A program made the translations under genes and the position numbers. Of a DNA stretch of 64,000 nt, positions 1 through 64,000 are shown piece after piece. Each line of letters begins with the position of its first letter. Within the stretch, counting starts at the first letter, position 1. The notes under the pieces were generated by a model, which was given only the letters and a program-made list of their open reading frames with translations, searched no databases and had not been told where the DNA came from. Origin of the DNA: a virus; IMG/VR virus record IMGVR_UViG_3300020477_000001, positions 1 to 64,000 of that record. One strand, 5' to 3'.

Positions 1-1
1 T

Positions 2-1951
2 ACTGGAGGAACTGGACCCGCTGGAAGCACTGGTCCAACCGGAACAACAGGGACTTCAGCGGGTCAGCTTTTAACTTGGGAAACTGCTACGGCAGATTCT
101 GATCAAGGCAACGGAAAGATTTGGGGTAACAACTCTACAGTATCTTCAATCTCGGTGCTGTACATAGACGATGTTAACGCAAATAGCGCAAATATAGAAG
201 ATTGGCTTCAGTCTTTTGACGACAGCACTACTACAGCTTTACGGGGAACTATTACGATTAATGAACTCGGTGACGCAAGTCAAACCGCTGTATTTAGTGT
301 CACCGGAGCTCTAACTGATGGCACTGGGTATTGGAAGATTCCTGTATCTCACGTAGCAAGCAACGTGGGGAGCTTGGCTGACGGAGATACCGTTGGGGTA
401 ACTTTTAGTCGTACTGGCAACATTGGAGCTACTGGCCCTACTGGCCCTACTGGACCTACTGGAGGAACTGGTCCTACTGGTTCTACTGGACCCGCTGGGC
501 CTACTGGACCTACTGGCGGAACTGGACCCGCTGGGCCTACTGGAAGTACAGGCCCAACTGGACCTACTGGACCTGCTGGCAGCGATGGCGATGATGGTAG
601 CACTGGTCCAACCGGACCTGCTGGACCCGCTGGACCTTCTGGTAGTACTGGTCCAACCGGACCTGCTGGACCTACTGGGCCTACTGGAGGAACTGGACCA
701 ACTGGACCTACTGGAAGCACTGGTCCAACCGGAACAACAGGGACTTCAGCGGGTCAGCTTTTGACTTGGGAAACTGCTACGGCAGATTCCGATCAAGGCG
801 CTGGAAAAATTTGGGGCAACAACTCTACAGTATCTTCGATCTCGGTGCTGTACGTAGACGACGTAAACGCAAATAGCGCCAATATCGAAGAGTGGATTAA
901 GATGTTTGACGATAGTACCACAACGTCTTTGCGCGGTACTATCACAATCAACGAGCTTGGTACAGCTAGTCAAACAGCGATTTTTAACGTAACAGGAGCT
1001 TTGACCGATGGTACAGGTTACTGGAAGATTCCTGTATCTCACGTAGCAAGCAACGTGGGGAGCTTGGCTGACGGAGATACCGTTGGGGTAACTTTTAGTC
1101 GTACTGGCAACATTGGAGCGACTGGACCTACTGGACCTACTGGGGGAACTGGACCCACTGGGCCTACTGGACCTGCTGGCAGCGATGGCTCTGACGGTAG
1201 CACTGGTCCAACCGGACCTGCTGGACCCGCTGGAAGCACTGGCCCAACTGGCCCAACCGGACCTGCTGGTCCCACTGGACCTAGTGGCGGTGGAGGAGGC
1301 GGAGGAATCTCTTTCGACGGAAGCACTGCTAACGGAGTATTAACTTATAAAGATTCTGATGAGGCTACAGTAGAGTCAAATTTAACTTTTGATGGTACTG
1401 ACTTAAATTTATACAAAGACGCAAACGACGCGGATGTGTCATTAAGTTTAGGTACAGCAGCCGCTGAATCTTTAACTATCGAAGTGTTGAATGGTGGTAG
1501 CAATAAAACTGCTGAAGAAGTTCATTTCTCAACTGCAACAGCATCATCAACCGCTGACCATGGTAAAATGGTATTTGATGTAGACGGTACAGACATTCTA
1601 ACGGTTGGGGATAATGGTCTCAACCTAACTGGTAACTTACACACTTCGGTTCATGATTATGGAACAACAGATAACATCGACGTTGACTTCGACCAAGACG
1701 CTCTTCAGAAAGTAACTTTAGATGGTGCTCCTGCAATTGATACAGCAGCGGCTAACAAGGGCGCAGGAAAATCAATAGTTATAAAAATTCTTTGCGACTC
1801 TTCGGCAAGGGCATTTACTTGGAATAGTAGTTGGGTATTTGTTGGTGAAAAACCAACAAGCATTGCCGCAAGCAAAACTGCATTATTGAGTATGACGTGT
1901 TTCGGTACAAACGAAACTGATGTTGTATGTAGTTATGCAGTACAGGACTAA
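2..1951 (+). CDS. Collagen-like tail fibre/virion fibre protein (5'-truncated by window edge)
   Basis: The frame is open from position 2 ([14 protein letters not shown]...), so the 155 start in the ORF track is internal. Long G-X-Y (GPT/GPA/GST) runs alternate with a duplicated globular domain, and there is a C-terminal beta-rich domain. Confidence 0.85.
21..1118 (+). repeat. Intragenic direct repeat, 690-bp period (about 21-428 vs 711-1118)
   Basis: ctggaagcactggtccaaccggaacaacagggacttcagcgggtcagc occurs at 21 and 711; ggaagattcctgtatctcacgtagcaagcaacg... recurs with the same 690-bp offset. Confidence 0.95.
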
Positions 1952-1953
1952 TC

Positions 1954-2685
1954 ATGAGTATTCATGTCCACAAGACAGGTCTAAATAAGACCACGGGACA
2001 ACAAACTGACGCTATTTATAGCACTAGTTTAATTGGAAACTTTGTTCCGTCTCAAGGAATAAATTCTACACACTGGGATAATCAAGCCGCAAGCAATGCT
2101 CTTAGAAGATTCAATAGTATAACTCACAACAATTCTACTCCTCACAATTTTCAGTTTGATGGTAGTGATGACTATTTAGGTCAAGCTTCGTCTGGTTATG
2201 GTGGAACTGCTTTCACCGTAAATATAGCTAATGCATATACTTTAGGCTGCTGGTGGAAACATAAATCTGGAGGACATAACAATGTATTTAGATTGGGAGA
2301 CTACACTAGCGGTGGGCTCATGCTTTTTATTAGGAGCGGGAGCGGAGTAGAATTATATGTAAACAACCAAGGAACTAGTAATGTCGCTCTACCCAAAGGT
2401 AACGATAAATGGTATTACCTTTCAGTAGTTCACGATGGAAGCAACAACTATACTGTTTTTATAGATGGAAGTTACGCGATATCTTTAACCAAAACTGGAG
2501 CAACAGGAACTCAAAACTTAGAGATTGGCAGATTTGACGATAGTAATTTTTCAGTAAGTGCGAGTAAGGTGGGTCACATACATGTTCATAGTGTCGCCCT
2601 AACAAATTCTCAAATCAGACAAAACATGCTAGCTTCACATGACATAAACGATGCTAGAATATACGGAGCAACTTACACAGCATGA
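1954..2685 (+). CDS. LamG/concanavalin A-like lectin domain virion protein
   Basis: FQFDGSDDY, YTLGCWWK, KWYYLSVVHDG..VFIDG, LEIGR and ALTNSQIRQN follow the LamG pattern. Confidence 0.8.
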   Translation: MSIHVHKTGLNKTTGQQTDAIYSTSLIGNFVPSQGINSTHWDNQAASNALRRFNSITHNNSTPHNFQFDGSDDYLGQASSGYGGTAFTVNIANAYTLGCWWKHKSGGHNNVFRLGDYTSGGLMLFIRSGSGVELYVNNQGTSNVALPKGNDKWYYLSVVHDGSNNYTVFIDGSYAISLTKTGATGTQNLEIGRFDDSNFSVSASKVGHIHVHSVALTNSQIRQNMLASHDINDARIYGATYTA

Positions 2686-2930
2686 ATTACGTTATTATAA
2701 AAACTGAATATTTGGAGTATGTTAACTTTTCTAAAATAAAAGAAGACAGTCCGAGTACATTAAGATATTCTTTAGATGGTAAAAAGTTTTTTGTAAAATA
2801 CGAAGGCGAACAACCAGAATTTATATACTCAATAACAAAAGACGCTATAGGCTTGGAAGAGTATAATCATGCAGAAATTATTAAAATTTTAGAGGGGCCA
2901 GAATGGACAACAGGTCACGACCCCGATTAA
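2682..2930 (+). CDS. Small phage protein (possible fibre assembly factor)
   Basis: ATGA overlap with the upstream gene. The TLRYSLDG..FFVKYEGEQP..YNHAEI..IL..PEW pattern resembles small aquatic-phage proteins I recall next to fibre genes. Confidence 0.55.
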   Translation: MNYVIIKTEYLEYVNFSKIKEDSPSTLRYSLDGKKFFVKYEGEQPEFIYSITKDAIGLEEYNHAEIIKILEGPEWTTGHDPD

Positions 2931-4534
2931 AGGTAAATGGTAAAGAAGTAGGCTTGAGAGACCTAGGTGATGGTCTGTTTGAACCTAAAAACTTTACAGT
3001 CTTAAGAGAGGTTTTTGGCGGTTATCATAACCCTAAAGGCAAAAGCGGGTTTTTTGTTGAAAATTTACCACCAATAGAAGAGCCTAAAGAATACCACAAA
3101 ATACAGAGCTTTTGTTTTGTTGTAACAGAAAATATAAAGCGCGAAGGCGCAATGATGCTCAAGAGTCTTCGTAAGTTCCACAGTCAACCCGTGTATATCA
3201 TATGTGACTTTGTTTCCAAAAGATTTCTAGCACAAGAGGGGTTAAAAGATGATACGGTGTTTTGTAAACTTACGAGTAAAGAAGAGCTAGAAAAAATAAA
3301 TCAAGAAGTTTTCAAGGATCATAAATGTATAGCTAATAATATACATCGCCCTGCTGAGATACTGAGGAAAATGGATGTTATGGAAATGGCTTTAAGGCAT
3401 CACGACAATACCTTTTTTCTCGATGCGGATATAATTGTTTTAGAAAATTTACAAGAATATTTTAGCGCTAAGATTGTCTTGTCGCCGCATTTTTATCCTA
3501 AACAATATGCTTCTCATGGGTTTGAAAATGGATTTTATAATGCTGGTTACGTATTTTGTGCATCCAAGGGTTTTCCCAAATTCTGGAAGCATATCTACTT
3601 AAACGATTCCATATTTTTCGAGCAGGAGTGCATGAATAGAATTCCAGATAGACAAATCATACAGACATTTTCTAGAGAACATAATGTCGGATTTTGGAGA
3701 AGAGGAGAAGTACCTAAACATGTAAAGTCTTTACATTTTCATATAACAGATGGAGTTGACAAGAATCGCTGCGACTCGTTAAAAAAAATGAATCAAGATA
3801 TAAAGTCTTTTGGAGTAAACCTGTTAAAAGAAAAGCATCGAGATTTATATAATTATTACCTCCGAATGACTTCCCCTAAAAAAATAGCCTTTATACATTT
3901 CGGAAAAGCTGCTGGAGTATTCGTTAATGAATACATGAAACAAAAGTGTGCTAAAAACTATGACAAGTATATGTCTCATCATGAAAATCTTAATCCTTTT
4001 AAGATATCAAATAGGGATTGGAAAAAAGACGAATTACTTGAAATAGCCGAGACAGAAAAAGAGTACGCCTATGTAACGAACCACCATATAAATTGGGACT
4101 TAGAAACAATTAAAAAGTTTAAAGAAAACGGCTGGTTTACTTTCATGTTCCTTAGAAGACCGGAAGAAGTATTGTGTTCTCTATTCCATTATAGTAAAGA
4201 AACAAAATTGACGATAAGAGGCGAAGGATTGGACCCCAACAATCTGAAAGAGATGTTTGAATTCTCCTTGGTAAACCTTGACCCAGACTTTTCCAAGCTA
4301 TGGAAAGCTCCAGATTATATAGATGAGTTAGACTACGTTGCCGAGTTTAATGATAAAAATTTCAGTGATTTTTTATTAAAATATTTTGGCGAAATCTACG
4401 AACCTACGAAACCCAGCAACGTTAGCGGGAACAAGGGATTTAAATATTACAGGGAAAGCGGAGACATAAGCGACGAGACGGCCAACAGATTTTTTGAGCA
4501 GCCAGAATATGAAAGGTATTTAAGGTATTTATGA
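2903..4534 (+). CDS. GT-A glycosyltransferase fused to a sulfotransferase-like domain
   Basis: DxD motif FFLDADII, plus YNAGYVF and FEQECM (GT8/nucleotide-diphospho-sugar transferase-like). C-terminal AFIHFGKAAG and FMFLRRPEEVLCSLFHY resemble sulfotransferase PAPS-binding motifs. Confidence 0.7.
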   Translation: MDNRSRPRLKVNGKEVGLRDLGDGLFEPKNFTVLREVFGGYHNPKGKSGFFVENLPPIEEPKEYHKIQSFCFVVTENIKREGAMMLKSLRKFHSQPVYIICDFVSKRFLAQEGLKDDTVFCKLTSKEELEKINQEVFKDHKCIANNIHRPAEILRKMDVMEMALRHHDNTFFLDADIIVLENLQEYFSAKIVLSPHFYPKQYASHGFENGFYNAGYVFCASKGFPKFWKHIYLNDSIFFEQECMNRIPDRQIIQTFSREHNVGFWRRGEVPKHVKSLHFHITDGVDKNRCDSLKKMNQDIKSFGVNLLKEKHRDLYNYYLRMTSPKKIAFIHFGKAAGVFVNEYMKQKCAKNYDKYMSHHENLNPFKISNRDWKKDELLEIAETEKEYAYVTNHHINWDLETIKKFKENGWFTFMFLRRPEEVLCSLFHYSKETKLTIRGEGLDPNNLKEMFEFSLVNLDPDFSKLWKAPDYIDELDYVAEFNDKNFSDFLLKYFGEIYEPTKPSNVSGNKGFKYYRESGDISDETANRFFEQPEYERYLRYL

Positions 4535-5187
4535 ATGAGGAAGGTCTAAAACGACATTTAACTCCCTTTGTTAACTTAATTAAAGAGTCTGGTGTTGATT
4601 ATTTTTGGATAGCTGGCGGAGCCATAAGGGATTATTTCGTAACAGGAGGAAATACTCCAAAAGACTTAGATATTTGGTTTCCAGATAAAGAAAATAGGAA
4701 CAAGGTTATAAAATACTTAAAATTAATTGGATTCAAAAGTATTAGCTATTTGCCTAGAGATCGCGGAGAGACTTTTAGCTTAATTAAAGAGTTAGTTCCA
4801 AAAAAATATATCCACTTAGCTAAAGGTTCGAAGCACAAATATCATTCAATGGACATAGGGTGTTGGGATGGATTATCGGCGGGATGTCATGAATTAACCA
4901 AAACGCCTCAAGAGTGTATTGACAAATTTGCCTACACTATTGAGATGGCGGCTCTCGATAGTTGCAATAAATTCATTTGCCATCCAGATTATAAGCATCA
5001 TATATCAAAAAGTATATTAGTTATTAAAGCTAAACAAGACTCTTTTCCACGGGCAGACAATAAAAGATTATTAAAATACATAGAAGGCGGATTCACCATA
5101 GATCAAGAAAATCTACTTCTATGGTTAAAAAATCAAGAGGGGTCATTTGAGTATAGGCGAAAAATCAATCAAGATAAGAAAAAATAG
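4531..5187 (+). CDS. tRNA nucleotidyltransferase/poly(A) polymerase head-domain protein
   Basis: WIAGGAIRDYF...PKDLDIWF is a class II nucleotidyltransferase signature; KFAYTI replaces the usual RDFTIN-type motif. Confidence 0.75.
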   Translation: MNEEGLKRHLTPFVNLIKESGVDYFWIAGGAIRDYFVTGGNTPKDLDIWFPDKENRNKVIKYLKLIGFKSISYLPRDRGETFSLIKELVPKKYIHLAKGSKHKYHSMDIGCWDGLSAGCHELTKTPQECIDKFAYTIEMAALDSCNKFICHPDYKHHISKSILVIKAKQDSFPRADNKRLLKYIEGGFTIDQENLLLWLKNQEGSFEYRRKINQDKKK

Positions 5188-5196
5188 TGTAATATA
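5187..5196 (+). promoter_or_regulatory. Putative phage late promoter GTGTAATA
   Basis: Motif 13 nt upstream of the ATG at 5208; recurs upstream of the 7761, 11595 and 63232(-) starts. Confidence 0.6.
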
Positions 5197-5207
5197 GAAC
5201 GAGTATT

Positions 5208-5714
5208 ATGAAGATTGTAGATATAGCGGACGAAATTTTCCAAGAGCTAAACGAGGCTAGTAATATTTCTATTCCTGCCATCGCTTTCTGGCTGCGTAAT
5301 AACGTTGGAGCCTTAAATAGCTTTATTAATACTACTTATAACGTAGACTCCACCACATATGAATTAAACGATAGCGATTCTGTGGAAATAGGAGAAAATG
5401 AAAAAGCCATCTTAAAAAAGATGTATTTCGTGCATTATTATGATCTTAAAATCAGAGAAAATATAATCAATATTAGCTCTGATAGTGTAATTTCTGTTTC
5501 TGACGACGGCTCAAGCGTAACTAAAATAAATAAAAACGAAATCACAAAGGCATTGAGTCAAATCAAAAGACAAGAATACGATCAATTGCAAGACTTGATT
5601 AATGCTTATAAATTAGACAAATCGTCACCGATGCAGGTCGCTGGCGACGATACTGAGATAGGCTCTAAGCTAAACTATCTTGGTTCGAATGAGTTTAATC
5701 GTTCTAAGATGTAA
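5208..5714 (+). CDS. Putative head-tail adaptor/neck protein
   Basis: First gene of the neck-to-tail-tube cluster; helical with a SVSDDGSSVTK hairpin like those in adaptor proteins. The call rests on gene order. Confidence 0.5.
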   Translation: MKIVDIADEIFQELNEASNISIPAIAFWLRNNVGALNSFINTTYNVDSTTYELNDSDSVEIGENEKAILKKMYFVHYYDLKIRENIINISSDSVISVSDDGSSVTKINKNEITKALSQIKRQEYDQLQDLINAYKLDKSSPMQVAGDDTEIGSKLNYLGSNEFNRSKM

Positions 5715-5720
5715 TCGCAC

Positions 5721-6164
5721 ATGCCTAGCCTACTTACAAGTTCGGAGAAAGCGAATCTCACTGGCATACTCGGTGATGTATACGATACTTTCTCCAGAGA
5801 GATTGTGGTTTACAAGGAGCCCACAAAAAAAGTAACTACGATAGACGAGAGTTTTCTTTACGGCTACGAGGATGTTTCTAATATCGTAAATTATAACTAC
5901 ATTCCTCAGTCTGGTAAATTTGACGCGACTGTAAAATATAACCTAAACCAAGACACTTCCGATGATATAAACATAAACGGTGCATCGATAAGCGAAGGAA
6001 TGGTTAGGATTAAGGTTAGAGAAGACTGCAAGGATTACATAGAAGACGGCACAACAGAGAAGATAGTTTTTGATGGGGCTAGTTTCAATGTGGCTACTGA
6101 TTATGCAGTTAAAAACTTTTTAGGTTCTGTGTTTTACGTTTATTACTTAGAAAGGACGAAGTAA
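5721..6164 (+). CDS. Putative head closure (stopper) protein
   Basis: Small beta-rich protein (KIVFDGASFNV...YVYYLER) in the canonical position after the adaptor. Confidence 0.5.
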   Translation: MPSLLTSSEKANLTGILGDVYDTFSREIVVYKEPTKKVTTIDESFLYGYEDVSNIVNYNYIPQSGKFDATVKYNLNQDTSDDININGASISEGMVRIKVREDCKDYIEDGTTEKIVFDGASFNVATDYAVKNFLGSVFYVYYLERTK

Positions 6165-6817
6165 TGGCTGTAAAACTAAACTTAAAATCAATTGGTAACA
6201 AGGTCGCTGAGTCAAGAAAGTTTGCTGACTTTTCAAAACAAAAAGTAAAAGCAGCAGTAGATAACGTGGCTAAAGCAGCTTTAAGAGAATTCGATACCCA
6301 CCCAGTTACCTTGGAGCTTAAATGGGAATTGGCGGGCAACATGTCAAATACTTTAAGCGGAAAAGGCAACCTATATACGTTCATAGGTTTTCCAGAAGGT
6401 AGTAATCCCACTGAAGATGTAAGAGCTACGCTATATTCCACTATACAGTTCGTAAAAATGAGCGCAAAATCTTTAAAAGGAGGAAAAGTGCAAGTTGACT
6501 CCAAAATAAAAATTCCTTCTAAAACTCTGGCTGACTTTGATGAAGTCGCTGATATGCCTTGGCAAGGGGGTAGTTGGGTTAAAGGAATAGAAAGCGGAAT
6601 AAGTGGATTTGGTTCTTATATTTATTGGAAAACAGCGGGCCGATCTGGCGCAGGTATACAAGCGAAAAAGAAAGGCTCTCAGTCGCCTCAAACGCTAAGA
6701 GGAGGAAGCTTTACTCCTGTTCGCTACCTTTCAGAAATTATAGATAACTTAACTAAAAACATAAAAAAAGCAAAAACTTTCGACGCTTCAGTTAAGAAAG
6801 ACTTAAAGGGATACTAG
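6164..6817 (+). CDS. Putative tail completion/neck protein
   Basis: Basic protein between the putative stopper and terminator genes; TAATG overlap with the upstream stop. Confidence 0.45.
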   Translation: MAVKLNLKSIGNKVAESRKFADFSKQKVKAAVDNVAKAALREFDTHPVTLELKWELAGNMSNTLSGKGNLYTFIGFPEGSNPTEDVRATLYSTIQFVKMSAKSLKGGKVQVDSKIKIPSKTLADFDEVADMPWQGGSWVKGIESGISGFGSYIYWKTAGRSGAGIQAKKKGSQSPQTLRGGSFTPVRYLSEIIDNLTKNIKKAKTFDASVKKDLKGY

Positions 6818-7669
6818 ATGAAGGTACAGCTTGAAAATAAGTTAATGAGTAGCCTTCTTTTGTATGTAGATCACTACGTACTCAAGAAAGGAGAAGCTTT
6901 TACCAATACGACTAGTCAGCTTTACAGCATTGGAAACGAATATAGTGGCTACCATTCTTACGCTACTCCGTACAAACAAATAGTTGCGGACACCTCAATC
7001 GCTGGAATAAACGTTCTTAGTGGAGTCAGTTACGATGGAACTTTCTACGGTACTGGAACTAGTGCACCCGGTTTACATTCGGTAAATCATTACAACGGAC
7101 AATTTTATCTTTCTCAAAACGTTGATGATTCTTTGCTTTCTGCCACGTACTCCGTAAAAGATTTCAACGTAAACTTAACTGCAAAACCAGAATCAGAATT
7201 GCTTTTTGAGACTAAATTTAATCTTAAGCCCAGAGTCAATCAGACAGTAACTGGACTAGCCGACAATCAGCAAACCTATCCTGCTATTTTTCTTAAAAAT
7301 TTAGGAGGAACAAATCAACCTTTTGCGTTCGGTGGGCAAGAAAATAGTGTATATAATATTAGAAATATAATTTTATCTGACTCGGCGTTTAATTTAGACG
7401 CCGTAGTTCAAATACTAAGGGACAGGGGTAGAGACCACGTACCGATTATAGAACAGAGCGAATTGCCTTTTAATGCTCTTGGAGGGGCAGTTTCTGGATA
7501 TAATTACGAGGACTTAATTAAGGATAAAGCAGGAGATAGTCTCGCGTACATCTCGAATGTAAGCGTATCTAAGGATTTAGGCGGAAATTTGGTTAATAAC
7601 ATAAATCCGAATGTTTACTCTGCCTTTGTTAATTATGAGATAGAAGTAATAAGGTATCCAAGAGCTTAA
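6818..7669 (+). CDS. Putative tail terminator protein
   Basis: Immediately upstream of the tail tube gene; YPAIFL..GG.NQPFAFGG motif. The call rests mainly on gene order. Confidence 0.5.
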   Translation: MKVQLENKLMSSLLLYVDHYVLKKGEAFTNTTSQLYSIGNEYSGYHSYATPYKQIVADTSIAGINVLSGVSYDGTFYGTGTSAPGLHSVNHYNGQFYLSQNVDDSLLSATYSVKDFNVNLTAKPESELLFETKFNLKPRVNQTVTGLADNQQTYPAIFLKNLGGTNQPFAFGGQENSVYNIRNIILSDSAFNLDAVVQILRDRGRDHVPIIEQSELPFNALGGAVSGYNYEDLIKDKAGDSLAYISNVSVSKDLGGNLVNNINPNVYSAFVNYEIEVIRYPRA

Positions 7670-7726
7670 TTTTTGGGATTTTTTTTTATTTTTTATAGAA
7701 ATAATTTCTCAATAAACTTAAATTAA

Positions 7727-7733
7727 TGTAATA
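7727..7733 (+). promoter_or_regulatory. Putative phage late promoter TGTAATA
   Basis: In an AT-rich intergenic gap upstream of an AGGAG ribosome-binding site and the ATG at 7761. Confidence 0.55.
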
Positions 7734-7760
7734 ATAACTACATAGACAGGAGTTAAAACT

Positions 7761-9068
7761 ATGGCTAATACAAGAAAAAGAGTATTTTATCAAAGTGAAA
7801 ACTTGCATGTGGCTCCATCTGGCTCTACTAACGGCAACTTAGCCGCTGGTGAAGTTACCCAGATTCACCGTGTGCAAAGTATCAATTACAGTTTTGAAGT
7901 AACCAGAACCGATGTTAACCAATTCGGTCAGTTGGCTGCTATTGACAGAGTTATTGTTGAGCAGCCATCTGTTAGCTTGGACTTCAACTACTACCCCACA
8001 ACTGGTGGCGAGGAATCCGGTATCGGATTGAGACTCGGCACTGGTATCAGTGCTGTTACCAGCATTATTGATGGTAAAGCAGACACAAAGAGTTACTACG
8101 TATTTACTGCCCCAGAAGGTAAAGATGCGAACATCGACTTCGATGACGTTGGTACGCTCGCGGGCGGTTCCGATGGTGACGCAGTTAATGTTGTATCTGG
8201 TGGCGATGCAGACGGAACTTCTGAGGTTGCTGGTGATATTGGTGTCATCGCTCTCGGTAACTGCTTCTTGACTTCTTACAGTGCCGAAGGTTCTGTTGGT
8301 GAGTTCTTGAGTGCTTCCGTTAACGTAGAAGCCTTGAACATGCTGTTCGACTCTAACCCGAATACGGTAACTAACCCGACTGTAAACGTAGAGAACGGAA
8401 CACTTTCTCAATACTCGTCTGCAAATATCGAGATTCCAAACGAGCGTTTCGGAACTACCACGGGTGCTGCGGATCAACCTGCTGCTCTTCGTCATGGTGA
8501 CATTAGCTTGCACAATGCTGTTGCTGGTAGTATCAGCAACTACAATGACATTGTTTCTGGTCATGCGTTTGGAGATATGAAGGTTCAGAACTTCAGCTTC
8601 TCGTTTGACCTAGGTCGTGAAGACTTACAGCGTCTCGGAAGTAAGTTCGCCTTTGCTAAGGTAATTGAGTTCCCAGCTACTGCGACTCTTGATTTGTCTG
8701 CTGTTGTTGGCGTTTACTCAAGTTCCAGTACTGACGTTGCTACTTCTGATGCCCGTAACCCGATCTTCGGTGTTCATGGCTTCTTGGAAGATGACTCGAA
8801 TAAAGCTAACTTAGCGGTTCTCTGCCACAAGCCAAATTCGGCTGGAGTTGCTGCGACTGCGACTAGTTTGACGCATGACGACAATAAGGGCAACATCGGT
8901 ATGTACTACGCGATTCATGGCGCAAAATTGGATAGTCAATCCTTCTCCTCCTCGATTGGAGACAGTAAGTCGGTTGACTTGTCCTTCTCGACGCAAATCG
9001 GTGGACCTACTGACCAAGTTAATGGTATTAGAGTAGCGAACGGTAAATTGCTCGATAACGGAGCATAA
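7761..9068 (+). CDS. Major tail tube protein
   Basis: Beta-rich with RVQSINYSFEVTRTDVNQFG and VQNFSFSFDLGREDLQRLG (internal duplication); strong RBS; followed by a terminator, then chaperones and the TMP. Confidence 0.75.
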   Translation: MANTRKRVFYQSENLHVAPSGSTNGNLAAGEVTQIHRVQSINYSFEVTRTDVNQFGQLAAIDRVIVEQPSVSLDFNYYPTTGGEESGIGLRLGTGISAVTSIIDGKADTKSYYVFTAPEGKDANIDFDDVGTLAGGSDGDAVNVVSGGDADGTSEVAGDIGVIALGNCFLTSYSAEGSVGEFLSASVNVEALNMLFDSNPNTVTNPTVNVENGTLSQYSSANIEIPNERFGTTTGAADQPAALRHGDISLHNAVAGSISNYNDIVSGHAFGDMKVQNFSFSFDLGREDLQRLGSKFAFAKVIEFPATATLDLSAVVGVYSSSSTDVATSDARNPIFGVHGFLEDDSNKANLAVLCHKPNSAGVAATATSLTHDDNKGNIGMYYAIHGAKLDSQSFSSSIGDSKSVDLSFSTQIGGPTDQVNGIRVANGKLLDNGA

Positions 9069-9098
9069 ATCAGTTCCTCCTAAATTGATAGAGTACTT

Positions 9099-9127
9099 AA
9101 ACCCCCCTCGTAAGAGGGGGGTTTTTA
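9099..9127 (+). terminator. Rho-independent terminator
   Basis: Perfect hairpin aaacccccctc-gtaa-gaggggggttt followed by a T-rich tract, just after the tail tube gene. Confidence 0.9.
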
Positions 9128-9175
9128 TTTGATTTATTTTTATATTTGTAGTATACCTTTTTTAAGGGAAAAGGT

Positions 9176-9553
9176 ATGCCAGACGAAAACAAGAAGGACG
9201 TAAAAACATACGTTCAATTTCAGCTTCATCGCAATGTAATTAAACTTTATAAAAGTTTATTTACTGTTGTGGACGATATGATTCAAGAACAAGAGTCCTT
9301 GATAAAGAACGTTAAGGACGTTCATGGTATAGATATCAGCAACTTGGATTACCTTAATAAAGACAAAAAACAATCGATAAGGAAAAAGATACTAGACGCT
9401 GGAAATGATACCTTGAGAGACTTAGATAAAAATTTTGAACTCATTGACATCACATTACAATCTGATAAACTTAATTTATTAAAATTTACTAAAGCCGTTA
9501 AAATAGAAGAAAAAACGGGTGGTAACTTTAAGGTAAAAGGACAAATTCTATAA
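9176..9553 (+). CDS. Hypothetical protein (tail region)
   Basis: 125-aa ORF preceded by a TGTAGTATA variant motif and a purine-rich leader. Confidence 0.6.
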   Translation: MPDENKKDVKTYVQFQLHRNVIKLYKSLFTVVDDMIQEQESLIKNVKDVHGIDISNLDYLNKDKKQSIRKKILDAGNDTLRDLDKNFELIDITLQSDKLNLLKFTKAVKIEEKTGGNFKVKGQIL

Positions 9554-10516
9554 ATGAATACTCTGTATAAATTCGATGTTATTCGAAACATCACTTCAAA
9601 GTACGAAGAAAAATCCAAAAATGACGAAGGTGAGGAAGTAACCGTCACCAAAACAAAGTCTGAAAAAAAGCCCGTAAAGCTGGTAATTCGTAAACCAAAC
9701 AGAAGGCTCTATGAAGACGGAGAGTTGTTTTACGCGGTAAAACTTGGCGAAGGTATTAAGGCTGGCCTTTTAACAAAGGCTTTCATCGTTAAGAAATTCC
9801 AAAATGCAATGGAAGAAAAAGATGAAAACAGGGAAAGGAAAGAATACGCCGAGCTTTACTACAAACTCCTTAAAGAACAGGAAGAGTTAGAAAAACTAAG
9901 GCTTAATCTAGACAATGAGGACGAAGAGTACCGCAGTAAAAAAGCTGCTGAATGTGTAGCTAATATTCAATCTACTCAATCCAAAATCCAAGAGTATGAG
10001 CTAGCTCAAAACAACCTCTTTGATCAAACCGCCGAAAAGAGAGCTCAAAACCAGACAATTATGTGGTGGGTTCTGCATACTGCTTATTATGATCAAGACG
10101 AAAACGGCAATTATGAGCCAGTGTTCGGAGACGGAGACTACGATAAAAGAATCGAGGAATACGATAGACTCGAAGAAAAGAATGACCCTTTCTGGACTGA
10201 GGTGGTTAAAAAGTATGCTTATTTTGTTACCTTTTGGTACTTGAATGGAGTTAATAGTCAAGATCAGTTTGACGAGGTCGCAAACATGTTCTCTCGTGAC
10301 AACTTTGAGGAAAGTTTGGGCGAAGAAAAGACCGATTCCGAGGGTTCTGAGGAGGCTGAAAAGAAAGAAGAGTCAGAGCCAGAAGAAACCAAAACTGAAG
10401 AAAAATCAGAAGAGGAAACCAAGGAAGAGGCTCCTGCCAAAAAAGCAAAGACCAAGGCTAAAAGAGGCAGAAAGAAAAAGACGGAAACACCACCTTCCGA
10501 AGAATCTTCTTCGTAA
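9554..10516 (+). CDS. Putative tail assembly chaperone
   Basis: Between tail tube and TMP; coiled coil with an acidic then Lys-rich low-complexity C-terminus. Confidence 0.55.
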   Translation: MNTLYKFDVIRNITSKYEEKSKNDEGEEVTVTKTKSEKKPVKLVIRKPNRRLYEDGELFYAVKLGEGIKAGLLTKAFIVKKFQNAMEEKDENRERKEYAELYYKLLKEQEELEKLRLNLDNEDEEYRSKKAAECVANIQSTQSKIQEYELAQNNLFDQTAEKRAQNQTIMWWVLHTAYYDQDENGNYEPVFGDGDYDKRIEEYDRLEEKNDPFWTEVVKKYAYFVTFWYLNGVNSQDQFDEVANMFSRDNFEESLGEEKTDSEGSEEAEKKEESEPEETKTEEKSEEETKEEAPAKKAKTKAKRGRKKKTETPPSEESSS

Positions 10517-10535
10517 TTTAACGAAGAGGTAAACA

Positions 10536-11564
10536 GTGGAACAAGCCAAAGAAGACGAAAGTCTCTATACTAAATTGTATAGTGACATAATTGATGGCTA
10601 TTCTTCCTTCTCTCATAACGGCAAAGAAGTATTCATAAAACACGTATCCCAAACAGATTTTGGATACTTAGAGCAATTCGAAGACGACGAGAAGAATAAA
10701 GCTATCGAAAAAGGCTTACCTACCGAAAAAGAAAAGTTAAAAGACTTAATAGATCAATCTCTTTGGACTCAGAAACAAGAAGACCTTATAAATATTTTAA
10801 AAAAAGAAATCGAAGATAAAGAGATAATTATTAGCAAATTAATTATTGCTAGACAGATTCAACACACAAGAAAGCAAAAAGAAGCCTTAGAAAAAGACTT
10901 GCTCGAATTAACTTCAGAAAGAGAAGAACTAATAGGGTATACAGCAGAAAAGTACTCTGGTAAAAAATCTAATTTAGAAATTTTAAGGTTTACTCTTTTT
11001 AAAGATAAAGAATTCGAAGAGCTTCTTTTCGATAACGAAACTTTCGATCTCATGGACGATTCAGAACTCAATACATTGTTATTGAGTAATAATTCTATTC
11101 TGAACGATTTTACTCAAAGAAACTTAAAAAAGATAGCAGCGACGGGCTTTTTTCTTAATGCTTTTTTGATTGCTGAATCGAATGTTATGAATTTCTACGG
11201 TAAACCCGTGGTTCGACTCACTAATTACCAAATTGATATATTTAACCATGGATTAAAGTACAAAAACGTACTTGAAAAAGGTAAAACTCCTCCATCTGTT
11301 CTTACTTCCTTGGATGAAATTGTTGATTGGTACGAAGGTCAAGCCAGCGGTAAAACTGAGTACTCTGAAAACACGAAAAATAAGACGGGTCAAACCTTGG
11401 TTGGGGCATCCAAGCATGAGATGGAAACCATGATGGAATCAGCTAGGGGTAATAAGGAAGAGGAGGCCGTTACCTTGAATGACGAGGTGAAAAAGATGCA
11501 AAAAGGCAGAGAAAACAAAGTTTTAGATTTTAATGATATGTTGAAGATTCATGGAGAAATCTAG
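10536..11564 (+). CDS. Putative tail assembly chaperone (second)
   Basis: Directly upstream of the TMP; helical/coiled-coil; GTG start. Confidence 0.55.
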   Translation: MEQAKEDESLYTKLYSDIIDGYSSFSHNGKEVFIKHVSQTDFGYLEQFEDDEKNKAIEKGLPTEKEKLKDLIDQSLWTQKQEDLINILKKEIEDKEIIISKLIIARQIQHTRKQKEALEKDLLELTSEREELIGYTAEKYSGKKSNLEILRFTLFKDKEFEELLFDNETFDLMDDSELNTLLLSNNSILNDFTQRNLKKIAATGFFLNAFLIAESNVMNFYGKPVVRLTNYQIDIFNHGLKYKNVLEKGKTPPSVLTSLDEIVDWYEGQASGKTEYSENTKNKTGQTLVGASKHEMETMMESARGNKEEEAVTLNDEVKKMQKGRENKVLDFNDMLKIHGEI

Positions 11565-11573
11565 CCTTAAAAA

Positions 11574-11581
11574 GTGTAATA
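11574..11581 (+). promoter_or_regulatory. Putative phage late promoter GTGTAATA
   Basis: 13 nt upstream of the TMP ATG, the same spacing as the 5187 copy. Confidence 0.6.
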
Positions 11582-11594
11582 AAGAGCAAGGGAT

Positions 11595-14500
11595 ATGGCT
11601 AGGGATATTGTATTATCGATTGACGGCGATACTAGACCGTTAGTAAGGCGACTAAATAAGGATATTAGTCGTGCCTCTAGGTCTGCTTCGTTCGAGATGA
11701 ACGATAAGAACTTTTCTCAACCGCTCGGAAGAATCACTGGTCAACTAGGAGAATTCGACCGAGCCCTTGACGCTTCTAATGCTCGTGTTTTAGCATTTGC
11801 CGCTTCTGCTGGTGTATTGCTTGTTGTTCAGAAAGGGTTCCAAGCCGTTTTCAGTTCGATGGTTAACGTCGAGAAGAAGCTGGCTGACATCAATGTTCTC
11901 TTTGGCGCAAGCGAAAAGTCTTTGGCTAAGTTTGGCAATTCTTTGTTTGGCGTAGCTAGCGAAACTGCTCAAGGCTTTGATGAAGTAGCGGTTGCTGCTA
12001 CCGAGCTAGCTCGTCAAGGTTTAAGTGCTGAAGAGACTTTAAAAAGAACCAGAGACGCTTTGATTCTGGTTAGGTTGACGGGCATGGACGCGGCTGAAGC
12101 GGTACAAGCTGTTACCGCAGCTTTGAACTCTTTCTCAAGGGCAGCGATTGATTCTACTGAGTACGTGAGTAAGCTAGCTGCTGTTGACGCAGCGTTTGCC
12201 GTAGGTTCTGACGACTTAGCTGCTGCTGTATCGCGTGTTGGCAGTAGCGCTCAAGAAGCTGGAGTTAGCCTTGATCAGTTGATAGCGATTGTAACCGCTG
12301 CTCAACAGATAACTGCTCGTGGCGGTGCTGTTATTGGTAACTCGTTTAAAACTATCTTTACTAGAATCCAAAGACCGCGAGTTCTAAAACAGTTAGAAGA
12401 ATTGGGAATCAGAACTCAAGACTTAGGCGGTAAGATTAGGCCCGCCTTGACAATCTTAAAAGAACTAGCTCAAACCTACGATTTACTTGCTCAATCTCAA
12501 CAAGCTCAGATCGCTGAGTTAATTGGTGGCGTATTCCAAGTAAACGTACTCAAAGCCTCTTTGCGAGACTTGGGTAAAGAGTTTTCACTTTACAACAATG
12601 CTCTAAATATTTCTAACAACGCTACAGATGAAGCTATTAGAAGAAACGAAGAGCTAAACAAAACTGTTTCTGCAAGCTTAAACCAAGTAGTTCAAAACTT
12701 CACTAAGTTTGGCGCTCAAGCTGGTAAAGCCATACTTGGGCCACTAACCAAAAACGTCAGTACTGGAATCAATGCCGTTATTGGAGAATTTTCTTTAGAT
12801 AGAGCAGAGAAGAACATAGAAGACGACTCAAGAAGCTTAGGTAACAAGATTGTTTCTGGAATATTTAAGGGAGTAGGAAAGTTCCTTGGAACTGGTGGTA
12901 TTATTATTGGAATTAAGATTCTATTTAATACCTTTAGAGAATTTACAAGATACGCAATTGATGGAGTAAAAAAATTAGGAGCCATTGGTGGTCAAACAAG
13001 AGACCAAATAGAATTACAAGGTCAAGTCACAAGAGAGCTAGAAAAACAACCCGAACTCTTAAGGCAATTAGTAAATGGAGAAATAGACGCCAAGGAAGCA
13101 GCCGATAAACTTTACAGTAGCTTAAAGCAGAATACTCAAGAGCTAAAAATACAAAAAGACTTGGTCGAATCATTTGCCTACGCCATGTCGGCTAAAGGAG
13201 TGAGAATAGCTCCCACAACAGCGGGTGCTACTACAATTGATCCAGCAAGTGTTGCTAACGTTGGTTTTGTTCCTAATTTCACAAGCACAAAAGATTCCAT
13301 TGCTGCTGCTGTAGAGCTTTCTTCCGCAAGTTACGCAAACTCAAGTACAAAAGCGATCAAAACGAACATCGACGGTATTGGCTCGGTGATGACTAACTCG
13401 AAAGAGAAGATAGTCAAACACCCGTCATTCAAACAACCATTTGTTAATCCGCCCATCACAAGTCCAGAGGGTAGAGCTCACAAGAGAAGATCAATAGATA
13501 AAACTGGCGTTGATCCGTACAAACATGCCTTCGGCGGATTCATTCCGAACTTTGCCCTTGATCCAGAAAAGATAGTAGGAAAACTAGACAAAAAGAGCGG
13601 AAAGCGGGGTAAAACTTTAAGGGATCAAGTCGCAAGCGTTAAGAGAGACGCAGGTCAGTATCTTGATGCCAAGCAAAAAATGGATTTATTTTATGAGAAA
13701 AAAGAAACAACTGGATTTAAAAGTTTAAATGACGCTGCGGGTGCTTTGGGTGTAGGTGATAGATTCTTCGAGACAAGCAAATACGGTAGATACAGACTTG
13801 CGGCTTTGGTTGACAAATTTGGTGGCGGAGATGTAAATAATTTACCGCAAGTTATTAGAAATCACGCTGACGATTTAAAAAATATAAAAGCTAAAGATCA
13901 AGAAGCTCAGAGCTCTGGTAAGGAATTTGAACAAAGATTAGCTAGCAAATTAAACTATGAATTAGTAGCGAACGAACCAATTGACTTCGGAAAAGGAATT
14001 GGTAATCCCAATGGAATAAGATCAACCATTGGAATGGAAGATACCTACGCTTACGCTGACGCAATCGATTCGAGAAGAGGCCATGAAGAAGGTCTTTATC
14101 TGGATAAAGTATTAAGATGGCAGCGCCAACAAGAGGGCACTCCAGTAAATGCGACTTCAATTCTAGGAAACTTCTTAAAAGGAGAACAACTCCATAAATT
14201 CGGAAATCTTTCTCCAGTCGAAGTAATTGGGGTAAACAGCGAGGCTGAAAACGTTGGTGGTCGGTATGGAGTAGAGAACGAAAGAGAATTTTTTCCTTGG
14301 ATTGACTCGACATCCAGAAGTAAAGGCGCTTCACAAGAAACCAGAGAAGAATTTAAAAAAGCTAATGAAGGCGGCGTTCCTTTACTGGAGAGTGTACGAG
14401 AAGCAGCGACAGAAGGACAAATCAGATCACCAAGAATATCTTGGTCTTATGACAGGGACAATGTTTCTACCAAAGCTTTGGGTATGAGCGGCGGACATAT

Positions 14501-17500
14501 TCCTAACTTTGAAGCTATTGCTGCTGCTCAACCGTTACCGTCTGTGCCAATTGAATCAAATCCAAATTGGATAAAATTAAAAGAAAAAATAGATGACGGC
14601 ATAGCTAAATATGGTTTTGGAGATATGCGGGCTAATTTAATAGAGGATTCAAGAGTATCTATTGATGGTATTAATAGTTTCCTTAATAATGGAACCCTAG
14701 CCCCAACCAAAGAAGACTCTCAAAAGAAAATGCAGGATGCTTCTTACAAGGGTCTTTATAATTTCGTCAATAGTGATGTCCCCAGCCAAAAAAGAATAGA
14801 TAGTTTAATAAAAGATGCCAGAGAAAATAAAGAAACAGTAGATAGAAGGCTTTTAGATATTTCCACTGAAGATGTAAATAAAGAAACTTTCTTTGAGACT
14901 TTGAAAACCTTGGCTGGTTCTTTAATGATGACATATGGTCTTCCAGTATTAATCGCAAAAGCAGCGAAAACATATCCCGCTGCTGCTGTGGCACTCGCTG
15001 CCGCGAAGACTCCTGTTGGCATCGCCACTGGCGTTCTTAGTGGCGTGGGCTTGGCATCGTTAGCTTTCTGGAAAGAAGGGAAAGCTAAAAACGAAGCTGT
15101 TGAGTTGAGTAATGGTTTAGAAGGTAGCCTTGGAGGAATTGAAGATTACAACACCGAACATAACAATCTAAGAAAAGAAGCTATAGTTAAAGCTTCCTTA
15201 GTTTCTAAACCAACAGAATTACATCGAGGTACTTTATACAGCTACGGAGATGTAAGTTCCAGATTATCTGAAAATACTAAAGCATGGCCAGAAGGCGTGT
15301 CTATAGGAGAACAGGATGGTTTCCCAATATGGAGTGCTGCCAACACTATGTTTTATAAAGGGAAAGATAACACAGTACGTCATGAAACATTAGATAATTT
15401 GGGTGGTAGCTCAAAAGACAGTGAGGAAAACTTAGCGGGATGGCCTAGATTAAACATTAACGAAATCAACAAGGCAGCGGGTTTAGCTAAAATGAGGGGA
15501 ATTACAGCAGCAAAGAATTCTTTCTTTGCTGACCACAAACGAGAAAATATAAATAAAATAAATGGCCCTGCTGATTCTGCGTATGTTAAAGGATTTATTG
15601 ATAATATTAAAGGAATCAGAAATGAAATTAATAAACGCTTAGAAGATAATTTGGATGTCAATTCATGGACTCGCCCAGACCATATTGTTTCTAGCAAAGG
15701 CTACATACCTAATTTTGAAACGCTTGATGAGCGAGGGCTTCCACCTCTACCGACAAATAAAGAGATGGAAGTGGCGCGTTCGTTAAAAAAAGCATTTAAG
15801 AATAAACAAATAGTTAAACATCCAACAATAGGACCAAGAGGTAAACATTACGTAGCTATGGGGCTTGGTTCGAGAGCTCCTAGATATGGGGGCGGGGTCG
15901 ATAACCGAACTATACCATATACTATCATATCCGCATCTGCGGAAACAGCAGAGGAGACTGGGTATCTTTCAGCCGATTACAATAAAGGAGGTGGTTTTCT
16001 GACGCCTTTCTTTGATGGTATAATGAATTATAATAATAGAAATATTGACCAATCAGTAACAAGAGGGTCTGGTTTAGCTAGATTCTCTATGTTACAAAAA
16101 TTCGCGAGGGAAAAAGGCGCTTCAATAGATTCAGAATCTATAGTAACAAACCCCAACCTATTAAAGAATGTAGAATATAAACACAAATATGGAACGCGAG
16201 ATGAACTGATAAACCCCGACGATAAATATGCGAGTCTTCGAGAAGAGAAAGAAGAACTTTCGGAAAAAATAAGAGAATTAAGAGGTCAATATCTAAAAAA
16301 TCGTGACGGCGACGAAGAGTTGAACGAACCATCGGGCATTGGATATGCATCACTTCCCGACAACAACCCGTTCCGAGGGCTCGAAAGAGATTTTCCTGCA
16401 AGCCAACCTAGCGAGAAACAAAAAAAACTTCTTAAACAAATTCAAAAATTAGAAGGCTCTAGAAGCGAAATAAAGGATGAAAAGCGACAAAGGATAGCAG
16501 AGCTTATAGAAGAGAATTTTAAAAATACTCAAGCTGATAAAAGAAGTGCTTGGGCTAAGCTTATAGAAATTATTCCCCAATTAAAATATAGAATGGGTAA
16601 GGCTGGCGGTGAAGGCGTTATTACGCAGGGAGAGTTTTATAGCTCACTTCCAAAAAACGAAACATTACCATCAATCTTAGACCCTTATGAATTTAAATCC
16701 CTTAATGATCTTCGCAATTTCGTTTATAATATTGTACAAAAACACGGCGCTTCAGAATTTAATAAACATATAGTTGGTTTGGTTGATGATAATAATGACG
16801 GTAAATTTGATGCAGGAACTATCCCACCGAATTTGGCGGCGTTGGGAAAAAGTCTGGGCGTAAGCGAATTAAAAACTATTCCTATTGAAAATCTTCCTGC
16901 TGGATATTTCGGAGGGAAACCTCACCAAGATGATTCTAATGTACCTTTCAACAGCAAAGGATTCGTTCCCAACTTCGTTAAATTTAATCCTTCTAATCCG
17001 CCAGCGTTAAGAAAACCAGCTATTGCATTAAAGCTCAAGAACAAAGAAATACATTACGATCCAGATTCTTTGATGCATTATCAAGCTGCCGAGAATTTAA
17101 ATATTTTACCAGAAGAGATACTAGAACATGGATTTATAAATAAAGGAAAATATGAATCTTCTTTCTTCTCTGATTTTGAAAAAATTGCAGACAGACAAAA
17201 GGCTGGTATAGGAGAGTTCGCTGACGCTTCTGAAGCTCTTGGAATTCCACGCGGAGAGCCATTGCCGAGAGGCGGCATTGTTACAGCCGATCAAATGAGG
17301 GCTCCTGCAATAGATAGATCGAGCCTTCCTCGTGGTCATGCTCCTATGAGAGGACCATCAAGACCAATGAGGTATGGTGGTTTTGTTCCTAATTTCTTAA
17401 AAATACCAAAAGCTACGAGTGAAAAGGGCGGCGGATCACTTCACGTTATGCTTGCTGAGATGCTTCAAAGCAACGCAGGTAAAGTTGTAGAAGCGGTTTC

Positions 17501-20500
17501 CAAGACTCCCAAGCTTTTTAATAAATTTAAAAACTCAATCAAGCTAAGAGAATTCGGAGAGCAAGATACTTACGGCGGCATAACTGCTAGCGAAGGTTTA
17601 GTACCTAACTTCCTTAACATTCCTAAGCCCACCTCAGAAAAGGGCGGCGGCAAGTTAGTGGACATGATTCTGGATACCCCAGAACTACTCATGAAGTTCA
17701 AGGACTTTGTTCGCAACAACATGAGAGAAACGCTGGAAGCTTTCGACAAGTGGACAGACACTCCTTCTGAGTTGGCTCAAAAATATATAGATGGAAACCT
17801 ATATCGCGGATACATTCCTAATTTCAGTAGCGCTTTGGGAGATGCGATTAACAGAGAAAAATCTGCGGGCATTTCGAGTAGCAGTATCAGAGTAGATTCT
17901 GATCCCTCGCTTAAGACGAAACAAAATCCGATGGGCTTAGGTGTTTACAACACCAAACAAGAAACGAGCCTTAAGCAAGGAATAAAATTTTCCAAACAAG
18001 CTGGAATCGATCCTAAAACTAAAGGAGCGTTTAGAGGACATATTCCTAACTTCGCGGCAGATAGAGCACCAGCGGGCGGCTTAGAATTCCAAGGAAAAGA
18101 ATACAAGGGCGGGCAGTTCATGCCAGAAGGCTCTGTAGACACAGCGTTACTAACTTCGATAAACAATGCGCTCAAGGGAACTTTGGATAAAGCTAAAGAA
18201 ATGACTAGCTCTATGAGCCAAGCTGTTTCTGGAATCGAGGGTTTACAGAAAGCCTCTAGCCAAATGGCTGACTCTATGAGCGAGGCTGTTTCTGGAATCG
18301 AAAGCTTACACCAAACCTCTACTCAAATGGCTGACTCTATGGGTGATGCTGTTGCTCATTTAGATGATTTAGGTAACGGGATAATGGGCCTTCAAAACAT
18401 TCAAAGTCAGCAACTAACCGCCGCTCAAGAAGGGTTAAAGCAAGCTAAAAATCAAAGCATAAACCAATACGTTACGGCTGTGAAGACAAGTGAGATAGCT
18501 GCTTCAATGCAAGCCCAAGCTGACCTTGCACAACAGCAAGAAGACGAAAGACAAAGAGGATTGCAGTTAGAAAAAGATAGAAACAAAAGAATTGCTGCTA
18601 ATGTAAAAGATGCGGGCACTACAGCGCTCAATATCCTAAGCACAGGTTTCGAGGGCGCAGCGCCAGCGGGAGCACCAGAGATCGGCATAAAGAAATTAGG
18701 AGAAGACTCAGATGTTAAAACCAGCCTAGGAGACAGGCTAAAGACAGACCTAGGAGCTTTTAAAATAGAAGAAAAACACGATGTCGATCAATCTGCCGCA
18801 GCGCAGGAAGCATATGACCGACTAAGCGCAGCAGTACGCGCAGCAAGTCAAGCCGCAGAGCAGGAAACAAAGAAAATAGAAGGCTTAGTACCTAAAGACT
18901 TACAAGGTAAATTTCAAGAATTTGGTTCGTTAACGGATGATGCACAAAAGGCTATAGCTGCTAGCGCTAATAACATGACGGTAGCTGAGTTTGAGAACGA
19001 GACGGAAGACGAGCAACAAAAACTTAAGGACGCTCTTGCAGCTTCAGTCAACCACGTAAATAAATTTAACGCAAACCAAGAAACCTACAACGACGCAATC
19101 TCAGACGCAGAAAAACAATTAAAAGCAGCAAACTTAACGAAAGTAGATAGAGTTGAAATTGACCCAGCGAAGCTAGCGCAAAAACAAGAAGCTGGCACAA
19201 TCTCTGTAGACGAGCTAAAAGACGCTCAAGCAGCAGTCTCCAGACAACTCAGACAAATGGATTCAGATATAGCTGATTACAGACGAACACTAGACGAAGG
19301 CACTACATTCACTCCAGAGGGAGACAAGCTTCAAAGTCAAGCCGCAATGGATGCCGAAGCAAAAATAAAAGAGTTAAACGACAGCAGAGAAGAGCTCGCA
19401 GATAAACTCAAGCAAATCAGTAAAACAACAAGCGAAGCTACCTTAAAAGATTTAGAAGCCAGCAGCGCACAAGTCAAAGAAGCTTTGGATAAATTAGGTA
19501 AAAACGCTTCATCAATGGACTTTACTGACTTAATACAAAGAGAAACCAAAGATAAAAATAGAGAAAGAGCGATAGCTGGAAAAGGCAAGGGCATAGGAAC
19601 AGAAAACGTTTCCCTTGGTGGTATATTTGGTGCTTTAGGTAAGAAGTTCACTCAGCAAGCAGACGCCAGTGATGATGTTCAACAAAAAATGTTCTTCATG
19701 AGTTCAGCCATTAGCACTGTTAGTGGAATGTTCGATTCTTTTGGTGAAGAAGGCGCAGCACTAAACAAAGGAATAAGTGGTATGACCGATGGCGTGAACA
19801 CCGCCACGGGAATTATTTCCACGTTACCCGGTCCTTGGGGCAAGGCTGTCGGCATTGTAGCTGGCGTAGGTGTTGCTCTTAACGGCGTAGCAAAAGCTAT
19901 ATCTTCTAACAAATTAGATGTTGCTGGCCTTAAGAAAAAAGCAGACCAAGCTGGAGAAAAGTTTACTGAACTCTCAAACAATATCACTGCATACGCTAGC
20001 GCATTTTCGGAGCTTCAATCTGCTGCGGCAGACATGAACACTCCAGCCGATCAAATCATAAGACTCAATAAAAAGCTAGAAGATTTAATAGCGAGCGTTC
20101 CGCCTAAATTCGCCGCTGACTTAGCAGCGATAACAGACCCAGCAGACCTTCAAGCCAAAGTAGCTGAAATCATTGCGGGCGAGCAAAAGAAAACCAAGTC
20201 CATAGAGTTTGCTGCTTCATCAGCCGAAAGAATGGATGCTAATGCTGGTATAAGTAATCTCTACGGATTCGCTTCTCCAGTTGCTCAGTTCGATGGTAAA
20301 GAGGGTGCAGTGAATCTAGAAAGAGCGGCGGGAGACTTGAGTCAACTCATTGACTTCGAAAAACTACAAAATGGTTTGGGCAAAGCTTCTACAGCGATGG
20401 AGAAAGATGCTACAGAAAGATTGCTATCTGCAAATAGCGCTAGCGAAATGGCTAACGCCATGAAACAAGGCTTCGGCGCTACCGAAGAATTAGCTAACTC

Positions 20501-23500
20501 GATTCGCCAAATGAACCAAGGCGACTTGCAAATTCTTAGAAAGAGATTAGTGGACATGGCCAATGCTGCAAGAAGAGCAAGAGAGGCAATGGAGAAGGTA
20601 GCGGCAGAAAGAGCAAAAGTATCCACAGATTTAGAAATACCGAAGCTACAGTTAGCAATTCAAGCCGCAACTATTAATGTTGAGCAAGAAGAACAGATGC
20701 TGGGTACGGCTGGCGGAGGTATTGAAGGATTCAAAGACCCGCAATCTCTTAATGCTGCGTTTGATTCATTTACAGCAGCGCTAGGTCAGTTAACGGCGCA
20801 AACAACGTCACCGGGAGCACAAGGAGCAGCCACTGGACAGGGCAGAGCAGTACTTGGTCTTGTCGAAGGTCTCAGAGACATAGCTGGCATCATACCAACA
20901 GTTGACGATTCCGGTCAAATGACTTCTGAGTTCAAAGACTTCAGAGACACTGTAGCGGCTGGAATAGAAGAGTCTATCAGAGAACAAACCAAAGCTCAGT
21001 TAAAACAGGCTCAAGCTCAGATGGCAGTAGCCACTGATTCCGATGACATTAGACAACTTGAATCCGTAATAGGACTACTGCAAAATAGATTAAGTGATGC
21101 AGATTTCATTTCTCAAGCAGCGATGAAACAAGCTGACGAGGCTATTGGCACTGTAGGTGTTGAAGTTAAGACTATTCAAATTCCAGCAGAAGGTTCTACG
21201 CGCATAGGAGAAACCATAGGTACAACTATGGAAGGGTTTGGCGTTACAGGAGCAAAAGCAGACCAAACACTCATCGATGCTAATGATGAGATTGCTTACC
21301 AACTCCAGAGAATGCAAAAGCGAGAAGCCGAATTAGAGAAAAAGAAGAAAGCGGGAACCCTTACTGACGACGAAAAACAAGAGCAAGCAGACTTAGCGAC
21401 AGCAATAAAATCACTAACAGACATAGGAACAGTCACTAAAGATACCACGGCTGGTCAACTGCAAAGTTTACAAGTAGTTGACGCGGCTACTGGAGAAATA
21501 GGAGACCTATTTAAGGGAGACCGGATGCAGGTAGGCGGAGATTTGACTCCAGCCCAAAAAGCCTTGATGCGTAAGCAGGACGAACTAAGAATTGCTACTG
21601 ATAAATTAGCTGAAGCCACAAGAGACGCCGCCGCAAAGGTTAAAGAAGAGCAAGAAAAAGAAGTAGCACGAGAAGGTGGCAGAAACCTTCTCCAAGGAAT
21701 GACCCAGACTCAGCAATTTGTAACTGGCGCTGGGACAGACTCATTGTTTGGCGGAGCAGAAACTCAAGCTGAACTAGATCAAGGTGGATTTGTTGCTAGA
21801 GCAATACAAGAGCAAGCAGGAAATCTTGGGATTTTGAATTGGACTGAGATGGGAGGATTGACTAAGGCTGATCGTGGAGAAGCCGCCTCTGAGTTCATAA
21901 TGGGAGAAAGAGAAGTTGGCGACACCGGAGTCAAGAGCATGGAGGGTCTGGTGGAAGCTATGAGAGTTGTTTCTCAAAAGGCTGAGGAAAGCGCTGGTAG
22001 AGAATTGGGCGTAGGTGATTTGCAAAGTTTAGCTTTTGGCAACCTAGATTTTGAGGGAGACTTGACTCAAGAGGGTGTGCGAGACGCTATGATGGAAGCT
22101 CTTAAAACTGAGATGAATATCAAAGACGAGCAAGCCGCAGAATTACTAGATCATATTTTCAAAGTATTTAAGAACGATAAAAACGGTGCAAATACAAACC
22201 AATTACTCAAATCAATTCTAGCTTCTACGAACAAAGACGAATTCCAGAAGATGGATAAAATGGCCGAAAAGGCAGTGCAACCGGGTAGTATTTATACTAA
22301 CGACCAAAAGGGACGCGAAGAATTACAGAAGCTAAGAGAAATGATGGCCAAGAACTTTGGTCAATCTCAAGAAGACGTTGAAAAAGCCAAAGCAACAGTA
22401 GAAAAAGAAAGACAAGAAAACGCCGTCAAGATTCCCTTCACCAACATGGCTCTTCCGAATATATCTGACTTATCCGCAGGAAACATGGCTGCTGGAGCAG
22501 TAACTGCAACTGGGGCTGGTATCGCTGGTTACAAGGGAACTAAATTTGTAGCTCAAGCTGGTAAAGACGCGCTAGGCGCTGGACGGCAAGCGGCGATGCG
22601 TGGGATGGGCTCTGAAAAGGTGTGGTTTGGCGACGAAAGAGGACAAAAGAGAGGCACTTTCAGAGAAGAGTATAAAAAAAGAAGAGAAGCAAGAAAGAAA
22701 AAGCCCGCCGCAGACGCTCCAGACCCTAAAGCAACAGATACTCCAGAGCCTAAAAGCACTAAACCCAAGGCTGGCGCTGACAAGATAGACGATCTTAGAG
22801 GAAAAGGCCCAAGACCAACTCCTAGCACAACAGGAACAGCGGCAATTGATGATGCAACGCGGACAGCAACGACTACTGCTGAAACGCCCAAGTCTAAGCC
22901 CAAGATTGAAAGAAGATTAGCTGGCAGCAAACCCGCGCCTACCACAGCGCCTAAAAAACCAGCAATTAGAATAAATCGACCATTTATAGAAGGCTACGGG
23001 GGTCAGCAAATTGACCCAGTTACTAAAAAGCCAAATGTGGCAGGAGCAGTAGACGACGTTGCCGAAGCTGGAACTAAAGCTGCCACAAAAACTACAACAG
23101 CCACCAAGGGCGTTGCTAAAGGTACTGAAGCGGCTGCTAAGTCAGCAAGTAAACTTACCACCGCTTTAAAAGTAGCTGGCAAAGCAGCCGTTGTTGTTGA
23201 CGCAGCATTAGTTGGTTGGGACGCATACAAGGTCACAGAAGCTCTTGCTACTGGTAACTTCGATGAATACGCTCAAGCTTATGAGGATGCGAATAAAAAC
23301 GCTGGTATTCTCACTAGAAGTCTGAACGGAATGTCTAGTCCGATCACCGCTGTTGCTACTGACATAAAAATAGTAAGTGATACATTTAGCGCTTACTCTG
23401 ACGCAGCGCAACTCGCGGCTGACGCAAACAAAAAGATGGGCGAGCAAATAGGCAAGAGTTCCGAAAATATAATGAACTTCGGAAAACAAGCCTTGAATGT

Positions 23501-25973
23501 TACTTCTAGCTCTGTAGATTCTAGCGTGGTCGGTGGAATTGCTTCTCACATTATGGCTCAAAATGAAGCTGCGGCTAGAGAAGGCAAAGGCAATGAAGCT
23601 ATAACTATGTTACAAGCCTCTGGCGGCTTAGGAAAAGAGAAGCACAGAATAGCTGAATTAGCTGGATCAAGAGAAAGAGCAGTTAAAGAGTCTGGAGAAA
23701 GAGCTAGGCAAAGGGCTGAAGCCGAGTTGGGTGGCGAAGGTGGAATGAAAGATCAATTCGCCAATTTATTAGAAGTAGGAAGATTGTCAACTGGGCTCAG
23801 TGCAGACATAAGAAGTGGTAAAGGTGCGTTTACATTGGCTAGACCAGATTACGACGATAATCAAATGAAGCTTAGTGACCTTAAGAAATGGCTAGAAACA
23901 AATAAAGATATGAGGCCAGAAGATAGAGTTAAGGGAATGAGGCAGATTGATAAAGCTCAAGCGATGGGAATCACAACTCTTGGCGGGTTAAGAGGAAAAG
24001 AGAAGGAACTAGCCCGACAAATAGAATTCAAGAAAACTAAAATCGCAGAAGAAGAACTAGCCAAATCATTATCTGCTGCTGGGATAAACATTGAAGAGTT
24101 TACCAAAAAAATGGGAATAGACCTTGGTCAACTTGCCTTAGACTTAACCAACGACGCAGATATCGGTCAAGGAGCATTAGACAAGCTAGGCGCAGCGGTA
24201 GCTACAGAAGTGACGGCTCAAGAAACTGCCAAGGTAGGCAAAGAAAGAATTGAGCAATTTAAAGAACAATCTGCTGGTGGCAAATTCTCTGTCTTGGATG
24301 ACATGACAAAGAGAATAGAAGAGCTCAGAGGTAAGGAGTCTCTTACTAAAGAAGAAACCGCAGAATTACAAAACCTACAAGCAGGAAAAACAGCAAGACT
24401 TGCTAACATTAGACAAATACAGGGAACTCAAGGTGACGCAGCAGCAGCCGAATATGTAACTCTTCTAGAGCGGCTAGATCAGATGAATCAACGCAAAGCG
24501 GACCTACAATCTCAAGGTATAAGCACTGATAATGTTCAACAAGTTATAGATTCTATAACAACAGGTCTATCTGCTTACGGTTTCGGAAATGAAGCAACGC
24601 AGAAAAAAGACGATCTTGAGAAAATGCAAATAGCCGCAATGACGGCTGGAGGAAAATCTGGCGCTGCCAATACAATAACCCAAAATAACAAAGAACTAAG
24701 TGGCCTCAATGAGGAATTGAGGGACTTAGAGCTATCGGCAGCTAGCGATGATAGTGAAGAGAATTTAGATCGTGTAAAGAAAAGAAGAGATGAGTTAATG
24801 GCTCGAAAGGCTCAAATAGAAGAAGAAAACAAGAGCATTAAAGCCGAAACCTTAGCTGATCCGAAAGTTTATGCCGCCTTCCAAGAAGTAGCCGCAAAAG
24901 ATCAAGGAAGAGCAAGTAGAGACGTAGATGGACTTGATGCTGCTCAAAGAGCTAAGGTGCTATCTGGGTTCCGTGGGCGCACTGATCATGGTGGTAAAGA
25001 CCAGAGCATGTACGGCGAAGAAGACCCAATGGGCGTATTAGGAAAAGAAAAGAGCGTCACCCCTGTATTTGTTGTTAATTGGCCACAGGCAGGAATTGGT
25101 CAAGGCGCAATGGGCGGCGATTTACCGCCTGTTGTTAAAGCATTGCAAGCATCTATGGGCGACCAAGTTGCAAATACCTTCCACAGGCGTGGTCAATCTC
25201 TCGGCGCTTCTGGTGGTGCTTTTGGTTATGGCGGAATAGGTGGAGCAGCAACGAATCAAAGCGCAATTCAGAGATTTGTCACCCGTGGTCAAATGGGGGA
25301 CACGATGTCTTCCGCGATGTCTAACGCTGGTTATCGTCAGTCTATAGCTCAACAAATGGGCGCATTTAGCCCACTTGGAGGAGCCAGAACAGTTGGCGCT
25401 GGTGGGCCGATGACGAGCATAGAAAGTATGCCTCAAGCTGGCGGAAAAGATGTACCTTTGAGGATTGACGGAATCTTTAGTTTAAACGAAAATATATTAA
25501 AATTAAACGAGAGCATAAGAGCGGCATTCTTGGGAGAAACAGCAGGACCGGACGCGAAAACAACCCCAGATGAAGCCGCAGTCGAAGCCGCAGCAGAGAC
25601 GGTTGCAGCAGAAGCAGCAGAAGTAGACACTTCCGGTATAACAGAAAGTATCGAAGCATTGAAAACTGTATTAACTGAATCGAACGAGTCTCTCAGTAGT
25701 GCTTTCACTGAAAATACTGCTCTTCAGTACGAACAGTTTGCAGCGTTTGTAAGTGCTCTAGGTGGTCTAGTTTCTCAGTTGAGCAAGGGAGCTACTCTTG
25801 ACATCAACCACGCAATTACTCATGCTGGTTCTATAGATACCAATGTGATTGGTGGAGCTCAGTTCGATGCTTTGCAGGATGGATTGGGGCAAGTAGCTGG
25901 CGAAGTGGGGGTTAATCTAAACCCGACAAATGGAGGCCCAACGCCTCCTGCTGGGGGCACTCAACCAGCTTAA
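11595..25973 (+). CDS. Tape measure protein (4792 aa) with internal GxxPNF-delimited modules
   Basis: The N-terminus has TP901-family TMP core motifs (AATELARQG, GAVIGNSFKTIFTRI, LKQLEELGI). Long Ala/Glu/Lys-rich helical regions; lies after the tail tube and chaperones. Confidence 0.9.
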   Translation: MARDIVLSIDGDTRPLVRRLNKDISRASRSASFEMNDKNFSQPLGRITGQLGEFDRALDASNARVLAFAASAGVLLVVQKGFQAVFSSMVNVEKKLADINVLFGASEKSLAKFGNSLFGVASETAQGFDEVAVAATELARQGLSAEETLKRTRDALILVRLTGMDAAEAVQAVTAALNSFSRAAIDSTEYVSKLAAVDAAFAVGSDDLAAAVSRVGSSAQEAGVSLDQLIAIVTAAQQITARGGAVIGNSFKTIFTRIQRPRVLKQLEELGIRTQDLGGKIRPALTILKELAQTYDLLAQSQQAQIAELIGGVFQVNVLKASLRDLGKEFSLYNNALNISNNATDEAIRRNEELNKTVSASLNQVVQNFTKFGAQAGKAILGPLTKNVSTGINAVIGEFSLDRAEKNIEDDSRSLGNKIVSGIFKGVGKFLGTGGIIIGIKILFNTFREFTRYAIDGVKKLGAIGGQTRDQIELQGQVTRELEKQPELLRQLVNGEIDAKEAADKLYSSLKQNTQELKIQKDLVESFAYAMSAKGVRIAPTTAGATTIDPASVANVGFVPNFTSTKDSIAAAVELSSASYANSSTKAIKTNIDGIGSVMTNSKEKIVKHPSFKQPFVNPPITSPEGRAHKRRSIDKTGVDPYKHAFGGFIPNFALDPEKIVGKLDKKSGKRGKTLRDQVASVKRDAGQYLDAKQKMDLFYEKKETTGFKSLNDAAGALGVGDRFFETSKYGRYRLAALVDKFGGGDVNNLPQVIRNHADDLKNIKAKDQEAQSSGKEFEQRLASKLNYELVANEPIDFGKGIGNPNGIRSTIGMEDTYAYADAIDSRRGHEEGLYLDKVLRWQRQQEGTPVNATSILGNFLKGEQLHKFGNLSPVEVIGVNSEAENVGGRYGVENEREFFPWIDSTSRSKGASQETREEFKKANEGGVPLLESVREAATEGQIRSPRISWSYDRDNVSTKALGMSGGHIPNFEAIAAAQPLPSVPIESNPNWIKLKEKIDDGIAKYGFGDMRANLIEDSRVSIDGINSFLNNGTLAPTKEDSQKKMQDASYKGLYNFVNSDVPSQKRIDSLIKDARENKETVDRRLLDISTEDVNKETFFETLKTLAGSLMMTYGLPVLIAKAAKTYPAAAVALAAAKTPVGIATGVLSGVGLASLAFWKEGKAKNEAVELSNGLEGSLGGIEDYNTEHNNLRKEAIVKASLVSKPTELHRGTLYSYGDVSSRLSENTKAWPEGVSIGEQDGFPIWSAANTMFYKGKDNTVRHETLDNLGGSSKDSEENLAGWPRLNINEINKAAGLAKMRGITAAKNSFFADHKRENINKINGPADSAYVKGFIDNIKGIRNEINKRLEDNLDVNSWTRPDHIVSSKGYIPNFETLDERGLPPLPTNKEMEVARSLKKAFKNKQIVKHPTIGPRGKHYVAMGLGSRAPRYGGGVDNRTIPYTIISASAETAEETGYLSADYNKGGGFLTPFFDGIMNYNNRNIDQSVTRGSGLARFSMLQKFAREKGASIDSESIVTNPNLLKNVEYKHKYGTRDELINPDDKYASLREEKEELSEKIRELRGQYLKNRDGDEELNEPSGIGYASLPDNNPFRGLERDFPASQPSEKQKKLLKQIQKLEGSRSEIKDEKRQRIAELIEENFKNTQADKRSAWAKLIEIIPQLKYRMGKAGGEGVITQGEFYSSLPKNETLPSILDPYEFKSLNDLRNFVYNIVQKHGASEFNKHIVGLVDDNNDGKFDAGTIPPNLAALGKSLGVSELKTIPIENLPAGYFGGKPHQDDSNVPFNSKGFVPNFVKFNPSNPPALRKPAIALKLKNKEIHYDPDSLMHYQAAENLNILPEEILEHGFINKGKYESSFFSDFEKIADRQKAGIGEFADASEALGIPRGEPLPRGGIVTADQMRAPAIDRSSLPRGHAPMRGPSRPMRYGGFVPNFLKIPKATSEKGGGSLHVMLAEMLQSNAGKVVEAVSKTPKLFNKFKNSIKLREFGEQDTYGGITASEGLVPNFLNIPKPTSEKGGGKLVDMILDTPELLMKFKDFVRNNMRETLEAFDKWTDTPSELAQKYIDGNLYRGYIPNFSSALGDAINREKSAGISSSSIRVDSDPSLKTKQNPMGLGVYNTKQETSLKQGIKFSKQAGIDPKTKGAFRGHIPNFAADRAPAGGLEFQGKEYKGGQFMPEGSVDTALLTSINNALKGTLDKAKEMTSSMSQAVSGIEGLQKASSQMADSMSEAVSGIESLHQTSTQMADSMGDAVAHLDDLGNGIMGLQNIQSQQLTAAQEGLKQAKNQSINQYVTAVKTSEIAASMQAQADLAQQQEDERQRGLQLEKDRNKRIAANVKDAGTTALNILSTGFEGAAPAGAPEIGIKKLGEDSDVKTSLGDRLKTDLGAFKIEEKHDVDQSAAAQEAYDRLSAAVRAASQAAEQETKKIEGLVPKDLQGKFQEFGSLTDDAQKAIAASANNMTVAEFENETEDEQQKLKDALAASVNHVNKFNANQETYNDAISDAEKQLKAANLTKVDRVEIDPAKLAQKQEAGTISVDELKDAQAAVSRQLRQMDSDIADYRRTLDEGTTFTPEGDKLQSQAAMDAEAKIKELNDSREELADKLKQISKTTSEATLKDLEASSAQVKEALDKLGKNASSMDFTDLIQRETKDKNRERAIAGKGKGIGTENVSLGGIFGALGKKFTQQADASDDVQQKMFFMSSAISTVSGMFDSFGEEGAALNKGISGMTDGVNTATGIISTLPGPWGKAVGIVAGVGVALNGVAKAISSNKLDVAGLKKKADQAGEKFTELSNNITAYASAFSELQSAAADMNTPADQIIRLNKKLEDLIASVPPKFAADLAAITDPADLQAKVAEIIAGEQKKTKSIEFAASSAERMDANAGISNLYGFASPVAQFDGKEGAVNLERAAGDLSQLIDFEKLQNGLGKASTAMEKDATERLLSANSASEMANAMKQGFGATEELANSIRQMNQGDLQILRKRLVDMANAARRAREAMEKVAAERAKVSTDLEIPKLQLAIQAATINVEQEEQMLGTAGGGIEGFKDPQSLNAAFDSFTAALGQLTAQTTSPGAQGAATGQGRAVLGLVEGLRDIAGIIPTVDDSGQMTSEFKDFRDTVAAGIEESIREQTKAQLKQAQAQMAVATDSDDIRQLESVIGLLQNRLSDADFISQAAMKQADEAIGTVGVEVKTIQIPAEGSTRIGETIGTTMEGFGVTGAKADQTLIDANDEIAYQLQRMQKREAELEKKKKAGTLTDDEKQEQADLATAIKSLTDIGTVTKDTTAGQLQSLQVVDAATGEIGDLFKGDRMQVGGDLTPAQKALMRKQDELRIATDKLAEATRDAAAKVKEEQEKEVAREGGRNLLQGMTQTQQFVTGAGTDSLFGGAETQAELDQGGFVARAIQEQAGNLGILNWTEMGGLTKADRGEAASEFIMGEREVGDTGVKSMEGLVEAMRVVSQKAEESAGRELGVGDLQSLAFGNLDFEGDLTQEGVRDAMMEALKTEMNIKDEQAAELLDHIFKVFKNDKNGANTNQLLKSILASTNKDEFQKMDKMAEKAVQPGSIYTNDQKGREELQKLREMMAKNFGQSQEDVEKAKATVEKERQENAVKIPFTNMALPNISDLSAGNMAAGAVTATGAGIAGYKGTKFVAQAGKDALGAGRQAAMRGMGSEKVWFGDERGQKRGTFREEYKKRREARKKKPAADAPDPKATDTPEPKSTKPKAGADKIDDLRGKGPRPTPSTTGTAAIDDATRTATTTAETPKSKPKIERRLAGSKPAPTTAPKKPAIRINRPFIEGYGGQQIDPVTKKPNVAGAVDDVAEAGTKAATKTTTATKGVAKGTEAAAKSASKLTTALKVAGKAAVVVDAALVGWDAYKVTEALATGNFDEYAQAYEDANKNAGILTRSLNGMSSPITAVATDIKIVSDTFSAYSDAAQLAADANKKMGEQIGKSSENIMNFGKQALNVTSSSVDSSVVGGIASHIMAQNEAAAREGKGNEAITMLQASGGLGKEKHRIAELAGSRERAVKESGERARQRAEAELGGEGGMKDQFANLLEVGRLSTGLSADIRSGKGAFTLARPDYDDNQMKLSDLKKWLETNKDMRPEDRVKGMRQIDKAQAMGITTLGGLRGKEKELARQIEFKKTKIAEEELAKSLSAAGINIEEFTKKMGIDLGQLALDLTNDADIGQGALDKLGAAVATEVTAQETAKVGKERIEQFKEQSAGGKFSVLDDMTKRIEELRGKESLTKEETAELQNLQAGKTARLANIRQIQGTQGDAAAAEYVTLLERLDQMNQRKADLQSQGISTDNVQQVIDSITTGLSAYGFGNEATQKKDDLEKMQIAAMTAGGKSGAANTITQNNKELSGLNEELRDLELSAASDDSEENLDRVKKRRDELMARKAQIEEENKSIKAETLADPKVYAAFQEVAAKDQGRASRDVDGLDAAQRAKVLSGFRGRTDHGGKDQSMYGEEDPMGVLGKEKSVTPVFVVNWPQAGIGQGAMGGDLPPVVKALQASMGDQVANTFHRRGQSLGASGGAFGYGGIGGAATNQSAIQRFVTRGQMGDTMSSAMSNAGYRQSIAQQMGAFSPLGGARTVGAGGPMTSIESMPQAGGKDVPLRIDGIFSLNENILKLNESIRAAFLGETAGPDAKTTPDEAAVEAAAETVAAEAAEVDTSGITESIEALKTVLTESNESLSSAFTENTALQYEQFAAFVSALGGLVSQLSKGATLDINHAITHAGSIDTNVIGGAQFDALQDGLGQVAGEVGVNLNPTNGGPTPPAGGTQPA
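13263..18053 (+). repeat. Nine dispersed G-[FYHL]-[IV]-P-N-F peptide motifs within the TMP
   Basis: Motif starts at 13263, 13536, 14493, 15699, 16959, 17379, 17595, 17808 and 18036 (aa 557, 648, 967, 1369, 1789, 1929, 2001, 2072, 2148). Confidence 0.95.
18210..18355 (+). repeat. 63-bp (21-aa) tandem repeat in the TMP
   Basis: MSQAVSGIEGLQKASSQMADS / MSEAVSGIESLHQTSTQMADS / MGDAV; gctgtttctggaatcga and caaatggctgactctatg recur 63 bp apart. Confidence 0.85.
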
Positions 25974-26005
25974 TAAGGTATAATGGAAAAGGAATAAGTT
26001 GAATA

Positions 26006-28618
26006 ATGGGATTAAGTTTCGAAAACGCAAGTTTACTATCATGTAGCTATCAGAACAATATTCAAGCTGAGTATTTTGTTTTAAATAGGACTAATAGTTT
26101 TACTGTGAAGGGTTATCTCAATACCGGAGATAATCCAGACGCTTATGGTGTATCCGAAACTTACTCTAAGCTCAACGACTTCCTTAATAATGGTCATGAT
26201 TTTTGGGAAGACAACATCCAGATTAATGGAATTGATTTCGGCAAAGGTCGAGTAACTTCAATAGCTTTTAATAGACCAAATCCCGTTCTTATTGACGAAT
26301 ATGAGGTCAATATAGAAGTATACGATAGTGGCTCTCTCTGGGATGATTATGTTGCAGTAAGGGGTAATTATGGTGTCCACGGTCAGTATAGTGGCTATGT
26401 GCAAGCGTTTAGTGGTAACGCCGAGCTATCAAAATACATAACAAGTTTTTCAGACACTATTTCAATGTCTAAAAACGAACAAGGAGGTTTTGATGCTTCT
26501 CATAATGTTTCTTTTCAGTTAGTGTCTGGAGATTTTGATAATATAACTGTAGACGCTGGAGGCGCTGAAGACCCACTGGAAAGGTCTGCTCAGATAATGA
26601 GGGACAGAAACAACAATGGTTCTGATCTTCATGCTTTGAAATTAATAAGAGGCGTAGTTCCATATCTTTTACAAGAAGTACCTTTTCTCTTTCGAGGTTA
26701 CGATGACGAACAGGCTCAATACTCAACAGACACGCCTAATAATTCTTTGTTTAATGATTGGTTTACCGCCTACAAAAGTCATGTACAAGATGCAACCCCT
26801 AAGCACACATCTTCTGAACACCCAAGAGATGAAGAAGCAAGTTTCATTGGGAACTATTTGTCGGACTCTTACAAATTTCAGAAAAAAGCTTACTACGAAG
26901 AAACAATTGATTTATTAAATTTAAAATTTGATTTTGCTAAGAAGTACACAACTCTTGGCGCTGACGAAGGATTTCATTCCAATTCTTTTAATCATACATT
27001 AGCTCAAGACGAGATGGGTAATGTCACTGTAACTGAAAATGGTCAAATTAAATTAAACGTTTATGATCATGACCCGTCATCGGTATCAGAGCTAGAACTA
27101 GCTTACAGAAATGTAATGGGGGCTCAAAATCAAGCTGAAAATTCACCTTTTGGTAGATGTTATAAAGTTTTTTATCGGGCTTTAGGTCTTGGGCCTACGA
27201 CTCTGCCAACCAACCCGATTATGCCTCCAAGCAGTGATCAAGATGGTGATGTGGCTTCTCCAGAGGAGCTTACTTATTACTTTACGTTGGATGACGGCAC
27301 TAAAGTAGGAGACGAAGACATAACTGCGATCCAAGACGGCTGGTTCACAGTGCCTAACGGCTATAGTGGCTATTTCTTGAATGATCAACCAATAAATATT
27401 AGCAAAACAGTAGATAGTGGCGTAGGTACAATAAATTACAGTATAAGCTTCAGCAATAATCCGTCCTTGAGGCATGGCCCAGAATATGACTATAAGCATA
27501 CTTACAGTCAATCAATTTCAGTTGGAGATGATGGTATAACAACAATTTCTGAAAACGGAACTATAACCCCGTTCCAGAGTAAAAAATATATAAAAGACAA
27601 TTTTGAAAATCATTTAAGTAATGGAGTGTACGGCTCCTCTAGGGAATTCTCTAGACCCCACCTAACGGGATTCATGTATTACTCTGGGATAATATCCGAA
27701 ATCAATGATAGGTCGAATCACCTGCATTTAGGCCATATGTACGATAAGTCTTCTTTTGGTTTGTCCACTGAGGTATCAACTTTTATCTTAGATGGAACTC
27801 TCTACAATCACCAAGAAGGCTTTTTAATGACGAAGAGAGCAATAGATGCTCCTATTCGCAACTTTGACAATAATACAGACAAGAAGCCTAACTTAAACTT
27901 AGTTAGTAGAAGTTATAGCTTTAATCAGTGGGGTGGCGTCAATTATACTCATAATTTCTCTAGTGACCCTACAATACTTAACCTTGCCGACTCTAGAAAT
28001 GTTGGAATTAAAAAGTTGGATGTCTCAGTAAGTGACACAGCGCCTGTTTTGATGACTAATAGTTATTTAATACCGAACAAAGGCGAATTAACTCATTACG
28101 GTGGTATGGAGCAAACTCAGTTAGGCTCAAGAAAGGTTACTCTAAGCGCGGTAAAAAGAAGAACCAATGATAGCGATTTAGCAAATCTAGCTAACCTTCC
28201 CGATATAGACAATGAAATAAGCTACGTGGTAGAAGAAGGAGTTAGCGAGTTGAGCAACCTGCCTTACACTGCTTATCAAAGTTTAAGTTTAAAAGATGGT
28301 TGGATAAATGAATTGACTTACAATTTCAATTCACAAGGAGATATACAAGCAAACATCGGAATGCAGTTCTCTGCCGTAAGAAATCGTCAAGATATAAGAA
28401 AAGTAGATATAACGTTAGATAAATTAACCTACAATTCCACGCCAACAACTGGAACAAGCGTTGTTAGCGTTCCCGTGAATTCTAAACTGCTTGGTGTTCA
28501 AGGAAGCGCACAATCTTATAGCGATGGCATGAACTTGTTATCAACGAATTCAATAACTGGCTCTGGCTCGTATATGTCTAAAACAATGCCATCTGCATGG
28601 AGTGGTTACACATCATGA
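26006..28618 (+). CDS. Putative distal tail/baseplate protein
   Basis: First gene after the TMP; repeated beta-rich units (VTVTENGQI / TTISENGTI, SHNVSF). Confidence 0.5.
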   Translation: MGLSFENASLLSCSYQNNIQAEYFVLNRTNSFTVKGYLNTGDNPDAYGVSETYSKLNDFLNNGHDFWEDNIQINGIDFGKGRVTSIAFNRPNPVLIDEYEVNIEVYDSGSLWDDYVAVRGNYGVHGQYSGYVQAFSGNAELSKYITSFSDTISMSKNEQGGFDASHNVSFQLVSGDFDNITVDAGGAEDPLERSAQIMRDRNNNGSDLHALKLIRGVVPYLLQEVPFLFRGYDDEQAQYSTDTPNNSLFNDWFTAYKSHVQDATPKHTSSEHPRDEEASFIGNYLSDSYKFQKKAYYEETIDLLNLKFDFAKKYTTLGADEGFHSNSFNHTLAQDEMGNVTVTENGQIKLNVYDHDPSSVSELELAYRNVMGAQNQAENSPFGRCYKVFYRALGLGPTTLPTNPIMPPSSDQDGDVASPEELTYYFTLDDGTKVGDEDITAIQDGWFTVPNGYSGYFLNDQPINISKTVDSGVGTINYSISFSNNPSLRHGPEYDYKHTYSQSISVGDDGITTISENGTITPFQSKKYIKDNFENHLSNGVYGSSREFSRPHLTGFMYYSGIISEINDRSNHLHLGHMYDKSSFGLSTEVSTFILDGTLYNHQEGFLMTKRAIDAPIRNFDNNTDKKPNLNLVSRSYSFNQWGGVNYTHNFSSDPTILNLADSRNVGIKKLDVSVSDTAPVLMTNSYLIPNKGELTHYGGMEQTQLGSRKVTLSAVKRRTNDSDLANLANLPDIDNEISYVVEEGVSELSNLPYTAYQSLSLKDGWINELTYNFNSQGDIQANIGMQFSAVRNRQDIRKVDITLDKLTYNSTPTTGTSVVSVPVNSKLLGVQGSAQSYSDGMNLLSTNSITGSGSYMSKTMPSAWSGYTS

Positions 28619-30534
28619 GGAGTGGAGTAGAAATACATTTTGCTAGCGGCCTTAATGTAGGTCCAAGTTACTATGGACATGGAGAAGTAGACGCCTTCTA
28701 TCTATGGACTGGTGACTACCCAGTGTCTGCCCAACCTCTACCGACTGTAAGCGTTTCTCAAGACTCAATACATCAAGCCAAAAGGATTGGCGCAACTACA
28801 AAAATATCCCTACAAGGGCAGATTACAGGAGATAGCACTGGCGACTTTAAGCAATTAATAAATTATCAAAGAGCATTAAGAGATAGGTTCTCTAGAAGCT
28901 TCGCTCCTTTCCACATAAAAGAAGAAGGAGAAATAATTTTCTCTAGAAGTAATGCTTGGGTTGATTCGATTACTTTTTCTGAGTCTAACTACAGTAGATT
29001 AATTGACTACACAATAAGCCTAAATGCCCACGATATCAATAACTGGTCTGGGTATCCCGGTGATGATCAAACTGAAAATCATGTGGTTGACCTAGAAGAT
29101 TCATGGTCTTTTTCCGACTCTGAAGATGGAACAGCTTCTATCAGTCATAACGTGTCCGCCAGAGGTCTTCATGAGCATTATAGTACCCGTGGCGGACTAC
29201 TTAATCCTGTCGTTCATGCAGAAAACTGGGTGAAAACCAGAACTGGCTCGGCTAATATGCCTCAACCATTCCTAGTGGGCGACGGTAAAACCGCGTATCC
29301 AGTTCTGCTTTCCAATTCTCATAACATTGATAAGGCAGCGGGTACTGTAAGCGCTACTGAAACATATGGATATAATACTGGCGCTTTACAATTAGAGCCC
29401 ATAATGACTCACAGTATGTCTATAGAATCTGGAATTGAGTCTGATTTTGTGACAGTCTCCTATGATGCTACTCTAAAGGGTGGTCAGTCTATCCGGTTGG
29501 ATGATATATATGCAAGCGAAAGTCATATGAGGTACGTTGATAATGCCCATACGTACATCATTGGTGAAACTCAAGTAAATGATTTAAACCCTCGCCCGAT
29601 ATCTTTTAATTACTCAGAGAACAGCGGCGAAAACTCTATAACATATTCCGCTACATATGATAATAATAATCTTTACGATAATTCAATAAGTCAGATAACT
29701 AGCGCTAACAACACAGCGCCTATGTCTTTGGCTTATTGGGACTACACTGTAAGTTTCGAAACTGACGAGATAAGAAACGTTACTACGGTTTCTCTGGACG
29801 GTTCAATTAAAACTAGAGGTAGCGCTTTAAGGGAGAATCAAATCGCCGCACAACTCTTCATAAAAGGGCTAGAGCAAGATGGGTATGCTTATAAAATCGC
29901 TAATGACTGCTATTATGATTTACTGAGTACTCATCCATCAAAAAATTCTAATGATGATATATTAGAGCATAATTATTTCAAAGCTGGATTACATAAAGTT
30001 CCCGTTAGTTTCTCTGTAAATAAAAATCATTTCAGTAATGAGTTTAGTGTTTCTTGTTCTTTTTCAGACGAGAGAATAAACAACATTTCTATTGGTGGAG
30101 GAGAGGGAAGAAGTCTATCTTACTCGGTTGACATAACCCCATCTATTAATCAGTTCAAACCAAAGCCATCTTGTAATCAAAATGGACACTATGTTGTTTG
30201 GGATACAAGCGCTGGGTTAAATGAACAAGTTACGTTAAATATAGATTATCAAGGCGCGGGAGTAGATAACGTTGATCCTGTTTCCGTGATGAATACTAAT
30301 ATTGATTACGCTTATTTTACTTTGGCGAATAAATTTTATAATCAAAATGATCTTACTTCAATGAATGTGGTGAGCGAAAGTCAAAACTCAAACGAAAAGC
30401 TTTTAACTGCTTCGTATAACTCAACCATCAAGCAGAAGCCATATAATGTAAGCCTAAATGTTAGTAGTCAATTTTTATTTGGAAAATATCATGACATTAA
30501 TGGATTAACATATAATTTGAGTCCTAATCAGTAA
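28615..30534 (+). CDS. Putative baseplate/tail-tip protein, likely paralogous to the upstream gene
   Basis: An ATGA overlap at 28615-28618 gives the likely start. Shares SHNVS, GTINYS/NSITYS and PINIS/PISFN-type units with 26006-28618. Confidence 0.5.
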   Translation: MRSGVEIHFASGLNVGPSYYGHGEVDAFYLWTGDYPVSAQPLPTVSVSQDSIHQAKRIGATTKISLQGQITGDSTGDFKQLINYQRALRDRFSRSFAPFHIKEEGEIIFSRSNAWVDSITFSESNYSRLIDYTISLNAHDINNWSGYPGDDQTENHVVDLEDSWSFSDSEDGTASISHNVSARGLHEHYSTRGGLLNPVVHAENWVKTRTGSANMPQPFLVGDGKTAYPVLLSNSHNIDKAAGTVSATETYGYNTGALQLEPIMTHSMSIESGIESDFVTVSYDATLKGGQSIRLDDIYASESHMRYVDNAHTYIIGETQVNDLNPRPISFNYSENSGENSITYSATYDNNNLYDNSISQITSANNTAPMSLAYWDYTVSFETDEIRNVTTVSLDGSIKTRGSALRENQIAAQLFIKGLEQDGYAYKIANDCYYDLLSTHPSKNSNDDILEHNYFKAGLHKVPVSFSVNKNHFSNEFSVSCSFSDERINNISIGGGEGRSLSYSVDITPSINQFKPKPSCNQNGHYVVWDTSAGLNEQVTLNIDYQGAGVDNVDPVSVMNTNIDYAYFTLANKFYNQNDLTSMNVVSESQNSNEKLLTASYNSTIKQKPYNVSLNVSSQFLFGKYHDINGLTYNLSPNQ

Positions 30535-30535
30535 A

Positions 30536-32392
30536 ATGGAAAGAGACGTACTATTTCAATACATGACTGGAGTTTCTGTTAATACCGGAAGCTTAGTTGG
30601 CTTTTATTCTTTCAACGAATTTTCTGGCTCGTTTAATCTTAATGAAAAATACGAAAACCCTAAATCTTTAATTGAAGACGGAAAAATAAATTACGATGAT
30701 AAGCATCTAGTTTTACTTGGCTCTGGAAAGTATTTTAACAACATAAGTGGTTCTGGTGATTTCAATAGGGATACTGTTTTAAAGATTGGAAATAAAGTAG
30801 AAACTTCCGGTTGGACAGTTTTCTTAAATTTCGACCACCAAGATTCTTCGGGAAGAAGAGATTTGGGTAAAGTGTTGTTATCTTCAATGGAGAGCCCTGT
30901 TTCTGATTCGGGGTTTCATATAGGTATAAACGGGTCAAACAGGTTGTACGTGGAGTATCCAGATACAAGCTCCAATAAACAAACGTTTACCCTAAATAAA
31001 GAGCTATCAGACAAAAACGTAGTTTCTGTATCCAAGAACTCAAGTTCTTCTGTATTTAATTTAACTTATTACGATACTCCTAACGATAGGATTTACTCAA
31101 AAGACTTCGCGACCTTAAACACCTTCAATGAGGACGGAACTAACTCCACGAACTCAAGCGATTGGTATTTGGGCGATTTTTATCAGCAAGGTCATGGGTA
31201 TACTGGGTTTAGTGGGTATATGGGGGATTTGCTGATATTTGATTCCACGTTGATTAACATTAATAGAAACGACTTCGCTAAATTATTTTTTGCTACTGGC
31301 TATGTTCCAGAACATACGAAAACAGTAACTCTAACAACGCCTCAAGTTACAGGGTCAGAAATCCAAACTATTGTAACAGGAAGTGGAATCACTGGGTACG
31401 AATTGGTTTGCAGTAGCAGTATATCATCAAGGAACGGAGGGACCGTAGAAATATGTAGTAAGTCTGGAGTTAGCGGGGCTCTTACTGGGAAAGTCAACGT
31501 ATATTTAACCGGAAGCGGGGTTAACAGTTATACTTCTGGATACTCTGTTGCTCCAGAGATGTTTTTGGATAGCGGCTTGTTTTATGGCTATAACAGGAAC
31601 ACTATTGTATTTGATGAAAATCTGGATAATTTAGATGTTTACGAAATATATTTCTACAATCAATTTAAAAATAATTTAAATTTAAAACCAAAATTATTTG
31701 CTGGGGGGAGCTATATAGACTTGGGTATCGATTTTAATAACGAAAATCTAAACTTATTCGAAAATGGGGTGTATGCGCGTTCTGGAGAAAATAAATTTAC
31801 TGGGGTTCATGATGGTAATTACTATGTCGCTAATAAAAGAGCTTACGTGACTGGAGATGAGGTTAGCTCTAATACTTACGTTTACGATAAAATTGACGGA
31901 AACATTCTAAGAAGTGGGTACAGTGAAGCTGGCTCCACCTTTATTACTGAGAGAGATGGTAGCGTTCTTGTTGGTGGGCAAGAGGTTTTAGTCGCTAAAG
32001 TAGGGGATACTTTTGATGATTATGATATTTATTTAAATGGGCACAAAATGCTTTCTGGTTCTCAGTATTCTTACGTAAAAGAATCCGCAAACTTATTTGA
32101 TGATGAAAATATATACTTTTTAAAGGATGGATTTTATGGCATGGAAAGTGGAGATATAACATTTGTGCCGAGAGAGTCTAATCTTGCTAGGGAGACAGGG
32201 TTAGGCTCTGTGTTCTCAGAAACAGGAAGTAGAATGGTTTTTTCAGAGCAAGTTTGGAAAAACGGGATTAGGCAGATAGAAACCTTAAATTACTACAAAG
32301 TAAGCAAAAATAGCTTATTAAACACTGGAATAAGGATAGAGAAACAAGATAATTTGTTGTATAATAACAATAATTTGTTTTTCAATCAGTAG
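30536..32392 (+). CDS. Virion protein with N-terminal LamG-like domain
   Basis: LVGFYSFNE, WTVFLNF, FHIGING and WYLGD...FSGYMGDLLIFD; SG/TG-rich. Confidence 0.55.
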   Translation: MERDVLFQYMTGVSVNTGSLVGFYSFNEFSGSFNLNEKYENPKSLIEDGKINYDDKHLVLLGSGKYFNNISGSGDFNRDTVLKIGNKVETSGWTVFLNFDHQDSSGRRDLGKVLLSSMESPVSDSGFHIGINGSNRLYVEYPDTSSNKQTFTLNKELSDKNVVSVSKNSSSSVFNLTYYDTPNDRIYSKDFATLNTFNEDGTNSTNSSDWYLGDFYQQGHGYTGFSGYMGDLLIFDSTLININRNDFAKLFFATGYVPEHTKTVTLTTPQVTGSEIQTIVTGSGITGYELVCSSSISSRNGGTVEICSKSGVSGALTGKVNVYLTGSGVNSYTSGYSVAPEMFLDSGLFYGYNRNTIVFDENLDNLDVYEIYFYNQFKNNLNLKPKLFAGGSYIDLGIDFNNENLNLFENGVYARSGENKFTGVHDGNYYVANKRAYVTGDEVSSNTYVYDKIDGNILRSGYSEAGSTFITERDGSVLVGGQEVLVAKVGDTFDDYDIYLNGHKMLSGSQYSYVKESANLFDDENIYFLKDGFYGMESGDITFVPRESNLARETGLGSVFSETGSRMVFSEQVWKNGIRQIETLNYYKVSKNSLLNTGIRIEKQDNLLYNNNNLFFNQ

Positions 32393-32406
32393 GCAAAAGT
32401 TAAAAA

Positions 32407-35220
32407 ATGGCATTTCAAAGAATTAATGAAATTGTTATTGGAGCGAACCCACCGGGTACGATCTTCAATGGGTTTATTTACTCGTTTGATGTAAAAATGG
32501 GTAGTTCTTCTGCGCCGACTGAAATAAATGTCAGCGTGATTAATCAAGATGGAGTTTATACTGTCACGAAGCCTCAAGGCAGATCAAGCTTCGGTAGTTT
32601 AAGCTGTACAAATCCCATTGACATTCAAATCGTGGACGCTGGTGGTAGTCCAGTGCGAATGTTTAATGATTTCTCTCTTGTTAATTTTAATATTTCGACA
32701 TCAGTTGGTCAAAAAACTTTACAACTTAAGTTTGTAGATAGGTCTATAATTTTAGATAAAATACAAGTGGCTTTGCTAGGTGAAAATGTAAGTAAATTTA
32801 GTTTAGCTCCTTGGCAGATAAGCGCCGCTGATTTAGTCACTTCTGAAATGCAAGGAGTTGACACGATGGGGCATTACGACGAAAACAGTCCCAATCCTTA
32901 CCCTGTTCTATACGGTAAAGCCGCCGAGGATAAAAAATTAGAAGCAAAAATACTCTATAAATGCCCATCTTGCGATCTTACTAAAAAAGAACCAGAGCCA
33001 ATTGCGCCTATAACCAGAAAGTATATTTCTGAAAGAGGTTTTATTACTAACATAGACCCGCTACTTGGGGGTTTTTTAGCAATCGGAACAGAAGAGTATG
33101 CTTCTTCTGATTGTCAACTTAAAAATGTAAGCTACAACTGGAATGAATTGACTTACGCTTTAAAGAGGGCTGGAATAAACGTCGAAGGGATTATAGACAA
33201 GTCTTTGTTTAACCAGAAGATGAGGGGAGAAGATTTAATCCCATATAGACAAAAACATGTAGGTACTTTGAGGGAAGTTCTAAACTCTTGGTGTTCTGAC
33301 TTTGGTTATACTTGGGTTTGGGATCAGATTTTTACAAATCGCGTTGTAGGGATCGACTTAAGTCAGCCAGTAGTTCACCTGCAAGAGATTACAAATTTAG
33401 CTAACGCAATAGGGGAGGGTTCTAAGCTCGCTTTAGAATCAATTAACGAAAACTATTCGATAGAAAATACTCACGCTCAATATCATACTTCAACTTTTAG
33501 AAGGCCAGCTAGGACAAAACAAATAACAACAAAAGTTTACGAAAGAAGGTCTTTTTCTAATGTCAGAATAGAAGAGCTTATACCTTGTTCGCTTTATGGC
33601 CCAAGGAATATAGATGAATTTATTACTTCTTGCGTTTTAGCTAAGTTTAGTAAGGAGGCGCGTACTCTTTATAACTGGATGCTCTGTAGGCACTGTGAAA
33701 ACTTAGAAACTCTAGGAATATCTCTTAAATATAAATTAACTACAGATGAAAAAGAAAAACTAGTAAATCTATCTTACAGTAATAAAGAAGCCTTTGACAA
33801 AAGTGAAAAATATGGACCAAACGCAGACGTGTGGATAGGAACCTACAGTCAAGAGCTAGAAAATAAATGGGTGGATTATGAAAACTTAGTTGCTGAGTTT
33901 TTGGGTAGATGGTACAAAATTGAACAAGTACCAGAAGACAATTTTCAGTGCGGAAAGCCTCAGTTTTCTAAAACTTTCGAATTAACCACTTCCCCAAGCT
34001 CTGAGCAATATGATGACCCCGTTGATCCTAACACGGGCCAAGTATTGTCAGATGATTTTCCATTTAGTGATTTACTTACGCATCCTAGCGGAGCAAAAAT
34101 AAAAGCTAACTTTCCAATTAGATTGTTTTCTAGGAATCCGGTCTACGGAACCAAAGAAGAGGATATAGAGGATATCTTTAAGGACACTGATGGAGCAAGC
34201 GTCTTACAGGATCATATACCTCAAATCGAGTTTATCGAAGGAGCTACAAGAGCAAATCTTTACGATGTTTTGGCTAAAACTTTCCCAGATACTATTGGCG
34301 AATCTTTAGATAAAATGAAAGATAAAGAAAGACCTGCTTTAATCTTTGCTCCAGAAGTCGCAGTTTTAGAAAAACACATCAAGGTAGGCAAGCTTGAATA
34401 TGGTGCTATTAATTTAAAAGAAAGAATGGCTCAAGATAAGAAAGAGTCAGAAGATGACAAAGATTGTGACTTGATGTGTGATGAAGACCCAATAATTGAT
34501 TTATGCGATGATTTGTGTAAGGAAAAATATCCAGAGTACGCATTTGGTAAATACACAAAAGAGCCACCTCCGCAAAAAGATGTAAGGCTATCAAGTGTTA
34601 AGAGTTGGAGCTTCGATATAACCACTAATGAAAACGCATTAGATACTGGCACTAAAAAGATAATTCTCCCATCATTAAATGACCACTACGGGTATTTAAC
34701 TTATTCTAGCGAAATTAGACAAACTATAGCTAGCCTAAAGCAAACTTTTGGTTCCCTTGGGAACGCGGGGCAAACGATGGGTCTACAGTTAAACGCGGTA
34801 GACATTACTTCTGACATAGAGGGTTTAAGTGACACTACGTCGGAGGGGGAAATTTCTCCACCAATGATAATCGTTCCTAAGTTTGATGAAAATAATTCTG
34901 CCGCCCAAATAGCTGGACTATCCCAAGCTTTAATGGCAAATGATTATCATGAAAAAACAAAACTTGAAACTTTCAACGACCTAGCTGAAGAAACAGTAGA
35001 TTTAACTTTTTCTGGTGATATTAGAGAATTTATTAAAATATTTGGCCCGTATCTTTCAGCGCAGACTGGATTAACCACATTATCCGTTTCGGTGAAAGAC
35101 GATGGCCAAACCATAAGCGCTGCTTTTTCGACAAAACCAGCAAATTTGCCAAAGCATGACATCATGGTTCAAAAAATGTCTAGCAACATAAATGTCAATA
35201 CTTTTGGAAGAACATTCTAA
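32407..35220 (+). CDS. Putative baseplate hub/tail-tip protein
   Basis: LQLKFVDRSIILDK and GTLREVLNSWCSDFGYTWVWD resemble hub-protein motifs; position downstream of the TMP. Confidence 0.5.
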   Translation: MAFQRINEIVIGANPPGTIFNGFIYSFDVKMGSSSAPTEINVSVINQDGVYTVTKPQGRSSFGSLSCTNPIDIQIVDAGGSPVRMFNDFSLVNFNISTSVGQKTLQLKFVDRSIILDKIQVALLGENVSKFSLAPWQISAADLVTSEMQGVDTMGHYDENSPNPYPVLYGKAAEDKKLEAKILYKCPSCDLTKKEPEPIAPITRKYISERGFITNIDPLLGGFLAIGTEEYASSDCQLKNVSYNWNELTYALKRAGINVEGIIDKSLFNQKMRGEDLIPYRQKHVGTLREVLNSWCSDFGYTWVWDQIFTNRVVGIDLSQPVVHLQEITNLANAIGEGSKLALESINENYSIENTHAQYHTSTFRRPARTKQITTKVYERRSFSNVRIEELIPCSLYGPRNIDEFITSCVLAKFSKEARTLYNWMLCRHCENLETLGISLKYKLTTDEKEKLVNLSYSNKEAFDKSEKYGPNADVWIGTYSQELENKWVDYENLVAEFLGRWYKIEQVPEDNFQCGKPQFSKTFELTTSPSSEQYDDPVDPNTGQVLSDDFPFSDLLTHPSGAKIKANFPIRLFSRNPVYGTKEEDIEDIFKDTDGASVLQDHIPQIEFIEGATRANLYDVLAKTFPDTIGESLDKMKDKERPALIFAPEVAVLEKHIKVGKLEYGAINLKERMAQDKKESEDDKDCDLMCDEDPIIDLCDDLCKEKYPEYAFGKYTKEPPPQKDVRLSSVKSWSFDITTNENALDTGTKKIILPSLNDHYGYLTYSSEIRQTIASLKQTFGSLGNAGQTMGLQLNAVDITSDIEGLSDTTSEGEISPPMIIVPKFDENNSAAQIAGLSQALMANDYHEKTKLETFNDLAEETVDLTFSGDIREFIKIFGPYLSAQTGLTTLSVSVKDDGQTISAAFSTKPANLPKHDIMVQKMSSNINVNTFGRTF

Positions 35221-37001
35221 TGAATTACTATAGCGGAATAAATACTAGAAGCGTTGCAGAAACTGAGAAGTTGACTTTCAACTTCAATATGTTTTGTAAT
35301 TCTACTTCTGGTGTTGCTGCTATAGGTTTTTCTGGGGAAGATAAGAGCGCTGCTTTTAATCTGACGAGCGGAAAACTTTTTGATCCAGATGGGAATTATT
35401 CTTTTTCTTATTCTGATGATTTCAATTTTCAGTTGTCGGGGCAGGTCTCTGGGCAGAAATATGATTACTATATAAATGGCGAGCCTATATCGTTCGTAGG
35501 TACAAAAGACGACTTCAAGATACAAAGGTTTTTTGTAAACACTACGGGTTGTTCTGTTACAGCAGATTTAAATCTTTACGCTCCTTATTATAAACACAAG
35601 TTTACTTTCCCGACTAAGGTTAATTTAGGAGGTTCGATAACTGGTAAGCTGGAAGGGTTGGACTTAGATAGGAAATTTCAGTTATACTCTGGTCAAGTCA
35701 TAACACCCACGGGCGTTACTTTAAGCGGTTTTACGGAGGGGATGGTTAACTCTTCTGATATAACTTTTAATGTTCCGCAGGGAGCATTACAGTTCCAGAA
35801 TTATGATGTCACTTGTGATTTTTACACTAACTTCGGTGACTTGAAGCATAAATTCGAAGTTAAGATAGTTCCAGAGTACGAAGTGGGAAGTACAATATCG
35901 GTAGCTAATATCTATCGATCAGACAATTTACTGACTGGCGGAGTTAGTCCATTCAACCCCAAGTTAAGTAGTTACGCATATTGGGGCACTGGTGCTCTAA
36001 CGGGTCAAAAAACAACAGTAGAAGGAAAGTCTAGCACAGAAACCGGAATCTGGAATGTATTATATGATACTTTTAACGCTGAGAACTTGACTGTTGTTGA
36101 AAGACCAAGAGAAATAGACATAAAGCTTAATTACGTTACTGGAAACACTGGTACTTATTATATAATAACGGGCTTTAATGTAGTTAGCGGAGGTACTGGG
36201 TATGTTAATCCAGTTACTGTGACTATTGATCAAGCCTCTGGCGCACACACTAGTATAACTGGTAGGGCTTTTGCAGATGTGCGTTATCAAATAACTGGAA
36301 TTGATTTAATAACTAGTGGTAGCGGGTATAGCGGGGTTCCAGATGTCACTTTTTCTGGAAATTATGGAATTACTGGTTCTCATGCTGTAGCTTTAACTGG
36401 GGGGAGTGGGGTTGTTACGGGACTTAGCCTAGTGTCTGGCGGTTCTGGATATAATTATCCTCCAACAATACACTTCTCTAACTTGGGAACTGGATTAGGC
36501 GCTTTTACTGCTTCTGGGCGAGCATATGTTGGTAGTGGTTATTTGCATGATTGCGAAGTTATGGAAAGAGGCGCTTATTTAGATACTCAACCAACTGTAA
36601 GCATTAGCGGCGTGAGTGGAAGTGGTGCTTATGTGGTTCCGTTGCTGTCTGGCTACGAAAAAAGCCTTACTACATTCTTTGATCTACAAACGGGCTTACT
36701 AACAGGAAATGGAAAAATACTTTCTGAAAATATAGTCAGCTATACTAGCGGTTCTTTTACCAGCGGTAATACCAGTTTTAATAATAACGAAAAAACTTTC
36801 GTGCCTTTCGGTAAAAATCCAGTGATAAGAATAGTTAAAAATAATTTTGAAGATGTAGACTATATGGTTGGACAGGTAATTATATCTGGTGAATTAGAAT
36901 CTTATAATTATTATAATGTAACTGGTTATCGGATAGAAGCAAAGACCAGCGCAACTACTGCGGCTTTTAACATAACTGGTAACAGCGGAGGAGGCTACTA
37001 G
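35220..37001 (+). CDS. SG/TG-rich baseplate/fibre-associated protein
   Basis: Repeats of the [IV]TG.....GG.GY...P.V..SG type, as seen in phage baseplate and fibre proteins. Confidence 0.55.
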   Translation: MNYYSGINTRSVAETEKLTFNFNMFCNSTSGVAAIGFSGEDKSAAFNLTSGKLFDPDGNYSFSYSDDFNFQLSGQVSGQKYDYYINGEPISFVGTKDDFKIQRFFVNTTGCSVTADLNLYAPYYKHKFTFPTKVNLGGSITGKLEGLDLDRKFQLYSGQVITPTGVTLSGFTEGMVNSSDITFNVPQGALQFQNYDVTCDFYTNFGDLKHKFEVKIVPEYEVGSTISVANIYRSDNLLTGGVSPFNPKLSSYAYWGTGALTGQKTTVEGKSSTETGIWNVLYDTFNAENLTVVERPREIDIKLNYVTGNTGTYYIITGFNVVSGGTGYVNPVTVTIDQASGAHTSITGRAFADVRYQITGIDLITSGSGYSGVPDVTFSGNYGITGSHAVALTGGSGVVTGLSLVSGGSGYNYPPTIHFSNLGTGLGAFTASGRAYVGSGYLHDCEVMERGAYLDTQPTVSISGVSGSGAYVVPLLSGYEKSLTTFFDLQTGLLTGNGKILSENIVSYTSGSFTSGNTSFNNNEKTFVPFGKNPVIRIVKNNFEDVDYMVGQVIISGELESYNYYNVTGYRIEAKTSATTAAFNITGNSGGGY

Positions 37002-37002
37002 T

Positions 37003-39273
37003 ATGCCATTTAATCAATCAAGTACTTTAGGAAGAGAAAACACGTCAAAGATGACGATCTGCAAAATTTTTGGAGATTATCTTTTGTGTGGTTTTGACGG
37101 ATTGTCTGAAGATACCGATAAAGACCCGCCTACCATTGAAGGTAGTTGCGGTTGCGATAAGAAGAAAGACCCTTATAATAAAAATTTTAAAGATTGGATA
37201 ACCCACCTCACCGGAAGAGAGCCAGACTCTAAAATTTTTAAATACAGAAAAAAACTAGAAGAACAGGTCTCTGCGGCAACCGGAAGTAGCACTACTCCTC
37301 AGTCTAGTAACGGCTCAAGCTCTTCTGCTTCTTCTGGTGGTTCTGAAAATCAAGAACCCAATGATAATTCTAGCTCCGGTAGCGACTCTACTGTAAGCGG
37401 AGGGTTAATTTATGATTCTGTTTTAAAAAGCATAGTGGTGGATGTCTATTCACAAAAAGCTGATTCGTTTGGGAAATGCGTTGACTACGAAAAAGTACAA
37501 TGTGGCTATAGGAAACTTTCTGGCTCGAAAGGGGGGGGATGTGGAGAAGAAGAAGAGTTTGGAGTATTTACTTGGGACTCTCAGAAGTGGCAATACTCAA
37601 GAGAAGGATCGCCGCTAGTTATTAAGGCTGTAGTTGCCGACGCTAGTCAGTGGGGCGTTGGCGACGGTTATAAATGCGTAGATTTTATTCCCGTAATAGA
37701 TAAAAACTGGAAACCGCAAGGAGCTTCAGTTGGCAACTATAGATTCGACCCAATAAGAACTACCTGTATACCAGAAATCACAGTAGGAAGGGAAGACCTT
37801 GGTCTTGTTGTCCAGCCTTGCGACATATTGCCAGAATTAAATTGCTATAAAATGACTGCGGATGACACTGGTTGGGGAGATAGAAGGACTGTTGCGGGAT
37901 CGTGGGAAGACCTTGCAAATAACATTAATGGCTTTGGTGATCCAGAATACCCAATACAAATTCAGTGGAAAAGGGCTCATAAGGGAAATAACAATAAAAC
38001 AGTTTCTGGCCCAATTACTAAAGACTACGGACCTCTGGGTCAGCCAAGACCACCTTGCGTCGATGAAGGAGAGACCGTAAAGAAAGAAGGCTGTGACGAT
38101 TGTTACTCTTTCGTGTCAATAGGAGACAATAAAACTGGTTACTCTGAGTCTAGCCCAGCGCCAGCGCTTACCGTAATGCATATAGACAAAGATGATGTTG
38201 GTAAGTCTGCTGATGTTTTACATTTCGTATCTCCAATACCTTGCTCGCAAGACGCTTGCCTAACTGGTTACGTTAATATCGAATTTAATGTAGAATTAAA
38301 AGGAGAATTTGGAGCAGTATCGGCCAAAAATTTTAAAGCTCAAATTTCTAATAATGAATGCGTTGGGGGTAGGAGGACTTTTGAAATTGATTTAGGAGAA
38401 AACTCTTTAAAAGAAAACGAATCTATACCAGATGATTTTACAATTAAAATATGCAAGCAAAAGAAACAAAAAACAACGCCTTGCCCAAGCGACTGTCAAG
38501 ATTTTGGAGTCGATATTGCAATAGACGCATCTGTTCAAACTAATTCTGCTGGGAGAAAATTTCTATTAATAGAAGCACCGGGAGGAGTTTTAAACGGCGG
38601 TGAAGATTGTTGGGCGGAGGGAAAAACATTTAACTTGACCGTGGAGAAATCGGGGACTTTTGGGGAAAAACAAACCACATCTTTAACAATTGAAGAGCAA
38701 ACAATTAAAGGTGATTGTTCGACGGCTTGTACTGTTACTATTAAAACCTCCGTTCTTCCAGAGACTCCCGCTTGGGACCATGAGGTTGACTGGTTTAGCA
38801 CAATTGAATTTTGTCCAACTGAAATTACAGAACCTCCTACTGAAGGTGGGGGAGAATTTTGCGACGGAGAAAAGAAGAAGCTTTTTTATGTAGGTAAACC
38901 GCATGATTTCCAAGTTACTCCTTGGAACGGCAAACCTTCTAGGAATAACGAAGTTTCGAAGTACGTATACGAGGGCAGTGAAGGTGACGGGTCAAATAAG
39001 AGAACTGCTACATACGCTGATGAAACATACAGATGCACAAGAGGTGACCATAAAGAAGAAATGGTTCCGCCGTACAAAGTTGGAGACATAATACAGGTAA
39101 GGAAATTAGTCGGAAATTCCGATGATGAAGAGTCCTCTCATATGCCCCAATCGGGCGAAGAAGATGGAGATGGCGAGCCAAAAGTCATGGCTAGATTTCT
39201 TGTAGATGATACCCAGAGGAAGTGGACTGATGACTGCGCTGCTGACGCTGGCCAAGGAAGCATCTGGGTCTAA
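37003..39273 (+). CDS. Cysteine-rich putative virion protein
   Basis: 756 aa with many scattered Cys and a Ser-rich linker, within the tail-tip cluster. Confidence 0.55.
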   Translation: MPFNQSSTLGRENTSKMTICKIFGDYLLCGFDGLSEDTDKDPPTIEGSCGCDKKKDPYNKNFKDWITHLTGREPDSKIFKYRKKLEEQVSAATGSSTTPQSSNGSSSSASSGGSENQEPNDNSSSGSDSTVSGGLIYDSVLKSIVVDVYSQKADSFGKCVDYEKVQCGYRKLSGSKGGGCGEEEEFGVFTWDSQKWQYSREGSPLVIKAVVADASQWGVGDGYKCVDFIPVIDKNWKPQGASVGNYRFDPIRTTCIPEITVGREDLGLVVQPCDILPELNCYKMTADDTGWGDRRTVAGSWEDLANNINGFGDPEYPIQIQWKRAHKGNNNKTVSGPITKDYGPLGQPRPPCVDEGETVKKEGCDDCYSFVSIGDNKTGYSESSPAPALTVMHIDKDDVGKSADVLHFVSPIPCSQDACLTGYVNIEFNVELKGEFGAVSAKNFKAQISNNECVGGRRTFEIDLGENSLKENESIPDDFTIKICKQKKQKTTPCPSDCQDFGVDIAIDASVQTNSAGRKFLLIEAPGGVLNGGEDCWAEGKTFNLTVEKSGTFGEKQTTSLTIEEQTIKGDCSTACTVTIKTSVLPETPAWDHEVDWFSTIEFCPTEITEPPTEGGGEFCDGEKKKLFYVGKPHDFQVTPWNGKPSRNNEVSKYVYEGSEGDGSNKRTATYADETYRCTRGDHKEEMVPPYKVGDIIQVRKLVGNSDDEESSHMPQSGEEDGDGEPKVMARFLVDDTQRKWTDDCAADAGQGSIWV

Positions 39274-39275
39274 AA

Positions 39276-42200
39276 ATGATATACCAAGACATCAAAAACG
39301 CTAAGTTTGTCCCATATGTAAAAACTGGGGACATAGCTAACGCAGAAACTTGGAATACTTTGTATTCTGAGATGGACATGCGTGTAAATTCCGCTACAAA
39401 CGGTAGGTCAATTTTATTTTTAAATACTCCTATTCAGTATATGGTGGAAGGCTCTAGTGCAGTCATGGCTCCTTATTGGATGAACGCTAATGATCCTACG
39501 TTAAGTCAAAAAATATCAGATAACATGGATGATGTCGCTGGTTTAATAGGCGACAGGCAATTTTATTTTATTAGCGGCGCTGTTACTGGTGATGATGGCA
39601 ATTATCCTCACTCTGAGCCTAAGTGTAAAAGGTGTTCGGATGGGATGTGGGAAACTCTTGGGTTCGAAAATGAGGCGAGTTGCCAGTTGGGTTATTGCAA
39701 CTACTCTTTAACTGATAAGGCTGGGTGGTATTGGAAACTGTGGGGTGGATTGTTTCTAGGCGACGAAACAAATGTACATCATAATTACAAGCATGAATAC
39801 TTTGAGGATATACAAAATAGCTCTTTTTTGATTGATGTTAATCACGAAAAAAATACTGCGTTAATAATAGAAGCTAACGGAAAGTATAGTAGAAATCGAG
39901 GCAGAGAGACTCCTATGTGGGAGGGAGTCATAAACAGAGACACGGCTTTTGATCAACGAGGAGAGGGTTTTACGAGGTTTAATGCGGGGTTACTCGAATA
40001 TAATGCGGCAGCAGATTGCCCTCAACATCCTTTTTTGTATTGTCAAAACTTAGACAATTCCTTGGGGGTGCATAAATTAACTAACGATCATCCCGATGAG
40101 TATATATCAATCAATTGTGTTGCTACAGGGATAGGCAGTGGTCTTTCTGGTATAAGTCCAGCTACTGGTAATTTCGATTCCGGTAACAGCAATAACTCTA
40201 CTTTTTACGTTTCTGGTAGCGGAGTCTGCCCTACTTGTGATAACGGTAAATGGTTAACGGATACTAGTCCTCCTTTTGGGGCTTTTTATACTGAGAGTGA
40301 GTGTAGGGTTTATTATGGCTGTACTGGGCATTCTTTCCTTGAGCCATTAGAGAGAATCTTTCAAGAAGTTTGCCCAAGTGGGGTTAGCGGCGTTGAAGAT
40401 TTGAAATTAAACGAAAAACTTTTAATTTCTTATGGCACTTGGTCTTACACTAGTCAGTTAGGTTGGGAAAAAGACGAATTATACTATAAAGACTCAGAAC
40501 CGCCCGCTAAAATTAACACTAGCGATGAATACGATATAACGCACGGTACGTTACATATAGAGAATACTACTTCTCAAGCTGAGATATTCATAGATGGCTC
40601 AAAGAGTGAATACGAAAAGTTTAAATTTAAGAAAGAATGGAATAAGTATAAGTTCTTTAGGGTTCATAACTTAAATTATTATGATATTGAATTCGAATTT
40701 GAACCAGAAGAGTTAGGCGATGGGGGTGATTTGAGTAACGCCGAATCCCTTGGTGATGGACAGTTTACTTTGAATGATAAAATTTATGCAGTTTCTGAAT
40801 GTGGTGCTGGTGGTGGATTTAAATTTAATTTAAAAGCTGGAGAATCAAGGTGTGTTAGAAGGGACTTCGGGGTTTATACTTTAGGGTATAATCATTTCCA
40901 AAAATTTAAACAAGGGGACGCAAAATATAGCTTTTCGCTAGGTTTAATGGGTAGTACCACTCAAGCATACCCAACATACAGCGATCCTTATGTAAAAAGT
41001 GAAGAATCTAACTGGAGAGATTTTACAAATAATGTCAATAATCCCTTTTTGCTCAGAAAGTATCACCAAACTCTTTTAGATAATGGGTATATAACTCTAG
41101 ACAAAACTTGGCCTAGGAACTGGGATGCATATTACACTAATGTAGAAACAAAAAATGAAGCGCCAGCAGAGATATCCCCAATTCATACTGGGGTTTTACC
41201 TTGGAGTAGGTTGGCGCAACCTAGAGAATATAGCTTTAAGGACTTTAACCCTTATGATCCAGAAACCTTAATAGCTGATTTAATTTATACAACTGGACAT
41301 GTTCTTAGAAGCTATGTCGTAAGAAGTGGCGAAGTAGATCAAAATCCTTGGGCGGGCACTACCGCTGCTTGGGCTGATCCTCAGCTTTTTGAAATCGGTC
41401 CATCAACGGATCAAATTAAATATGTATTTGATTTAAGTCTAATACCTTACTCTGGGGCAAGGTATTTCGAGGAATTTTTGTATAACTTAGGCGTTAATTT
41501 GGCTCCAGCGCAGCCTTGGGATGACTCTGTCCTTGGTTACGAAAAGTTCAGAACCCCTAGAAGCGAATACGGAGGTATTCCAATGATGGCTTGGGGTTGG
41601 AGTGGCATGTGGGCTGGGCCTCATAGGATGCTTGCTGGGGAAGGGTTGTATTACGAAGGGTTTAGAATGGGATTATTCTGTGTAGCAGCAAGCCCCGGCG
41701 CTGACATTGGTTTAGATCATGTAATGGATGAAAGACAAAAGTCTAAAGGCGTTAATCCTGTAAAGAAAGAATACGAGTATATGAACGCCGTTAGGGGTGG
41801 GGGAGCAATTCTTCCAAACACCTACGGTTGGAAGCTTGGGTACGACGGTACATGGGAGAGGTTTATCAAAGACGTAAACTACGAAGGTAACTTAAAGCAT
41901 TCAACAAGAGTGGATGGAACAGAAGACTTTGTGGTTCTTCATGGAGAAAGAGATAAAAATCCAGATAATATAACTGCTATATCTGGCATAAGAAAAGAAC
42001 TTTTCGCAAATTGGTTTACGCCAACTGACCCAGCTTCGATAGAAGAAGGCGCGGGATTTAGCGGCAAGTGGCCAACTACAGGAGAGCCTACAGGCATTGC
42101 TGGCTCTTGGTATTCTTTTAATTCCTCATCAACGAATGATCCACCCGATCCTTTCGCTTATCAGATTCAAGTTCATCCAGTATCTACAAATATTTTAGGA

Positions 42201-45200
42201 CGAGATAACTCGCTAAATCATACAATGCAGTTGTATCCATTGGGGAGACCAGCACTTGATCCGCCACCAGCGTCTTGTAATTGTCATGATCAAAAATTAG
42301 TTTCGATGATCGATACTTTGTATGGTCACAATATAAGTTTGGGTGATTATTATTGGCAACCAGTAGTTAGGAAACAAAAAAGAAGAGGTGACTCTTGGGA
42401 TATTCAGCCAATAGCTCAGAGCACTTGGGAGGGCAGCAATGATCAGAGGTTGGCGAGAATGGTGTTTTACGACAATCAATTTTATACAACCGCAACCGCT
42501 GGCTTTTTTAATCATTATAAACTTTACCCAGAAAATCATGGACCAGTGAGCTCTATGGGCGGAGGTACTACTTTTGCGGGCAAGTGTTATCCTTATTATC
42601 ATTCTGACGATTTATATCTTGGGGGTTACCAAGCTATATTATCTGGGAGTAGGTATGAGGATGATTGGCATTGGAACGGACACGCAAGCAGTGACAGCCC
42701 TCATTGCCCAGCTTTCTTTAGAAATAGTGCTCAAGTGGATATAGGAGCAAACACTTATTTTTTAAATAGCATGTCTGTAGACAGACCTTACGACTTAATA
42801 GAAACTACTCCTTTTTATAAGCCAGTTGTTTATGCTGACCCAGTTCCTTGGAGAAGTTTTACAACTCATAAAAAATGGATTGGCTTGTGGCATGATACTT
42901 TATTGGGCAATGGTTATGCTCACGCCTTCAATCCAGAGTCTATAAAGCATAGGTGTCATGCTTGCAAAAATTCTTTTACGACTACCTCAAATTACTTTGG
43001 TAATTGTGTCTGTGATGATGATGAAGATAATATAGCACATTACCATGTCACAAGTTATGGGCCTCAAGTTGAAGGAGAAGCATTTTTTGGTCATTATGAC
43101 TTCATGGACGACGGCACTGATTTAGCAACTATAGACGCTTCTCACTTTATAGCGAAGCAAAGCGCGTACAACGCTCAGACTGACGCATCCAAAGGAGTTA
43201 AAATTCCAACTGATGCAAATAGGAGGGGATTGATACCGATTCATGTAGATTATCTAAATGAATCTAATAGATTTGCTAATTTCCAAGTTCTGAGAAATAT
43301 GGCAATGCCTCTTCACCACAAGAAAAATCCAAACTTAAAATTTGATTATGATGAAACACATAATCCAAATCAGTTACAGCATGGTAGAGATAATTACCGT
43401 GGGTTGATGCAGACAAATATTTACGACTTACAAGAATACCTTGCGGAGTTCAGTAAAATAGATGGGCTCTGGACTGGTTACCGAAGCTATAATGATAGCT
43501 CATATGCGGATTGGGATTATGAAGGGCTCCCTAACCAAGTTTGGAGCGAAAGGGTTGCTGGGGTTAAAACTAACGATGGAATTTACGAAATTAAACCTAT
43601 AGTTAAGGTACATAGACCCGGTCCTCATTACGAAAAGGTTTTGGATTACTTTGGGGAAACTATAATCGAGCCAACAGGCGGAGGTTATGGCTTTAATTTC
43701 TCTTCTCTCATGGCGGATACTTTCATAGGTAAGCTGCAAACATTCATGGACCCAGAAACTGTTGTTATGGGCGGCAGTGATCCATTTAAGTATGATGCTG
43801 CGGATGGGGGTATAGGGTATGGTAATGTGAGATTTGGAGATAATCAAACTGTTCGCTATGATGTCCAGAAATCAATTAATCTTTCTAGATTAAATAGAGA
43901 GCCAATTTATTCTTTCCCATCTGATATCAAGGGTAACAATATGGGCTTCAATATGAATAGGGATACCGTTTTTGCTGAAGGCATGGAGATACACCCCCAG
44001 CTTAAAGGTTATCCCGCAAATTCTCCTATTTTGTTTAATAGAAGTTCAACTATAATAGATAAATTTTACGAATATGGATGCGCTTACAGGACGGATGCTG
44101 GATTAGATAGGCCCGCGTATGGAGACAACTCTTATGCGATACGTGGAGCCCAGAGCACTCTCGATGGCGGAGAGCTTTCAGTTGGGGGTAGAAATAGTTT
44201 ATATTCTTTCCAGCACGCTAATAGAGTTCCAGAGTTTTACTCAGCGCTAAATCCGTCTTCAGAGACTATATACAACGTTGGCCAGTTTGGTAACTTAATG
44301 TTATCTGAATCTGGGTATAAATACTTACATCCAGATATTTTCAGTACAGAATTCTTAAAAGAAAATAGATTCGGAAAAGTAAGAAACAGACCCATAGGCG
44401 GATGGGACAAAATTAATCCATTTAAAAAATATCTATTTGGCTACCCAAGAGCATTTGAGTGGTTAGATAATTATTCCACTCAGCAAGAATCCGCTACGTG
44501 GAGTAGAAAGGATATTTTAGATCAACCAGTAAATTATGAAATAGACAGACATCTTTTATACTGGGGTCCGCCGAATGGAATATATCAATTTAGCGAAGTC
44601 ACGGCTAGTCCTTATGGTGAAGGCTATTGGATCGAGTGTACAGGTTATTATGATAAGTTAATGTCTGGTAATGCTACTAGCGAAGATATAGAAAACTTTA
44701 GTGGGTATTGTCCTCACATAAAAGTTAAAGACTTCATTGGTCGCACGGGCGAATTGATTTACATGAAGCCTAATCCGTATTTAGATGAGACTAAATACCT
44801 AAAGGAATCTTTTTGTAGAATATACCCAAAACTAGAGATTCAAGATGGAGATAGCTATGCTAAGGTAGTGGGCGGTTATGTTATGGACTTTACTGGAGCT
44901 TATGCTGGAAGTGGATTGTTCTTCAATAAGCCTCCTAAAATAGACTTTGAACAGCCAGAGTTTTGGCCTCCAGCTAATTCTAGCTTTACTTTTACTGACG
45001 CTCATGGAGGCTCTAAGCAGATTACGGTAGATTCAGACCACGAATCTGGCAGGGATGCAAATATATATCCAGTTTTTGATAATTACCCAAATATCCCTTG
45101 GTATGGTAGCTTTAGTTTAAGCGGGGTAGTGAGTGAGACAACCTCTGACTATGGAACTTTCCAACAGGCAACAGATGTAATTTTGGAAAACTTTTTAGCA

Positions 45201-45290
45201 AATAGATTTGGAGTGAGAAGATTTGATAATTACCCATGTTATGGGGACTTGTGGCCATCTTGTCCTCATGATGTTTCGACGGAGTTATAG
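39276..45290 (+). CDS. Giant (2004 aa) aromatic-rich putative tail-tip/receptor-binding protein
   Basis: Long ORF rich in Y/W/G/D with Cys clusters, tightly packed in the structural operon; no family recognised. Confidence 0.55.
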   Translation: MIYQDIKNAKFVPYVKTGDIANAETWNTLYSEMDMRVNSATNGRSILFLNTPIQYMVEGSSAVMAPYWMNANDPTLSQKISDNMDDVAGLIGDRQFYFISGAVTGDDGNYPHSEPKCKRCSDGMWETLGFENEASCQLGYCNYSLTDKAGWYWKLWGGLFLGDETNVHHNYKHEYFEDIQNSSFLIDVNHEKNTALIIEANGKYSRNRGRETPMWEGVINRDTAFDQRGEGFTRFNAGLLEYNAAADCPQHPFLYCQNLDNSLGVHKLTNDHPDEYISINCVATGIGSGLSGISPATGNFDSGNSNNSTFYVSGSGVCPTCDNGKWLTDTSPPFGAFYTESECRVYYGCTGHSFLEPLERIFQEVCPSGVSGVEDLKLNEKLLISYGTWSYTSQLGWEKDELYYKDSEPPAKINTSDEYDITHGTLHIENTTSQAEIFIDGSKSEYEKFKFKKEWNKYKFFRVHNLNYYDIEFEFEPEELGDGGDLSNAESLGDGQFTLNDKIYAVSECGAGGGFKFNLKAGESRCVRRDFGVYTLGYNHFQKFKQGDAKYSFSLGLMGSTTQAYPTYSDPYVKSEESNWRDFTNNVNNPFLLRKYHQTLLDNGYITLDKTWPRNWDAYYTNVETKNEAPAEISPIHTGVLPWSRLAQPREYSFKDFNPYDPETLIADLIYTTGHVLRSYVVRSGEVDQNPWAGTTAAWADPQLFEIGPSTDQIKYVFDLSLIPYSGARYFEEFLYNLGVNLAPAQPWDDSVLGYEKFRTPRSEYGGIPMMAWGWSGMWAGPHRMLAGEGLYYEGFRMGLFCVAASPGADIGLDHVMDERQKSKGVNPVKKEYEYMNAVRGGGAILPNTYGWKLGYDGTWERFIKDVNYEGNLKHSTRVDGTEDFVVLHGERDKNPDNITAISGIRKELFANWFTPTDPASIEEGAGFSGKWPTTGEPTGIAGSWYSFNSSSTNDPPDPFAYQIQVHPVSTNILGRDNSLNHTMQLYPLGRPALDPPPASCNCHDQKLVSMIDTLYGHNISLGDYYWQPVVRKQKRRGDSWDIQPIAQSTWEGSNDQRLARMVFYDNQFYTTATAGFFNHYKLYPENHGPVSSMGGGTTFAGKCYPYYHSDDLYLGGYQAILSGSRYEDDWHWNGHASSDSPHCPAFFRNSAQVDIGANTYFLNSMSVDRPYDLIETTPFYKPVVYADPVPWRSFTTHKKWIGLWHDTLLGNGYAHAFNPESIKHRCHACKNSFTTTSNYFGNCVCDDDEDNIAHYHVTSYGPQVEGEAFFGHYDFMDDGTDLATIDASHFIAKQSAYNAQTDASKGVKIPTDANRRGLIPIHVDYLNESNRFANFQVLRNMAMPLHHKKNPNLKFDYDETHNPNQLQHGRDNYRGLMQTNIYDLQEYLAEFSKIDGLWTGYRSYNDSSYADWDYEGLPNQVWSERVAGVKTNDGIYEIKPIVKVHRPGPHYEKVLDYFGETIIEPTGGGYGFNFSSLMADTFIGKLQTFMDPETVVMGGSDPFKYDAADGGIGYGNVRFGDNQTVRYDVQKSINLSRLNREPIYSFPSDIKGNNMGFNMNRDTVFAEGMEIHPQLKGYPANSPILFNRSSTIIDKFYEYGCAYRTDAGLDRPAYGDNSYAIRGAQSTLDGGELSVGGRNSLYSFQHANRVPEFYSALNPSSETIYNVGQFGNLMLSESGYKYLHPDIFSTEFLKENRFGKVRNRPIGGWDKINPFKKYLFGYPRAFEWLDNYSTQQESATWSRKDILDQPVNYEIDRHLLYWGPPNGIYQFSEVTASPYGEGYWIECTGYYDKLMSGNATSEDIENFSGYCPHIKVKDFIGRTGELIYMKPNPYLDETKYLKESFCRIYPKLEIQDGDSYAKVVGGYVMDFTGAYAGSGLFFNKPPKIDFEQPEFWPPANSSFTFTDAHGGSKQITVDSDHESGRDANIYPVFDNYPNIPWYGSFSLSGVVSETTSDYGTFQQATDVILENFLANRFGVRRFDNYPCYGDLWPSCPHDVSTEL

Positions 45291-45292
45291 TA

Positions 45293-48200
45293 ATGTCACA
45301 ATTACCAGAAGGAACAGGAAACTATAATTACACCAATTTCTCTGGGTGGACCCAATGGGACACCAGATGGAAAGATATAGGTGTAAGCTGGTATCCTTAT
45401 AAGTATTACCCTTCTGGCCATGCACAGGCTGGGGAGCCTCTAGGGTTAACGGGGCAATTTTTTACCAGAATAGAACACAATGCTGATCAATATAATTTTT
45501 TGGCTGGCTTAGTAAATTCAATTAATTATGTTAGACCAGTAACTTTCACTGATCATTTTCCTGTTTTTCAACCTTATACTAGCGGCTCACACATAGTTCC
45601 AAAGGATTGTTGGAATTTTGAAACAGAGTACAAAATCAACACACTAACATCTGATACGTTTACTTTTGACGCTGGAGTAACTTGGGAGCAAATCAAGGAT
45701 GGGATTTTAGAAAGCGGTAAGAACGATAACAGGTATGAACACGTAGGTCAAGCAGAGGGAATTCCTGTAGCTGAGGAAGATCATTTTGTTTCCTATATTA
45801 AATATAACGCAGCAAAAGATGGTAGTTCGAGTCAGAACAAATGGTTCATAAGGTACATAGAGACTTTAACTGGTTATCAATCTAGTTTTATGCATTCTAG
45901 GTATGGCTCTACTTACCGTGGGGATTATGATGCTTATGATGACAGCGAGGGTTACCCTAATTGGCTTTATGAGTTTGGTCGGCCTAATATGGCGGGTTCT
46001 AGACATGCTTTTCTTAAGGATGGATTACAGTCTGGTCAGTTGTGGAATGAACATGCTGAGAGAATGGGGATGACCATCTCTGAAGAGAGTGACATGCCTA
46101 AGCTTAATGGTCAAACCATTAATGATTATCTAGAAGAAACAGATTTAGAAATATATAATGCCAAGTACAGTTACACGATTAACCCTGCTGGGGGTGGTAG
46201 TGCAATTGCCGTTAGCTGTGATACTACCTATTCACATAAGACAGGGCTGGGTGTATTTGGTTGGAGCGGCATAGCTCGTGCAGACGGAGTCAGTATTCCA
46301 GACGGAGGTTATATAGATTGGAAAAAATCGGCTGAACATCAAGGCTTTCATCAGTCCCCAAAACCTTTGGCGTCTGGAGGTTGGCCCGGGTGGCAGGTTA
46401 TCGAGGAAGACTTGGACTATGTCGGTGGGCTTGATCTGGGTTCTACTGATGGAAAAATATTTAGAAGTGAGACAAGTCAATCTTTTTACGCCGTTAAGCA
46501 TACTCCCTCTATTTCTGAATATGTTAGAACTCCTGTAAACCCGACTTCTTACATATCAGAGAATTTAAATAATAGAGAAAACTATAATTTCAAAGGCGTT
46601 CCCTTCCAAGAAAATGACAAATTTGGTTATAGCGACAGCGATAATAAAATGACTGCCACTTGGTGGATAGTTAATAAAGAGAAATGCTCCAATGGTAAGT
46701 GGGAAGACCTAGGGTACGCAGACCAAAACGCTTGCGAAGCTGGAGAAGAAGGAGTAAACGCAAGGCTTTGGGTGGACTCGACTTCTTTACCTTTTACAAA
46801 TAATTATTCTAATAGTGATACCAGCTTTACGAATGGGTCCAACATTATGTGGACCGATATGTCTACGGTAGACGAAAAATACAAAGAGCATGGAATGTAT
46901 GGGCTGGGCGTTTCTTATAACCAACAGGCTCCTACTGGGGCTAATTTCGTTAATGCAGCAGATAAGCGGAGAAATGGATATACGACATGGGAAAGCAGTC
47001 ATTCTGTTTACGGAGGGGGAGACTTCTTTTGGGGAGAGATGATGCTGACTTGCGGTAGACCCAATACTAAGGAAACTATTACTACTACATCTTGTTGCCC
47101 TAAGTATTTTTCTTACACCACTCTCGATGGTTATGTTTATCCTGTTAGTGAGTGTTGGGTGAACGGTCAATGGGTAGGTAAGCTTGGCGGTCTTAAGTTG
47201 GGTTATGAGCCGTACTATAACCCAATGAGGGATGATTTTTCGAAAATTAATACAGATGAAAACAAAGTCAAAAGGAAAAACCTTTTAATCAATAACCCTT
47301 ACCAAACTTACGAACAGTTTTCTTATTTAAATTTTTTAAATCCATCGGCTCACCTAATGGAGGATAGAACTAACCCCTATCATCATAATAGCTATACTCC
47401 TATACCTTACAAGGGCGCTACTAATTCTTTGGGCTTCACAAGTAATGGGGTGGAAAAAACAAGATGGTTAAAGATCGCAGAGGTTAAGACAATTGCTGAC
47501 GAAATGGGTCTTCCTCTTAATATAGGAAGAATGACTGTTCCTTATAAATTTAAACATTTTACTTTTGATTATGCGTTAAACGGATATAATTTTTTGGAGT
47601 CTGGGCATATAATTTACTACGACAGGTACATGGGTTATAAGTACGGAAACAGGCAAGGCACTGCATACGACGGTTATCAAACTCCAGATATCGCCATGAG
47701 GGTTATTCCGCATGAAGTAATAAATAATCACTCCGATCCTGCGCCGAGTACTTGGACTAGTCATTTTAAGATTCAGCAAGACTTTCTGCCCCCCGAAGCG
47801 GCTAGTCCTTACAGTATGCATTGGCAGGGAGATAATAAAAGTCATGCAACAGATTGGCAGGGGTATAATGCTTGGTATGGGTATCATTGGTTGGCTAAAG
47901 ATGGATACGCAGATTCAGATTTTGAACCTTTTGATTATGGGCATAATAAGCCAGATGGGAGTGCTCCTGCTGGAAACGATTTACTAGGCATGAGAAAATT
48001 AGGCGGTTCCGTAGGTACTATACCACAAGAAAAAATAATCAATAATGTTCAAGGATACTATCCTTTAGTTAAAGAAGCTGGGCAATGGGTTATAGCTAGT
48101 GATCTATCTGAGACCGAGTGGATAAGACCAATACCTATAGGCCATTATAATAACACCGTAGCCACTAATAGGGGCTTTGGTGACTTTAATTTGTATGCCT

Positions 48201-49255
48201 CCGATTTTGTTAAGACGAATGGTGCGGGCTTACTATCTGGTAGTATAGAGACAGTAAGCACTTGGAGCGGTAATAGGTTTAACGGATTTTATAACTCATA
48301 TTTGTCAGAAACAGCGGGCATAGCTGACATAGGGTACAGGCCAGAAAATGTAACAATGGAATGGCTTGATCATATAAGAGGCTATAAAGCCACTTGGTAC
48401 TGGGGCTTGGATAGATTTATGGATAACCCTGTGTTAAAAGTAACTCCAAATGACGCAGAATACAAAGAGCACATAGCTTCAATTATATTAAATACTTACC
48501 CTAAAAGACTGTATATGCAGTATTTAGATTCCGTTAATAATGGAAGTGGTAGTGCGGTAATTAGGCATTATCAGCCAGACGTTAGGTATATAGAAAGAGA
48601 GAATAAAGAAACGCATGAATCAATATCTCACATAGTCGGTAGAAGCGATGCTGATTATGGTTCTATACTCGGAGGCTGGGGTGGTTTTACCTCTCCACTT
48701 GGCCATCATGGTGGAGTAGGGGATGGGACTGAATATGAATCCGCAAGTCCATGTAACGTGGTAGTTAATAATATTGGATATAGTCATGATAGTGGTAGTT
48801 ACAATTTTAAGGCGCATCCAGCCTTAACGCACAATCCTGTACCACTCGTCGAAACTGAATTTCTTAAGAGAGAAGTTAAACACCATGAAGGTTCGGCTGA
48901 CATGGCTAACTTGCTTGAGGATAGGGATGATGGAAGTATATCAGTAACTCAAGACGAAGACACGTCTGCGTATGACATATTTTTTAATAGTGACCCATTA
49001 TATACTAACGAAATTGGAAGGGTTGAGTATGGATTCTATTTTAATAATGGATATAAGGTAGTGGGTTCTGGCTTAGGTGACATACATATGCATACATTTA
49101 GAGCTTGGGATTATGATGTTCCAGCTAAAAGGCAGTTAACTGGAGACGCTGGCTTGCCGTTCCAAGCTATTGTTGCTGGTGAAGACGACTGGCCTCCACA
49201 TGGTCCATTTCCAGACCATGACACCCCCTTGCCAGTCGAGTGGTCTTATCCGTAG
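45293..49255 (+). CDS. Large (1320 aa) aromatic-rich putative virion protein
   Basis: Similar composition to the upstream gene and shares a C-x-x-G-x-W Cys motif with it. Confidence 0.55.
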   Translation: MSQLPEGTGNYNYTNFSGWTQWDTRWKDIGVSWYPYKYYPSGHAQAGEPLGLTGQFFTRIEHNADQYNFLAGLVNSINYVRPVTFTDHFPVFQPYTSGSHIVPKDCWNFETEYKINTLTSDTFTFDAGVTWEQIKDGILESGKNDNRYEHVGQAEGIPVAEEDHFVSYIKYNAAKDGSSSQNKWFIRYIETLTGYQSSFMHSRYGSTYRGDYDAYDDSEGYPNWLYEFGRPNMAGSRHAFLKDGLQSGQLWNEHAERMGMTISEESDMPKLNGQTINDYLEETDLEIYNAKYSYTINPAGGGSAIAVSCDTTYSHKTGLGVFGWSGIARADGVSIPDGGYIDWKKSAEHQGFHQSPKPLASGGWPGWQVIEEDLDYVGGLDLGSTDGKIFRSETSQSFYAVKHTPSISEYVRTPVNPTSYISENLNNRENYNFKGVPFQENDKFGYSDSDNKMTATWWIVNKEKCSNGKWEDLGYADQNACEAGEEGVNARLWVDSTSLPFTNNYSNSDTSFTNGSNIMWTDMSTVDEKYKEHGMYGLGVSYNQQAPTGANFVNAADKRRNGYTTWESSHSVYGGGDFFWGEMMLTCGRPNTKETITTTSCCPKYFSYTTLDGYVYPVSECWVNGQWVGKLGGLKLGYEPYYNPMRDDFSKINTDENKVKRKNLLINNPYQTYEQFSYLNFLNPSAHLMEDRTNPYHHNSYTPIPYKGATNSLGFTSNGVEKTRWLKIAEVKTIADEMGLPLNIGRMTVPYKFKHFTFDYALNGYNFLESGHIIYYDRYMGYKYGNRQGTAYDGYQTPDIAMRVIPHEVINNHSDPAPSTWTSHFKIQQDFLPPEAASPYSMHWQGDNKSHATDWQGYNAWYGYHWLAKDGYADSDFEPFDYGHNKPDGSAPAGNDLLGMRKLGGSVGTIPQEKIINNVQGYYPLVKEAGQWVIASDLSETEWIRPIPIGHYNNTVATNRGFGDFNLYASDFVKTNGAGLLSGSIETVSTWSGNRFNGFYNSYLSETAGIADIGYRPENVTMEWLDHIRGYKATWYWGLDRFMDNPVLKVTPNDAEYKEHIASIILNTYPKRLYMQYLDSVNNGSGSAVIRHYQPDVRYIERENKETHESISHIVGRSDADYGSILGGWGGFTSPLGHHGGVGDGTEYESASPCNVVVNNIGYSHDSGSYNFKAHPALTHNPVPLVETEFLKREVKHHEGSADMANLLEDRDDGSISVTQDEDTSAYDIFFNSDPLYTNEIGRVEYGFYFNNGYKVVGSGLGDIHMHTFRAWDYDVPAKRQLTGDAGLPFQAIVAGEDDWPPHGPFPDHDTPLPVEWSYP

Positions 49256-49263
49256 GATTTGAT

Positions 49264-49488
49264 ATGCTAGTTACTAAGTCAGACATAAAATACAGCGTAG
49301 CTCCCTATGGGCTTATAGGAGTTATACCTAAAGGGACAGAAGTTCTACCTTCCACTAACTTGCCCGAATGTTCAGAAGCTAAATTTTGGGCAAAGAATTG
49401 GAAAGGCATGACTGAAAAAGAAAAATCTTGGGCTAATAATTATGGGTTTTTGCTTTTTGAGGAAGAGGTAGAAAATAAAAGAAAATAA
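49264..49488 (+). CDS. Hypothetical protein
   Basis: An in-frame ATG at 49264, just after the upstream stop, is the likelier start. Confidence 0.55.
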   Translation: MLVTKSDIKYSVAPYGLIGVIPKGTEVLPSTNLPECSEAKFWAKNWKGMTEKEKSWANNYGFLLFEEEVENKRK

Positions 49489-49497
49489 AAAAGTAAT

Positions 49498-50046
49498 ATG
49501 AAAAACCATTTAGGGGGCATCTATTACAAAGACAAAATAGTAAATATTGTAAGGGAAAACATCGGTAACAAAAAAAAAGCGTTAGAGGTTTGTTGCGGCT
49601 GCGGAATTATAGGAGAAACTTTGCTTAAAAGCTCCTTAGTAGAAACTATCACTTTTTCAGACATTCAAGATTTGTCAAAAGAACATGAAGACTTCATTCA
49701 GTCTGATGCATTAGATAATATTAATGGAAAATATGACTTAGTAGTATGTAGCCCTCCTTGGTATAATTCAGAAGAACCGCCTAGCCAGTTTTTATCTAAA
49801 AAACCCAGCATACTATGGAAGGATTTAGATTGGCAATTTCATAAAAAGTTTTACAAAAAAATTATTGATATTTTAGCTGAAGATGGGTCTTTGCTTATGA
49901 CAAGCTGTTTCGGGGCTAGGCAACCCGAAGAATGGGTGGATATGTGTGATTTAAAAATTAAAAAAGTTTTTATTAATGAATCTCACATAAATAAGGCTAC
50001 TGGTAATCTCTACCCTAGTAATTATATACTATGGTGGGCACACTAA
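49498..50046 (+). CDS. Class I SAM-dependent methyltransferase (PrmC/MTS-like)
   Basis: Motif I LEVCCGCGIIG; motif IV DLVVCSPPW (NPPY variant). Confidence 0.8.
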   Translation: MKNHLGGIYYKDKIVNIVRENIGNKKKALEVCCGCGIIGETLLKSSLVETITFSDIQDLSKEHEDFIQSDALDNINGKYDLVVCSPPWYNSEEPPSQFLSKKPSILWKDLDWQFHKKFYKKIIDILAEDGSLLMTSCFGARQPEEWVDMCDLKIKKVFINESHINKATGNLYPSNYILWWAH

Positions 50047-50055
50047 GAAATTAAT

Positions 50056-50224
50056 GAGAGGGAGGATTTCTTGTTTGCCTCCAACGGCTTCGGGGTCACA
50101 GCCAAGATAGTTCAAGTCTGTCCCTACTTCGCGCCAACCTTACAGACCCCCAAGAGATTGGTGGTCTCCTAGTCCGTAACATTGCACCTTAGCTGCTATG
50201 ACAACAGCTTATTCGGTCACTCTC
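50056..50224 (-). ncRNA. manA-like structured ncRNA
   Basis: Minus strand reads GAGAGTGACCGAATAA...TAAGGTG...GGAGGCAAACAAGAAATCCTCCCTCTC, which resembles the cyanophage manA RNA as I recall it. The terminal stem and internal hairpins have G-U pairs only on the minus strand. Confidence 0.7.
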
Positions 50225-50262
50225 TTAGGGTCTCCGTCGAGTCCCTAAATTATTTAAAAGAA

Positions 50263-50667
50263 CTACTTATCTTCTTTCACGATGTACACCTTCTGTCCAT
50301 CGATAAAGACATCCCTTGCATAATGCACGGGTTCCTTTGTTTTAACGTCTACAAAGGATTCATACTTATAAGGATTATAAGTTACCTGTCTAAGCGTCTT
50401 AGGCTTCCTAGCTTTACGCTCCTCTAAAGATTTAACCTTACCTAGATCGTGAACATAACCGCGCACGGTTGCGTGGACGTTCTTCCGTCTGGTTTCTAAA
50501 ACTCTCTGCCTTCCCGCTTCGCTAACATTAAAGTCTATGCGTCCATAATGGCCCTTCTTACCAACTATCCTTATGGCGTGGGTATGCTTTACAACAAGGC
50601 CCGTTTTGCGATCTCTCACGCTCAAGCACTTCTTATGTAAGTTGTAATATACCTCTACCGATTTCAT
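50263..50667 (-). CDS. Conserved-looking phage hypothetical protein
   Basis: VYYNLHKKCLSV, VSEAGRQRVL..RRKNVHA and VTYNPYK match a phage family of unknown function that I recall. Confidence 0.65.
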   Translation of the reverse strand: MKSVEVYYNLHKKCLSVRDRKTGLVVKHTHAIRIVGKKGHYGRIDFNVSEAGRQRVLETRRKNVHATVRGYVHDLGKVKSLEERKARKPKTLRQVTYNPYKYESFVDVKTKEPVHYARDVFIDGQKVYIVKEDK

Positions 50668-51392
50668 TTTTTGTTTTTAATTCTTTGGATTAGCGTGAAG
50701 GTTAAGTCTTTTGGTATGTCTTCAACTGAAGTGTAACCTTCAGCTTTTTCGTGCCCTTCTTTTAATAGAACCTTCTGGACTGCTTCGAACGAAACATTCT
50801 TTTCTTTCATTACGCTCTTGAGTAGCGTAGATGGAGCGATTGTCTCCATTGGCGAGCTCTCAGTGCTTTGGTTGTTTGTCACATCTAGGTTGCCTAGTTC
50901 CTCTTGCCCAACAATGTTGATTTTTAAAAAGTTACGAACGCAACGAACGAAAGCTCTGTTTTCTGCGATAGGCCCAAGGAAGAACCGAGCAAAGCTTTGC
51001 GTGTTGTGTGGCGACGCGTCACCAATCGCTGAAAATGTCACCTCTTTACCCTCTGTCTCATAGTTTGGTGTCCAAGTGATGCTGCAAGTAGCGACCACAT
51101 ACTCTGGGCTTGGAGATGTAACGTCATATTTAACTGATGTGTAGCCTCTGATTTGCGCTAGCTCTTTAATACCCCCAAGTAAAATAATCAACTGGTGATC
51201 TTCTAATTTGGAAACATCAGTCTCTTGCGTCTTCTGTCTATTGGGTACGAGAAACTCTTCCTTTACCATTTTGCGCCAATCAACAAACCCATCATCAGTG
51301 AAAACATAATCTACTTTGGGCTGAGTAATCAGTCCATGATCGTCTCTTTCGATGGATTTGACTTTTTTAGCTGCTTGTTTTCTCGCTGGCAT
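50664..51392 (-). CDS. Putative Rad52/Erf-like single-strand annealing protein
   Basis: GDASPHN...IAENRAFVRCVRNFLKINIVGQEEL resembles the AETRA..RA...EE motif of this group. Confidence 0.5.
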   Translation of the reverse strand: MPARKQAAKKVKSIERDDHGLITQPKVDYVFTDDGFVDWRKMVKEEFLVPNRQKTQETDVSKLEDHQLIILLGGIKELAQIRGYTSVKYDVTSPSPEYVVATCSITWTPNYETEGKEVTFSAIGDASPHNTQSFARFFLGPIAENRAFVRCVRNFLKINIVGQEELGNLDVTNNQSTESSPMETIAPSTLLKSVMKEKNVSFEAVQKVLLKEGHEKAEGYTSVEDIPKDLTFTLIQRIKNKK

Positions 51393-51398
51393 GGTTAG

Positions 51399-51427
51399 AT
51401 AGTATTTCCTTTTTTAAGTTTAGTCAA
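51399..51427 (-). promoter_or_regulatory. Sigma70-like promoter TTGACT-17-TACTAT
   Basis: Minus strand reads TTGACT AAACTTAAAAAAGGAAA TACTAT ctaaccATG. Confidence 0.75.
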
Positions 51428-52650
51428 ACAATTTTTTTGAGAATTTTAAAATATTTTAAGTCTTTCCAGAAAAGCTTGGACATTTCGCTGTCTTCATGCA
51501 GGTCTACTGCCTCAAAAACAAGACTATCATCTAGCGTACTTGTTCCGTCCTGCGTGGCTAATGCGTACTCTGAGGGGTATACCTTCCCATTGGAAAGTAT
51601 TTTTTTACATGATTGGTAGTAAGTTATTCCATTTAATTCCTCTTCGGGGTTTGATTTCTTAAAGTCTTCAATAGATTGGAACTCTTCTTTTTTAATTAAA
51701 TTTAAATCCATGTATTCTAATTTTATTTTACTTAGTTTGTCTTCGGGTAGATCAGACATTAGCTGGAATTTGAATCCGAGTCTTCTTAGCATTCTTACGA
51801 AATCACTGTTGTTGTTCTCTTCTATTATGTAAATTATATTTACTTTATCTTTGTAGGGTGATAGTTGCTGCGCGTCGAATGGGGTTTTGGTTACTATACT
51901 GATTTGCTTGCTATTTATTCTGGATATAGCGTCCATGAAGATTTGAGGGTTGGGTTTACCCATGTCTAGTCTCATCTTGGTTTGAACTTCGTTATCAATT
52001 AAGCTCAAGTCATACTTAAAGATTGGTGAATCAGATAAGAAGTGTACGTTTTGCGAAGGGTAAAGCTCTCCGATGAATATAGTATCAAATTTTCTTTTTG
52101 ATTTAATTTCAAGTGAAGTAAAAATAGCATCAACTATTTTCTCTGGGCTTATGGAATTTATTGTCTGTGGGTTTTCGCCATCAAAATAAGATGGCTTGCC
52201 TTCTATTTGCGGGCTTATTATTTTACAGTTTTCTTTTGCCCAATAAGGTTTAGATACTGATTCATGCACCGTGGAAATTAAGCATATCTGTTTTTTGTCG
52301 TAAGAAGAAGCTATGTCTGAGTTTATATTGTCAACTCCTACGTGAAGTAGACTATTCCTAATTAAGTATGCAACTTGGTTTTCCGTAGGATTGCTCGCTG
52401 GGTGACAGCCTCGGTAAGGGGATTCGCAATTTAATTGAATAACAGATATGTTTCTCGACTCAAGAACGGGCACTATTTCAGCCATTATCTCTTTCCAGTA
52501 CTTGTATTTTCTTGAGTTAGGTACGCGAGAAACGTCTAGCGTTATGTAGCTTTGATCTTTCCCTAGTGATAGTGGGAAAAAGTCTTCGTATATGAAGGGG
52601 TCTGATATTTTGACTCCTGCATTAAGCGCGTATGATTCTAGGTAGTGCAT
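51424..52650 (-). CDS. Glycosyltransferase family 9-like protein (C-terminal half of a heptosyltransferase-type fold plus extension)
   Basis: RKYKYWKEI..., VIQL and LIRNSLLHVGVDN..SDIASSYDKKQICL match the GT9 C-terminal pattern. Confidence 0.65.
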   Translation of the reverse strand: MHYLESYALNAGVKISDPFIYEDFFPLSLGKDQSYITLDVSRVPNSRKYKYWKEIMAEIVPVLESRNISVIQLNCESPYRGCHPASNPTENQVAYLIRNSLLHVGVDNINSDIASSYDKKQICLISTVHESVSKPYWAKENCKIISPQIEGKPSYFDGENPQTINSISPEKIVDAIFTSLEIKSKRKFDTIFIGELYPSQNVHFLSDSPIFKYDLSLIDNEVQTKMRLDMGKPNPQIFMDAISRINSKQISIVTKTPFDAQQLSPYKDKVNIIYIIEENNNSDFVRMLRRLGFKFQLMSDLPEDKLSKIKLEYMDLNLIKKEEFQSIEDFKKSNPEEELNGITYYQSCKKILSNGKVYPSEYALATQDGTSTLDDSLVFEAVDLHEDSEMSKLFWKDLKYFKILKKIV

Positions 52651-54551
52651 TTTATGTCGAAGGCAATTTTGTCTCTTCCGTTTCTTGAGAAATTTGAAAT
52701 CTTTTGAGTGTTTACATGGGGTAAAAATACTATATCGAAGAATCCTTTGTGTTCTCCTCTGCCTTCAAGTAGGAGTACGTCTTCCATTTGTGGGGAGTAG
52801 GGTATTGTCCTGTGTACGTTCTCGTTTCCTTTGAGGATATGAGCGTGCTTCATATTTGTTGCTACGTATAGGTTGTGTTCTGGGTATGTATTTTTAATTG
52901 ATTTAAAAAGTCCAGTAGAAAGATACAAGTCTCTTTCTGTTTCTGGGATTACGTATAAGATTCTGTTTTCCCTTCCTTCGTCATCGAGTAATTCTTCTAG
53001 GTCTTTTTTGTTTTTCTCTGAATTTTCTTTTCTCGCTACGTTCCTAAAGTATTCTTCGATACTTTGCTTGCTAGCGCCTTTTTTGATTTCTTGCATCCAG
53101 TAAAGGTAACCTTCGTCTTCTTGATTTACGTCTCGATTGAGTATCTCTTTGTATAGGGACTTTATCCATTCTCCGTTATCTGAGATTTCCGGTATTTCTG
53201 CGTCTGGGTTTTTGGCTTTTTCTTCTAGCTTAAAATTAAAATCAGAAAATGGAGCCTTATCTATAAACTCTTCTATAATTTTACCTACAGATTTGGGTGA
53301 AAAGTTTTTAAGTGTCCAGTCTCTCGCCTTCTTACCCATGTCGGCTCTAGCTTTAGGTTTAATGGATATTACTTTTCGGAGTTGCTTGGCAATTGAGTTG
53401 GGGTTTGTTGAGGCTTTTTTGAATTCTGTGCCGTGTTCTCTGTACTCAAACCACTCAAGGGGTAATGAGTTGGCTTCCGGTTTACACATCTCCTCTCCAC
53501 AACTATAATTAGTTACAAGGGTGATAAGTTCTGTAAGCTTTGCTTCTTGTATTGGTATTTCTTGACCACCAGAAGTAAAGGGGTGGCAATATACGTCCAT
53601 CAAGTTATACACTTGGTTTAATTGGCGTTCGCCAATGCCGTGACCTACGCTTGTTGTTACTATTGATTTAGGGTCTCCACAAGCTCTGCATGGTCCCTCC
53701 TCTCCCTTGTAGTCTTGGACCGTAAAGCTGCCACAAGACTTGCATAGGTACGTAGTTAGGATGTCTTGAGGCTCAATTCCGTATTCTTTGGATAGCTTTG
53801 GTATTGACCACCCTTCGGTGAAGGAAGTATGTAGTAACAGCTTGGCAGGTACTTGGGGATTTTTATTTTTAAAAATTTTAAAACCTTCAAGTAGATTAGG
53901 TACTGACTTTCTGAGTTGATTCCTAAACACAAAGCCAATAATAAAGTCATTGGGGTTGATGCCAAAGGAGTGTCTTAGGTGCAGTCTTTCGTTTTCGTCG
54001 AGCTTAAAGAAGTATTCATCATCAACTGCGCCATGAACGGTTTTAGCGTTGCTGTAGCCCATTTTATTGAGTTCTTTAGTGGCGAAATCGCTCCAAATCC
54101 AATAGTTGTCTACTTTTTCAGCAGCTTGAACCGCTGTCGGCAGTATAGGTAGCGAATCCAAGGTAGTCCAAATTGCAGATGTAATTTTGTTAAACCACTT
54201 TTTATTTATTGCAAAATCTACTCCCCAAATATCTTGAACCGCTATATAAACGTCTGGCTTTTCCTGTTCTATGATTTTATCTATAGAGTGAGCGCCATAT
54301 GACGCTGACCTTGCTAAATGGGGGTCTCTTTGGATATGTTCTAACTCAGAAGGATTGTTTGGAAGCGTACCTATGCTTTTCCAAGGGGTTCTCTGAAGGT
54401 CTTCTACGCCGTCTACCATTCCGCAGCAAAAGTGAGTTATCTCGTATTTGCCAGTTTTGTATAAATAAGTCAAAAGGGCTCTGGCATTTCTGCCAAAGCC
54501 TGTCTTTGCCAGAGCAAAATCGCTCTGAAAGAGAAGTTTCTTTTTTTTCAT
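52638..54551 (-). CDS. GT-B (GT4-like) glycosyltransferase with CxxC-CxxC insert and C-terminal GT9 N-domain
   Basis: KTGFGRNA, FRNQLRKS, DVYCHPFTSGGQEIPIQEA and CKSC..CRAC. The ATG at 54551 overlaps the upstream stop. Confidence 0.8.
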   Translation of the reverse strand: MKKKKLLFQSDFALAKTGFGRNARALLTYLYKTGKYEITHFCCGMVDGVEDLQRTPWKSIGTLPNNPSELEHIQRDPHLARSASYGAHSIDKIIEQEKPDVYIAVQDIWGVDFAINKKWFNKITSAIWTTLDSLPILPTAVQAAEKVDNYWIWSDFATKELNKMGYSNAKTVHGAVDDEYFFKLDENERLHLRHSFGINPNDFIIGFVFRNQLRKSVPNLLEGFKIFKNKNPQVPAKLLLHTSFTEGWSIPKLSKEYGIEPQDILTTYLCKSCGSFTVQDYKGEEGPCRACGDPKSIVTTSVGHGIGERQLNQVYNLMDVYCHPFTSGGQEIPIQEAKLTELITLVTNYSCGEEMCKPEANSLPLEWFEYREHGTEFKKASTNPNSIAKQLRKVISIKPKARADMGKKARDWTLKNFSPKSVGKIIEEFIDKAPFSDFNFKLEEKAKNPDAEIPEISDNGEWIKSLYKEILNRDVNQEDEGYLYWMQEIKKGASKQSIEEYFRNVARKENSEKNKKDLEELLDDEGRENRILYVIPETERDLYLSTGLFKSIKNTYPEHNLYVATNMKHAHILKGNENVHRTIPYSPQMEDVLLLEGRGEHKGFFDIVFLPHVNTQKISNFSRNGRDKIAFDIKCTT

Positions 54552-55132
54552 TACCACTCTAAGTCTTCGTCATCGTCTGGAACGGTTACTTTTTGCGGTT
54601 CATTGTTGGTTTCTTTTTTGAACTGCTTGTTTTGTGGCTTATAGTCCATCTCCTTGAAGTCAAAAGTTTTTCTAAGAGATTCTTGTAGGTAAAGTTCTAG
54701 GAGTTTCGACTCTGACCAGTCAAGCCCAATGACTACTGTATTTTTATTAGTTGAATCATCCTTGGGTTGCCAAGTGATTCTGTAGGAAAAACCAAGTTGG
54801 TCTCCTACTTTAACCCACTCGTCGCCTTCTTTTCTCTTTTTCCAGTAGCCCTCGAAGCTGATTTGGACAACCTGCTTAGATGATTGATGGTACGCTGAGA
54901 AAGAACTGTTTCTCTGAATGGCGTTAATGATCCCTGCCGCCTCATTGGCGGAAAATTTCACCATGACCTTGCCGTTGGGGTTATCTTTATTCTGTGAGAA
55001 CGAGCCTTTTTTTGCTTTATCGTCCCAAGAGTGCTGTTTGATTTGGGACGACATAATAGACCCCTTGGCGTCTACCCAAAAAGAGCAAGCGGAGCCTTTG
55101 CTGCTTGGATTTGGCTTATAGAATTGTAACAT
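54551..55132 (-). CDS. Putative ssDNA-binding protein (Whirly/PC4-like) with acidic tail
   Basis: QFYK...SWD...VKFSANEAAGII..FSAYH pattern; C-terminus DDDEDLEW; adjacent to the polymerase gene. Confidence 0.5.
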   Translation of the reverse strand: MLQFYKPNPSSKGSACSFWVDAKGSIMSSQIKQHSWDDKAKKGSFSQNKDNPNGKVMVKFSANEAAGIINAIQRNSSFSAYHQSSKQVVQISFEGYWKKRKEGDEWVKVGDQLGFSYRITWQPKDDSTNKNTVVIGLDWSESKLLELYLQESLRKTFDFKEMDYKPQNKQFKKETNNEPQKVTVPDDDEDLEW

Positions 55133-55138
55133 GGTTAG

Positions 55139-55167
55139 AGATTAGGTTGTTTTTTAATTTTAGTCAA
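55139..55167 (-). promoter_or_regulatory. Sigma70-like promoter TTGACT-17-TAATCT
   Basis: Minus strand reads TTGACT AAAATTAAAAAACAACC TAATCT ctaaccATG. Confidence 0.7.
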
Positions 55168-57775
55168 GATTTTTTTTGTCATTTTTAAGTTCACTGAGCT
55201 TGGTGTAAACCTTGTTATCTTGTACGGAGATTAAGTCGGCAAAAACTACATCATCTTTAGTGATTCCTTTTACTATAACTATCTCTCCTTCCTTGGGGTG
55301 TCCTCCGTTGAGTTCTTTGCTTTGGTCCATTTTATCGTTGAAAATCATTACTTTGATAGCATTAGTTTCGTCTGAGATCATGGTTCTGTAGTACCTGCTC
55401 TTCTTCGCACTCCTAGAAACTCCAGTGTAAGGTTTTTCGGCTACTCTGCCGATGAAGCATACTCTCTGATTTTCGGGTAGCTCTACCACAGTTGATAGCG
55501 GCGTTAGTCTGAGACTACCGTTGACGTATTGGTCTCGTTTTTGGGAAAATATGTCTATTAGTCTGGTGTTGTATGTATAGCCAAGTAGGTTGTTTTCATA
55601 GAACCAATTAGCAAAGGATTCTGATTTTTTATTTTTTAAATAAATTTGTTTATATCCTTCGCACTTTTTCTGTATAGTGTTTACTCTTGATTCCTTGATG
55701 AAATTTTTACCTTTTTCATCAACTTCTTGAGAGAGGTGCTTAACGATGGCTACTAGGTCATAGTCGAATTTTTCTCCTATAGGTAGGCAGAGGCGTTTTT
55801 CTCTAGGCGTTAATATACTCCAGAGTTGGGCTTCGTAAACTACTTTTGTCCTTGATTGTGAAAAACCTTCTAGCACTCCCGCTTGTATTAGTGGGCAGAT
55901 TATACTTAAACCAAGGCCAGCTTCTTCTGCTGCTTCAAGAATTTCTAGTTTGTTTGAGTATTCGCTTTTAAAATTATTTAATTTTTCAATGGATTTATCT
56001 GAGATACCTTTAATTGAGAGCAGCCCGAATCTGATATCCTTGCCTTGAATTGAGAAATCCATCTCGGATTTGATCATGTGTGGGGGTAGTAGCTTAACCC
56101 CAAAGTGGTGTAGCTCTTTTTGGATTTTTGAGATTTCTGATATCGGGTCTGGCTCGTGCCTAGTCATTTGAAGCAAGCTCAATGCGAACTCTTTTGGGTA
56201 TTTGTATTTCAAGTAGACAGTTGCCGCTGCAAGGGCAGCGTATGCAATGGAGTGAGATTTATTGAAGGAGTAGTTTGCTGAGTCCTCAAGAACCTTCCAT
56301 AGCACATCGCCAATTTCTGGGTCTAGCTTATTACTTTTGATTTTTTCGGATATTTTCTTTTTCCAAGTTTTAACTTCGGATACTTTCTTTTTACCGACGA
56401 TTCGCCTCAATATCTCGGCTTCATCAAGTGTAAAGCCGATCTTATGCGCCATTTTCATCATCTGCTCTTGGTATAGGCATACGCCACCAGTAGAAGATAA
56501 GATGTCGTCGAAGAATGGGTGGACGCTTTGCGAGTCTCCTGTTTCAGCGTATTTAGCATATTGATCAACGTAAGATAGTGCACCGGGTCTTGCTAGCGCG
56601 AGAACTGCGCTGAGTTCATCTAGGTTTTTCGGCTTCACCTTTCTGCAAACCTTAAAGTTCGTATCTGCCTCAATTTGAAACAGTCCGTGTGGCTGTTTTA
56701 GGTCTTGTAGTTGCTGGTAAATAAAGTCATCATTGAAGTCAATGTCATCAACTGTTATACCTATGGTTTTGCAAGCTCTATCAACCACAGAAACGCTCCT
56801 CAGCCCCAATATGTCAAGTTTTACACTTAGGTCTGAAACCCAGTTCATATCGTAAGAGCTAACCGTACTTTCTTTGTCTGAGGCCAACTCAGTTGGGCAC
56901 GACTTATTCATCAAGTCGTATGATATCGATACTGCTGATGGGTGTACGCCTTTGTTTTTAACTAGGTTTCTTAATTTTAAGGCTACATTAAATGAGGTTT
57001 TGTTTTCGTCGCACCACTCTTTAAATTCTTCTGATTCGTCGTAACTTTCTTGGAGGTCTTTCACTGAGCCGAAGACTTTTGGAATCATTGCAGAGACATT
57101 ATTCATCTCGTTTTCCTTTTTGCCTCCTACAATTTTTCCGCATTCTTTGATCAGCAGTTTAGTGGTGAGGGTGTTTAGGGTGAGGATTTTACTGGTTCTG
57201 CCTTTAAACTTATCTTCAAGATACTGAAGTACTTTTTGTCGATTATAGTAGCAGATATCTAGGTCCACGTCGCACATTAAGGAACCGTCAAGATATGTGA
57301 TTCCCTTGATTTCTTTTTTCTTTGCTCTGATTTTAGATACAAATCTCTCGAAGTATAGTTCATGTTTTACTGAATCAATTTTTGTAACACCTATCAAGAA
57401 CAGTACGATGCTGCCAGCCGCAGAGCCGCGCCCTAGCCCAGTGGGAATGTCGTTTTTCTTGCAGTAATTAATTACGTCCCATACCAATAGTATATAATCG
57501 GTAAAACCCAATTCTTCTAAAGTTTCTAATTCATATTTTATTCTATCTACATACTTTTGGTATTCTTCGCTGCCTTTTTTAAGCTTTAGTTTTTTAAAAC
57601 CATCCAGACACAGTGCTCTTAAGAAATCAAAGTTGCTAATGTCTTCGCTGACTTTGATTTTATGTTTTTCGGTTTTTTCTATAGTGAACCTTGGTAGCCT
57701 TACTCCGTGTAAGCCCAAGTCGTAGTTTCCGAAAGATGAGCAAAATTGCTCTGCTGTTAGATTTGTACTTGCCAT
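55160..57775 (-). CDS. dnaE: DNA polymerase III alpha core (C-family), lacking PHP domain
   Basis: GLGRGSAAGS, YFERF, CDVDLD, KLDILGL, GLFQIE, YQEQMM, YSFNKSHSIAYA and a C-terminal OB fold. Confidence 0.93.
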   Translation of the reverse strand: MASTNLTAEQFCSSFGNYDLGLHGVRLPRFTIEKTEKHKIKVSEDISNFDFLRALCLDGFKKLKLKKGSEEYQKYVDRIKYELETLEELGFTDYILLVWDVINYCKKNDIPTGLGRGSAAGSIVLFLIGVTKIDSVKHELYFERFVSKIRAKKKEIKGITYLDGSLMCDVDLDICYYNRQKVLQYLEDKFKGRTSKILTLNTLTTKLLIKECGKIVGGKKENEMNNVSAMIPKVFGSVKDLQESYDESEEFKEWCDENKTSFNVALKLRNLVKNKGVHPSAVSISYDLMNKSCPTELASDKESTVSSYDMNWVSDLSVKLDILGLRSVSVVDRACKTIGITVDDIDFNDDFIYQQLQDLKQPHGLFQIEADTNFKVCRKVKPKNLDELSAVLALARPGALSYVDQYAKYAETGDSQSVHPFFDDILSSTGGVCLYQEQMMKMAHKIGFTLDEAEILRRIVGKKKVSEVKTWKKKISEKIKSNKLDPEIGDVLWKVLEDSANYSFNKSHSIAYAALAAATVYLKYKYPKEFALSLLQMTRHEPDPISEISKIQKELHHFGVKLLPPHMIKSEMDFSIQGKDIRFGLLSIKGISDKSIEKLNNFKSEYSNKLEILEAAEEAGLGLSIICPLIQAGVLEGFSQSRTKVVYEAQLWSILTPREKRLCLPIGEKFDYDLVAIVKHLSQEVDEKGKNFIKESRVNTIQKKCEGYKQIYLKNKKSESFANWFYENNLLGYTYNTRLIDIFSQKRDQYVNGSLRLTPLSTVVELPENQRVCFIGRVAEKPYTGVSRSAKKSRYYRTMISDETNAIKVMIFNDKMDQSKELNGGHPKEGEIVIVKGITKDDVVFADLISVQDNKVYTKLSELKNDKKNLD

Positions 57776-58395
57776 TTCAATTTATTCCAAACTTTTAGAT
57801 TGAGTTTAAGGTCAACGATAGCATTATGTAGGTTATCGTAATCGTGATCTATGTTGAATTCCTTACCTAACCAAGTGAGGTTGCTTTTAATTTTCTTAAA
57901 TCTAGTGTGATAGATTTTATATTGGTAAGCGGTGAAATCCATTTCTCCGTCGTAAGGCACTTCGCCTTTGATACCTCTGGCTATACAGTTCGTGTCTATC
58001 ATTTTGGAGACAAGGTGCTTATAGTCCTTGCCCATGTATTTGTAAAAGTCTCTAATTAGGTAAAGGTCAAACCCAAGAATGTTGTGACCAACTACGTAGT
58101 CTGCGTTATCTAGCCAATCCATGACCGTGGGTAAAATGCCTTCTGGAGCAACGCCTTTTTTTTCCATGTCTTTTGGGTTGTACTTAGTAATTCTTGCTGC
58201 ATCTTCGCTGATTTCTAGATCAGTTTCCCATTTAACATAAAAATCTTTTTCATCTACAGATTTGTCTCCTTTAACCTTGAGCATCGAAATCTGCCAAGGC
58301 AGATTGTGACACGAGTGTAGGCAAAGATTAAATGTTTCGCAGTCAATGAAGACTAGCTCTTTGCTCTTGTTAAATCTTAGCAGGTGTTCGTCCAT
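57757..58395 (-). CDS. DEDDh 3'-5' exonuclease (DnaQ/epsilon-like)
   Basis: FIDCET, VGHNILGFD, IDT and LHNAIVDL. Confidence 0.88.
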   Translation of the reverse strand: MDEHLLRFNKSKELVFIDCETFNLCLHSCHNLPWQISMLKVKGDKSVDEKDFYVKWETDLEISEDAARITKYNPKDMEKKGVAPEGILPTVMDWLDNADYVVGHNILGFDLYLIRDFYKYMGKDYKHLVSKMIDTNCIARGIKGEVPYDGEMDFTAYQYKIYHTRFKKIKSNLTWLGKEFNIDHDYDNLHNAIVDLKLNLKVWNKLKWQVQI

Positions 58396-58799
58396 TATCT
58401 TTTAATTCGGTGACTGTCGCTATCCTTGTGGTGTGTGCTTATTTCTATAAACTCTACATCTCCATCGTAGGCTATTAATTGATGAGGTAAGCCTCTGGGT
58501 ATCTCTAGCGTTTCGCCTTCATAAATTATTCTTTTTACTTCTGTTCCTTCCATCGTGTCAATAGTATTTACCTGTAGCGAGCCTTTGGTTATGTAAAACG
58601 TTTCATGCTTCTCCATGTGGAAGTGCATCGATGAATTGTAGCCTTGATTAATTTGGAGTATCTTGCCGCAGTAATTTTCTTCTGGATTGTTCGCCATCCA
58701 GATTTCTCTACCCCAGTCCTTCTCTACAACTTTAGGTTGTCCGACTTTCCTTTCTTTCTGTTGCCCTTCTCTCCAGATTTCACCGCCAGTCTTTTTCAT
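58395..58799 (-). CDS. Cupin-domain protein (mannose-6-phosphate isomerase/sugar isomerase-like)
   Basis: VEKDWGREIW, SMHFHMEKHETFY, IPRGLPHQL and IEIST. Confidence 0.8.
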   Translation of the reverse strand: MKKTGGEIWREGQQKERKVGQPKVVEKDWGREIWMANNPEENYCGKILQINQGYNSSMHFHMEKHETFYITKGSLQVNTIDTMEGTEVKRIIYEGETLEIPRGLPHQLIAYDGDVEFIEISTHHKDSDSHRIKR

Positions 58800-59554
58800 T
58801 GATTTTCCTTCCAGCTTTCGAAAGAGAACTCGTCGCTACACATATGTTCTATTTCTGGTTTATCTAGTGTGCTTCTGTTGTTGATGCATCTAAATGTTAG
58901 GTAAGCCTTGAAATCTTCTCTGTTTTTGTAAAAAATGCTTTTAGATTTCATGACCTCGTTCGAGTTTTTCTCCGCGTATTCTAGAACTCTGTTTTTGAGC
59001 ATATCGTCAAAAGGTAGCCCGTTTGACTCAACCATTAACACTGGCTTGGTGAAGTCGAATTCTGGAACGCATGTAGAACATGCTAGCAAGTTTTTGTATA
59101 TGAAGGAATCATAAAATGGTATACAAAGCGATAAATCTTTGTCGTCCCATACTTCTGCGATGCTTTTATAGTCTGTTCTTGGTGTATAGTAGAATCCTTC
59201 GAGCGAGGCTTTTGTGCTTAACTTGATAAGCTTTGCGTATCCTTTTTTATTTTTAACAAAAATAATTGCTTTGTGGGTTTTTTGTAATTGAGATTCATTT
59301 TTTTCAGAAAGGTCTGAGCAGACTGACATCCTTAAGCCAAAGGCTAATTTAATTTTGGCCTCCTTACAGTTTCTGTATGCTTGTAGGTAGCCAGTCATCG
59401 CGTCATCTACGAGCGGTAAGGTCTTAATATCATTGTCGTGGCATATGTCTATAATAGAGTCTGGCCCATCCTTTACTGATGAACCTTGGGCTTCTAAGGT
59501 TAGAATGCTTCTTCCTAGCGAATAATGGGATTTAAATATGGGTAGGGCTCTCAT
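58796..59554 (-). CDS. Stand-alone PHP domain of DNA polymerase III alpha (degenerate metal ligands)
   Basis: FKSHYSLGRSIL, LVDD.MTG, KNKKGYAKLIKLSTKASLEGFYYTPRTD. Confidence 0.85.
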   Translation of the reverse strand: MRALPIFKSHYSLGRSILTLEAQGSSVKDGPDSIIDICHDNDIKTLPLVDDAMTGYLQAYRNCKEAKIKLAFGLRMSVCSDLSEKNESQLQKTHKAIIFVKNKKGYAKLIKLSTKASLEGFYYTPRTDYKSIAEVWDDKDLSLCIPFYDSFIYKNLLACSTCVPEFDFTKPVLMVESNGLPFDDMLKNRVLEYAEKNSNEVMKSKSIFYKNREDFKAYLTFRCINNRSTLDKPEIEHMCSDEFSFESWKENQ

Positions 59555-59555
59555 T

Positions 59556-60491
59556 TTATCCTTGATAGTGCGCTGGACAGCCGTTGTATTTCATTTTAAC
59601 CATTTTGGTTTTAGCAGTCATTGACTCTATAAGCTCCTCTTTCTCAAAAGCGGTTTTAACTATGTCTCCTTTTTCGTTTTTGATTGCGTAGTATTCAAGT
59701 GGGTCTAAGTAAGGGCATCTCCATGTTTTACCAGCTTTGCAAAGCCATTGGGTCTTGGGGTTACCTGCCGCAAATTTTGATGTAGCCTTTTCTTCGGTAA
59801 AGTTATTAATTTGCTCGTATACAAAGGCCATGTAGTGTTTGAAGCCTTCCAATTGGTCTTGGGATGCTTCTACTTGTTGTACGGGCTGCTTAGGGAATCT
59901 TAGGAATTGGAACTCAGCTATGACGTTTTCAATGTCGGGCCAAATTTCTTTCGCAGCAATCGTGTATGCCATTGCTTGAAAGTTCGCTGTTAGCTCTTCT
60001 CCTCTGAATTTATATTTACTTGATTTATAATCTACAATTTTAACTAAGTTTTTGTTTTTATATACCGCAGACTTATCGATAAACCCTCTGCATTTGTATT
60101 TTGGGTCTTTGCTTTCGATAAGGAACTCTCTTTCAGCTTCTAGGTCTTCGCTGCCGTTCATCCAAAAGTCTGTATTGAGCCCGACTACGATCATGTCATT
60201 GCATAGGTCATAGTTTTCTTCATTCAACCTTCCAGCCTTTTTAAGGTGTTTAATTACTAGTCTTTTAACTGAAGGAACTCCGTCTAAGCCTTTGTCGATA
60301 AGTAGCTTTAAGTGTTTATCTCTTTGCTTTCCTAGAATTAGCTCGAAGACGAGGTGGCAGATTGTTCCACGCATTGCGCCATCGTTTTGCTTCTGAGGCA
60401 GCATTAGGTGGTAATTGCACCAGTAGCGCCAAGTGCAGTCTTCCAGAGTCTTCATTCTGGACGGAGAAAGTATTCTTTCTTTTTTACTCAT
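59556..60491 (-). CDS. PD-(D/E)XK RecB/Cas4-like exonuclease
   Basis: LSPS..C, RGTICH, GFIDK, IVDYKSSK, Q...Y and a C-terminal Cys cluster. Confidence 0.85.
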   Translation of the reverse strand: MSKKERILSPSRMKTLEDCTWRYWCNYHLMLPQKQNDGAMRGTICHLVFELILGKQRDKHLKLLIDKGLDGVPSVKRLVIKHLKKAGRLNEENYDLCNDMIVVGLNTDFWMNGSEDLEAEREFLIESKDPKYKCRGFIDKSAVYKNKNLVKIVDYKSSKYKFRGEELTANFQAMAYTIAAKEIWPDIENVIAEFQFLRFPKQPVQQVEASQDQLEGFKHYMAFVYEQINNFTEEKATSKFAAGNPKTQWLCKAGKTWRCPYLDPLEYYAIKNEKGDIVKTAFEKEELIESMTAKTKMVKMKYNGCPAHYQG

Positions 60492-61401
60492 ACCAAGTTT
60501 TTATCTCTTTCTTTGTCATTTCTCCAAAATCGCACTTGGAGGGAAGTTTAATGTTTATTTGGTTTGGGTCAAAGAACTTTTTTAACTTCTTTTCAGCCTT
60601 TTCTGCCGCTAAGTTTCCTGCATTATTATTCTTCGAATCATCGTTAAAGGATACGTATATTTTGTCTGGGTCAGCTTTAATTATTGAATTAAGAACTTCA
60701 GTGCTGACATCCAAACCGAACGTAACTATCGAGTTTTTGATTCCGCAATCCCACAAAGCTAGCATGTCACCGATGCTTTCTACTAGGATTACTTCTTTTT
60801 TTTGTCTGATAATTTTAAAATTATTTTTCAATGGGTACTTCCAGCTAGCTTTACCACCGTAGTGTTTCCATTTGGGGCGTTTGTCGCTTCCTTCGGTTAG
60901 GTCTCTCCCTGCAAGACCGACAAGTTCGCTGTTGTAATTAAAAATTGGGAATACATATCTCTTCGCCATGATTCCAGCCTCAACTACTCCGCCCTTAAAT
61001 TCTTCAAGGGTTTCTTGCGACACGCCTCTATCGATCCAATATTTGTGGTCTGGAATAATTTTTAATAAATATTCTTCTTTTAAAACCTTCGGGGTTTTTT
61101 CAGTTTTGTTGTTTTGGATTCTGCTTTTCTCGTTGAGGGTTCTTTCTGTGATTTGCACTTTCCCGCCGAGCCATTGCTTGGCTTCCTCCGTAGATTTCAG
61201 ATTTAGAGACAGTTTAACTAACTCTTGGAAGGAGCCACTAATGTTGGCGCTGAAGTCGATAAAGTAGCCGTTATTTTTTCTTACGCTAAGGACCGTATTA
61301 CTGGATGAATCTCTATAAATAGGCTTCATCCTTAACTCTTTGCCATTGTCGGTTATATTCGAATAACCAATTTCTAATAGTATGTCTTTAATCTCCTGCA
61401 T
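60484..61401 (-). CDS. dnaG: DnaG-type TOPRIM primase
   Basis: RYVFPI..GLAGR..PKW, ILVESIGDML and SFNDD..AG. Confidence 0.85.
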   Translation of the reverse strand: MQEIKDILLEIGYSNITDNGKELRMKPIYRDSSSNTVLSVRKNNGYFIDFSANISGSFQELVKLSLNLKSTEEAKQWLGGKVQITERTLNEKSRIQNNKTEKTPKVLKEEYLLKIIPDHKYWIDRGVSQETLEEFKGGVVEAGIMAKRYVFPIFNYNSELVGLAGRDLTEGSDKRPKWKHYGGKASWKYPLKNNFKIIRQKKEVILVESIGDMLALWDCGIKNSIVTFGLDVSTEVLNSIIKADPDKIYVSFNDDSKNNNAGNLAAEKAEKKLKKFFDPNQINIKLPSKCDFGEMTKKEIKTWYE

Positions 61402-62876
61402 TAGAATAATTCGCCGTCATTTGAGCTTTGGTCTTCTGCCGCAAAGTTTTCGTTTTCTGTGTTTACTATATCCCTAAGACTTCCTCTTTCTTCGATATCG
61501 AAATTTTCTACTTGGAAGTTCAAGAAGTTGTTCATGAACCTTTCTGATCCGTCTTGTAGCGTCCTTCTAATTATGTCGTGATGCCCAGCGGCGTCTTTAC
61601 CTTGGAAGCGGGTTTTAAGGGGTATGAGTTTATGGGTTCCAAACCTGTCGCCGTCTTCGGCCATTTCTTCTAGGCTTTTGCGCCTAAAAATTGCCACGAA
61701 GCTGGCAAACCATTGTAGTCTGTCTGAAAGAGAAATTGCTGACGAGTCATCTACTAGGGCTCCTTGAGACCCTCTTTCGCCGCTTCGGTTCATCTGCATG
61801 GCGGTAATTATCGGGGCGTTAATTTCTTCTGACAGTTTTTTTAGTTTGTCAATTTTATCACCAATAGCTTGATGCTCGGCCCAGTTAGCTGCAACTCTTT
61901 CGCCTGTAAGTTTCACGTAATCATACGCCAAGATACATCTATTGCCTCTGCCGACTTTAGAGAAGTACCAGCGTCTTACCATCGAGCAAATTTGATCTAT
62001 GTTTTTATTCCCCACAAAGAAGTGGTCGCATTTCATATTTTTAATTTGCTTAATTTTTGACCTAAAAGCCTTAACGTAGTCCTCTCTTTTTCTCCAGTTG
62101 CCAGTTTCAAGGAACCACATAGGTATTCCCGTTAGCGATGACGCAACCCTAAACTGGATGTCAACCGTGCTCATTTCTGTGTCAAGAATTAAGGCTGGTA
62201 CATTATTTATCGCCGCCGACTTGATGAGCATGTTACTTATGAATGTAGTTTTGCCTTGCGCTGGCCTAGAAACAATTGCGTAAATATTGCCTTCTCTGAG
62301 ACCGCCATACATTCTGTTGAATTCTGCGTATGGCGTTTGAAGCCCACTTTCACTTTCTGGTGTGTTTCCCCTTTCTTCTATTAGCTCTTCTACGTTTTCG
62401 AAAAGATTTACTGGTTCATCTTCTATCTCATATTCTTGCATTTTGTCTCCATAGATTTTATCGCAACTTGAAATTATGTCTGACAGGGATTCTGTTCCGC
62501 ATCCTTTTGAGTAGTCTTGAATTTTTTTACCTACGCCATAAATCTCTCTTCGAATTCTGAGTTTTAGTAATTCTTTCGTTGACTCTAGCGTTGCTTCCTC
62601 TGTTATTTGAGTAAACGATATATTGTCTATGTACCTGTAAATATCTATTTCTTCATTGAACGAAATTCCTAAGTTCTTAATTTTCTCTGATAAAATTACT
62701 TTATCTAGATTCCCGCCATTGTTTAGTATGTTCGAAATAACTGAGAAGATTGTCGAGTGTACCTCATTTACGAAGTCTTTCTCGGTAATAAACCTCTGTA
62801 CCTCTGGGAATAGATTTGAGTATTTTAATAACCCACCTAATACGTGCTTTTCTACTTTTAACGAATATATTTCCAT
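61401..62876 (-). CDS. dnaB: Replicative DnaB-like helicase
   Basis: Walker A SRPAQGKTT, DTEMS, YDYVKL, QMNR and KTRF. Confidence 0.92.
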   Translation of the reverse strand: MEIYSLKVEKHVLGGLLKYSNLFPEVQRFITEKDFVNEVHSTIFSVISNILNNGGNLDKVILSEKIKNLGISFNEEIDIYRYIDNISFTQITEEATLESTKELLKLRIRREIYGVGKKIQDYSKGCGTESLSDIISSCDKIYGDKMQEYEIEDEPVNLFENVEELIEERGNTPESESGLQTPYAEFNRMYGGLREGNIYAIVSRPAQGKTTFISNMLIKSAAINNVPALILDTEMSTVDIQFRVASSLTGIPMWFLETGNWRKREDYVKAFRSKIKQIKNMKCDHFFVGNKNIDQICSMVRRWYFSKVGRGNRCILAYDYVKLTGERVAANWAEHQAIGDKIDKLKKLSEEINAPIITAMQMNRSGERGSQGALVDDSSAISLSDRLQWFASFVAIFRRKSLEEMAEDGDRFGTHKLIPLKTRFQGKDAAGHHDIIRRTLQDGSERFMNNFLNFQVENFDIEERGSLRDIVNTENENFAAEDQSSNDGELF

Positions 62877-62892
62877 AACAAACCGTGAGAAG

Positions 62893-62921
62893 ACGCTAAC
62901 TTGTTTTTTAAGTTAGGTCAA
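62893..62921 (-). promoter_or_regulatory. Sigma70-like promoter TTGACC-17-TAGCGT upstream of dnaB
   Basis: Minus strand reads TTGACC TAACTTAAAAAACAAGT TAGCGT; same spacer motif as the other two copies. Confidence 0.6.
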
Positions 62922-62944
62922 GAAAAATAAAATTGAGAGGGGAC

Positions 62945-63232
62945 TTAGAATAAATCTTCTTCGTCGTCTTCGTCGTCTTCGATGATTTCGCAATCCTCCG
63001 CGAGGAATGAGTCCACTAAGTCTTCGACTTCCACTTCTTCGGTAGCTTTTGTCCAGCTACTAATGAAACTATGTAATCCTAACATAGTAATTTCGCTGTC
63101 TAGGTCTCCGACTATTTCTGGCTTGCCGTCTTTATTGACAAAGAAGACAATATATCCACCCGTTGTCCACTCGTTTAGGTTATGAAGGACTGATGGGGGG
63201 ATCGAGCTTTTTTGGCGTTTTTTTTCGTCCAT
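62945..63232 (-). CDS. Small acidic hypothetical protein
   Basis: 95-aa ORF with an AAGG leader and a DEDDEEDLF tail. Confidence 0.65.
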   Translation of the reverse strand: MDEKKRQKSSIPPSVLHNLNEWTTGGYIVFFVNKDGKPEIVGDLDSEITMLGLHSFISSWTKATEEVEVEDLVDSFLAEDCEIIEDDEDDEEDLF

Positions 63233-63240
63233 CCTTTAGT

Positions 63241-63248
63241 TATTACAC
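63241..63248 (-). promoter_or_regulatory. GTGTAATA motif (late-type promoter) on minus strand
   Basis: tattacac at 63241-63248, 8 nt upstream of the ATG at 63232. Confidence 0.55.
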
Positions 63249-63252
63249 TAAT

Positions 63253-63669
63253 TTAAAGGATCAATCCGAATTTTTCTTTAAAGAACGTCTTAGACATTTC
63301 TCCTATTTCATTTTCTTCTATTTCTATTAATTTAAATTTATTTTTATCAAGCCATTCAGCTTTCTTAAAGTCTCTTTTTATCGAGTCCAGATATTTCACT
63401 CTGGAGTTACTGTGGAAAAATTTATTAAATTCCGAGTGCTGTTTTCCATTAACTTCTATGGCTACCTTTAAGGTGGCGTTAAGTAAGTCAACTTTCATCT
63501 TGGTTCCGTAAACCGGAAATTCTTCGTACACAACGTGACCTAGCCAAAAATCCTTAAAAAATTGTTTTACTCTGAATTGTATTTTTGATCTAGATTTAGA
63601 GTCCCAGCTAATGAGACACTTGGAGACGTTTTTGTTCTGGAGCTTGCCATAAACGTTATATAGTCTCAT
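63253..63669 (-). CDS. Vsr/DUF559-like PD-(D/E)XK endonuclease
   Basis: SKIQ..V, YEEFPV...KVDLL...VAIEVNGKQH and RD..K..W. The likely start is the ATG at 63669, because the longer ORF runs into the tmRNA. Confidence 0.75.
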   Translation of the reverse strand: MRLYNVYGKLQNKNVSKCLISWDSKSRSKIQFRVKQFFKDFWLGHVVYEEFPVYGTKMKVDLLNATLKVAIEVNGKQHSEFNKFFHSNSRVKYLDSIKRDFKKAEWLDKNKFKLIEIEENEIGEMSKTFFKEKFGLIL

Positions 63670-63675
63670 AAAAAT

Positions 63676-64000
63676 TGGTGGAGGCGAGGGGAGTCGAACC
63701 CCTGTCTTTAAAACCATCTGCTCAGATATACTACAAGCTTAGTTAGTGTTAATTTTCGTGCTTCGTCACTAACAACTACACACGAGGTTGGAGGCACTTT
63801 ATTTATACTAGACTCCTCGCCCTTCCTAGTTTTTTTTGCTCGTTATCGACGCCCTAGCTCCTTAACGAGCATCCAGAGTAGGACGGGTAGCTTACGCAGC
63901 TACAGCAGCTTCTTCAGCCCAGCCGTGCTTAGCGAGGATCGCGTCAGCTTCGGCAACCGAAGGAGCCATATCAACGTTATTATTGGCAGTTGAATACCTA
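63676..64000 (-). ncRNA. ssrA: tmRNA (5' end beyond window)
   Basis: 3' end GACAGGGGTTCGACTCCCCTCGCCTCCACCA (T-arm, Ala-type acceptor strand, encoded CCA). Tag ORF 63987-63892 follows TCAACT and reads ANNNVDMAPSVAEADAILAKHGWAEEAAVAA-stop. Confidence 0.93.

What the first reader, a model, noticed from the sequence alone, without database searches (positions are those of the whole stretch)
13263..18053. Tape measure protein as a cargo polyprotein: nine GxxPNF motifs delimit eight modules
Seen: after the TP901-like core, G-[FYHL]-[IV]-P-N-F occurs nine times (NVGFVPNF, FGGFIPNF, SGGHIPNF, SKGYIPNF, SKGFVPNF, YGGFVPNF, SEGLVPNF, YRGYIPNF, FRGHIPNF). I saw it nowhere else in the window. The motifs bound segments of 91, 319, 402, 420, 140, 72, 71 and 76 aa. 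These are mostly unrelated and globular in composition, unlike the Ala-rich helical TMP on either side. Codons differ between copies, so conservation is at the protein level. Established: TMPs are often proteolytically processed and are ejected into the host. Inference: the motif is a processing site and possibly a cassette-exchange point, so the TMP would be a magazine of effector proteins released at infection. I know of no description of this architecture.
Basis: partly seen in the sequence, partly recalled or inferred. Interest (0 to 1): 0.92.

Follow-up and report, generated by a model that had tools for sequence, protein, structure and literature searches.

The report
Junction peptide fencing tape-measure modules
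The 4792-residue tail "ruler" protein of this uncultured 158-kb aquatic phage carries a stretch of swappable, mostly unknown protein modules, each fenced by the same short peptide (G-x-I/V-P-N-F); hundreds of related phages share this layout, but whether the protein is cut at these peptides to release injected proteins is untested.

Summary
ORF 11595-25973 encodes a 4792-aa TP901-type tape measure protein (TMP) with nine G-x-[IV]-P-N-F motifs and the stated spacings. About 0.0025 are expected by chance, and there are none elsewhere in the 158-kb genome.

The motif is general. Its extended form, [ALM][SAN]xG[FLYH][IV]PNF[A], occurs 2-16 times in nearly all of 165 related TMPs (536 unique perfect sites) and only in TMP ORFs.

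It lies in low-confidence (linker-like) stretches of two AlphaFold models. Homology blocks between relatives start or end within 10 residues of a motif in about 70% of cases, against 13% at random.

The layout is: TP901 core, a small "bookend" domain (C2), variable modules, a homologous bookend (C1), then a long helical part. The window's modules m2-m7 are near-orphans in 1.84 billion representatives. Some relatives carry an SNase domain fully inside one module.

Cassette exchange at the motif is therefore supported. Cleavage and effector delivery are not shown, and five protease-family profile searches of the genome found nothing.

My best reading is a site-specific processing site (about 0.45). 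The main rival is an uncut docking peptide (about 0.3).

This scan has noted the same architecture on at least 7 other genomes. I found no paper describing it.

The parts
11595..25973 (+). Tape measure protein gene, 4792 aa (P0001)
   Evidence: Single ORF. PF10145 scores 97.6 bits and TIGR01760 125 bits. PHROG TMP families match aa 17-460. Near-identical full-length copies occur in assemblies from several sources.
11832..12764 (+). TP901-type TMP core domain (aa 80-390), inside the conserved N-terminal block C0 (aa 1-562)
   Evidence: TIGR01760 at aa 80-390. C0 has BLAST matches in 133 of the 165 other TMPs collected and is 72% identical to the closest relative P0003.
13263..13280 (+). Motif 1 (GFVPNF)
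13281..13553 (+). Module m1, the bookend domain C2 (aa 563-653), ending in motif 2 (13536-13553)
   Evidence: Matches in 88 relatives. Homologous to C1 by hhalign: 96.8% probability, E 2.8e-10, although the shared end motifs add to this score.
13554..14510 (+). Module m2 (aa 654-972), ending in motif 3 (14493-14510)
   Evidence: The only relative is P0003 at 25% identity over part of the module. There is a weak profile match (75%) to the common X module, aligning G..FE, IDF and ADA-I. The ESM Atlas gave nothing.
14511..15716 (+). Module m3 (aa 973-1374), ending in motif 4 (15699-15716). Contains a hydrophobic stretch at aa 1141-1159.
   Evidence: No homologue found. Hydrophobic run seen.
15717..16976 (+). 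Module m4 (aa 1375-1794), ending in motif 5 (16959-16976)
   Evidence: Homologous only to the P0003 module (31% identity) and to the fragment P0047. The ESM Atlas gave nothing.
16977..17396 (+). Module m5 (aa 1795-1934), ending in motif 6 (17379-17396)
   Evidence: Its first 76 aa are 97% identical to the fragment P0047. The upstream part of P0047 is only 46% identical to m4.
17397..17825 (+). Modules m6 and m7 (aa 1935-2077), two related ~72-aa units, ending in motifs 7 (17595-17612) and 8 (17808-17825)
   Evidence: 34% identical to each other and about 40% identical to one 139-aa module of P0003.
17826..18053 (+). Module m8, the bookend domain C1 (aa 2078-2153), ending in motif 9 (18036-18053)
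   Evidence: Matches in 157 of 165 relatives. The AF2 model is a small alpha/beta domain with core pLDDT 81-88, and the flanking motifs score lower, about 50-70 falling to 40. No fold match in PDB or the Atlas.
18054..25973 (+). C-terminal Ala/Glu/Lys/Gln-rich part (aa 2154-4792), presumed helical ruler, with no motif
   Evidence: Composition. 47% identical to P0003 over 1143 aa. No motif present.
9554..11564 (+). Two acidic genes, helical-looking by eye (320 and 342 aa), just upstream. Presumed tail assembly chaperones by position only.
   Evidence: Genes of similar length occupy the same positions in L001 and L003. No Pfam or PHROG match. Sequences read.

Best explanation
SHOWN. The gene encodes a TP901-type tape measure protein with a hypervariable insert between its conserved core and its long C-terminal part.

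- The insert starts with one small bookend domain (C2/m1) and ends with a homologous one (C1/m8).
- Between them lie exchangeable modules. There are six here and one to more than ten in relatives.
- Every unit ends in the same 9-residue linear peptide, [ALM][SAN]xG[FLYH][IV]PNF[A].
- This peptide sits in flexible, hydrophilic linker sequence, is selected at the protein level, and marks the places where related phages differ by module gain, loss or replacement.

INFERRED (most likely mechanism).

- The peptide is the recognition site of a specific protease, which could be phage-encoded, assembly-dependent or host-derived.
- After tail assembly or on ejection, the TMP would be cut at each junction.
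- This would free the modules as separate proteins that leave the tail tube ahead of the DNA. They include a staphylococcal-type nuclease in some relatives and a possible membrane-inserting module (m3) here.
- The core and the helical part would do the length-measuring job.

One site per junction, plus one at each outer edge, is the logic of a viral polyprotein.
For: - Motif number and chance.
- Generality: the canonical motif occurs at 259 sites in the first 45 TMPs collected, the window's own included (43 carry at least two copies), against about 12 chance PNF in all. There are 536 unique perfect sites in 165 TMPs. Pro never varies, Gly almost never, and the only common changes are N to S and F to Y or L.
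- Information content is confined to positions -6 to +3, with Gly/Lys/Asp/Pro/Ser-rich flanks.
- The motif occurs only in TMP ORFs, both in the whole genome and in the related loci examined.
- In both AF2 models the motifs lie outside the folded part. pLDDT is 40-70 in the C1 model and under 50 in the X model.
- Mosaicism: the module map shows shared modules in different orders and numbers.
- 68-73% of HSP ends lie within 10 aa of a motif, against 13% at random.
- Against the closest relative, core, C2 and C1 are 68-72% identical, but modules are 0-40% identical and differ in number.
- P0047 switches from 46% to 97% identity at motif 5.
- An SNase domain (35.8 bits, cut-off 21) lies wholly inside one motif-bounded module of P0044. 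It spans aa 662-755, and the module is bounded by PNF at 630 and 831.
- From established knowledge, not tested here: lambda gpH and T5 pb2 are proteolytically matured, and TMPs leave the tail at infection.
Against: - There is no direct evidence of cleavage.
- No protease was found. The TMP has no peptidase domain. S78, ClpP, S49, S77 and Trypsin_2 profiles found nothing in the genome (the S77 control matched nowhere, so that search says little). The phage is very divergent, so this is weak evidence.
- The window's own modules have no recognisable enzymatic domain and almost no homologues. 'Effector' is therefore an assumption for them.
- HSP ends partly cluster at motifs simply because the motif is itself a conserved anchor.
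- A TMP cut into ten pieces would have to stay assembled in the tube until ejection, which has not been shown.
- About 5% of the unique motif sites collected carry N to S, and the first motif is absent in many relatives, so not every junction need be cut.
Confidence: 0.45

Rival explanations
1. Uncut docking peptide. The motif is a short linear binding motif that pins each linker to a conserved partner, such as the inner wall of the tail tube, the tail assembly chaperones, or the bookend domains C1/C2. The non-helical modules would then be stowed in register and stay tethered to the TMP when it is ejected.
For: - Short, sharply bounded conservation in disordered flanks is typical of binding motifs.
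- The tolerated changes (N to S, F to Y or L; Pro invariant) look like a turn or pocket-binding peptide rather than a catalytic residue.
- No protease was found.
- The bookend domains C2 and C1 are homologous and always carry the motif at their ends.
Against: - A covalently linked chain does not need a loading tag on every module.
- One motif at every junction and at both outer edges fits separation better than anchoring.
- Spacing is irregular (71-420 aa), unlike a periodic tube contact.
- No partner was identified.
Confidence: 0.3
2. Passive joint. The peptide is mainly a neutral, flexible hinge that persists because modules are swapped together with their flanking joint. It would have no recognition partner.
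For: Breakpoints coincide with motifs. The modules are highly mobile.
Against: - Gly, Pro, Asn and Phe are essentially invariant over 536 unique sites in TMPs whose cores are only about 43-50% identical.
- Codons vary, with 74% nt identity among the nine copies. Selection therefore acts on the peptide, and the DNA offers little homology for recombination.
- Ordinary linkers are not conserved like this.
Confidence: 0.12
3. Self-cleavage at the motif with no separate protease, for example Asn-mediated scission at N|F. Cleavage would be triggered by assembly, with catalytic help from the bookend domains or the tube.
For: - Asn and Phe are invariant at most sites, and no protease gene was found.
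- The bookend domains have invariant Arg-Glu (C1) and Asn/Glu (C2 and C1) residues.
- From memory, not tested here: nodavirus and tetravirus capsid proteins self-cleave after Asn only once assembled.
Against: - N to S occurs at about 5% of sites.
- The motifs sit next to unrelated modules that cannot supply a common catalytic environment.
- Both models place the motif in disordered sequence.
Confidence: 0.08
4. Chance or low-complexity repeat, or an assembly artefact.
For: None.
Against: P is about 1e-29. The same ORF was recovered in assemblies from several sources. The motif is conserved in hundreds of TMPs.
Confidence: 0.01

Closest known systems
TP901-1-family tape measure proteins (PF10145 / TIGR01760)
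   Same: The N-terminal core domain matches well above the cut-offs. The gene sits in the tail module, after two chaperone-like genes and before large distal tail genes. It has a long Ala/Glu/Lys-rich C-terminal part.
   Different: It is about five times longer than TP901-1 TMP. It has a 1600-aa non-helical insert of motif-fenced modules and two bookend domains that no Pfam, PHROG or NCBIfam model covers. No phage in INPHARED carries the bookend domain.
TMPs with embedded enzymatic domains (from memory: mycobacteriophage TM4 Rpf-like motif, staphylococcal phage TMPs with transglycosylase or M23 domains, T5 pb2 muralytic C-terminus)
   Same: Extra functional domains ride inside the tape measure and reach the cell envelope on ejection. 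One relative here carries PF00959 lysozyme, and four of 36 scanned carry SNase.
   Different: Those carry one or two known cell-wall enzymes and have no conserved junction peptide. Here there are up to about 15 shuffled, mostly unknown modules, each ending in the same peptide.
Polyvalent proteins of phages and conjugative elements (Iyer et al. 2017, PMC5512222)
   Same: Giant virion-delivered polypeptides with 2-15 mosaic, fast-evolving domains. The paper proposes that they are processed to release their parts.
   Different: Those are defined by recognisable conflict domains and often carry their own peptidase (MPTase). They are mostly head-packaged, and the paper never mentions tape measures. 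Here the carrier is the TMP, no peptidase domain is present, and the junctions carry a fixed peptide.
Viral polyproteins with sequence-specific protease sites (from memory: potyvirus NIa/TEV sites, picornavirus 3C sites; phiKZ gp175 S/A/G-x-E sites in head proteins)
   Same: A conserved 6-9-residue site lies at every boundary between otherwise unrelated products.
   Different: No cognate protease has been identified and no cleavage has been shown. The context is a phage tail ruler.
TMP-related, reconfigurable effectors of actinobacterial contractile injection systems (Sle1; PMC13277306, PMC11126660)
   Same: A tape-measure-like platform is loaded in a tail tube and carries swappable functional domains that differ between relatives.
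   Different: Those belong to contractile injection systems, not a virus. Each has a single C-terminal functional domain, and the abstract mentions no repeated junction motif.

Membership tests
TP901-family phage tail tape measure protein | Match to the TP901 TMP core domain (PF10145 / TIGR01760) above the curated cut-off | tested here: met
   PF10145 scores 97.6 bits (cut-off 33.2). TIGR01760 scores 125.3 bits (cut-off 28.8).
TP901-family phage tail tape measure protein | Position in the tail morphogenesis module, between chaperone genes and distal tail genes | tested here: inconclusive
   Gene order is conserved in the window, L001 and L003. A Phage-tail_3 protein lies next to the TMP in L001. 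The neighbours in the window have no family match.
TP901-family phage tail tape measure protein | Sets tail length and lies in the tube lumen | not testable with these tools
   No isolate and no micrograph are available.
Viral polyprotein with specific cleavage sites | A conserved site at each junction between distinct products | tested here: met
Viral polyprotein with specific cleavage sites | A cognate protease encoded by the virus | tested here: inconclusive
   No peptidase domain in the TMP. No S78, ClpP, S49, S77 or Trypsin_2 match in the genome. A PHROG scan of ten ORFs around the terminase gene named no protease. The genome is too divergent for absence to be firm.
Viral polyprotein with specific cleavage sites | Cleavage products observed | not testable with these tools
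   This needs proteomics.
Polyvalent proteins (Iyer et al. 2017) | Several recognisable conflict or effector domains in one polypeptide | tested here: not met
   The window's modules match no Pfam, PHROG or NCBIfam family. Among relatives, only SNase (4 of 36 scanned) scored well above its curated cut-off. HATPase_c and DUF7307 each matched one member (scores not seen), and GNAT and G1_gp67_C were weak.
Polyvalent proteins (Iyer et al. 2017) | Own peptidase domain for processing (frequent, not universal) | tested here: not met
TMPs with embedded muralytic domains | Lysozyme, transglycosylase or peptidase domain inside the TMP | tested here: not met
   None in P0001. One relative (P0136) has PF00959.
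PD-(D/E)XK nuclease (for the common module X and, weakly, m2) | E...D...(D/E)xK residues on a restriction-endonuclease fold | tested here: inconclusive
   Module X has invariant G..FE, D, DxK and K. The AF2 model (mean pLDDT 65) gave no PDB match above background. m2 aligns at 75% probability with Lys replaced by Ile.

The most novel reading that the evidence does not exclude
The tape measure is a true polyprotein magazine. A site-specific cut at every G-x-[IV]-P-N-F would release a phage-specific, rapidly exchanged set of proteins that are fired into the host ahead of the DNA: nucleases, membrane-active modules and many proteins of unknown fold. The two bookend domains and the junction peptide would form a universal cassette holder used by hundreds to a thousand aquatic siphophages. 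That would be a new route of phage protein delivery and a natural, modular cargo system for non-contractile tails.
Probability: 0.35. Interest if true: 0.85.

Novelty: new variant of a known kind. Interest (0 to 1): 0.7.

Why it matters
Three things would follow if the junction peptide is a processing or loading signal.
- It would show how long-tailed phages carry variable proteins into cells through the tail tube. That topic is almost unexplored for siphophages.
- It would mark out hundreds of unknown, fast-evolving protein modules as candidate host-takeover or anti-defence factors.
- It would offer a simple rule (module plus 9-residue peptide) for loading foreign cargo into phage tails.

Even if the peptide is uncut, a peptide kept at near-identity at 536 unique sites in 165 TMPs whose cores have diverged to about 45% identity implies an unknown conserved partner in tail assembly.

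Tried and rejected
- Homotrimer prediction of C1 with its flanking motifs: no verdict. It is not used as evidence either way.
- Fold searches of the C1 model against PDB by Foldseek, VIA-align wide and the ESM Atlas: nothing above background.
- Fold searches of the X model against PDB by Foldseek and VIA-align wide: nothing above background (best Z 5.6, helical fragments only).
- PDB sequence-profile searches with C1 and X: nothing significant.
- ESM Atlas feature search for m2 and m4: no usable hit.
- Exhaustive HMMER search of aa 654-1794 against 1.84 billion representatives: only P0003, the fragment P0047, and one further TMP with ten matched stretches, probably via the repeated motif.
- My reading of module X as a PD-(D/E)XK nuclease rests on invariant residues only. 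The model did not confirm the fold, so it stays a lead.
- tblastn of the insert and of a typical C1 against 50,697 phage records: no match, so there is no cultured representative.
- Scan of GTDB genomes: six loci, all in MAGs of five unrelated taxa (Cellvibrionales, Neomarinimicrobiota, Halobacteriovorax, Flavobacteriaceae, Verrucomicrobiales). These are probably binned phage contigs, so no host can be inferred.
- Apparent split TMPs in L006 and L007 look like assembly problems: overlapping frames in L006, and a run of 100 N with a frame change in L007. They do not look like natural splits at a motif.
- N-glycosylation sequon: rejected, because position +3 is mostly Ala.
- DNA-level repeat or recombination site within the gene: rejected, because codons differ.
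- Population variants are nearly identical and give no information on selection.

Full report
**1. What is there**

The window is the first 64 kb of a complete 158,301-bp virus record with direct terminal repeats. ORF 11595-25973 (+) is a single 4792-aa frame.
- Residues 80-390 match the TP901 tape-measure core: PF10145 at 97.6 bits and TIGR01760 at 125 bits.
- PHROG tape-measure families match only residues 17-460. Nothing in PHROGs, Pfam or NCBIfam matches the following roughly 1600 residues.
- Full-length copies occur in assemblies from ENA, Logan, NCBI, JGI and Tara, and they differ from the window's protein at 0-3 residues. The giant ORF is therefore not an assembly artefact.

**2. The observation**

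- Composition predicts 0.0025 copies. In 20,000 shuffles the maximum was one.
- The motif occurs nowhere else in the genome in any frame.
- Codons differ between copies.
- The inter-motif segments are poorer in Ala and richer in Pro and aromatic residues than the flanks.
- The whole protein has no cysteine.

**3. The motif is a family trait**

A word-indexed search with residues 540-2170 found 45 giant TMPs of 2640-5251 aa. Nearly all carry 2-16 copies.

Most are TP901 TMPs with 2-4 copies.
- In 165 TMPs there are 536 unique perfect sites. Pro never changes, Gly almost never, and the tolerated changes are N to S and F to Y or L.
- The logo is [ALM][SAN]xG[FLYH][IV]PNF[A]. Information falls to background outside positions -6 to +3, and the flanks are rich in Gly, Lys, Asp, Pro and Ser.
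- In every locus fetched the motif is confined to the TMP frame. Two apparent second ORFs look like assembly problems: overlapping frames in one locus, and a run of N with a frame change in the other.
- No record among 50,697 deposited phage genomes has the insert or C1.
- Genome hits are only MAG contigs of mixed taxonomy. The family is uncultured and its host is unknown.

**4. Architecture**

I cut the first 44 homologues at the motif and clustered the pieces. This gives the following order:
- a conserved core (C0);
- often an ~88-aa module (C2, which is m1 here);
- a variable set of modules;
- a ~77-aa module (C1, which is m8 here), matched in 157 of 165 relatives;
- the long helical part.

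C2 and C1 are homologous by hhalign at 96.8% probability. The end motifs contribute to this score, but the internal A-G-x-P/S-x-x-I/V-K/R and G-x-V-x-N-S/T-x-x-E blocks also align.

The commonest relatives (1800-2000 aa) have the minimal form: core, motif, C2, motif, one ~235-270-aa module X, motif, C1, motif, helix. Module X has invariant G..FE, D, DxK and K residues.

**5. Are the borders real?**
- Shared modules appear in different orders, numbers and combinations.
- In all-against-all BLAST of whole proteins, 68% of HSP starts and 73% of HSP ends in the insert lie within 10 residues of a motif, against 13% for random points. Part of this arises because the motif is itself a conserved anchor.
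- Against the closest relative, P0003, the core, C2 and C1 are 68-72% identical. By contrast m2 is 25% identical over part of its length, m3 and m5 have no counterpart, m4 is 31%, and m6/m7 are about 40%. P0003 has ten motifs and different extra modules.
- At DNA level the neighbouring genes and the TMP core align at 64-70%. Nothing is detectable for TMP residues 642-2706.
- A 951-bp metagenome fragment is 46% identical before motif 5 and 97% identical for the next 76 residues. The switch lies about 10 residues upstream of the motif. It is a single short contig, so I treat it as an anecdote.
- An SNase domain in P0044 lies wholly inside one motif-bounded module.

**6. Structure**

AlphaFold2 with family alignments gave two models.
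- C1 folds as a small alpha-beta-beta-alpha domain with core pLDDT 81-88.
- Module X folds as a mixed domain with mean pLDDT 65.

In both, the motifs at the ends score lower than the core: about 50-70 falling to 40 in C1, and under 50 in X. They carry no regular secondary structure. Neither model has a convincing match in PDB, and the C1 model has none in the ESM Atlas either. The motif therefore behaves as a linear peptide in a linker, not as part of a fold. The modules cannot be one continuous repeat structure.

**7. What the modules are**

The window's m2-m5 have almost no relatives in 1.84 billion representatives, and the language-model search gave nothing for m2 and m4.
- m2 aligns weakly (75%) with the conserved half of X, with the Lys of DxK replaced.
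- m3 has a membrane-like hydrophobic stretch at aa 1141-1159.
- Among 36 relatives scanned, Pfam finds SNase in four, HATPase_c in one and DUF7307 in one, plus weak GNAT and G1_gp67_C hits.
- A further relative found later carries a lysozyme domain in the precomputed Pfam column.

'Effector' is thus plausible for some relatives but unproven for this phage.

**8. Mechanism**

The data show a protein-level recognition peptide at every junction and at both outer edges of a fast-evolving, exchangeable insert. This is the pattern of a polyprotein cut by a specific protease, and I rank it first (about 0.45).

Against it:
- no cleavage data exist;
- the TMP has no peptidase domain;
- profile searches for five protease families found nothing in the genome, and a PHROG scan of ten ORFs around the terminase gene named no protease, although this phage is too divergent for that to weigh much.

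The main rival is an uncut docking peptide that pins the linkers to a conserved partner such as the tube lumen, the chaperones or the bookend domains (about 0.3). The N-to-S and F-to-Y tolerance and the invariant Pro fit a bound turn at least as well as a scissile site. A passive hinge (about 0.12) is hard to square with near-invariance over 536 sites despite codon drift. Self-cleavage after Asn (about 0.08) is weakened by the Ser variants.

**9. Comparison with known systems and novelty**

The gene is a member of the TP901 TMP family by its core.
- It works most like TMPs with embedded enzymes and like the polyvalent proteins of Iyer et al. (PMC5512222). It fails the defining features of the latter: recognisable conflict domains and an own peptidase.
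- TMP-related, domain-swapping effectors of actinobacterial injection systems (PMC13277306) are a conceptual parallel.
- I found no paper with the motif or with this architecture.
- The scan itself has flagged the same thing on at least seven other genomes, and one follow-up reached the same conclusion.

I class it as a new variant of a known kind. The feature is real, widespread and undescribed, and its function is still open.

Noticed in passing
window 11595-25973: The 4792-aa TMP contains no cysteine at all.
   Followed up: no
window 15015-15071 (TMP aa 1141-1159, within module m3): A membrane-like hydrophobic run sits inside a motif-bounded module. It might be the membrane-inserting segment that many TMPs have, here packaged as a module.
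   Followed up: no
window 2-1951 and genome end (158,2xx-158,301): A collagen-repeat tail-fibre gene (PF01391; PHROG tail fibre families) runs across the ends of the record. The terminal repeat lies inside its Gly-x-y repeats.
   Followed up: partly
L005 (951-bp ENA contig), versus window 16580-17204: A patch of about 270 nt at 97-100% identity sits inside otherwise 60-70% identical sequence, starting about 30 nt before motif 5. It is either a recent gene-conversion patch or an assembly chimera.
   Followed up: partly
relatives P0066, P0160 and others (alignment A5): The commonest cargo module (X, ~235-270 aa) has invariant G..FE, D, DxK and K residues, like a PD-(D/E)XK nuclease. Its AF2 model gave no fold match.
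   Followed up: partly
window 49498-64000: A replication and modification block. It has a small methyltransferase (49498-50046, +). On the minus strand it has a glycosyltransferase with DUF4214 (52638-54557), DNA polymerase III alpha (55160-57775), a PD-(D/E)XK nuclease (59556-60491) and a DnaB helicase (61401-62876).
   Followed up: no
window 26006-49255: Eight large genes downstream of the TMP (593-2004 aa, including proteins of 2004 and 1320 aa) have no Pfam match at all. They are presumably distal tail or baseplate and fibre proteins.
   Followed up: no
G000 144998-146827 (L004 2998-4827): The large terminase was the only head or packaging gene that PHROGs named among the ten ORFs scanned around it. 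An ERCC4-type nuclease lies just upstream. No portal, capsid or protease family was recognised, which shows how divergent this phage is.
   Followed up: partly

Follow-up and report, generated by a model that had tools for sequence, protein, structure and literature searches.

A small domain, probably present as two diverged copies, brackets the variable segments of a tape measure protein in an uncultured virus

What are two small modules doing at either end of an array of peptide-fenced segments inside a giant tail protein of an uncultured marine phage? The window analysed here (64,000 nucleotides, positions 1 to 64,000 of the IMG/VR record IMGVR_UViG_3300020477_000001, whose whole genome length is 158,301 bp) encodes a ruler, or tape measure protein, in which nine copies of the peptide G-[FHYL]-[IV]-P-N-F fence eight segments (Table 1); we refer to the first of these as A, to the last as B and to both as the bookends. 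A preliminary description of this DNA took A and B for paralogues, and for the fixed machinery of a cassette (an autoprocessing domain, a protease docking site or a tail-loading signal) rather than cargo. The explanation that we favour, with a probability of about 0.5, is that the bookends are a junction domain of the ruler itself, which was duplicated and now frames an insertion bay, and that they are structural and not enzymes.

The ruler gene (P0001) lies among large ORFs that all run on one strand, with ORFs at 7761-9068, 9554-10516 and 10536-11564 upstream of it and the first downstream ORF at 26006-28618, in a window that also contains tail-fibre-like genes at 155-1951 and 35220-37001; no named family was found for its neighbour genes. 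Residues 123-310 matched PF10145 (E = 1.2e-27; 97.6 bits, above the curated cut-off of 33.2), which points to a TP901-type tape measure protein, and a PHROGs search retrieved tape-measure PHROGs with a best E of 1.7e-47. TIGR01760 gave no match to P0001 at E<=0.01, and does match two relatives (P0006 and P0083). The N-terminal core domain is common to this ruler and to those of the TP901-1/SPbeta type (PF10145, TIGR01760), and matches to cultured phages were confined to this core, involving Bacillus, Staphylococcus and Lactococcus rulers (query aa 4-485). The N-terminal domain was matched by BLASTP in 162 of 224 relatives and is 72% identical to that of the nearest one (P0003), to which the C-terminal body shows 45-49% identity across its first two thirds.

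Table 1. Features of the ruler gene, with positions in the 64,000-nucleotide window
Feature	Positions	Strand	Extent in protein	Basis
Tape measure protein gene (P0001)	11595..25973	+	4,792 aa	single ORF; PF10145; tape-measure PHROGs
N-terminal TP901-type tape-measure domain	11595..13262	+	aa 1-556	PF10145, PHROGs
Fence peptide 1, GFVPNF	13263..13280	+		pattern search
Bookend module A, segment 1	13281..13535	+	aa 563-647	A-HMM, AF2
Fence peptide 2, GFIPNF	13536..13553	+		pattern search
Variable segment c2	13554..14492	+	313 aa	BLASTP in 2/224 relatives
Fence peptide 3, GHIPNF	14493..14510	+		pattern search
Variable segment c3	14511..15698	+	396 aa	BLASTP in 0/224 relatives
Fence peptide 4, GYIPNF	15699..15716	+		pattern search
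Variable segment c4	15717..16958	+	414 aa	BLASTP in 1/224 relatives
Fence peptide 5, GFVPNF	16959..16976	+		pattern search
Variable segment c5	16977..17378	+	134 aa	BLASTP in 0/224 relatives
Fence peptide 6, GFVPNF	17379..17396	+		pattern search
Variable segment c6	17397..17594	+	66 aa	BLASTP in 2/224 relatives
Fence peptide 7, GLVPNF	17595..17612	+		pattern search
Variable segment c7	17613..17807	+	65 aa	BLASTP in 2/224 relatives; c6 paralogue
Fence peptide 8, GYIPNF	17808..17825	+		pattern search
Bookend module B, segment 8	17826..18035	+	aa 2078-2147	fence-B-fence profile, AF2
Fence peptide 9, GHIPNF	18036..18053	+		pattern search
Long C-terminal ruler body	18054..25970	+	aa 2154-4792	without fence peptide

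Searching six frames of the window and of the whole genome with the pattern G.[IVLM]PN[FY] retrieved no copy outside the ruler ORF. Elsewhere in the genome there are seven looser [IV]PNF tetrapeptides that lack the glycine. Over 523 fence contexts not adjoining A or B, the consensus spans ten residues, [A/L/F]-[S/A]-[G/S/K]-G-[F/L/Y]-[I/V]-P-N-F-A, with Asn present in 494 of them at a position where the search pattern permitted Asn or Ser alone. The nine copies in the ruler differ at synonymous sites, suggesting that selection acts at the protein level; a DNA-level signal at the fences was ruled out by this same codon variation.

The residues quoted for A and B in the preliminary description match the translation exactly, and the patterns that it gave as shared are present in both modules, but with inexact spacing: G.G is separated from N by four residues in A (GIG, then NSKE) and by two in B (GLG, then NTKQE), and AF stands three residues after GVDP in A and four after GIDP in B. 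Each taken with its C-terminal fence, the two modules are 29% identical by BLASTP (E = 8e-4). When family profiles that included both fences (40 A and 47 B sequences, taken from the best 150 of 995 matches) were compared with hhalign, they aligned over 70 collinear columns with 95% probability (E = 3.9e-8). The score of 44.9 was reached by 0 of 100 shuffles in which the inner columns of B were permuted and the fences retained (mean 27.0, sd 1.8, maximum 33.4). Eight unrelated fence-flanked module families scored 23.5-34.1 against A or B, as compared to 48.5 for A against the B family and 63.7 for B against the A family. Significant with the fences, the profile similarity is weak without them, so that much of the significant score stems from the shared peptides: two smaller fence-free tests gave P values of 0.021 and 0.048 with 1-2% probability, and a deeper one gave a score of 18.9 (P = 0.0039, 8.6% probability), which 2 of 200 interior shuffles reached.

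Such fence-free values are the main point in favour of A and B being unrelated, sharing merely the fence peptide and short chance patterns. We consider this very improbable, given the fence-preserving shuffles, the natural controls that fall well below the A-B score and the rarity with which interior shuffles attain the interior score. The predicted secondary structures also speak against it, since their elements follow the same order: H6-19, E27-31, E44-48 and H55-64 of B map onto H17-30, E39-44, E48-53 and H76-89 of A when AF2-predicted elements are placed by eye on the hhalign alignment. The underlying B model (mean pLDDT 80.4, pTM 0.68) consists of helix, strand, strand and helix, and that of A, which is of low confidence (mean pLDDT 63.8), of a helix, four strands and a helix. 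Furthermore, one relative (P0013) carries a B-type module in the A position, with such modules at ~aa 550 and ~aa 1430 and hence at both ends of its array; two B copies occur in 7 of 106 long representatives. Both modules probably represent a single small domain of helix-hairpin-helix type in two diverged versions. The proposed paralogy is backed by the profile comparison that includes the fences and by the shuffles that preserve them, and we regard the homology as moderately well established by the present comparisons.

Comparison with relatives supports the view that A and B are fixed parts of the ruler and not cargo. Among 224 distinct relatives (BLASTP, E<=1e-3), B was found in 223, a near-universality that is partly built in since all of them were collected through B; A was found in 101, and the inner segments in 0-2 each. 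Against P0003, A and B show 70% and 67% identity, as compared to 28-43% or no match for the inner segments. A precedes B in all 53 long representatives that carry both modules, and 376 of 379 fence peptides lie in the A-to-B span. The A-HMM matches 68 of 82 related frames, and the canonical A profile just 53 of 106 long representatives; the remainder carry other first modules, among them one family clearly related to A (score 67.5). A profile of B with both its fences retrieved 995 cluster representatives, defined at 50% identity, at E<=1e-3 (806 at E<=1e-10), and 215 IMG/VR loci. One of the relatives matched by TIGR01760 (P0083; 2,583 aa, match at 81-393) has a single B-type module at ~aa 550 that is followed directly by the body, with no array, which suggests that the domain is the ruler's own rather than machinery specific to a cassette. 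Cargo-free rulers are rare (fewer than three fence peptides in 2 of 106 long representatives), and a cargo-linked role for the bookends therefore keeps some plausibility.

With respect to the inner segments, c2 has no Pfam or PHROG family and no PDB sequence match, and c3 contains a hydrophobic stretch rich in Ala and Gly (aa 1105-1160) with a hydropathy peak at aa 1141. The sole match of c4 among the relatives is P0003, at 30% identity, and neither a PDB sequence search nor the protein atlas gave a lead for it; c6 and c7 are paralogues (BLASTP E = 3e-9). Of 129 inner segments searched, 5 have a Pfam match, three of them above the cut-off, and the window's own four large segments have none. 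The relatives' segments are highly diverse and form 286 clusters, including 188 singletons. In 42,031 of 51,454 BLASTP pairs between segments the match covers at least 80% of both partners, and inner families occupy varying positions in the array among relatives; these comparisons show modules being exchanged unit by unit.

Could the bookends be enzymes that act on the array? The invariant columns of the family alignments (G9, P12, E26, A30, N53, E56, Q66, P71, P72, S75, G90, P93, Y94, G100, P103 and N104 in A; R16, E17, G21, L35, N40, G43, G58, G73, G77 and P80 in B) are mostly Gly, Pro, Asn, Glu or hydrophobic. His, Cys and Asp are absent from the invariant positions of both modules, and the single invariant Ser of A (S75) is without counterpart in B, which has no invariant Ser. 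By sequence search, the family is held by no curated library among PHROGs, NCBIfam and Pfam (47 B members). Foldseek of B against the PDB gave no match at E<=1e-3, and a fold search of B against BFVD found none; VIA-align of B against 48,161 chains reached a best Z of 3.2 (MinE), and that of A a best Z of 2.7. With no catalytic set among the invariant columns and no match to a curated family or solved fold, a classical autoprocessing protease is unlikely, and we take the bookends to be non-enzymatic. Of the earlier interpretation, the fixed, non-cargo nature of the bookends is retained, and a role as autoprocessing machinery of a cassette finds no support.

The ruler might nevertheless be processed if A, B or both recognise or activate the fence, such that cleavage occurs at each G-x-[IV]-P-N-F, either autonomously (e.g. 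via Asn) or through a recruited protease, and the inserts are released as separate proteins. The fence would suit such a role, being a strict and autonomous ten-residue signal that is confined to the ruler within the genome, but a protease domain was found neither in the ruler nor in the window's other ORFs, A and B conserve no Ser/His/Cys/Asp set, and the fold and family searches described above matched them to no protease. Prohead-protease families S78, ClpP and S49 were not found in the genome; S77 gave no match either, but it also matched no control genome. Some relatives carry inserts of enzyme type (SNase in L029 and P0004, PcfJ in L025), which are expected to work best once freed, and tail assembly in T5 and lambda involves cleavage of the ruler, according to excerpts of PMC10038345 and PMC12617516. 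Gene fission at the fences was looked for in 86 loci and 155 proteins, and none was seen: in none of the relatives is the array divided between genes at a fence, it occupies one frame in 84 of the 86 loci (two or three frames in L084 and L085 alone, with L027 and L028 having just an additional ORF that holds a single fence), and none of the 155 proteins ends at a fence. We consider processing of this kind unlikely, and we are similarly sceptical of the ruler being a true polyprotein, with cleavage at all G-x-[IV]-P-N-F sites once the tail is assembled or during ejection, possibly through Asn-driven self-cleavage with the A/B domain as platform. If it were true, one tail would deliver several ready-made, exchangeable proteins to the host ahead of the DNA, and the lumen of long phage tails would be a protein-delivery route with dedicated conserved domains for start and stop.

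It is also doubtful that the bookends are cargo-specific loading or docking pieces, which would attach to a part of the tail (tube wall, assembly chaperone or neck) or to each other, with the array looped out and then threaded into the tail lumen. They do flank both ends of every array, but P0083 has its single B without any array, and no candidate partner emerged. The B model gives fair scores to the residues of its C-terminal fence and places one of them in a strand bridge, so that the peptide may pack against the domain. Subtypes of A and B vary together among relatives, as judged by eye, a pattern to which shared descent would also lead; A-B co-folding (score 0.18, mark 0.32) gave no verdict for or against binding.

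We therefore favour a junction domain of the ruler's own. This domain would comprise ~70 aa, predicted to form a helix, a beta-hairpin, a second helix and an extended tail that ends in the fence peptide, and A would be the same domain with an extra insert of ~20 aa that supplies two strands. It would be located where the N-terminal TP901-type domain gives way to the long body of the ruler, and would have a fence at each end. Its duplication, which we infer to be the origin of A and B, would have created an insertion bay between the two copies, in which whole modules, each bringing one terminal fence peptide, could be gained, lost and swapped. The bookends would presumably serve as adaptors that hold both interfaces to the rest of the tail constant, and the inserts would be expected to travel into the host together with the ruler.

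In polymorphic toxins, short pre-toxin motifs (VENN, DPxGL) mark where variable modules are exchanged, with one C-terminal toxin per protein. Here, in contrast, the peptide recurs wherever two segments meet, and the protein is a structural component of the tail. In known rulers a single activity is embedded and no more than one cut is known, whereas the present family has up to 17 fenced segments between its probably homologous bookends. T5 pb2, like some rulers of the family, has an embedded enzymatic part, which is set off by a cut after R1127 (excerpts of PMC10038345). Excerpts of PMC12617516 single out T5 and lambda as the only phages whose rulers are known to undergo cleavage, by a mechanism not yet known, and state that neither the cut site nor the catalyst of lambda gpH maturation is known. 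Conversion of gpH to gpH* and gpHC involves a cut within a Gly-rich region, close to a short conserved unit, and by eye gpH contains one such '...PAGIVHRGEFV...RGYATGG' unit. Among the 224 relatives, 122 have a lambda-type unit in their C-terminal part, but the window's ruler has none. The similarity of this unit to the A profile is weak (28% probability, E = 6e-4, 28 columns), and against the B profile the fence alone aligns; a link between this unit and the bookends is too weak to be more than a lead.

Polyvalent proteins of phages and conjugative elements, as described in parts of Iyer et al. 2017 (PMC5512222), likewise combine unrelated, exchangeable effector-type domains in one very large virion-associated protein, and the modules of our relatives include nuclease, ATPase-like and PcfJ types. 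Polyvalent proteins differ in that they are described as packaged in the head or as acting in transfer, and they often contain a zincin peptidase; the term 'tape measure' appears 0 times in those parts of the text. An embedded releasing peptidase (zincin MPTase and others) was found neither in P0001 nor in the 129 inner segments.

Three tblastn queries did not find the bookends or the fence in 50,697 phage records. Against cultured phages, nothing was retrieved by tblastn of the 1,633-aa array region or of a relative's B, or by blastn of the neighbouring DNA, and tblastn of the whole of P0068 matched in the N-terminal domain alone. In excerpts of the literature outside subscription journals on the motif and on cargo-carrying or processed rulers, this architecture is not described.

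Tape measure proteins are commonly regarded as simple rulers. Those of a large, uncultured and mostly aquatic family would, in addition, hold an insertion bay for changeable modules between two copies of an unnamed domain. A family model would allow better annotation of giant phage ORFs, and the 70-aa domain together with its 10-residue peptide would offer a handle on non-ruler proteins in tails, on ruler processing and on the evolution of such arrays.

The 158,301-bp record is a complete virus genome with direct terminal repeats; the window covers its first 64 kb. A TP901-type tape measure core makes up the N-terminal part of the tape measure protein, here called the ruler: PF10145 matches at aa 123-310 (E = 1.2e-27), and tape-measure PHROGs match the same part (best E = 1.7e-47). 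TIGR01760 (tape_meas_TP901, NCBIfam) has no match to this ruler at E<=0.01; it does match two relatives' proteins, P0006 and P0083. The peptide G-[FHYL]-[IV]-P-N-F, which we term the fence, occurs nine times between aa 557 and 2153, and a six-frame search of both the window and the complete genome shows no further copies. The resulting eight segments measure 85, 313, 396, 414, 134, 66, 65 and 70 aa in order; the first (A) and the last (B), the bookends, enclose six inner segments, c2 to c7. Translation of the ORF agrees with the sequences of A and B quoted in the preliminary description, and the two patterns claimed there to be common to both are present, although their residue spacings were slightly wrong. 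Elsewhere in the window, a collagen-repeat tail-fibre-like protein (155-1951, PF01391, E = 8e-18) at the record start is followed by a concanavalin-like lectin-domain protein (1954-2685, PF13385, E = 9e-9). The minus strand carries a replication block (55160-59554) in which the DNA polymerase III alpha core (PF07733, PF17657) lacks a PHP domain; this domain forms its own ORF (58796-59554), separated from the polymerase core by an RNase T-like exonuclease and a cupin ORF.

Table. Parts of the ruler, with BLASTP matches (E<=1e-3) in 224 distinct relatives and identity to the nearest relative, P0003
Part	Position (nt)	Strand	Extent	Relatives matched	Identity to P0003
Ruler ORF	11595..25973	+	4,792 aa		
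N-terminal domain				162/224	72%
A (first segment)	13281-13535	+	fence-delimited	101/224	70%
c2				2/224	28%, partial
c3				0/224	no match
c4				1/224	30%
c5				0/224	no match
c6	17397-17594			2/224	42%
c7	17613-17807			2/224	43%
B (last segment)	17826-18035	+	fence-delimited	223/224 (set gathered through B)	67%

The relatives comprised five giant rulers out of a protein collection, 79 IMG/VR loci from 215 encoding a B relative, and the best 150 of 995 cluster representatives matching a fence-B-fence profile. In the part-by-part comparison of the window's ruler the bookends were found in many relatives (the count for B being partly built in, as the set was gathered through B) and each inner segment in 0-2, so that they are fixed parts and not cargo, as had been proposed. 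Both these counts and the identities to P0003 show that the bookends are clearly less variable than the inserts. Of the 106 representatives that reach 2,000 aa or more, 53 match the A profile, and in all 53 A lies upstream of B; 376 of 379 fence peptides fall within the A-to-B span, and two B copies occur in 7. A second B copy lies mid-array at loci L005 and L003 and in proteins P0008, P0010 and P0015, splitting the array into two bays. Representatives without a canonical A have different first modules at the same site, and for one of these families a clear relationship to A is seen (score 67.5, 76 columns).

In sequence comparison, the inner segments behave as exchangeable units. BLASTP of 939 segments from 225 proteins gave 51,454 significant pairs, and in 42,031 of these the alignment spans at least 80% of each segment. 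The segments fall into 286 clusters, including 188 singletons, and the array position of a given family varies. Any Pfam match was seen for 5 of 129 inner segments, with three above the cut-off (SNase, PcfJ and a marginal CI-type HTH), and the window's own four large inner segments have none. Segments c6 and c7 are paralogous (BLASTP E = 3e-9), both beginning L[KN]IPK[AP]TSEKGGG; P0003 has the same pair immediately ahead of B, and the fragment P0018 begins likewise. In c3, a hydrophobic stretch of 56 aa rich in Ala, Gly and Val (14907-15074, ruler aa 1105-1160), which contains the second-highest hydropathy peak in the ruler, could be a membrane-inserting piece.

Over 523 distinct contexts not adjoining A or B, the fence consensus reads [A/L/F]-[S/A]-[G/S/K]-G-[F/L/Y]-[I/V]-P-N-F-A, and no position outside it is conserved. 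Synonymous differences separate the nine copies in the window, so that selection acts on the peptide sequence rather than the DNA. The boundary motifs of polymorphic toxins offer an analogy for the fence. Since the array lies within a single reading frame in 84/86 loci (L084 and L085 have it across two or three), and none of 155 proteins terminates at a fence, there is no sign of gene fission at fences. At loci L027 and L028 the only addition is a separate ORF that carries one fence.

Compared directly, with the C-terminal fence included, A and B are 29% identical (E = 8e-4). When family profiles were built from 40 A and 47 B sequences with both fences retained, 70 columns aligned collinearly (probability 95%, E = 3.9e-8). 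Because the fences inflate this score, controls were run: fence-preserving shuffles of B's inner columns averaged 27.0 (sd 1.8, maximum 33.4), and 0/100 reached the real 44.9. Against A or B, eight unrelated fence-flanked module families of like length gave scores of 23.5-34.1, compared with 48.5 for A with the B family and 63.7 (E = 5.5e-12) for B with the A family. The profile likeness of the two modules is significant with the fences, but becomes weak without them: two smaller tests gave P = 0.021 and 0.048, and a deeper one a score of 18.9 (P = 0.0039, probability 8.6%), which 2/200 shuffles reached and a reversed control (9.6) did not.

AlphaFold2 predicts a confident small fold for B (pLDDT 80.4, pTM 0.68; H6-19, E27-31, E44-48, H55-64) and gives a weaker model for A (pLDDT 63.8; H17-30, E39-44, E48-53, E57-59, E68-70, H76-89). 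Mapped by eye on the family profile alignment, all four elements of B fall on elements of A in the same order, and a 20-aa insert in A holds its two extra strands. The relative P0013 has B-type modules at ~aa 550, the position of A, and at ~aa 1430, i.e. at both array ends, and P0083, a 2,583-aa ruler, lacks an array and has just one B-type module, at ~aa 550. The strict pattern finds just one canonical fence in P0013, whose joints read '..YPNF' and 'NVPNF'. Profiles, predicted structures and these positions combined make homology of A and B likely, though not proven; with the weak fence-free signal on one side and the shuffles and control families on the other, a chance resemblance appears very improbable.

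The closest known kinds are TP901-type rulers with an embedded enzyme, ruler maturation in lambda and T5, and polyvalent proteins (Iyer et al. 2017, PMC5512222), whose hub peptidases are absent here; the available text of that paper mentions tape measures 0 times. According to the available portions of two reports, T5 and lambda rulers are cut during assembly, in T5 after R1127 (PMC10038345, PMC12617516), with both site and catalyst unknown in lambda (PMC12617516). The bookends had been proposed to serve autoprocessing, protease docking or tail loading. Invariant positions in the two modules are occupied by Gly, Pro, Asn, Glu, Arg, Gln, Tyr and hydrophobic residues, with no Ser/His/Cys/Asp set common to A and B; no protease domain was found in the ruler or the window's other ORFs, nor any of three prohead-protease families across the genome. 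The precedent of ruler cleavage would fit a cargo-specific processing platform, yet with these protease features lacking we consider it unlikely. A cargo-specific docking or loading piece seems to us equally unlikely. Neither A nor B is covered by a curated family in PHROGs, NCBIfam or Pfam, the B model has no PDB match in Foldseek at E<=1e-3, no resembling solved structure in VIA-align (best Z only 3.2) and nothing among the predicted viral structures of BFVD, and the A model reaches a best VIA-align Z of 2.7.

A lambda-type C-terminal unit, 'PAML..GE[YF]V ... G.hP.[FY]A.GG', is found in 122/224 relatives at a median relative position of 0.88 and, by eye, once in lambda gpH (gene H, L088), and is absent from the window's ruler. 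It matches the A profile weakly (probability 28%, E = 6e-4), and its alignment to the B profile is limited to the fence. The end of the unit resembles the fence peptide; a fuller pattern in C-terminal parts is 'D.VPAML..GEYV....V..YG..F...LN.G.hP.YA.GG' (e.g. P0006 aa 3061-3310). Three queries found no bookends among 50,697 cultured-phage records, species-representative genomes gave 7 MAG contigs only, and at the level of titles and abstracts we found no published description of them.

The most likely reading, to which we give a probability of about one half, makes the B-type domain a native part of the ruler that joins the N-terminal domain to the body (the ruler's long C-terminal part) and has a fence at either end. 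This domain would have been duplicated, one copy, A, then diverging and acquiring its insert. Such a duplication accounts for the near-universal presence of B, the strict A-before-B order, the array-free ruler with a single B (P0083) and the B-type modules at both ends of P0013. A and the original copy would thereby frame a bay in the tape measure protein, where fenced modules may enter and leave.
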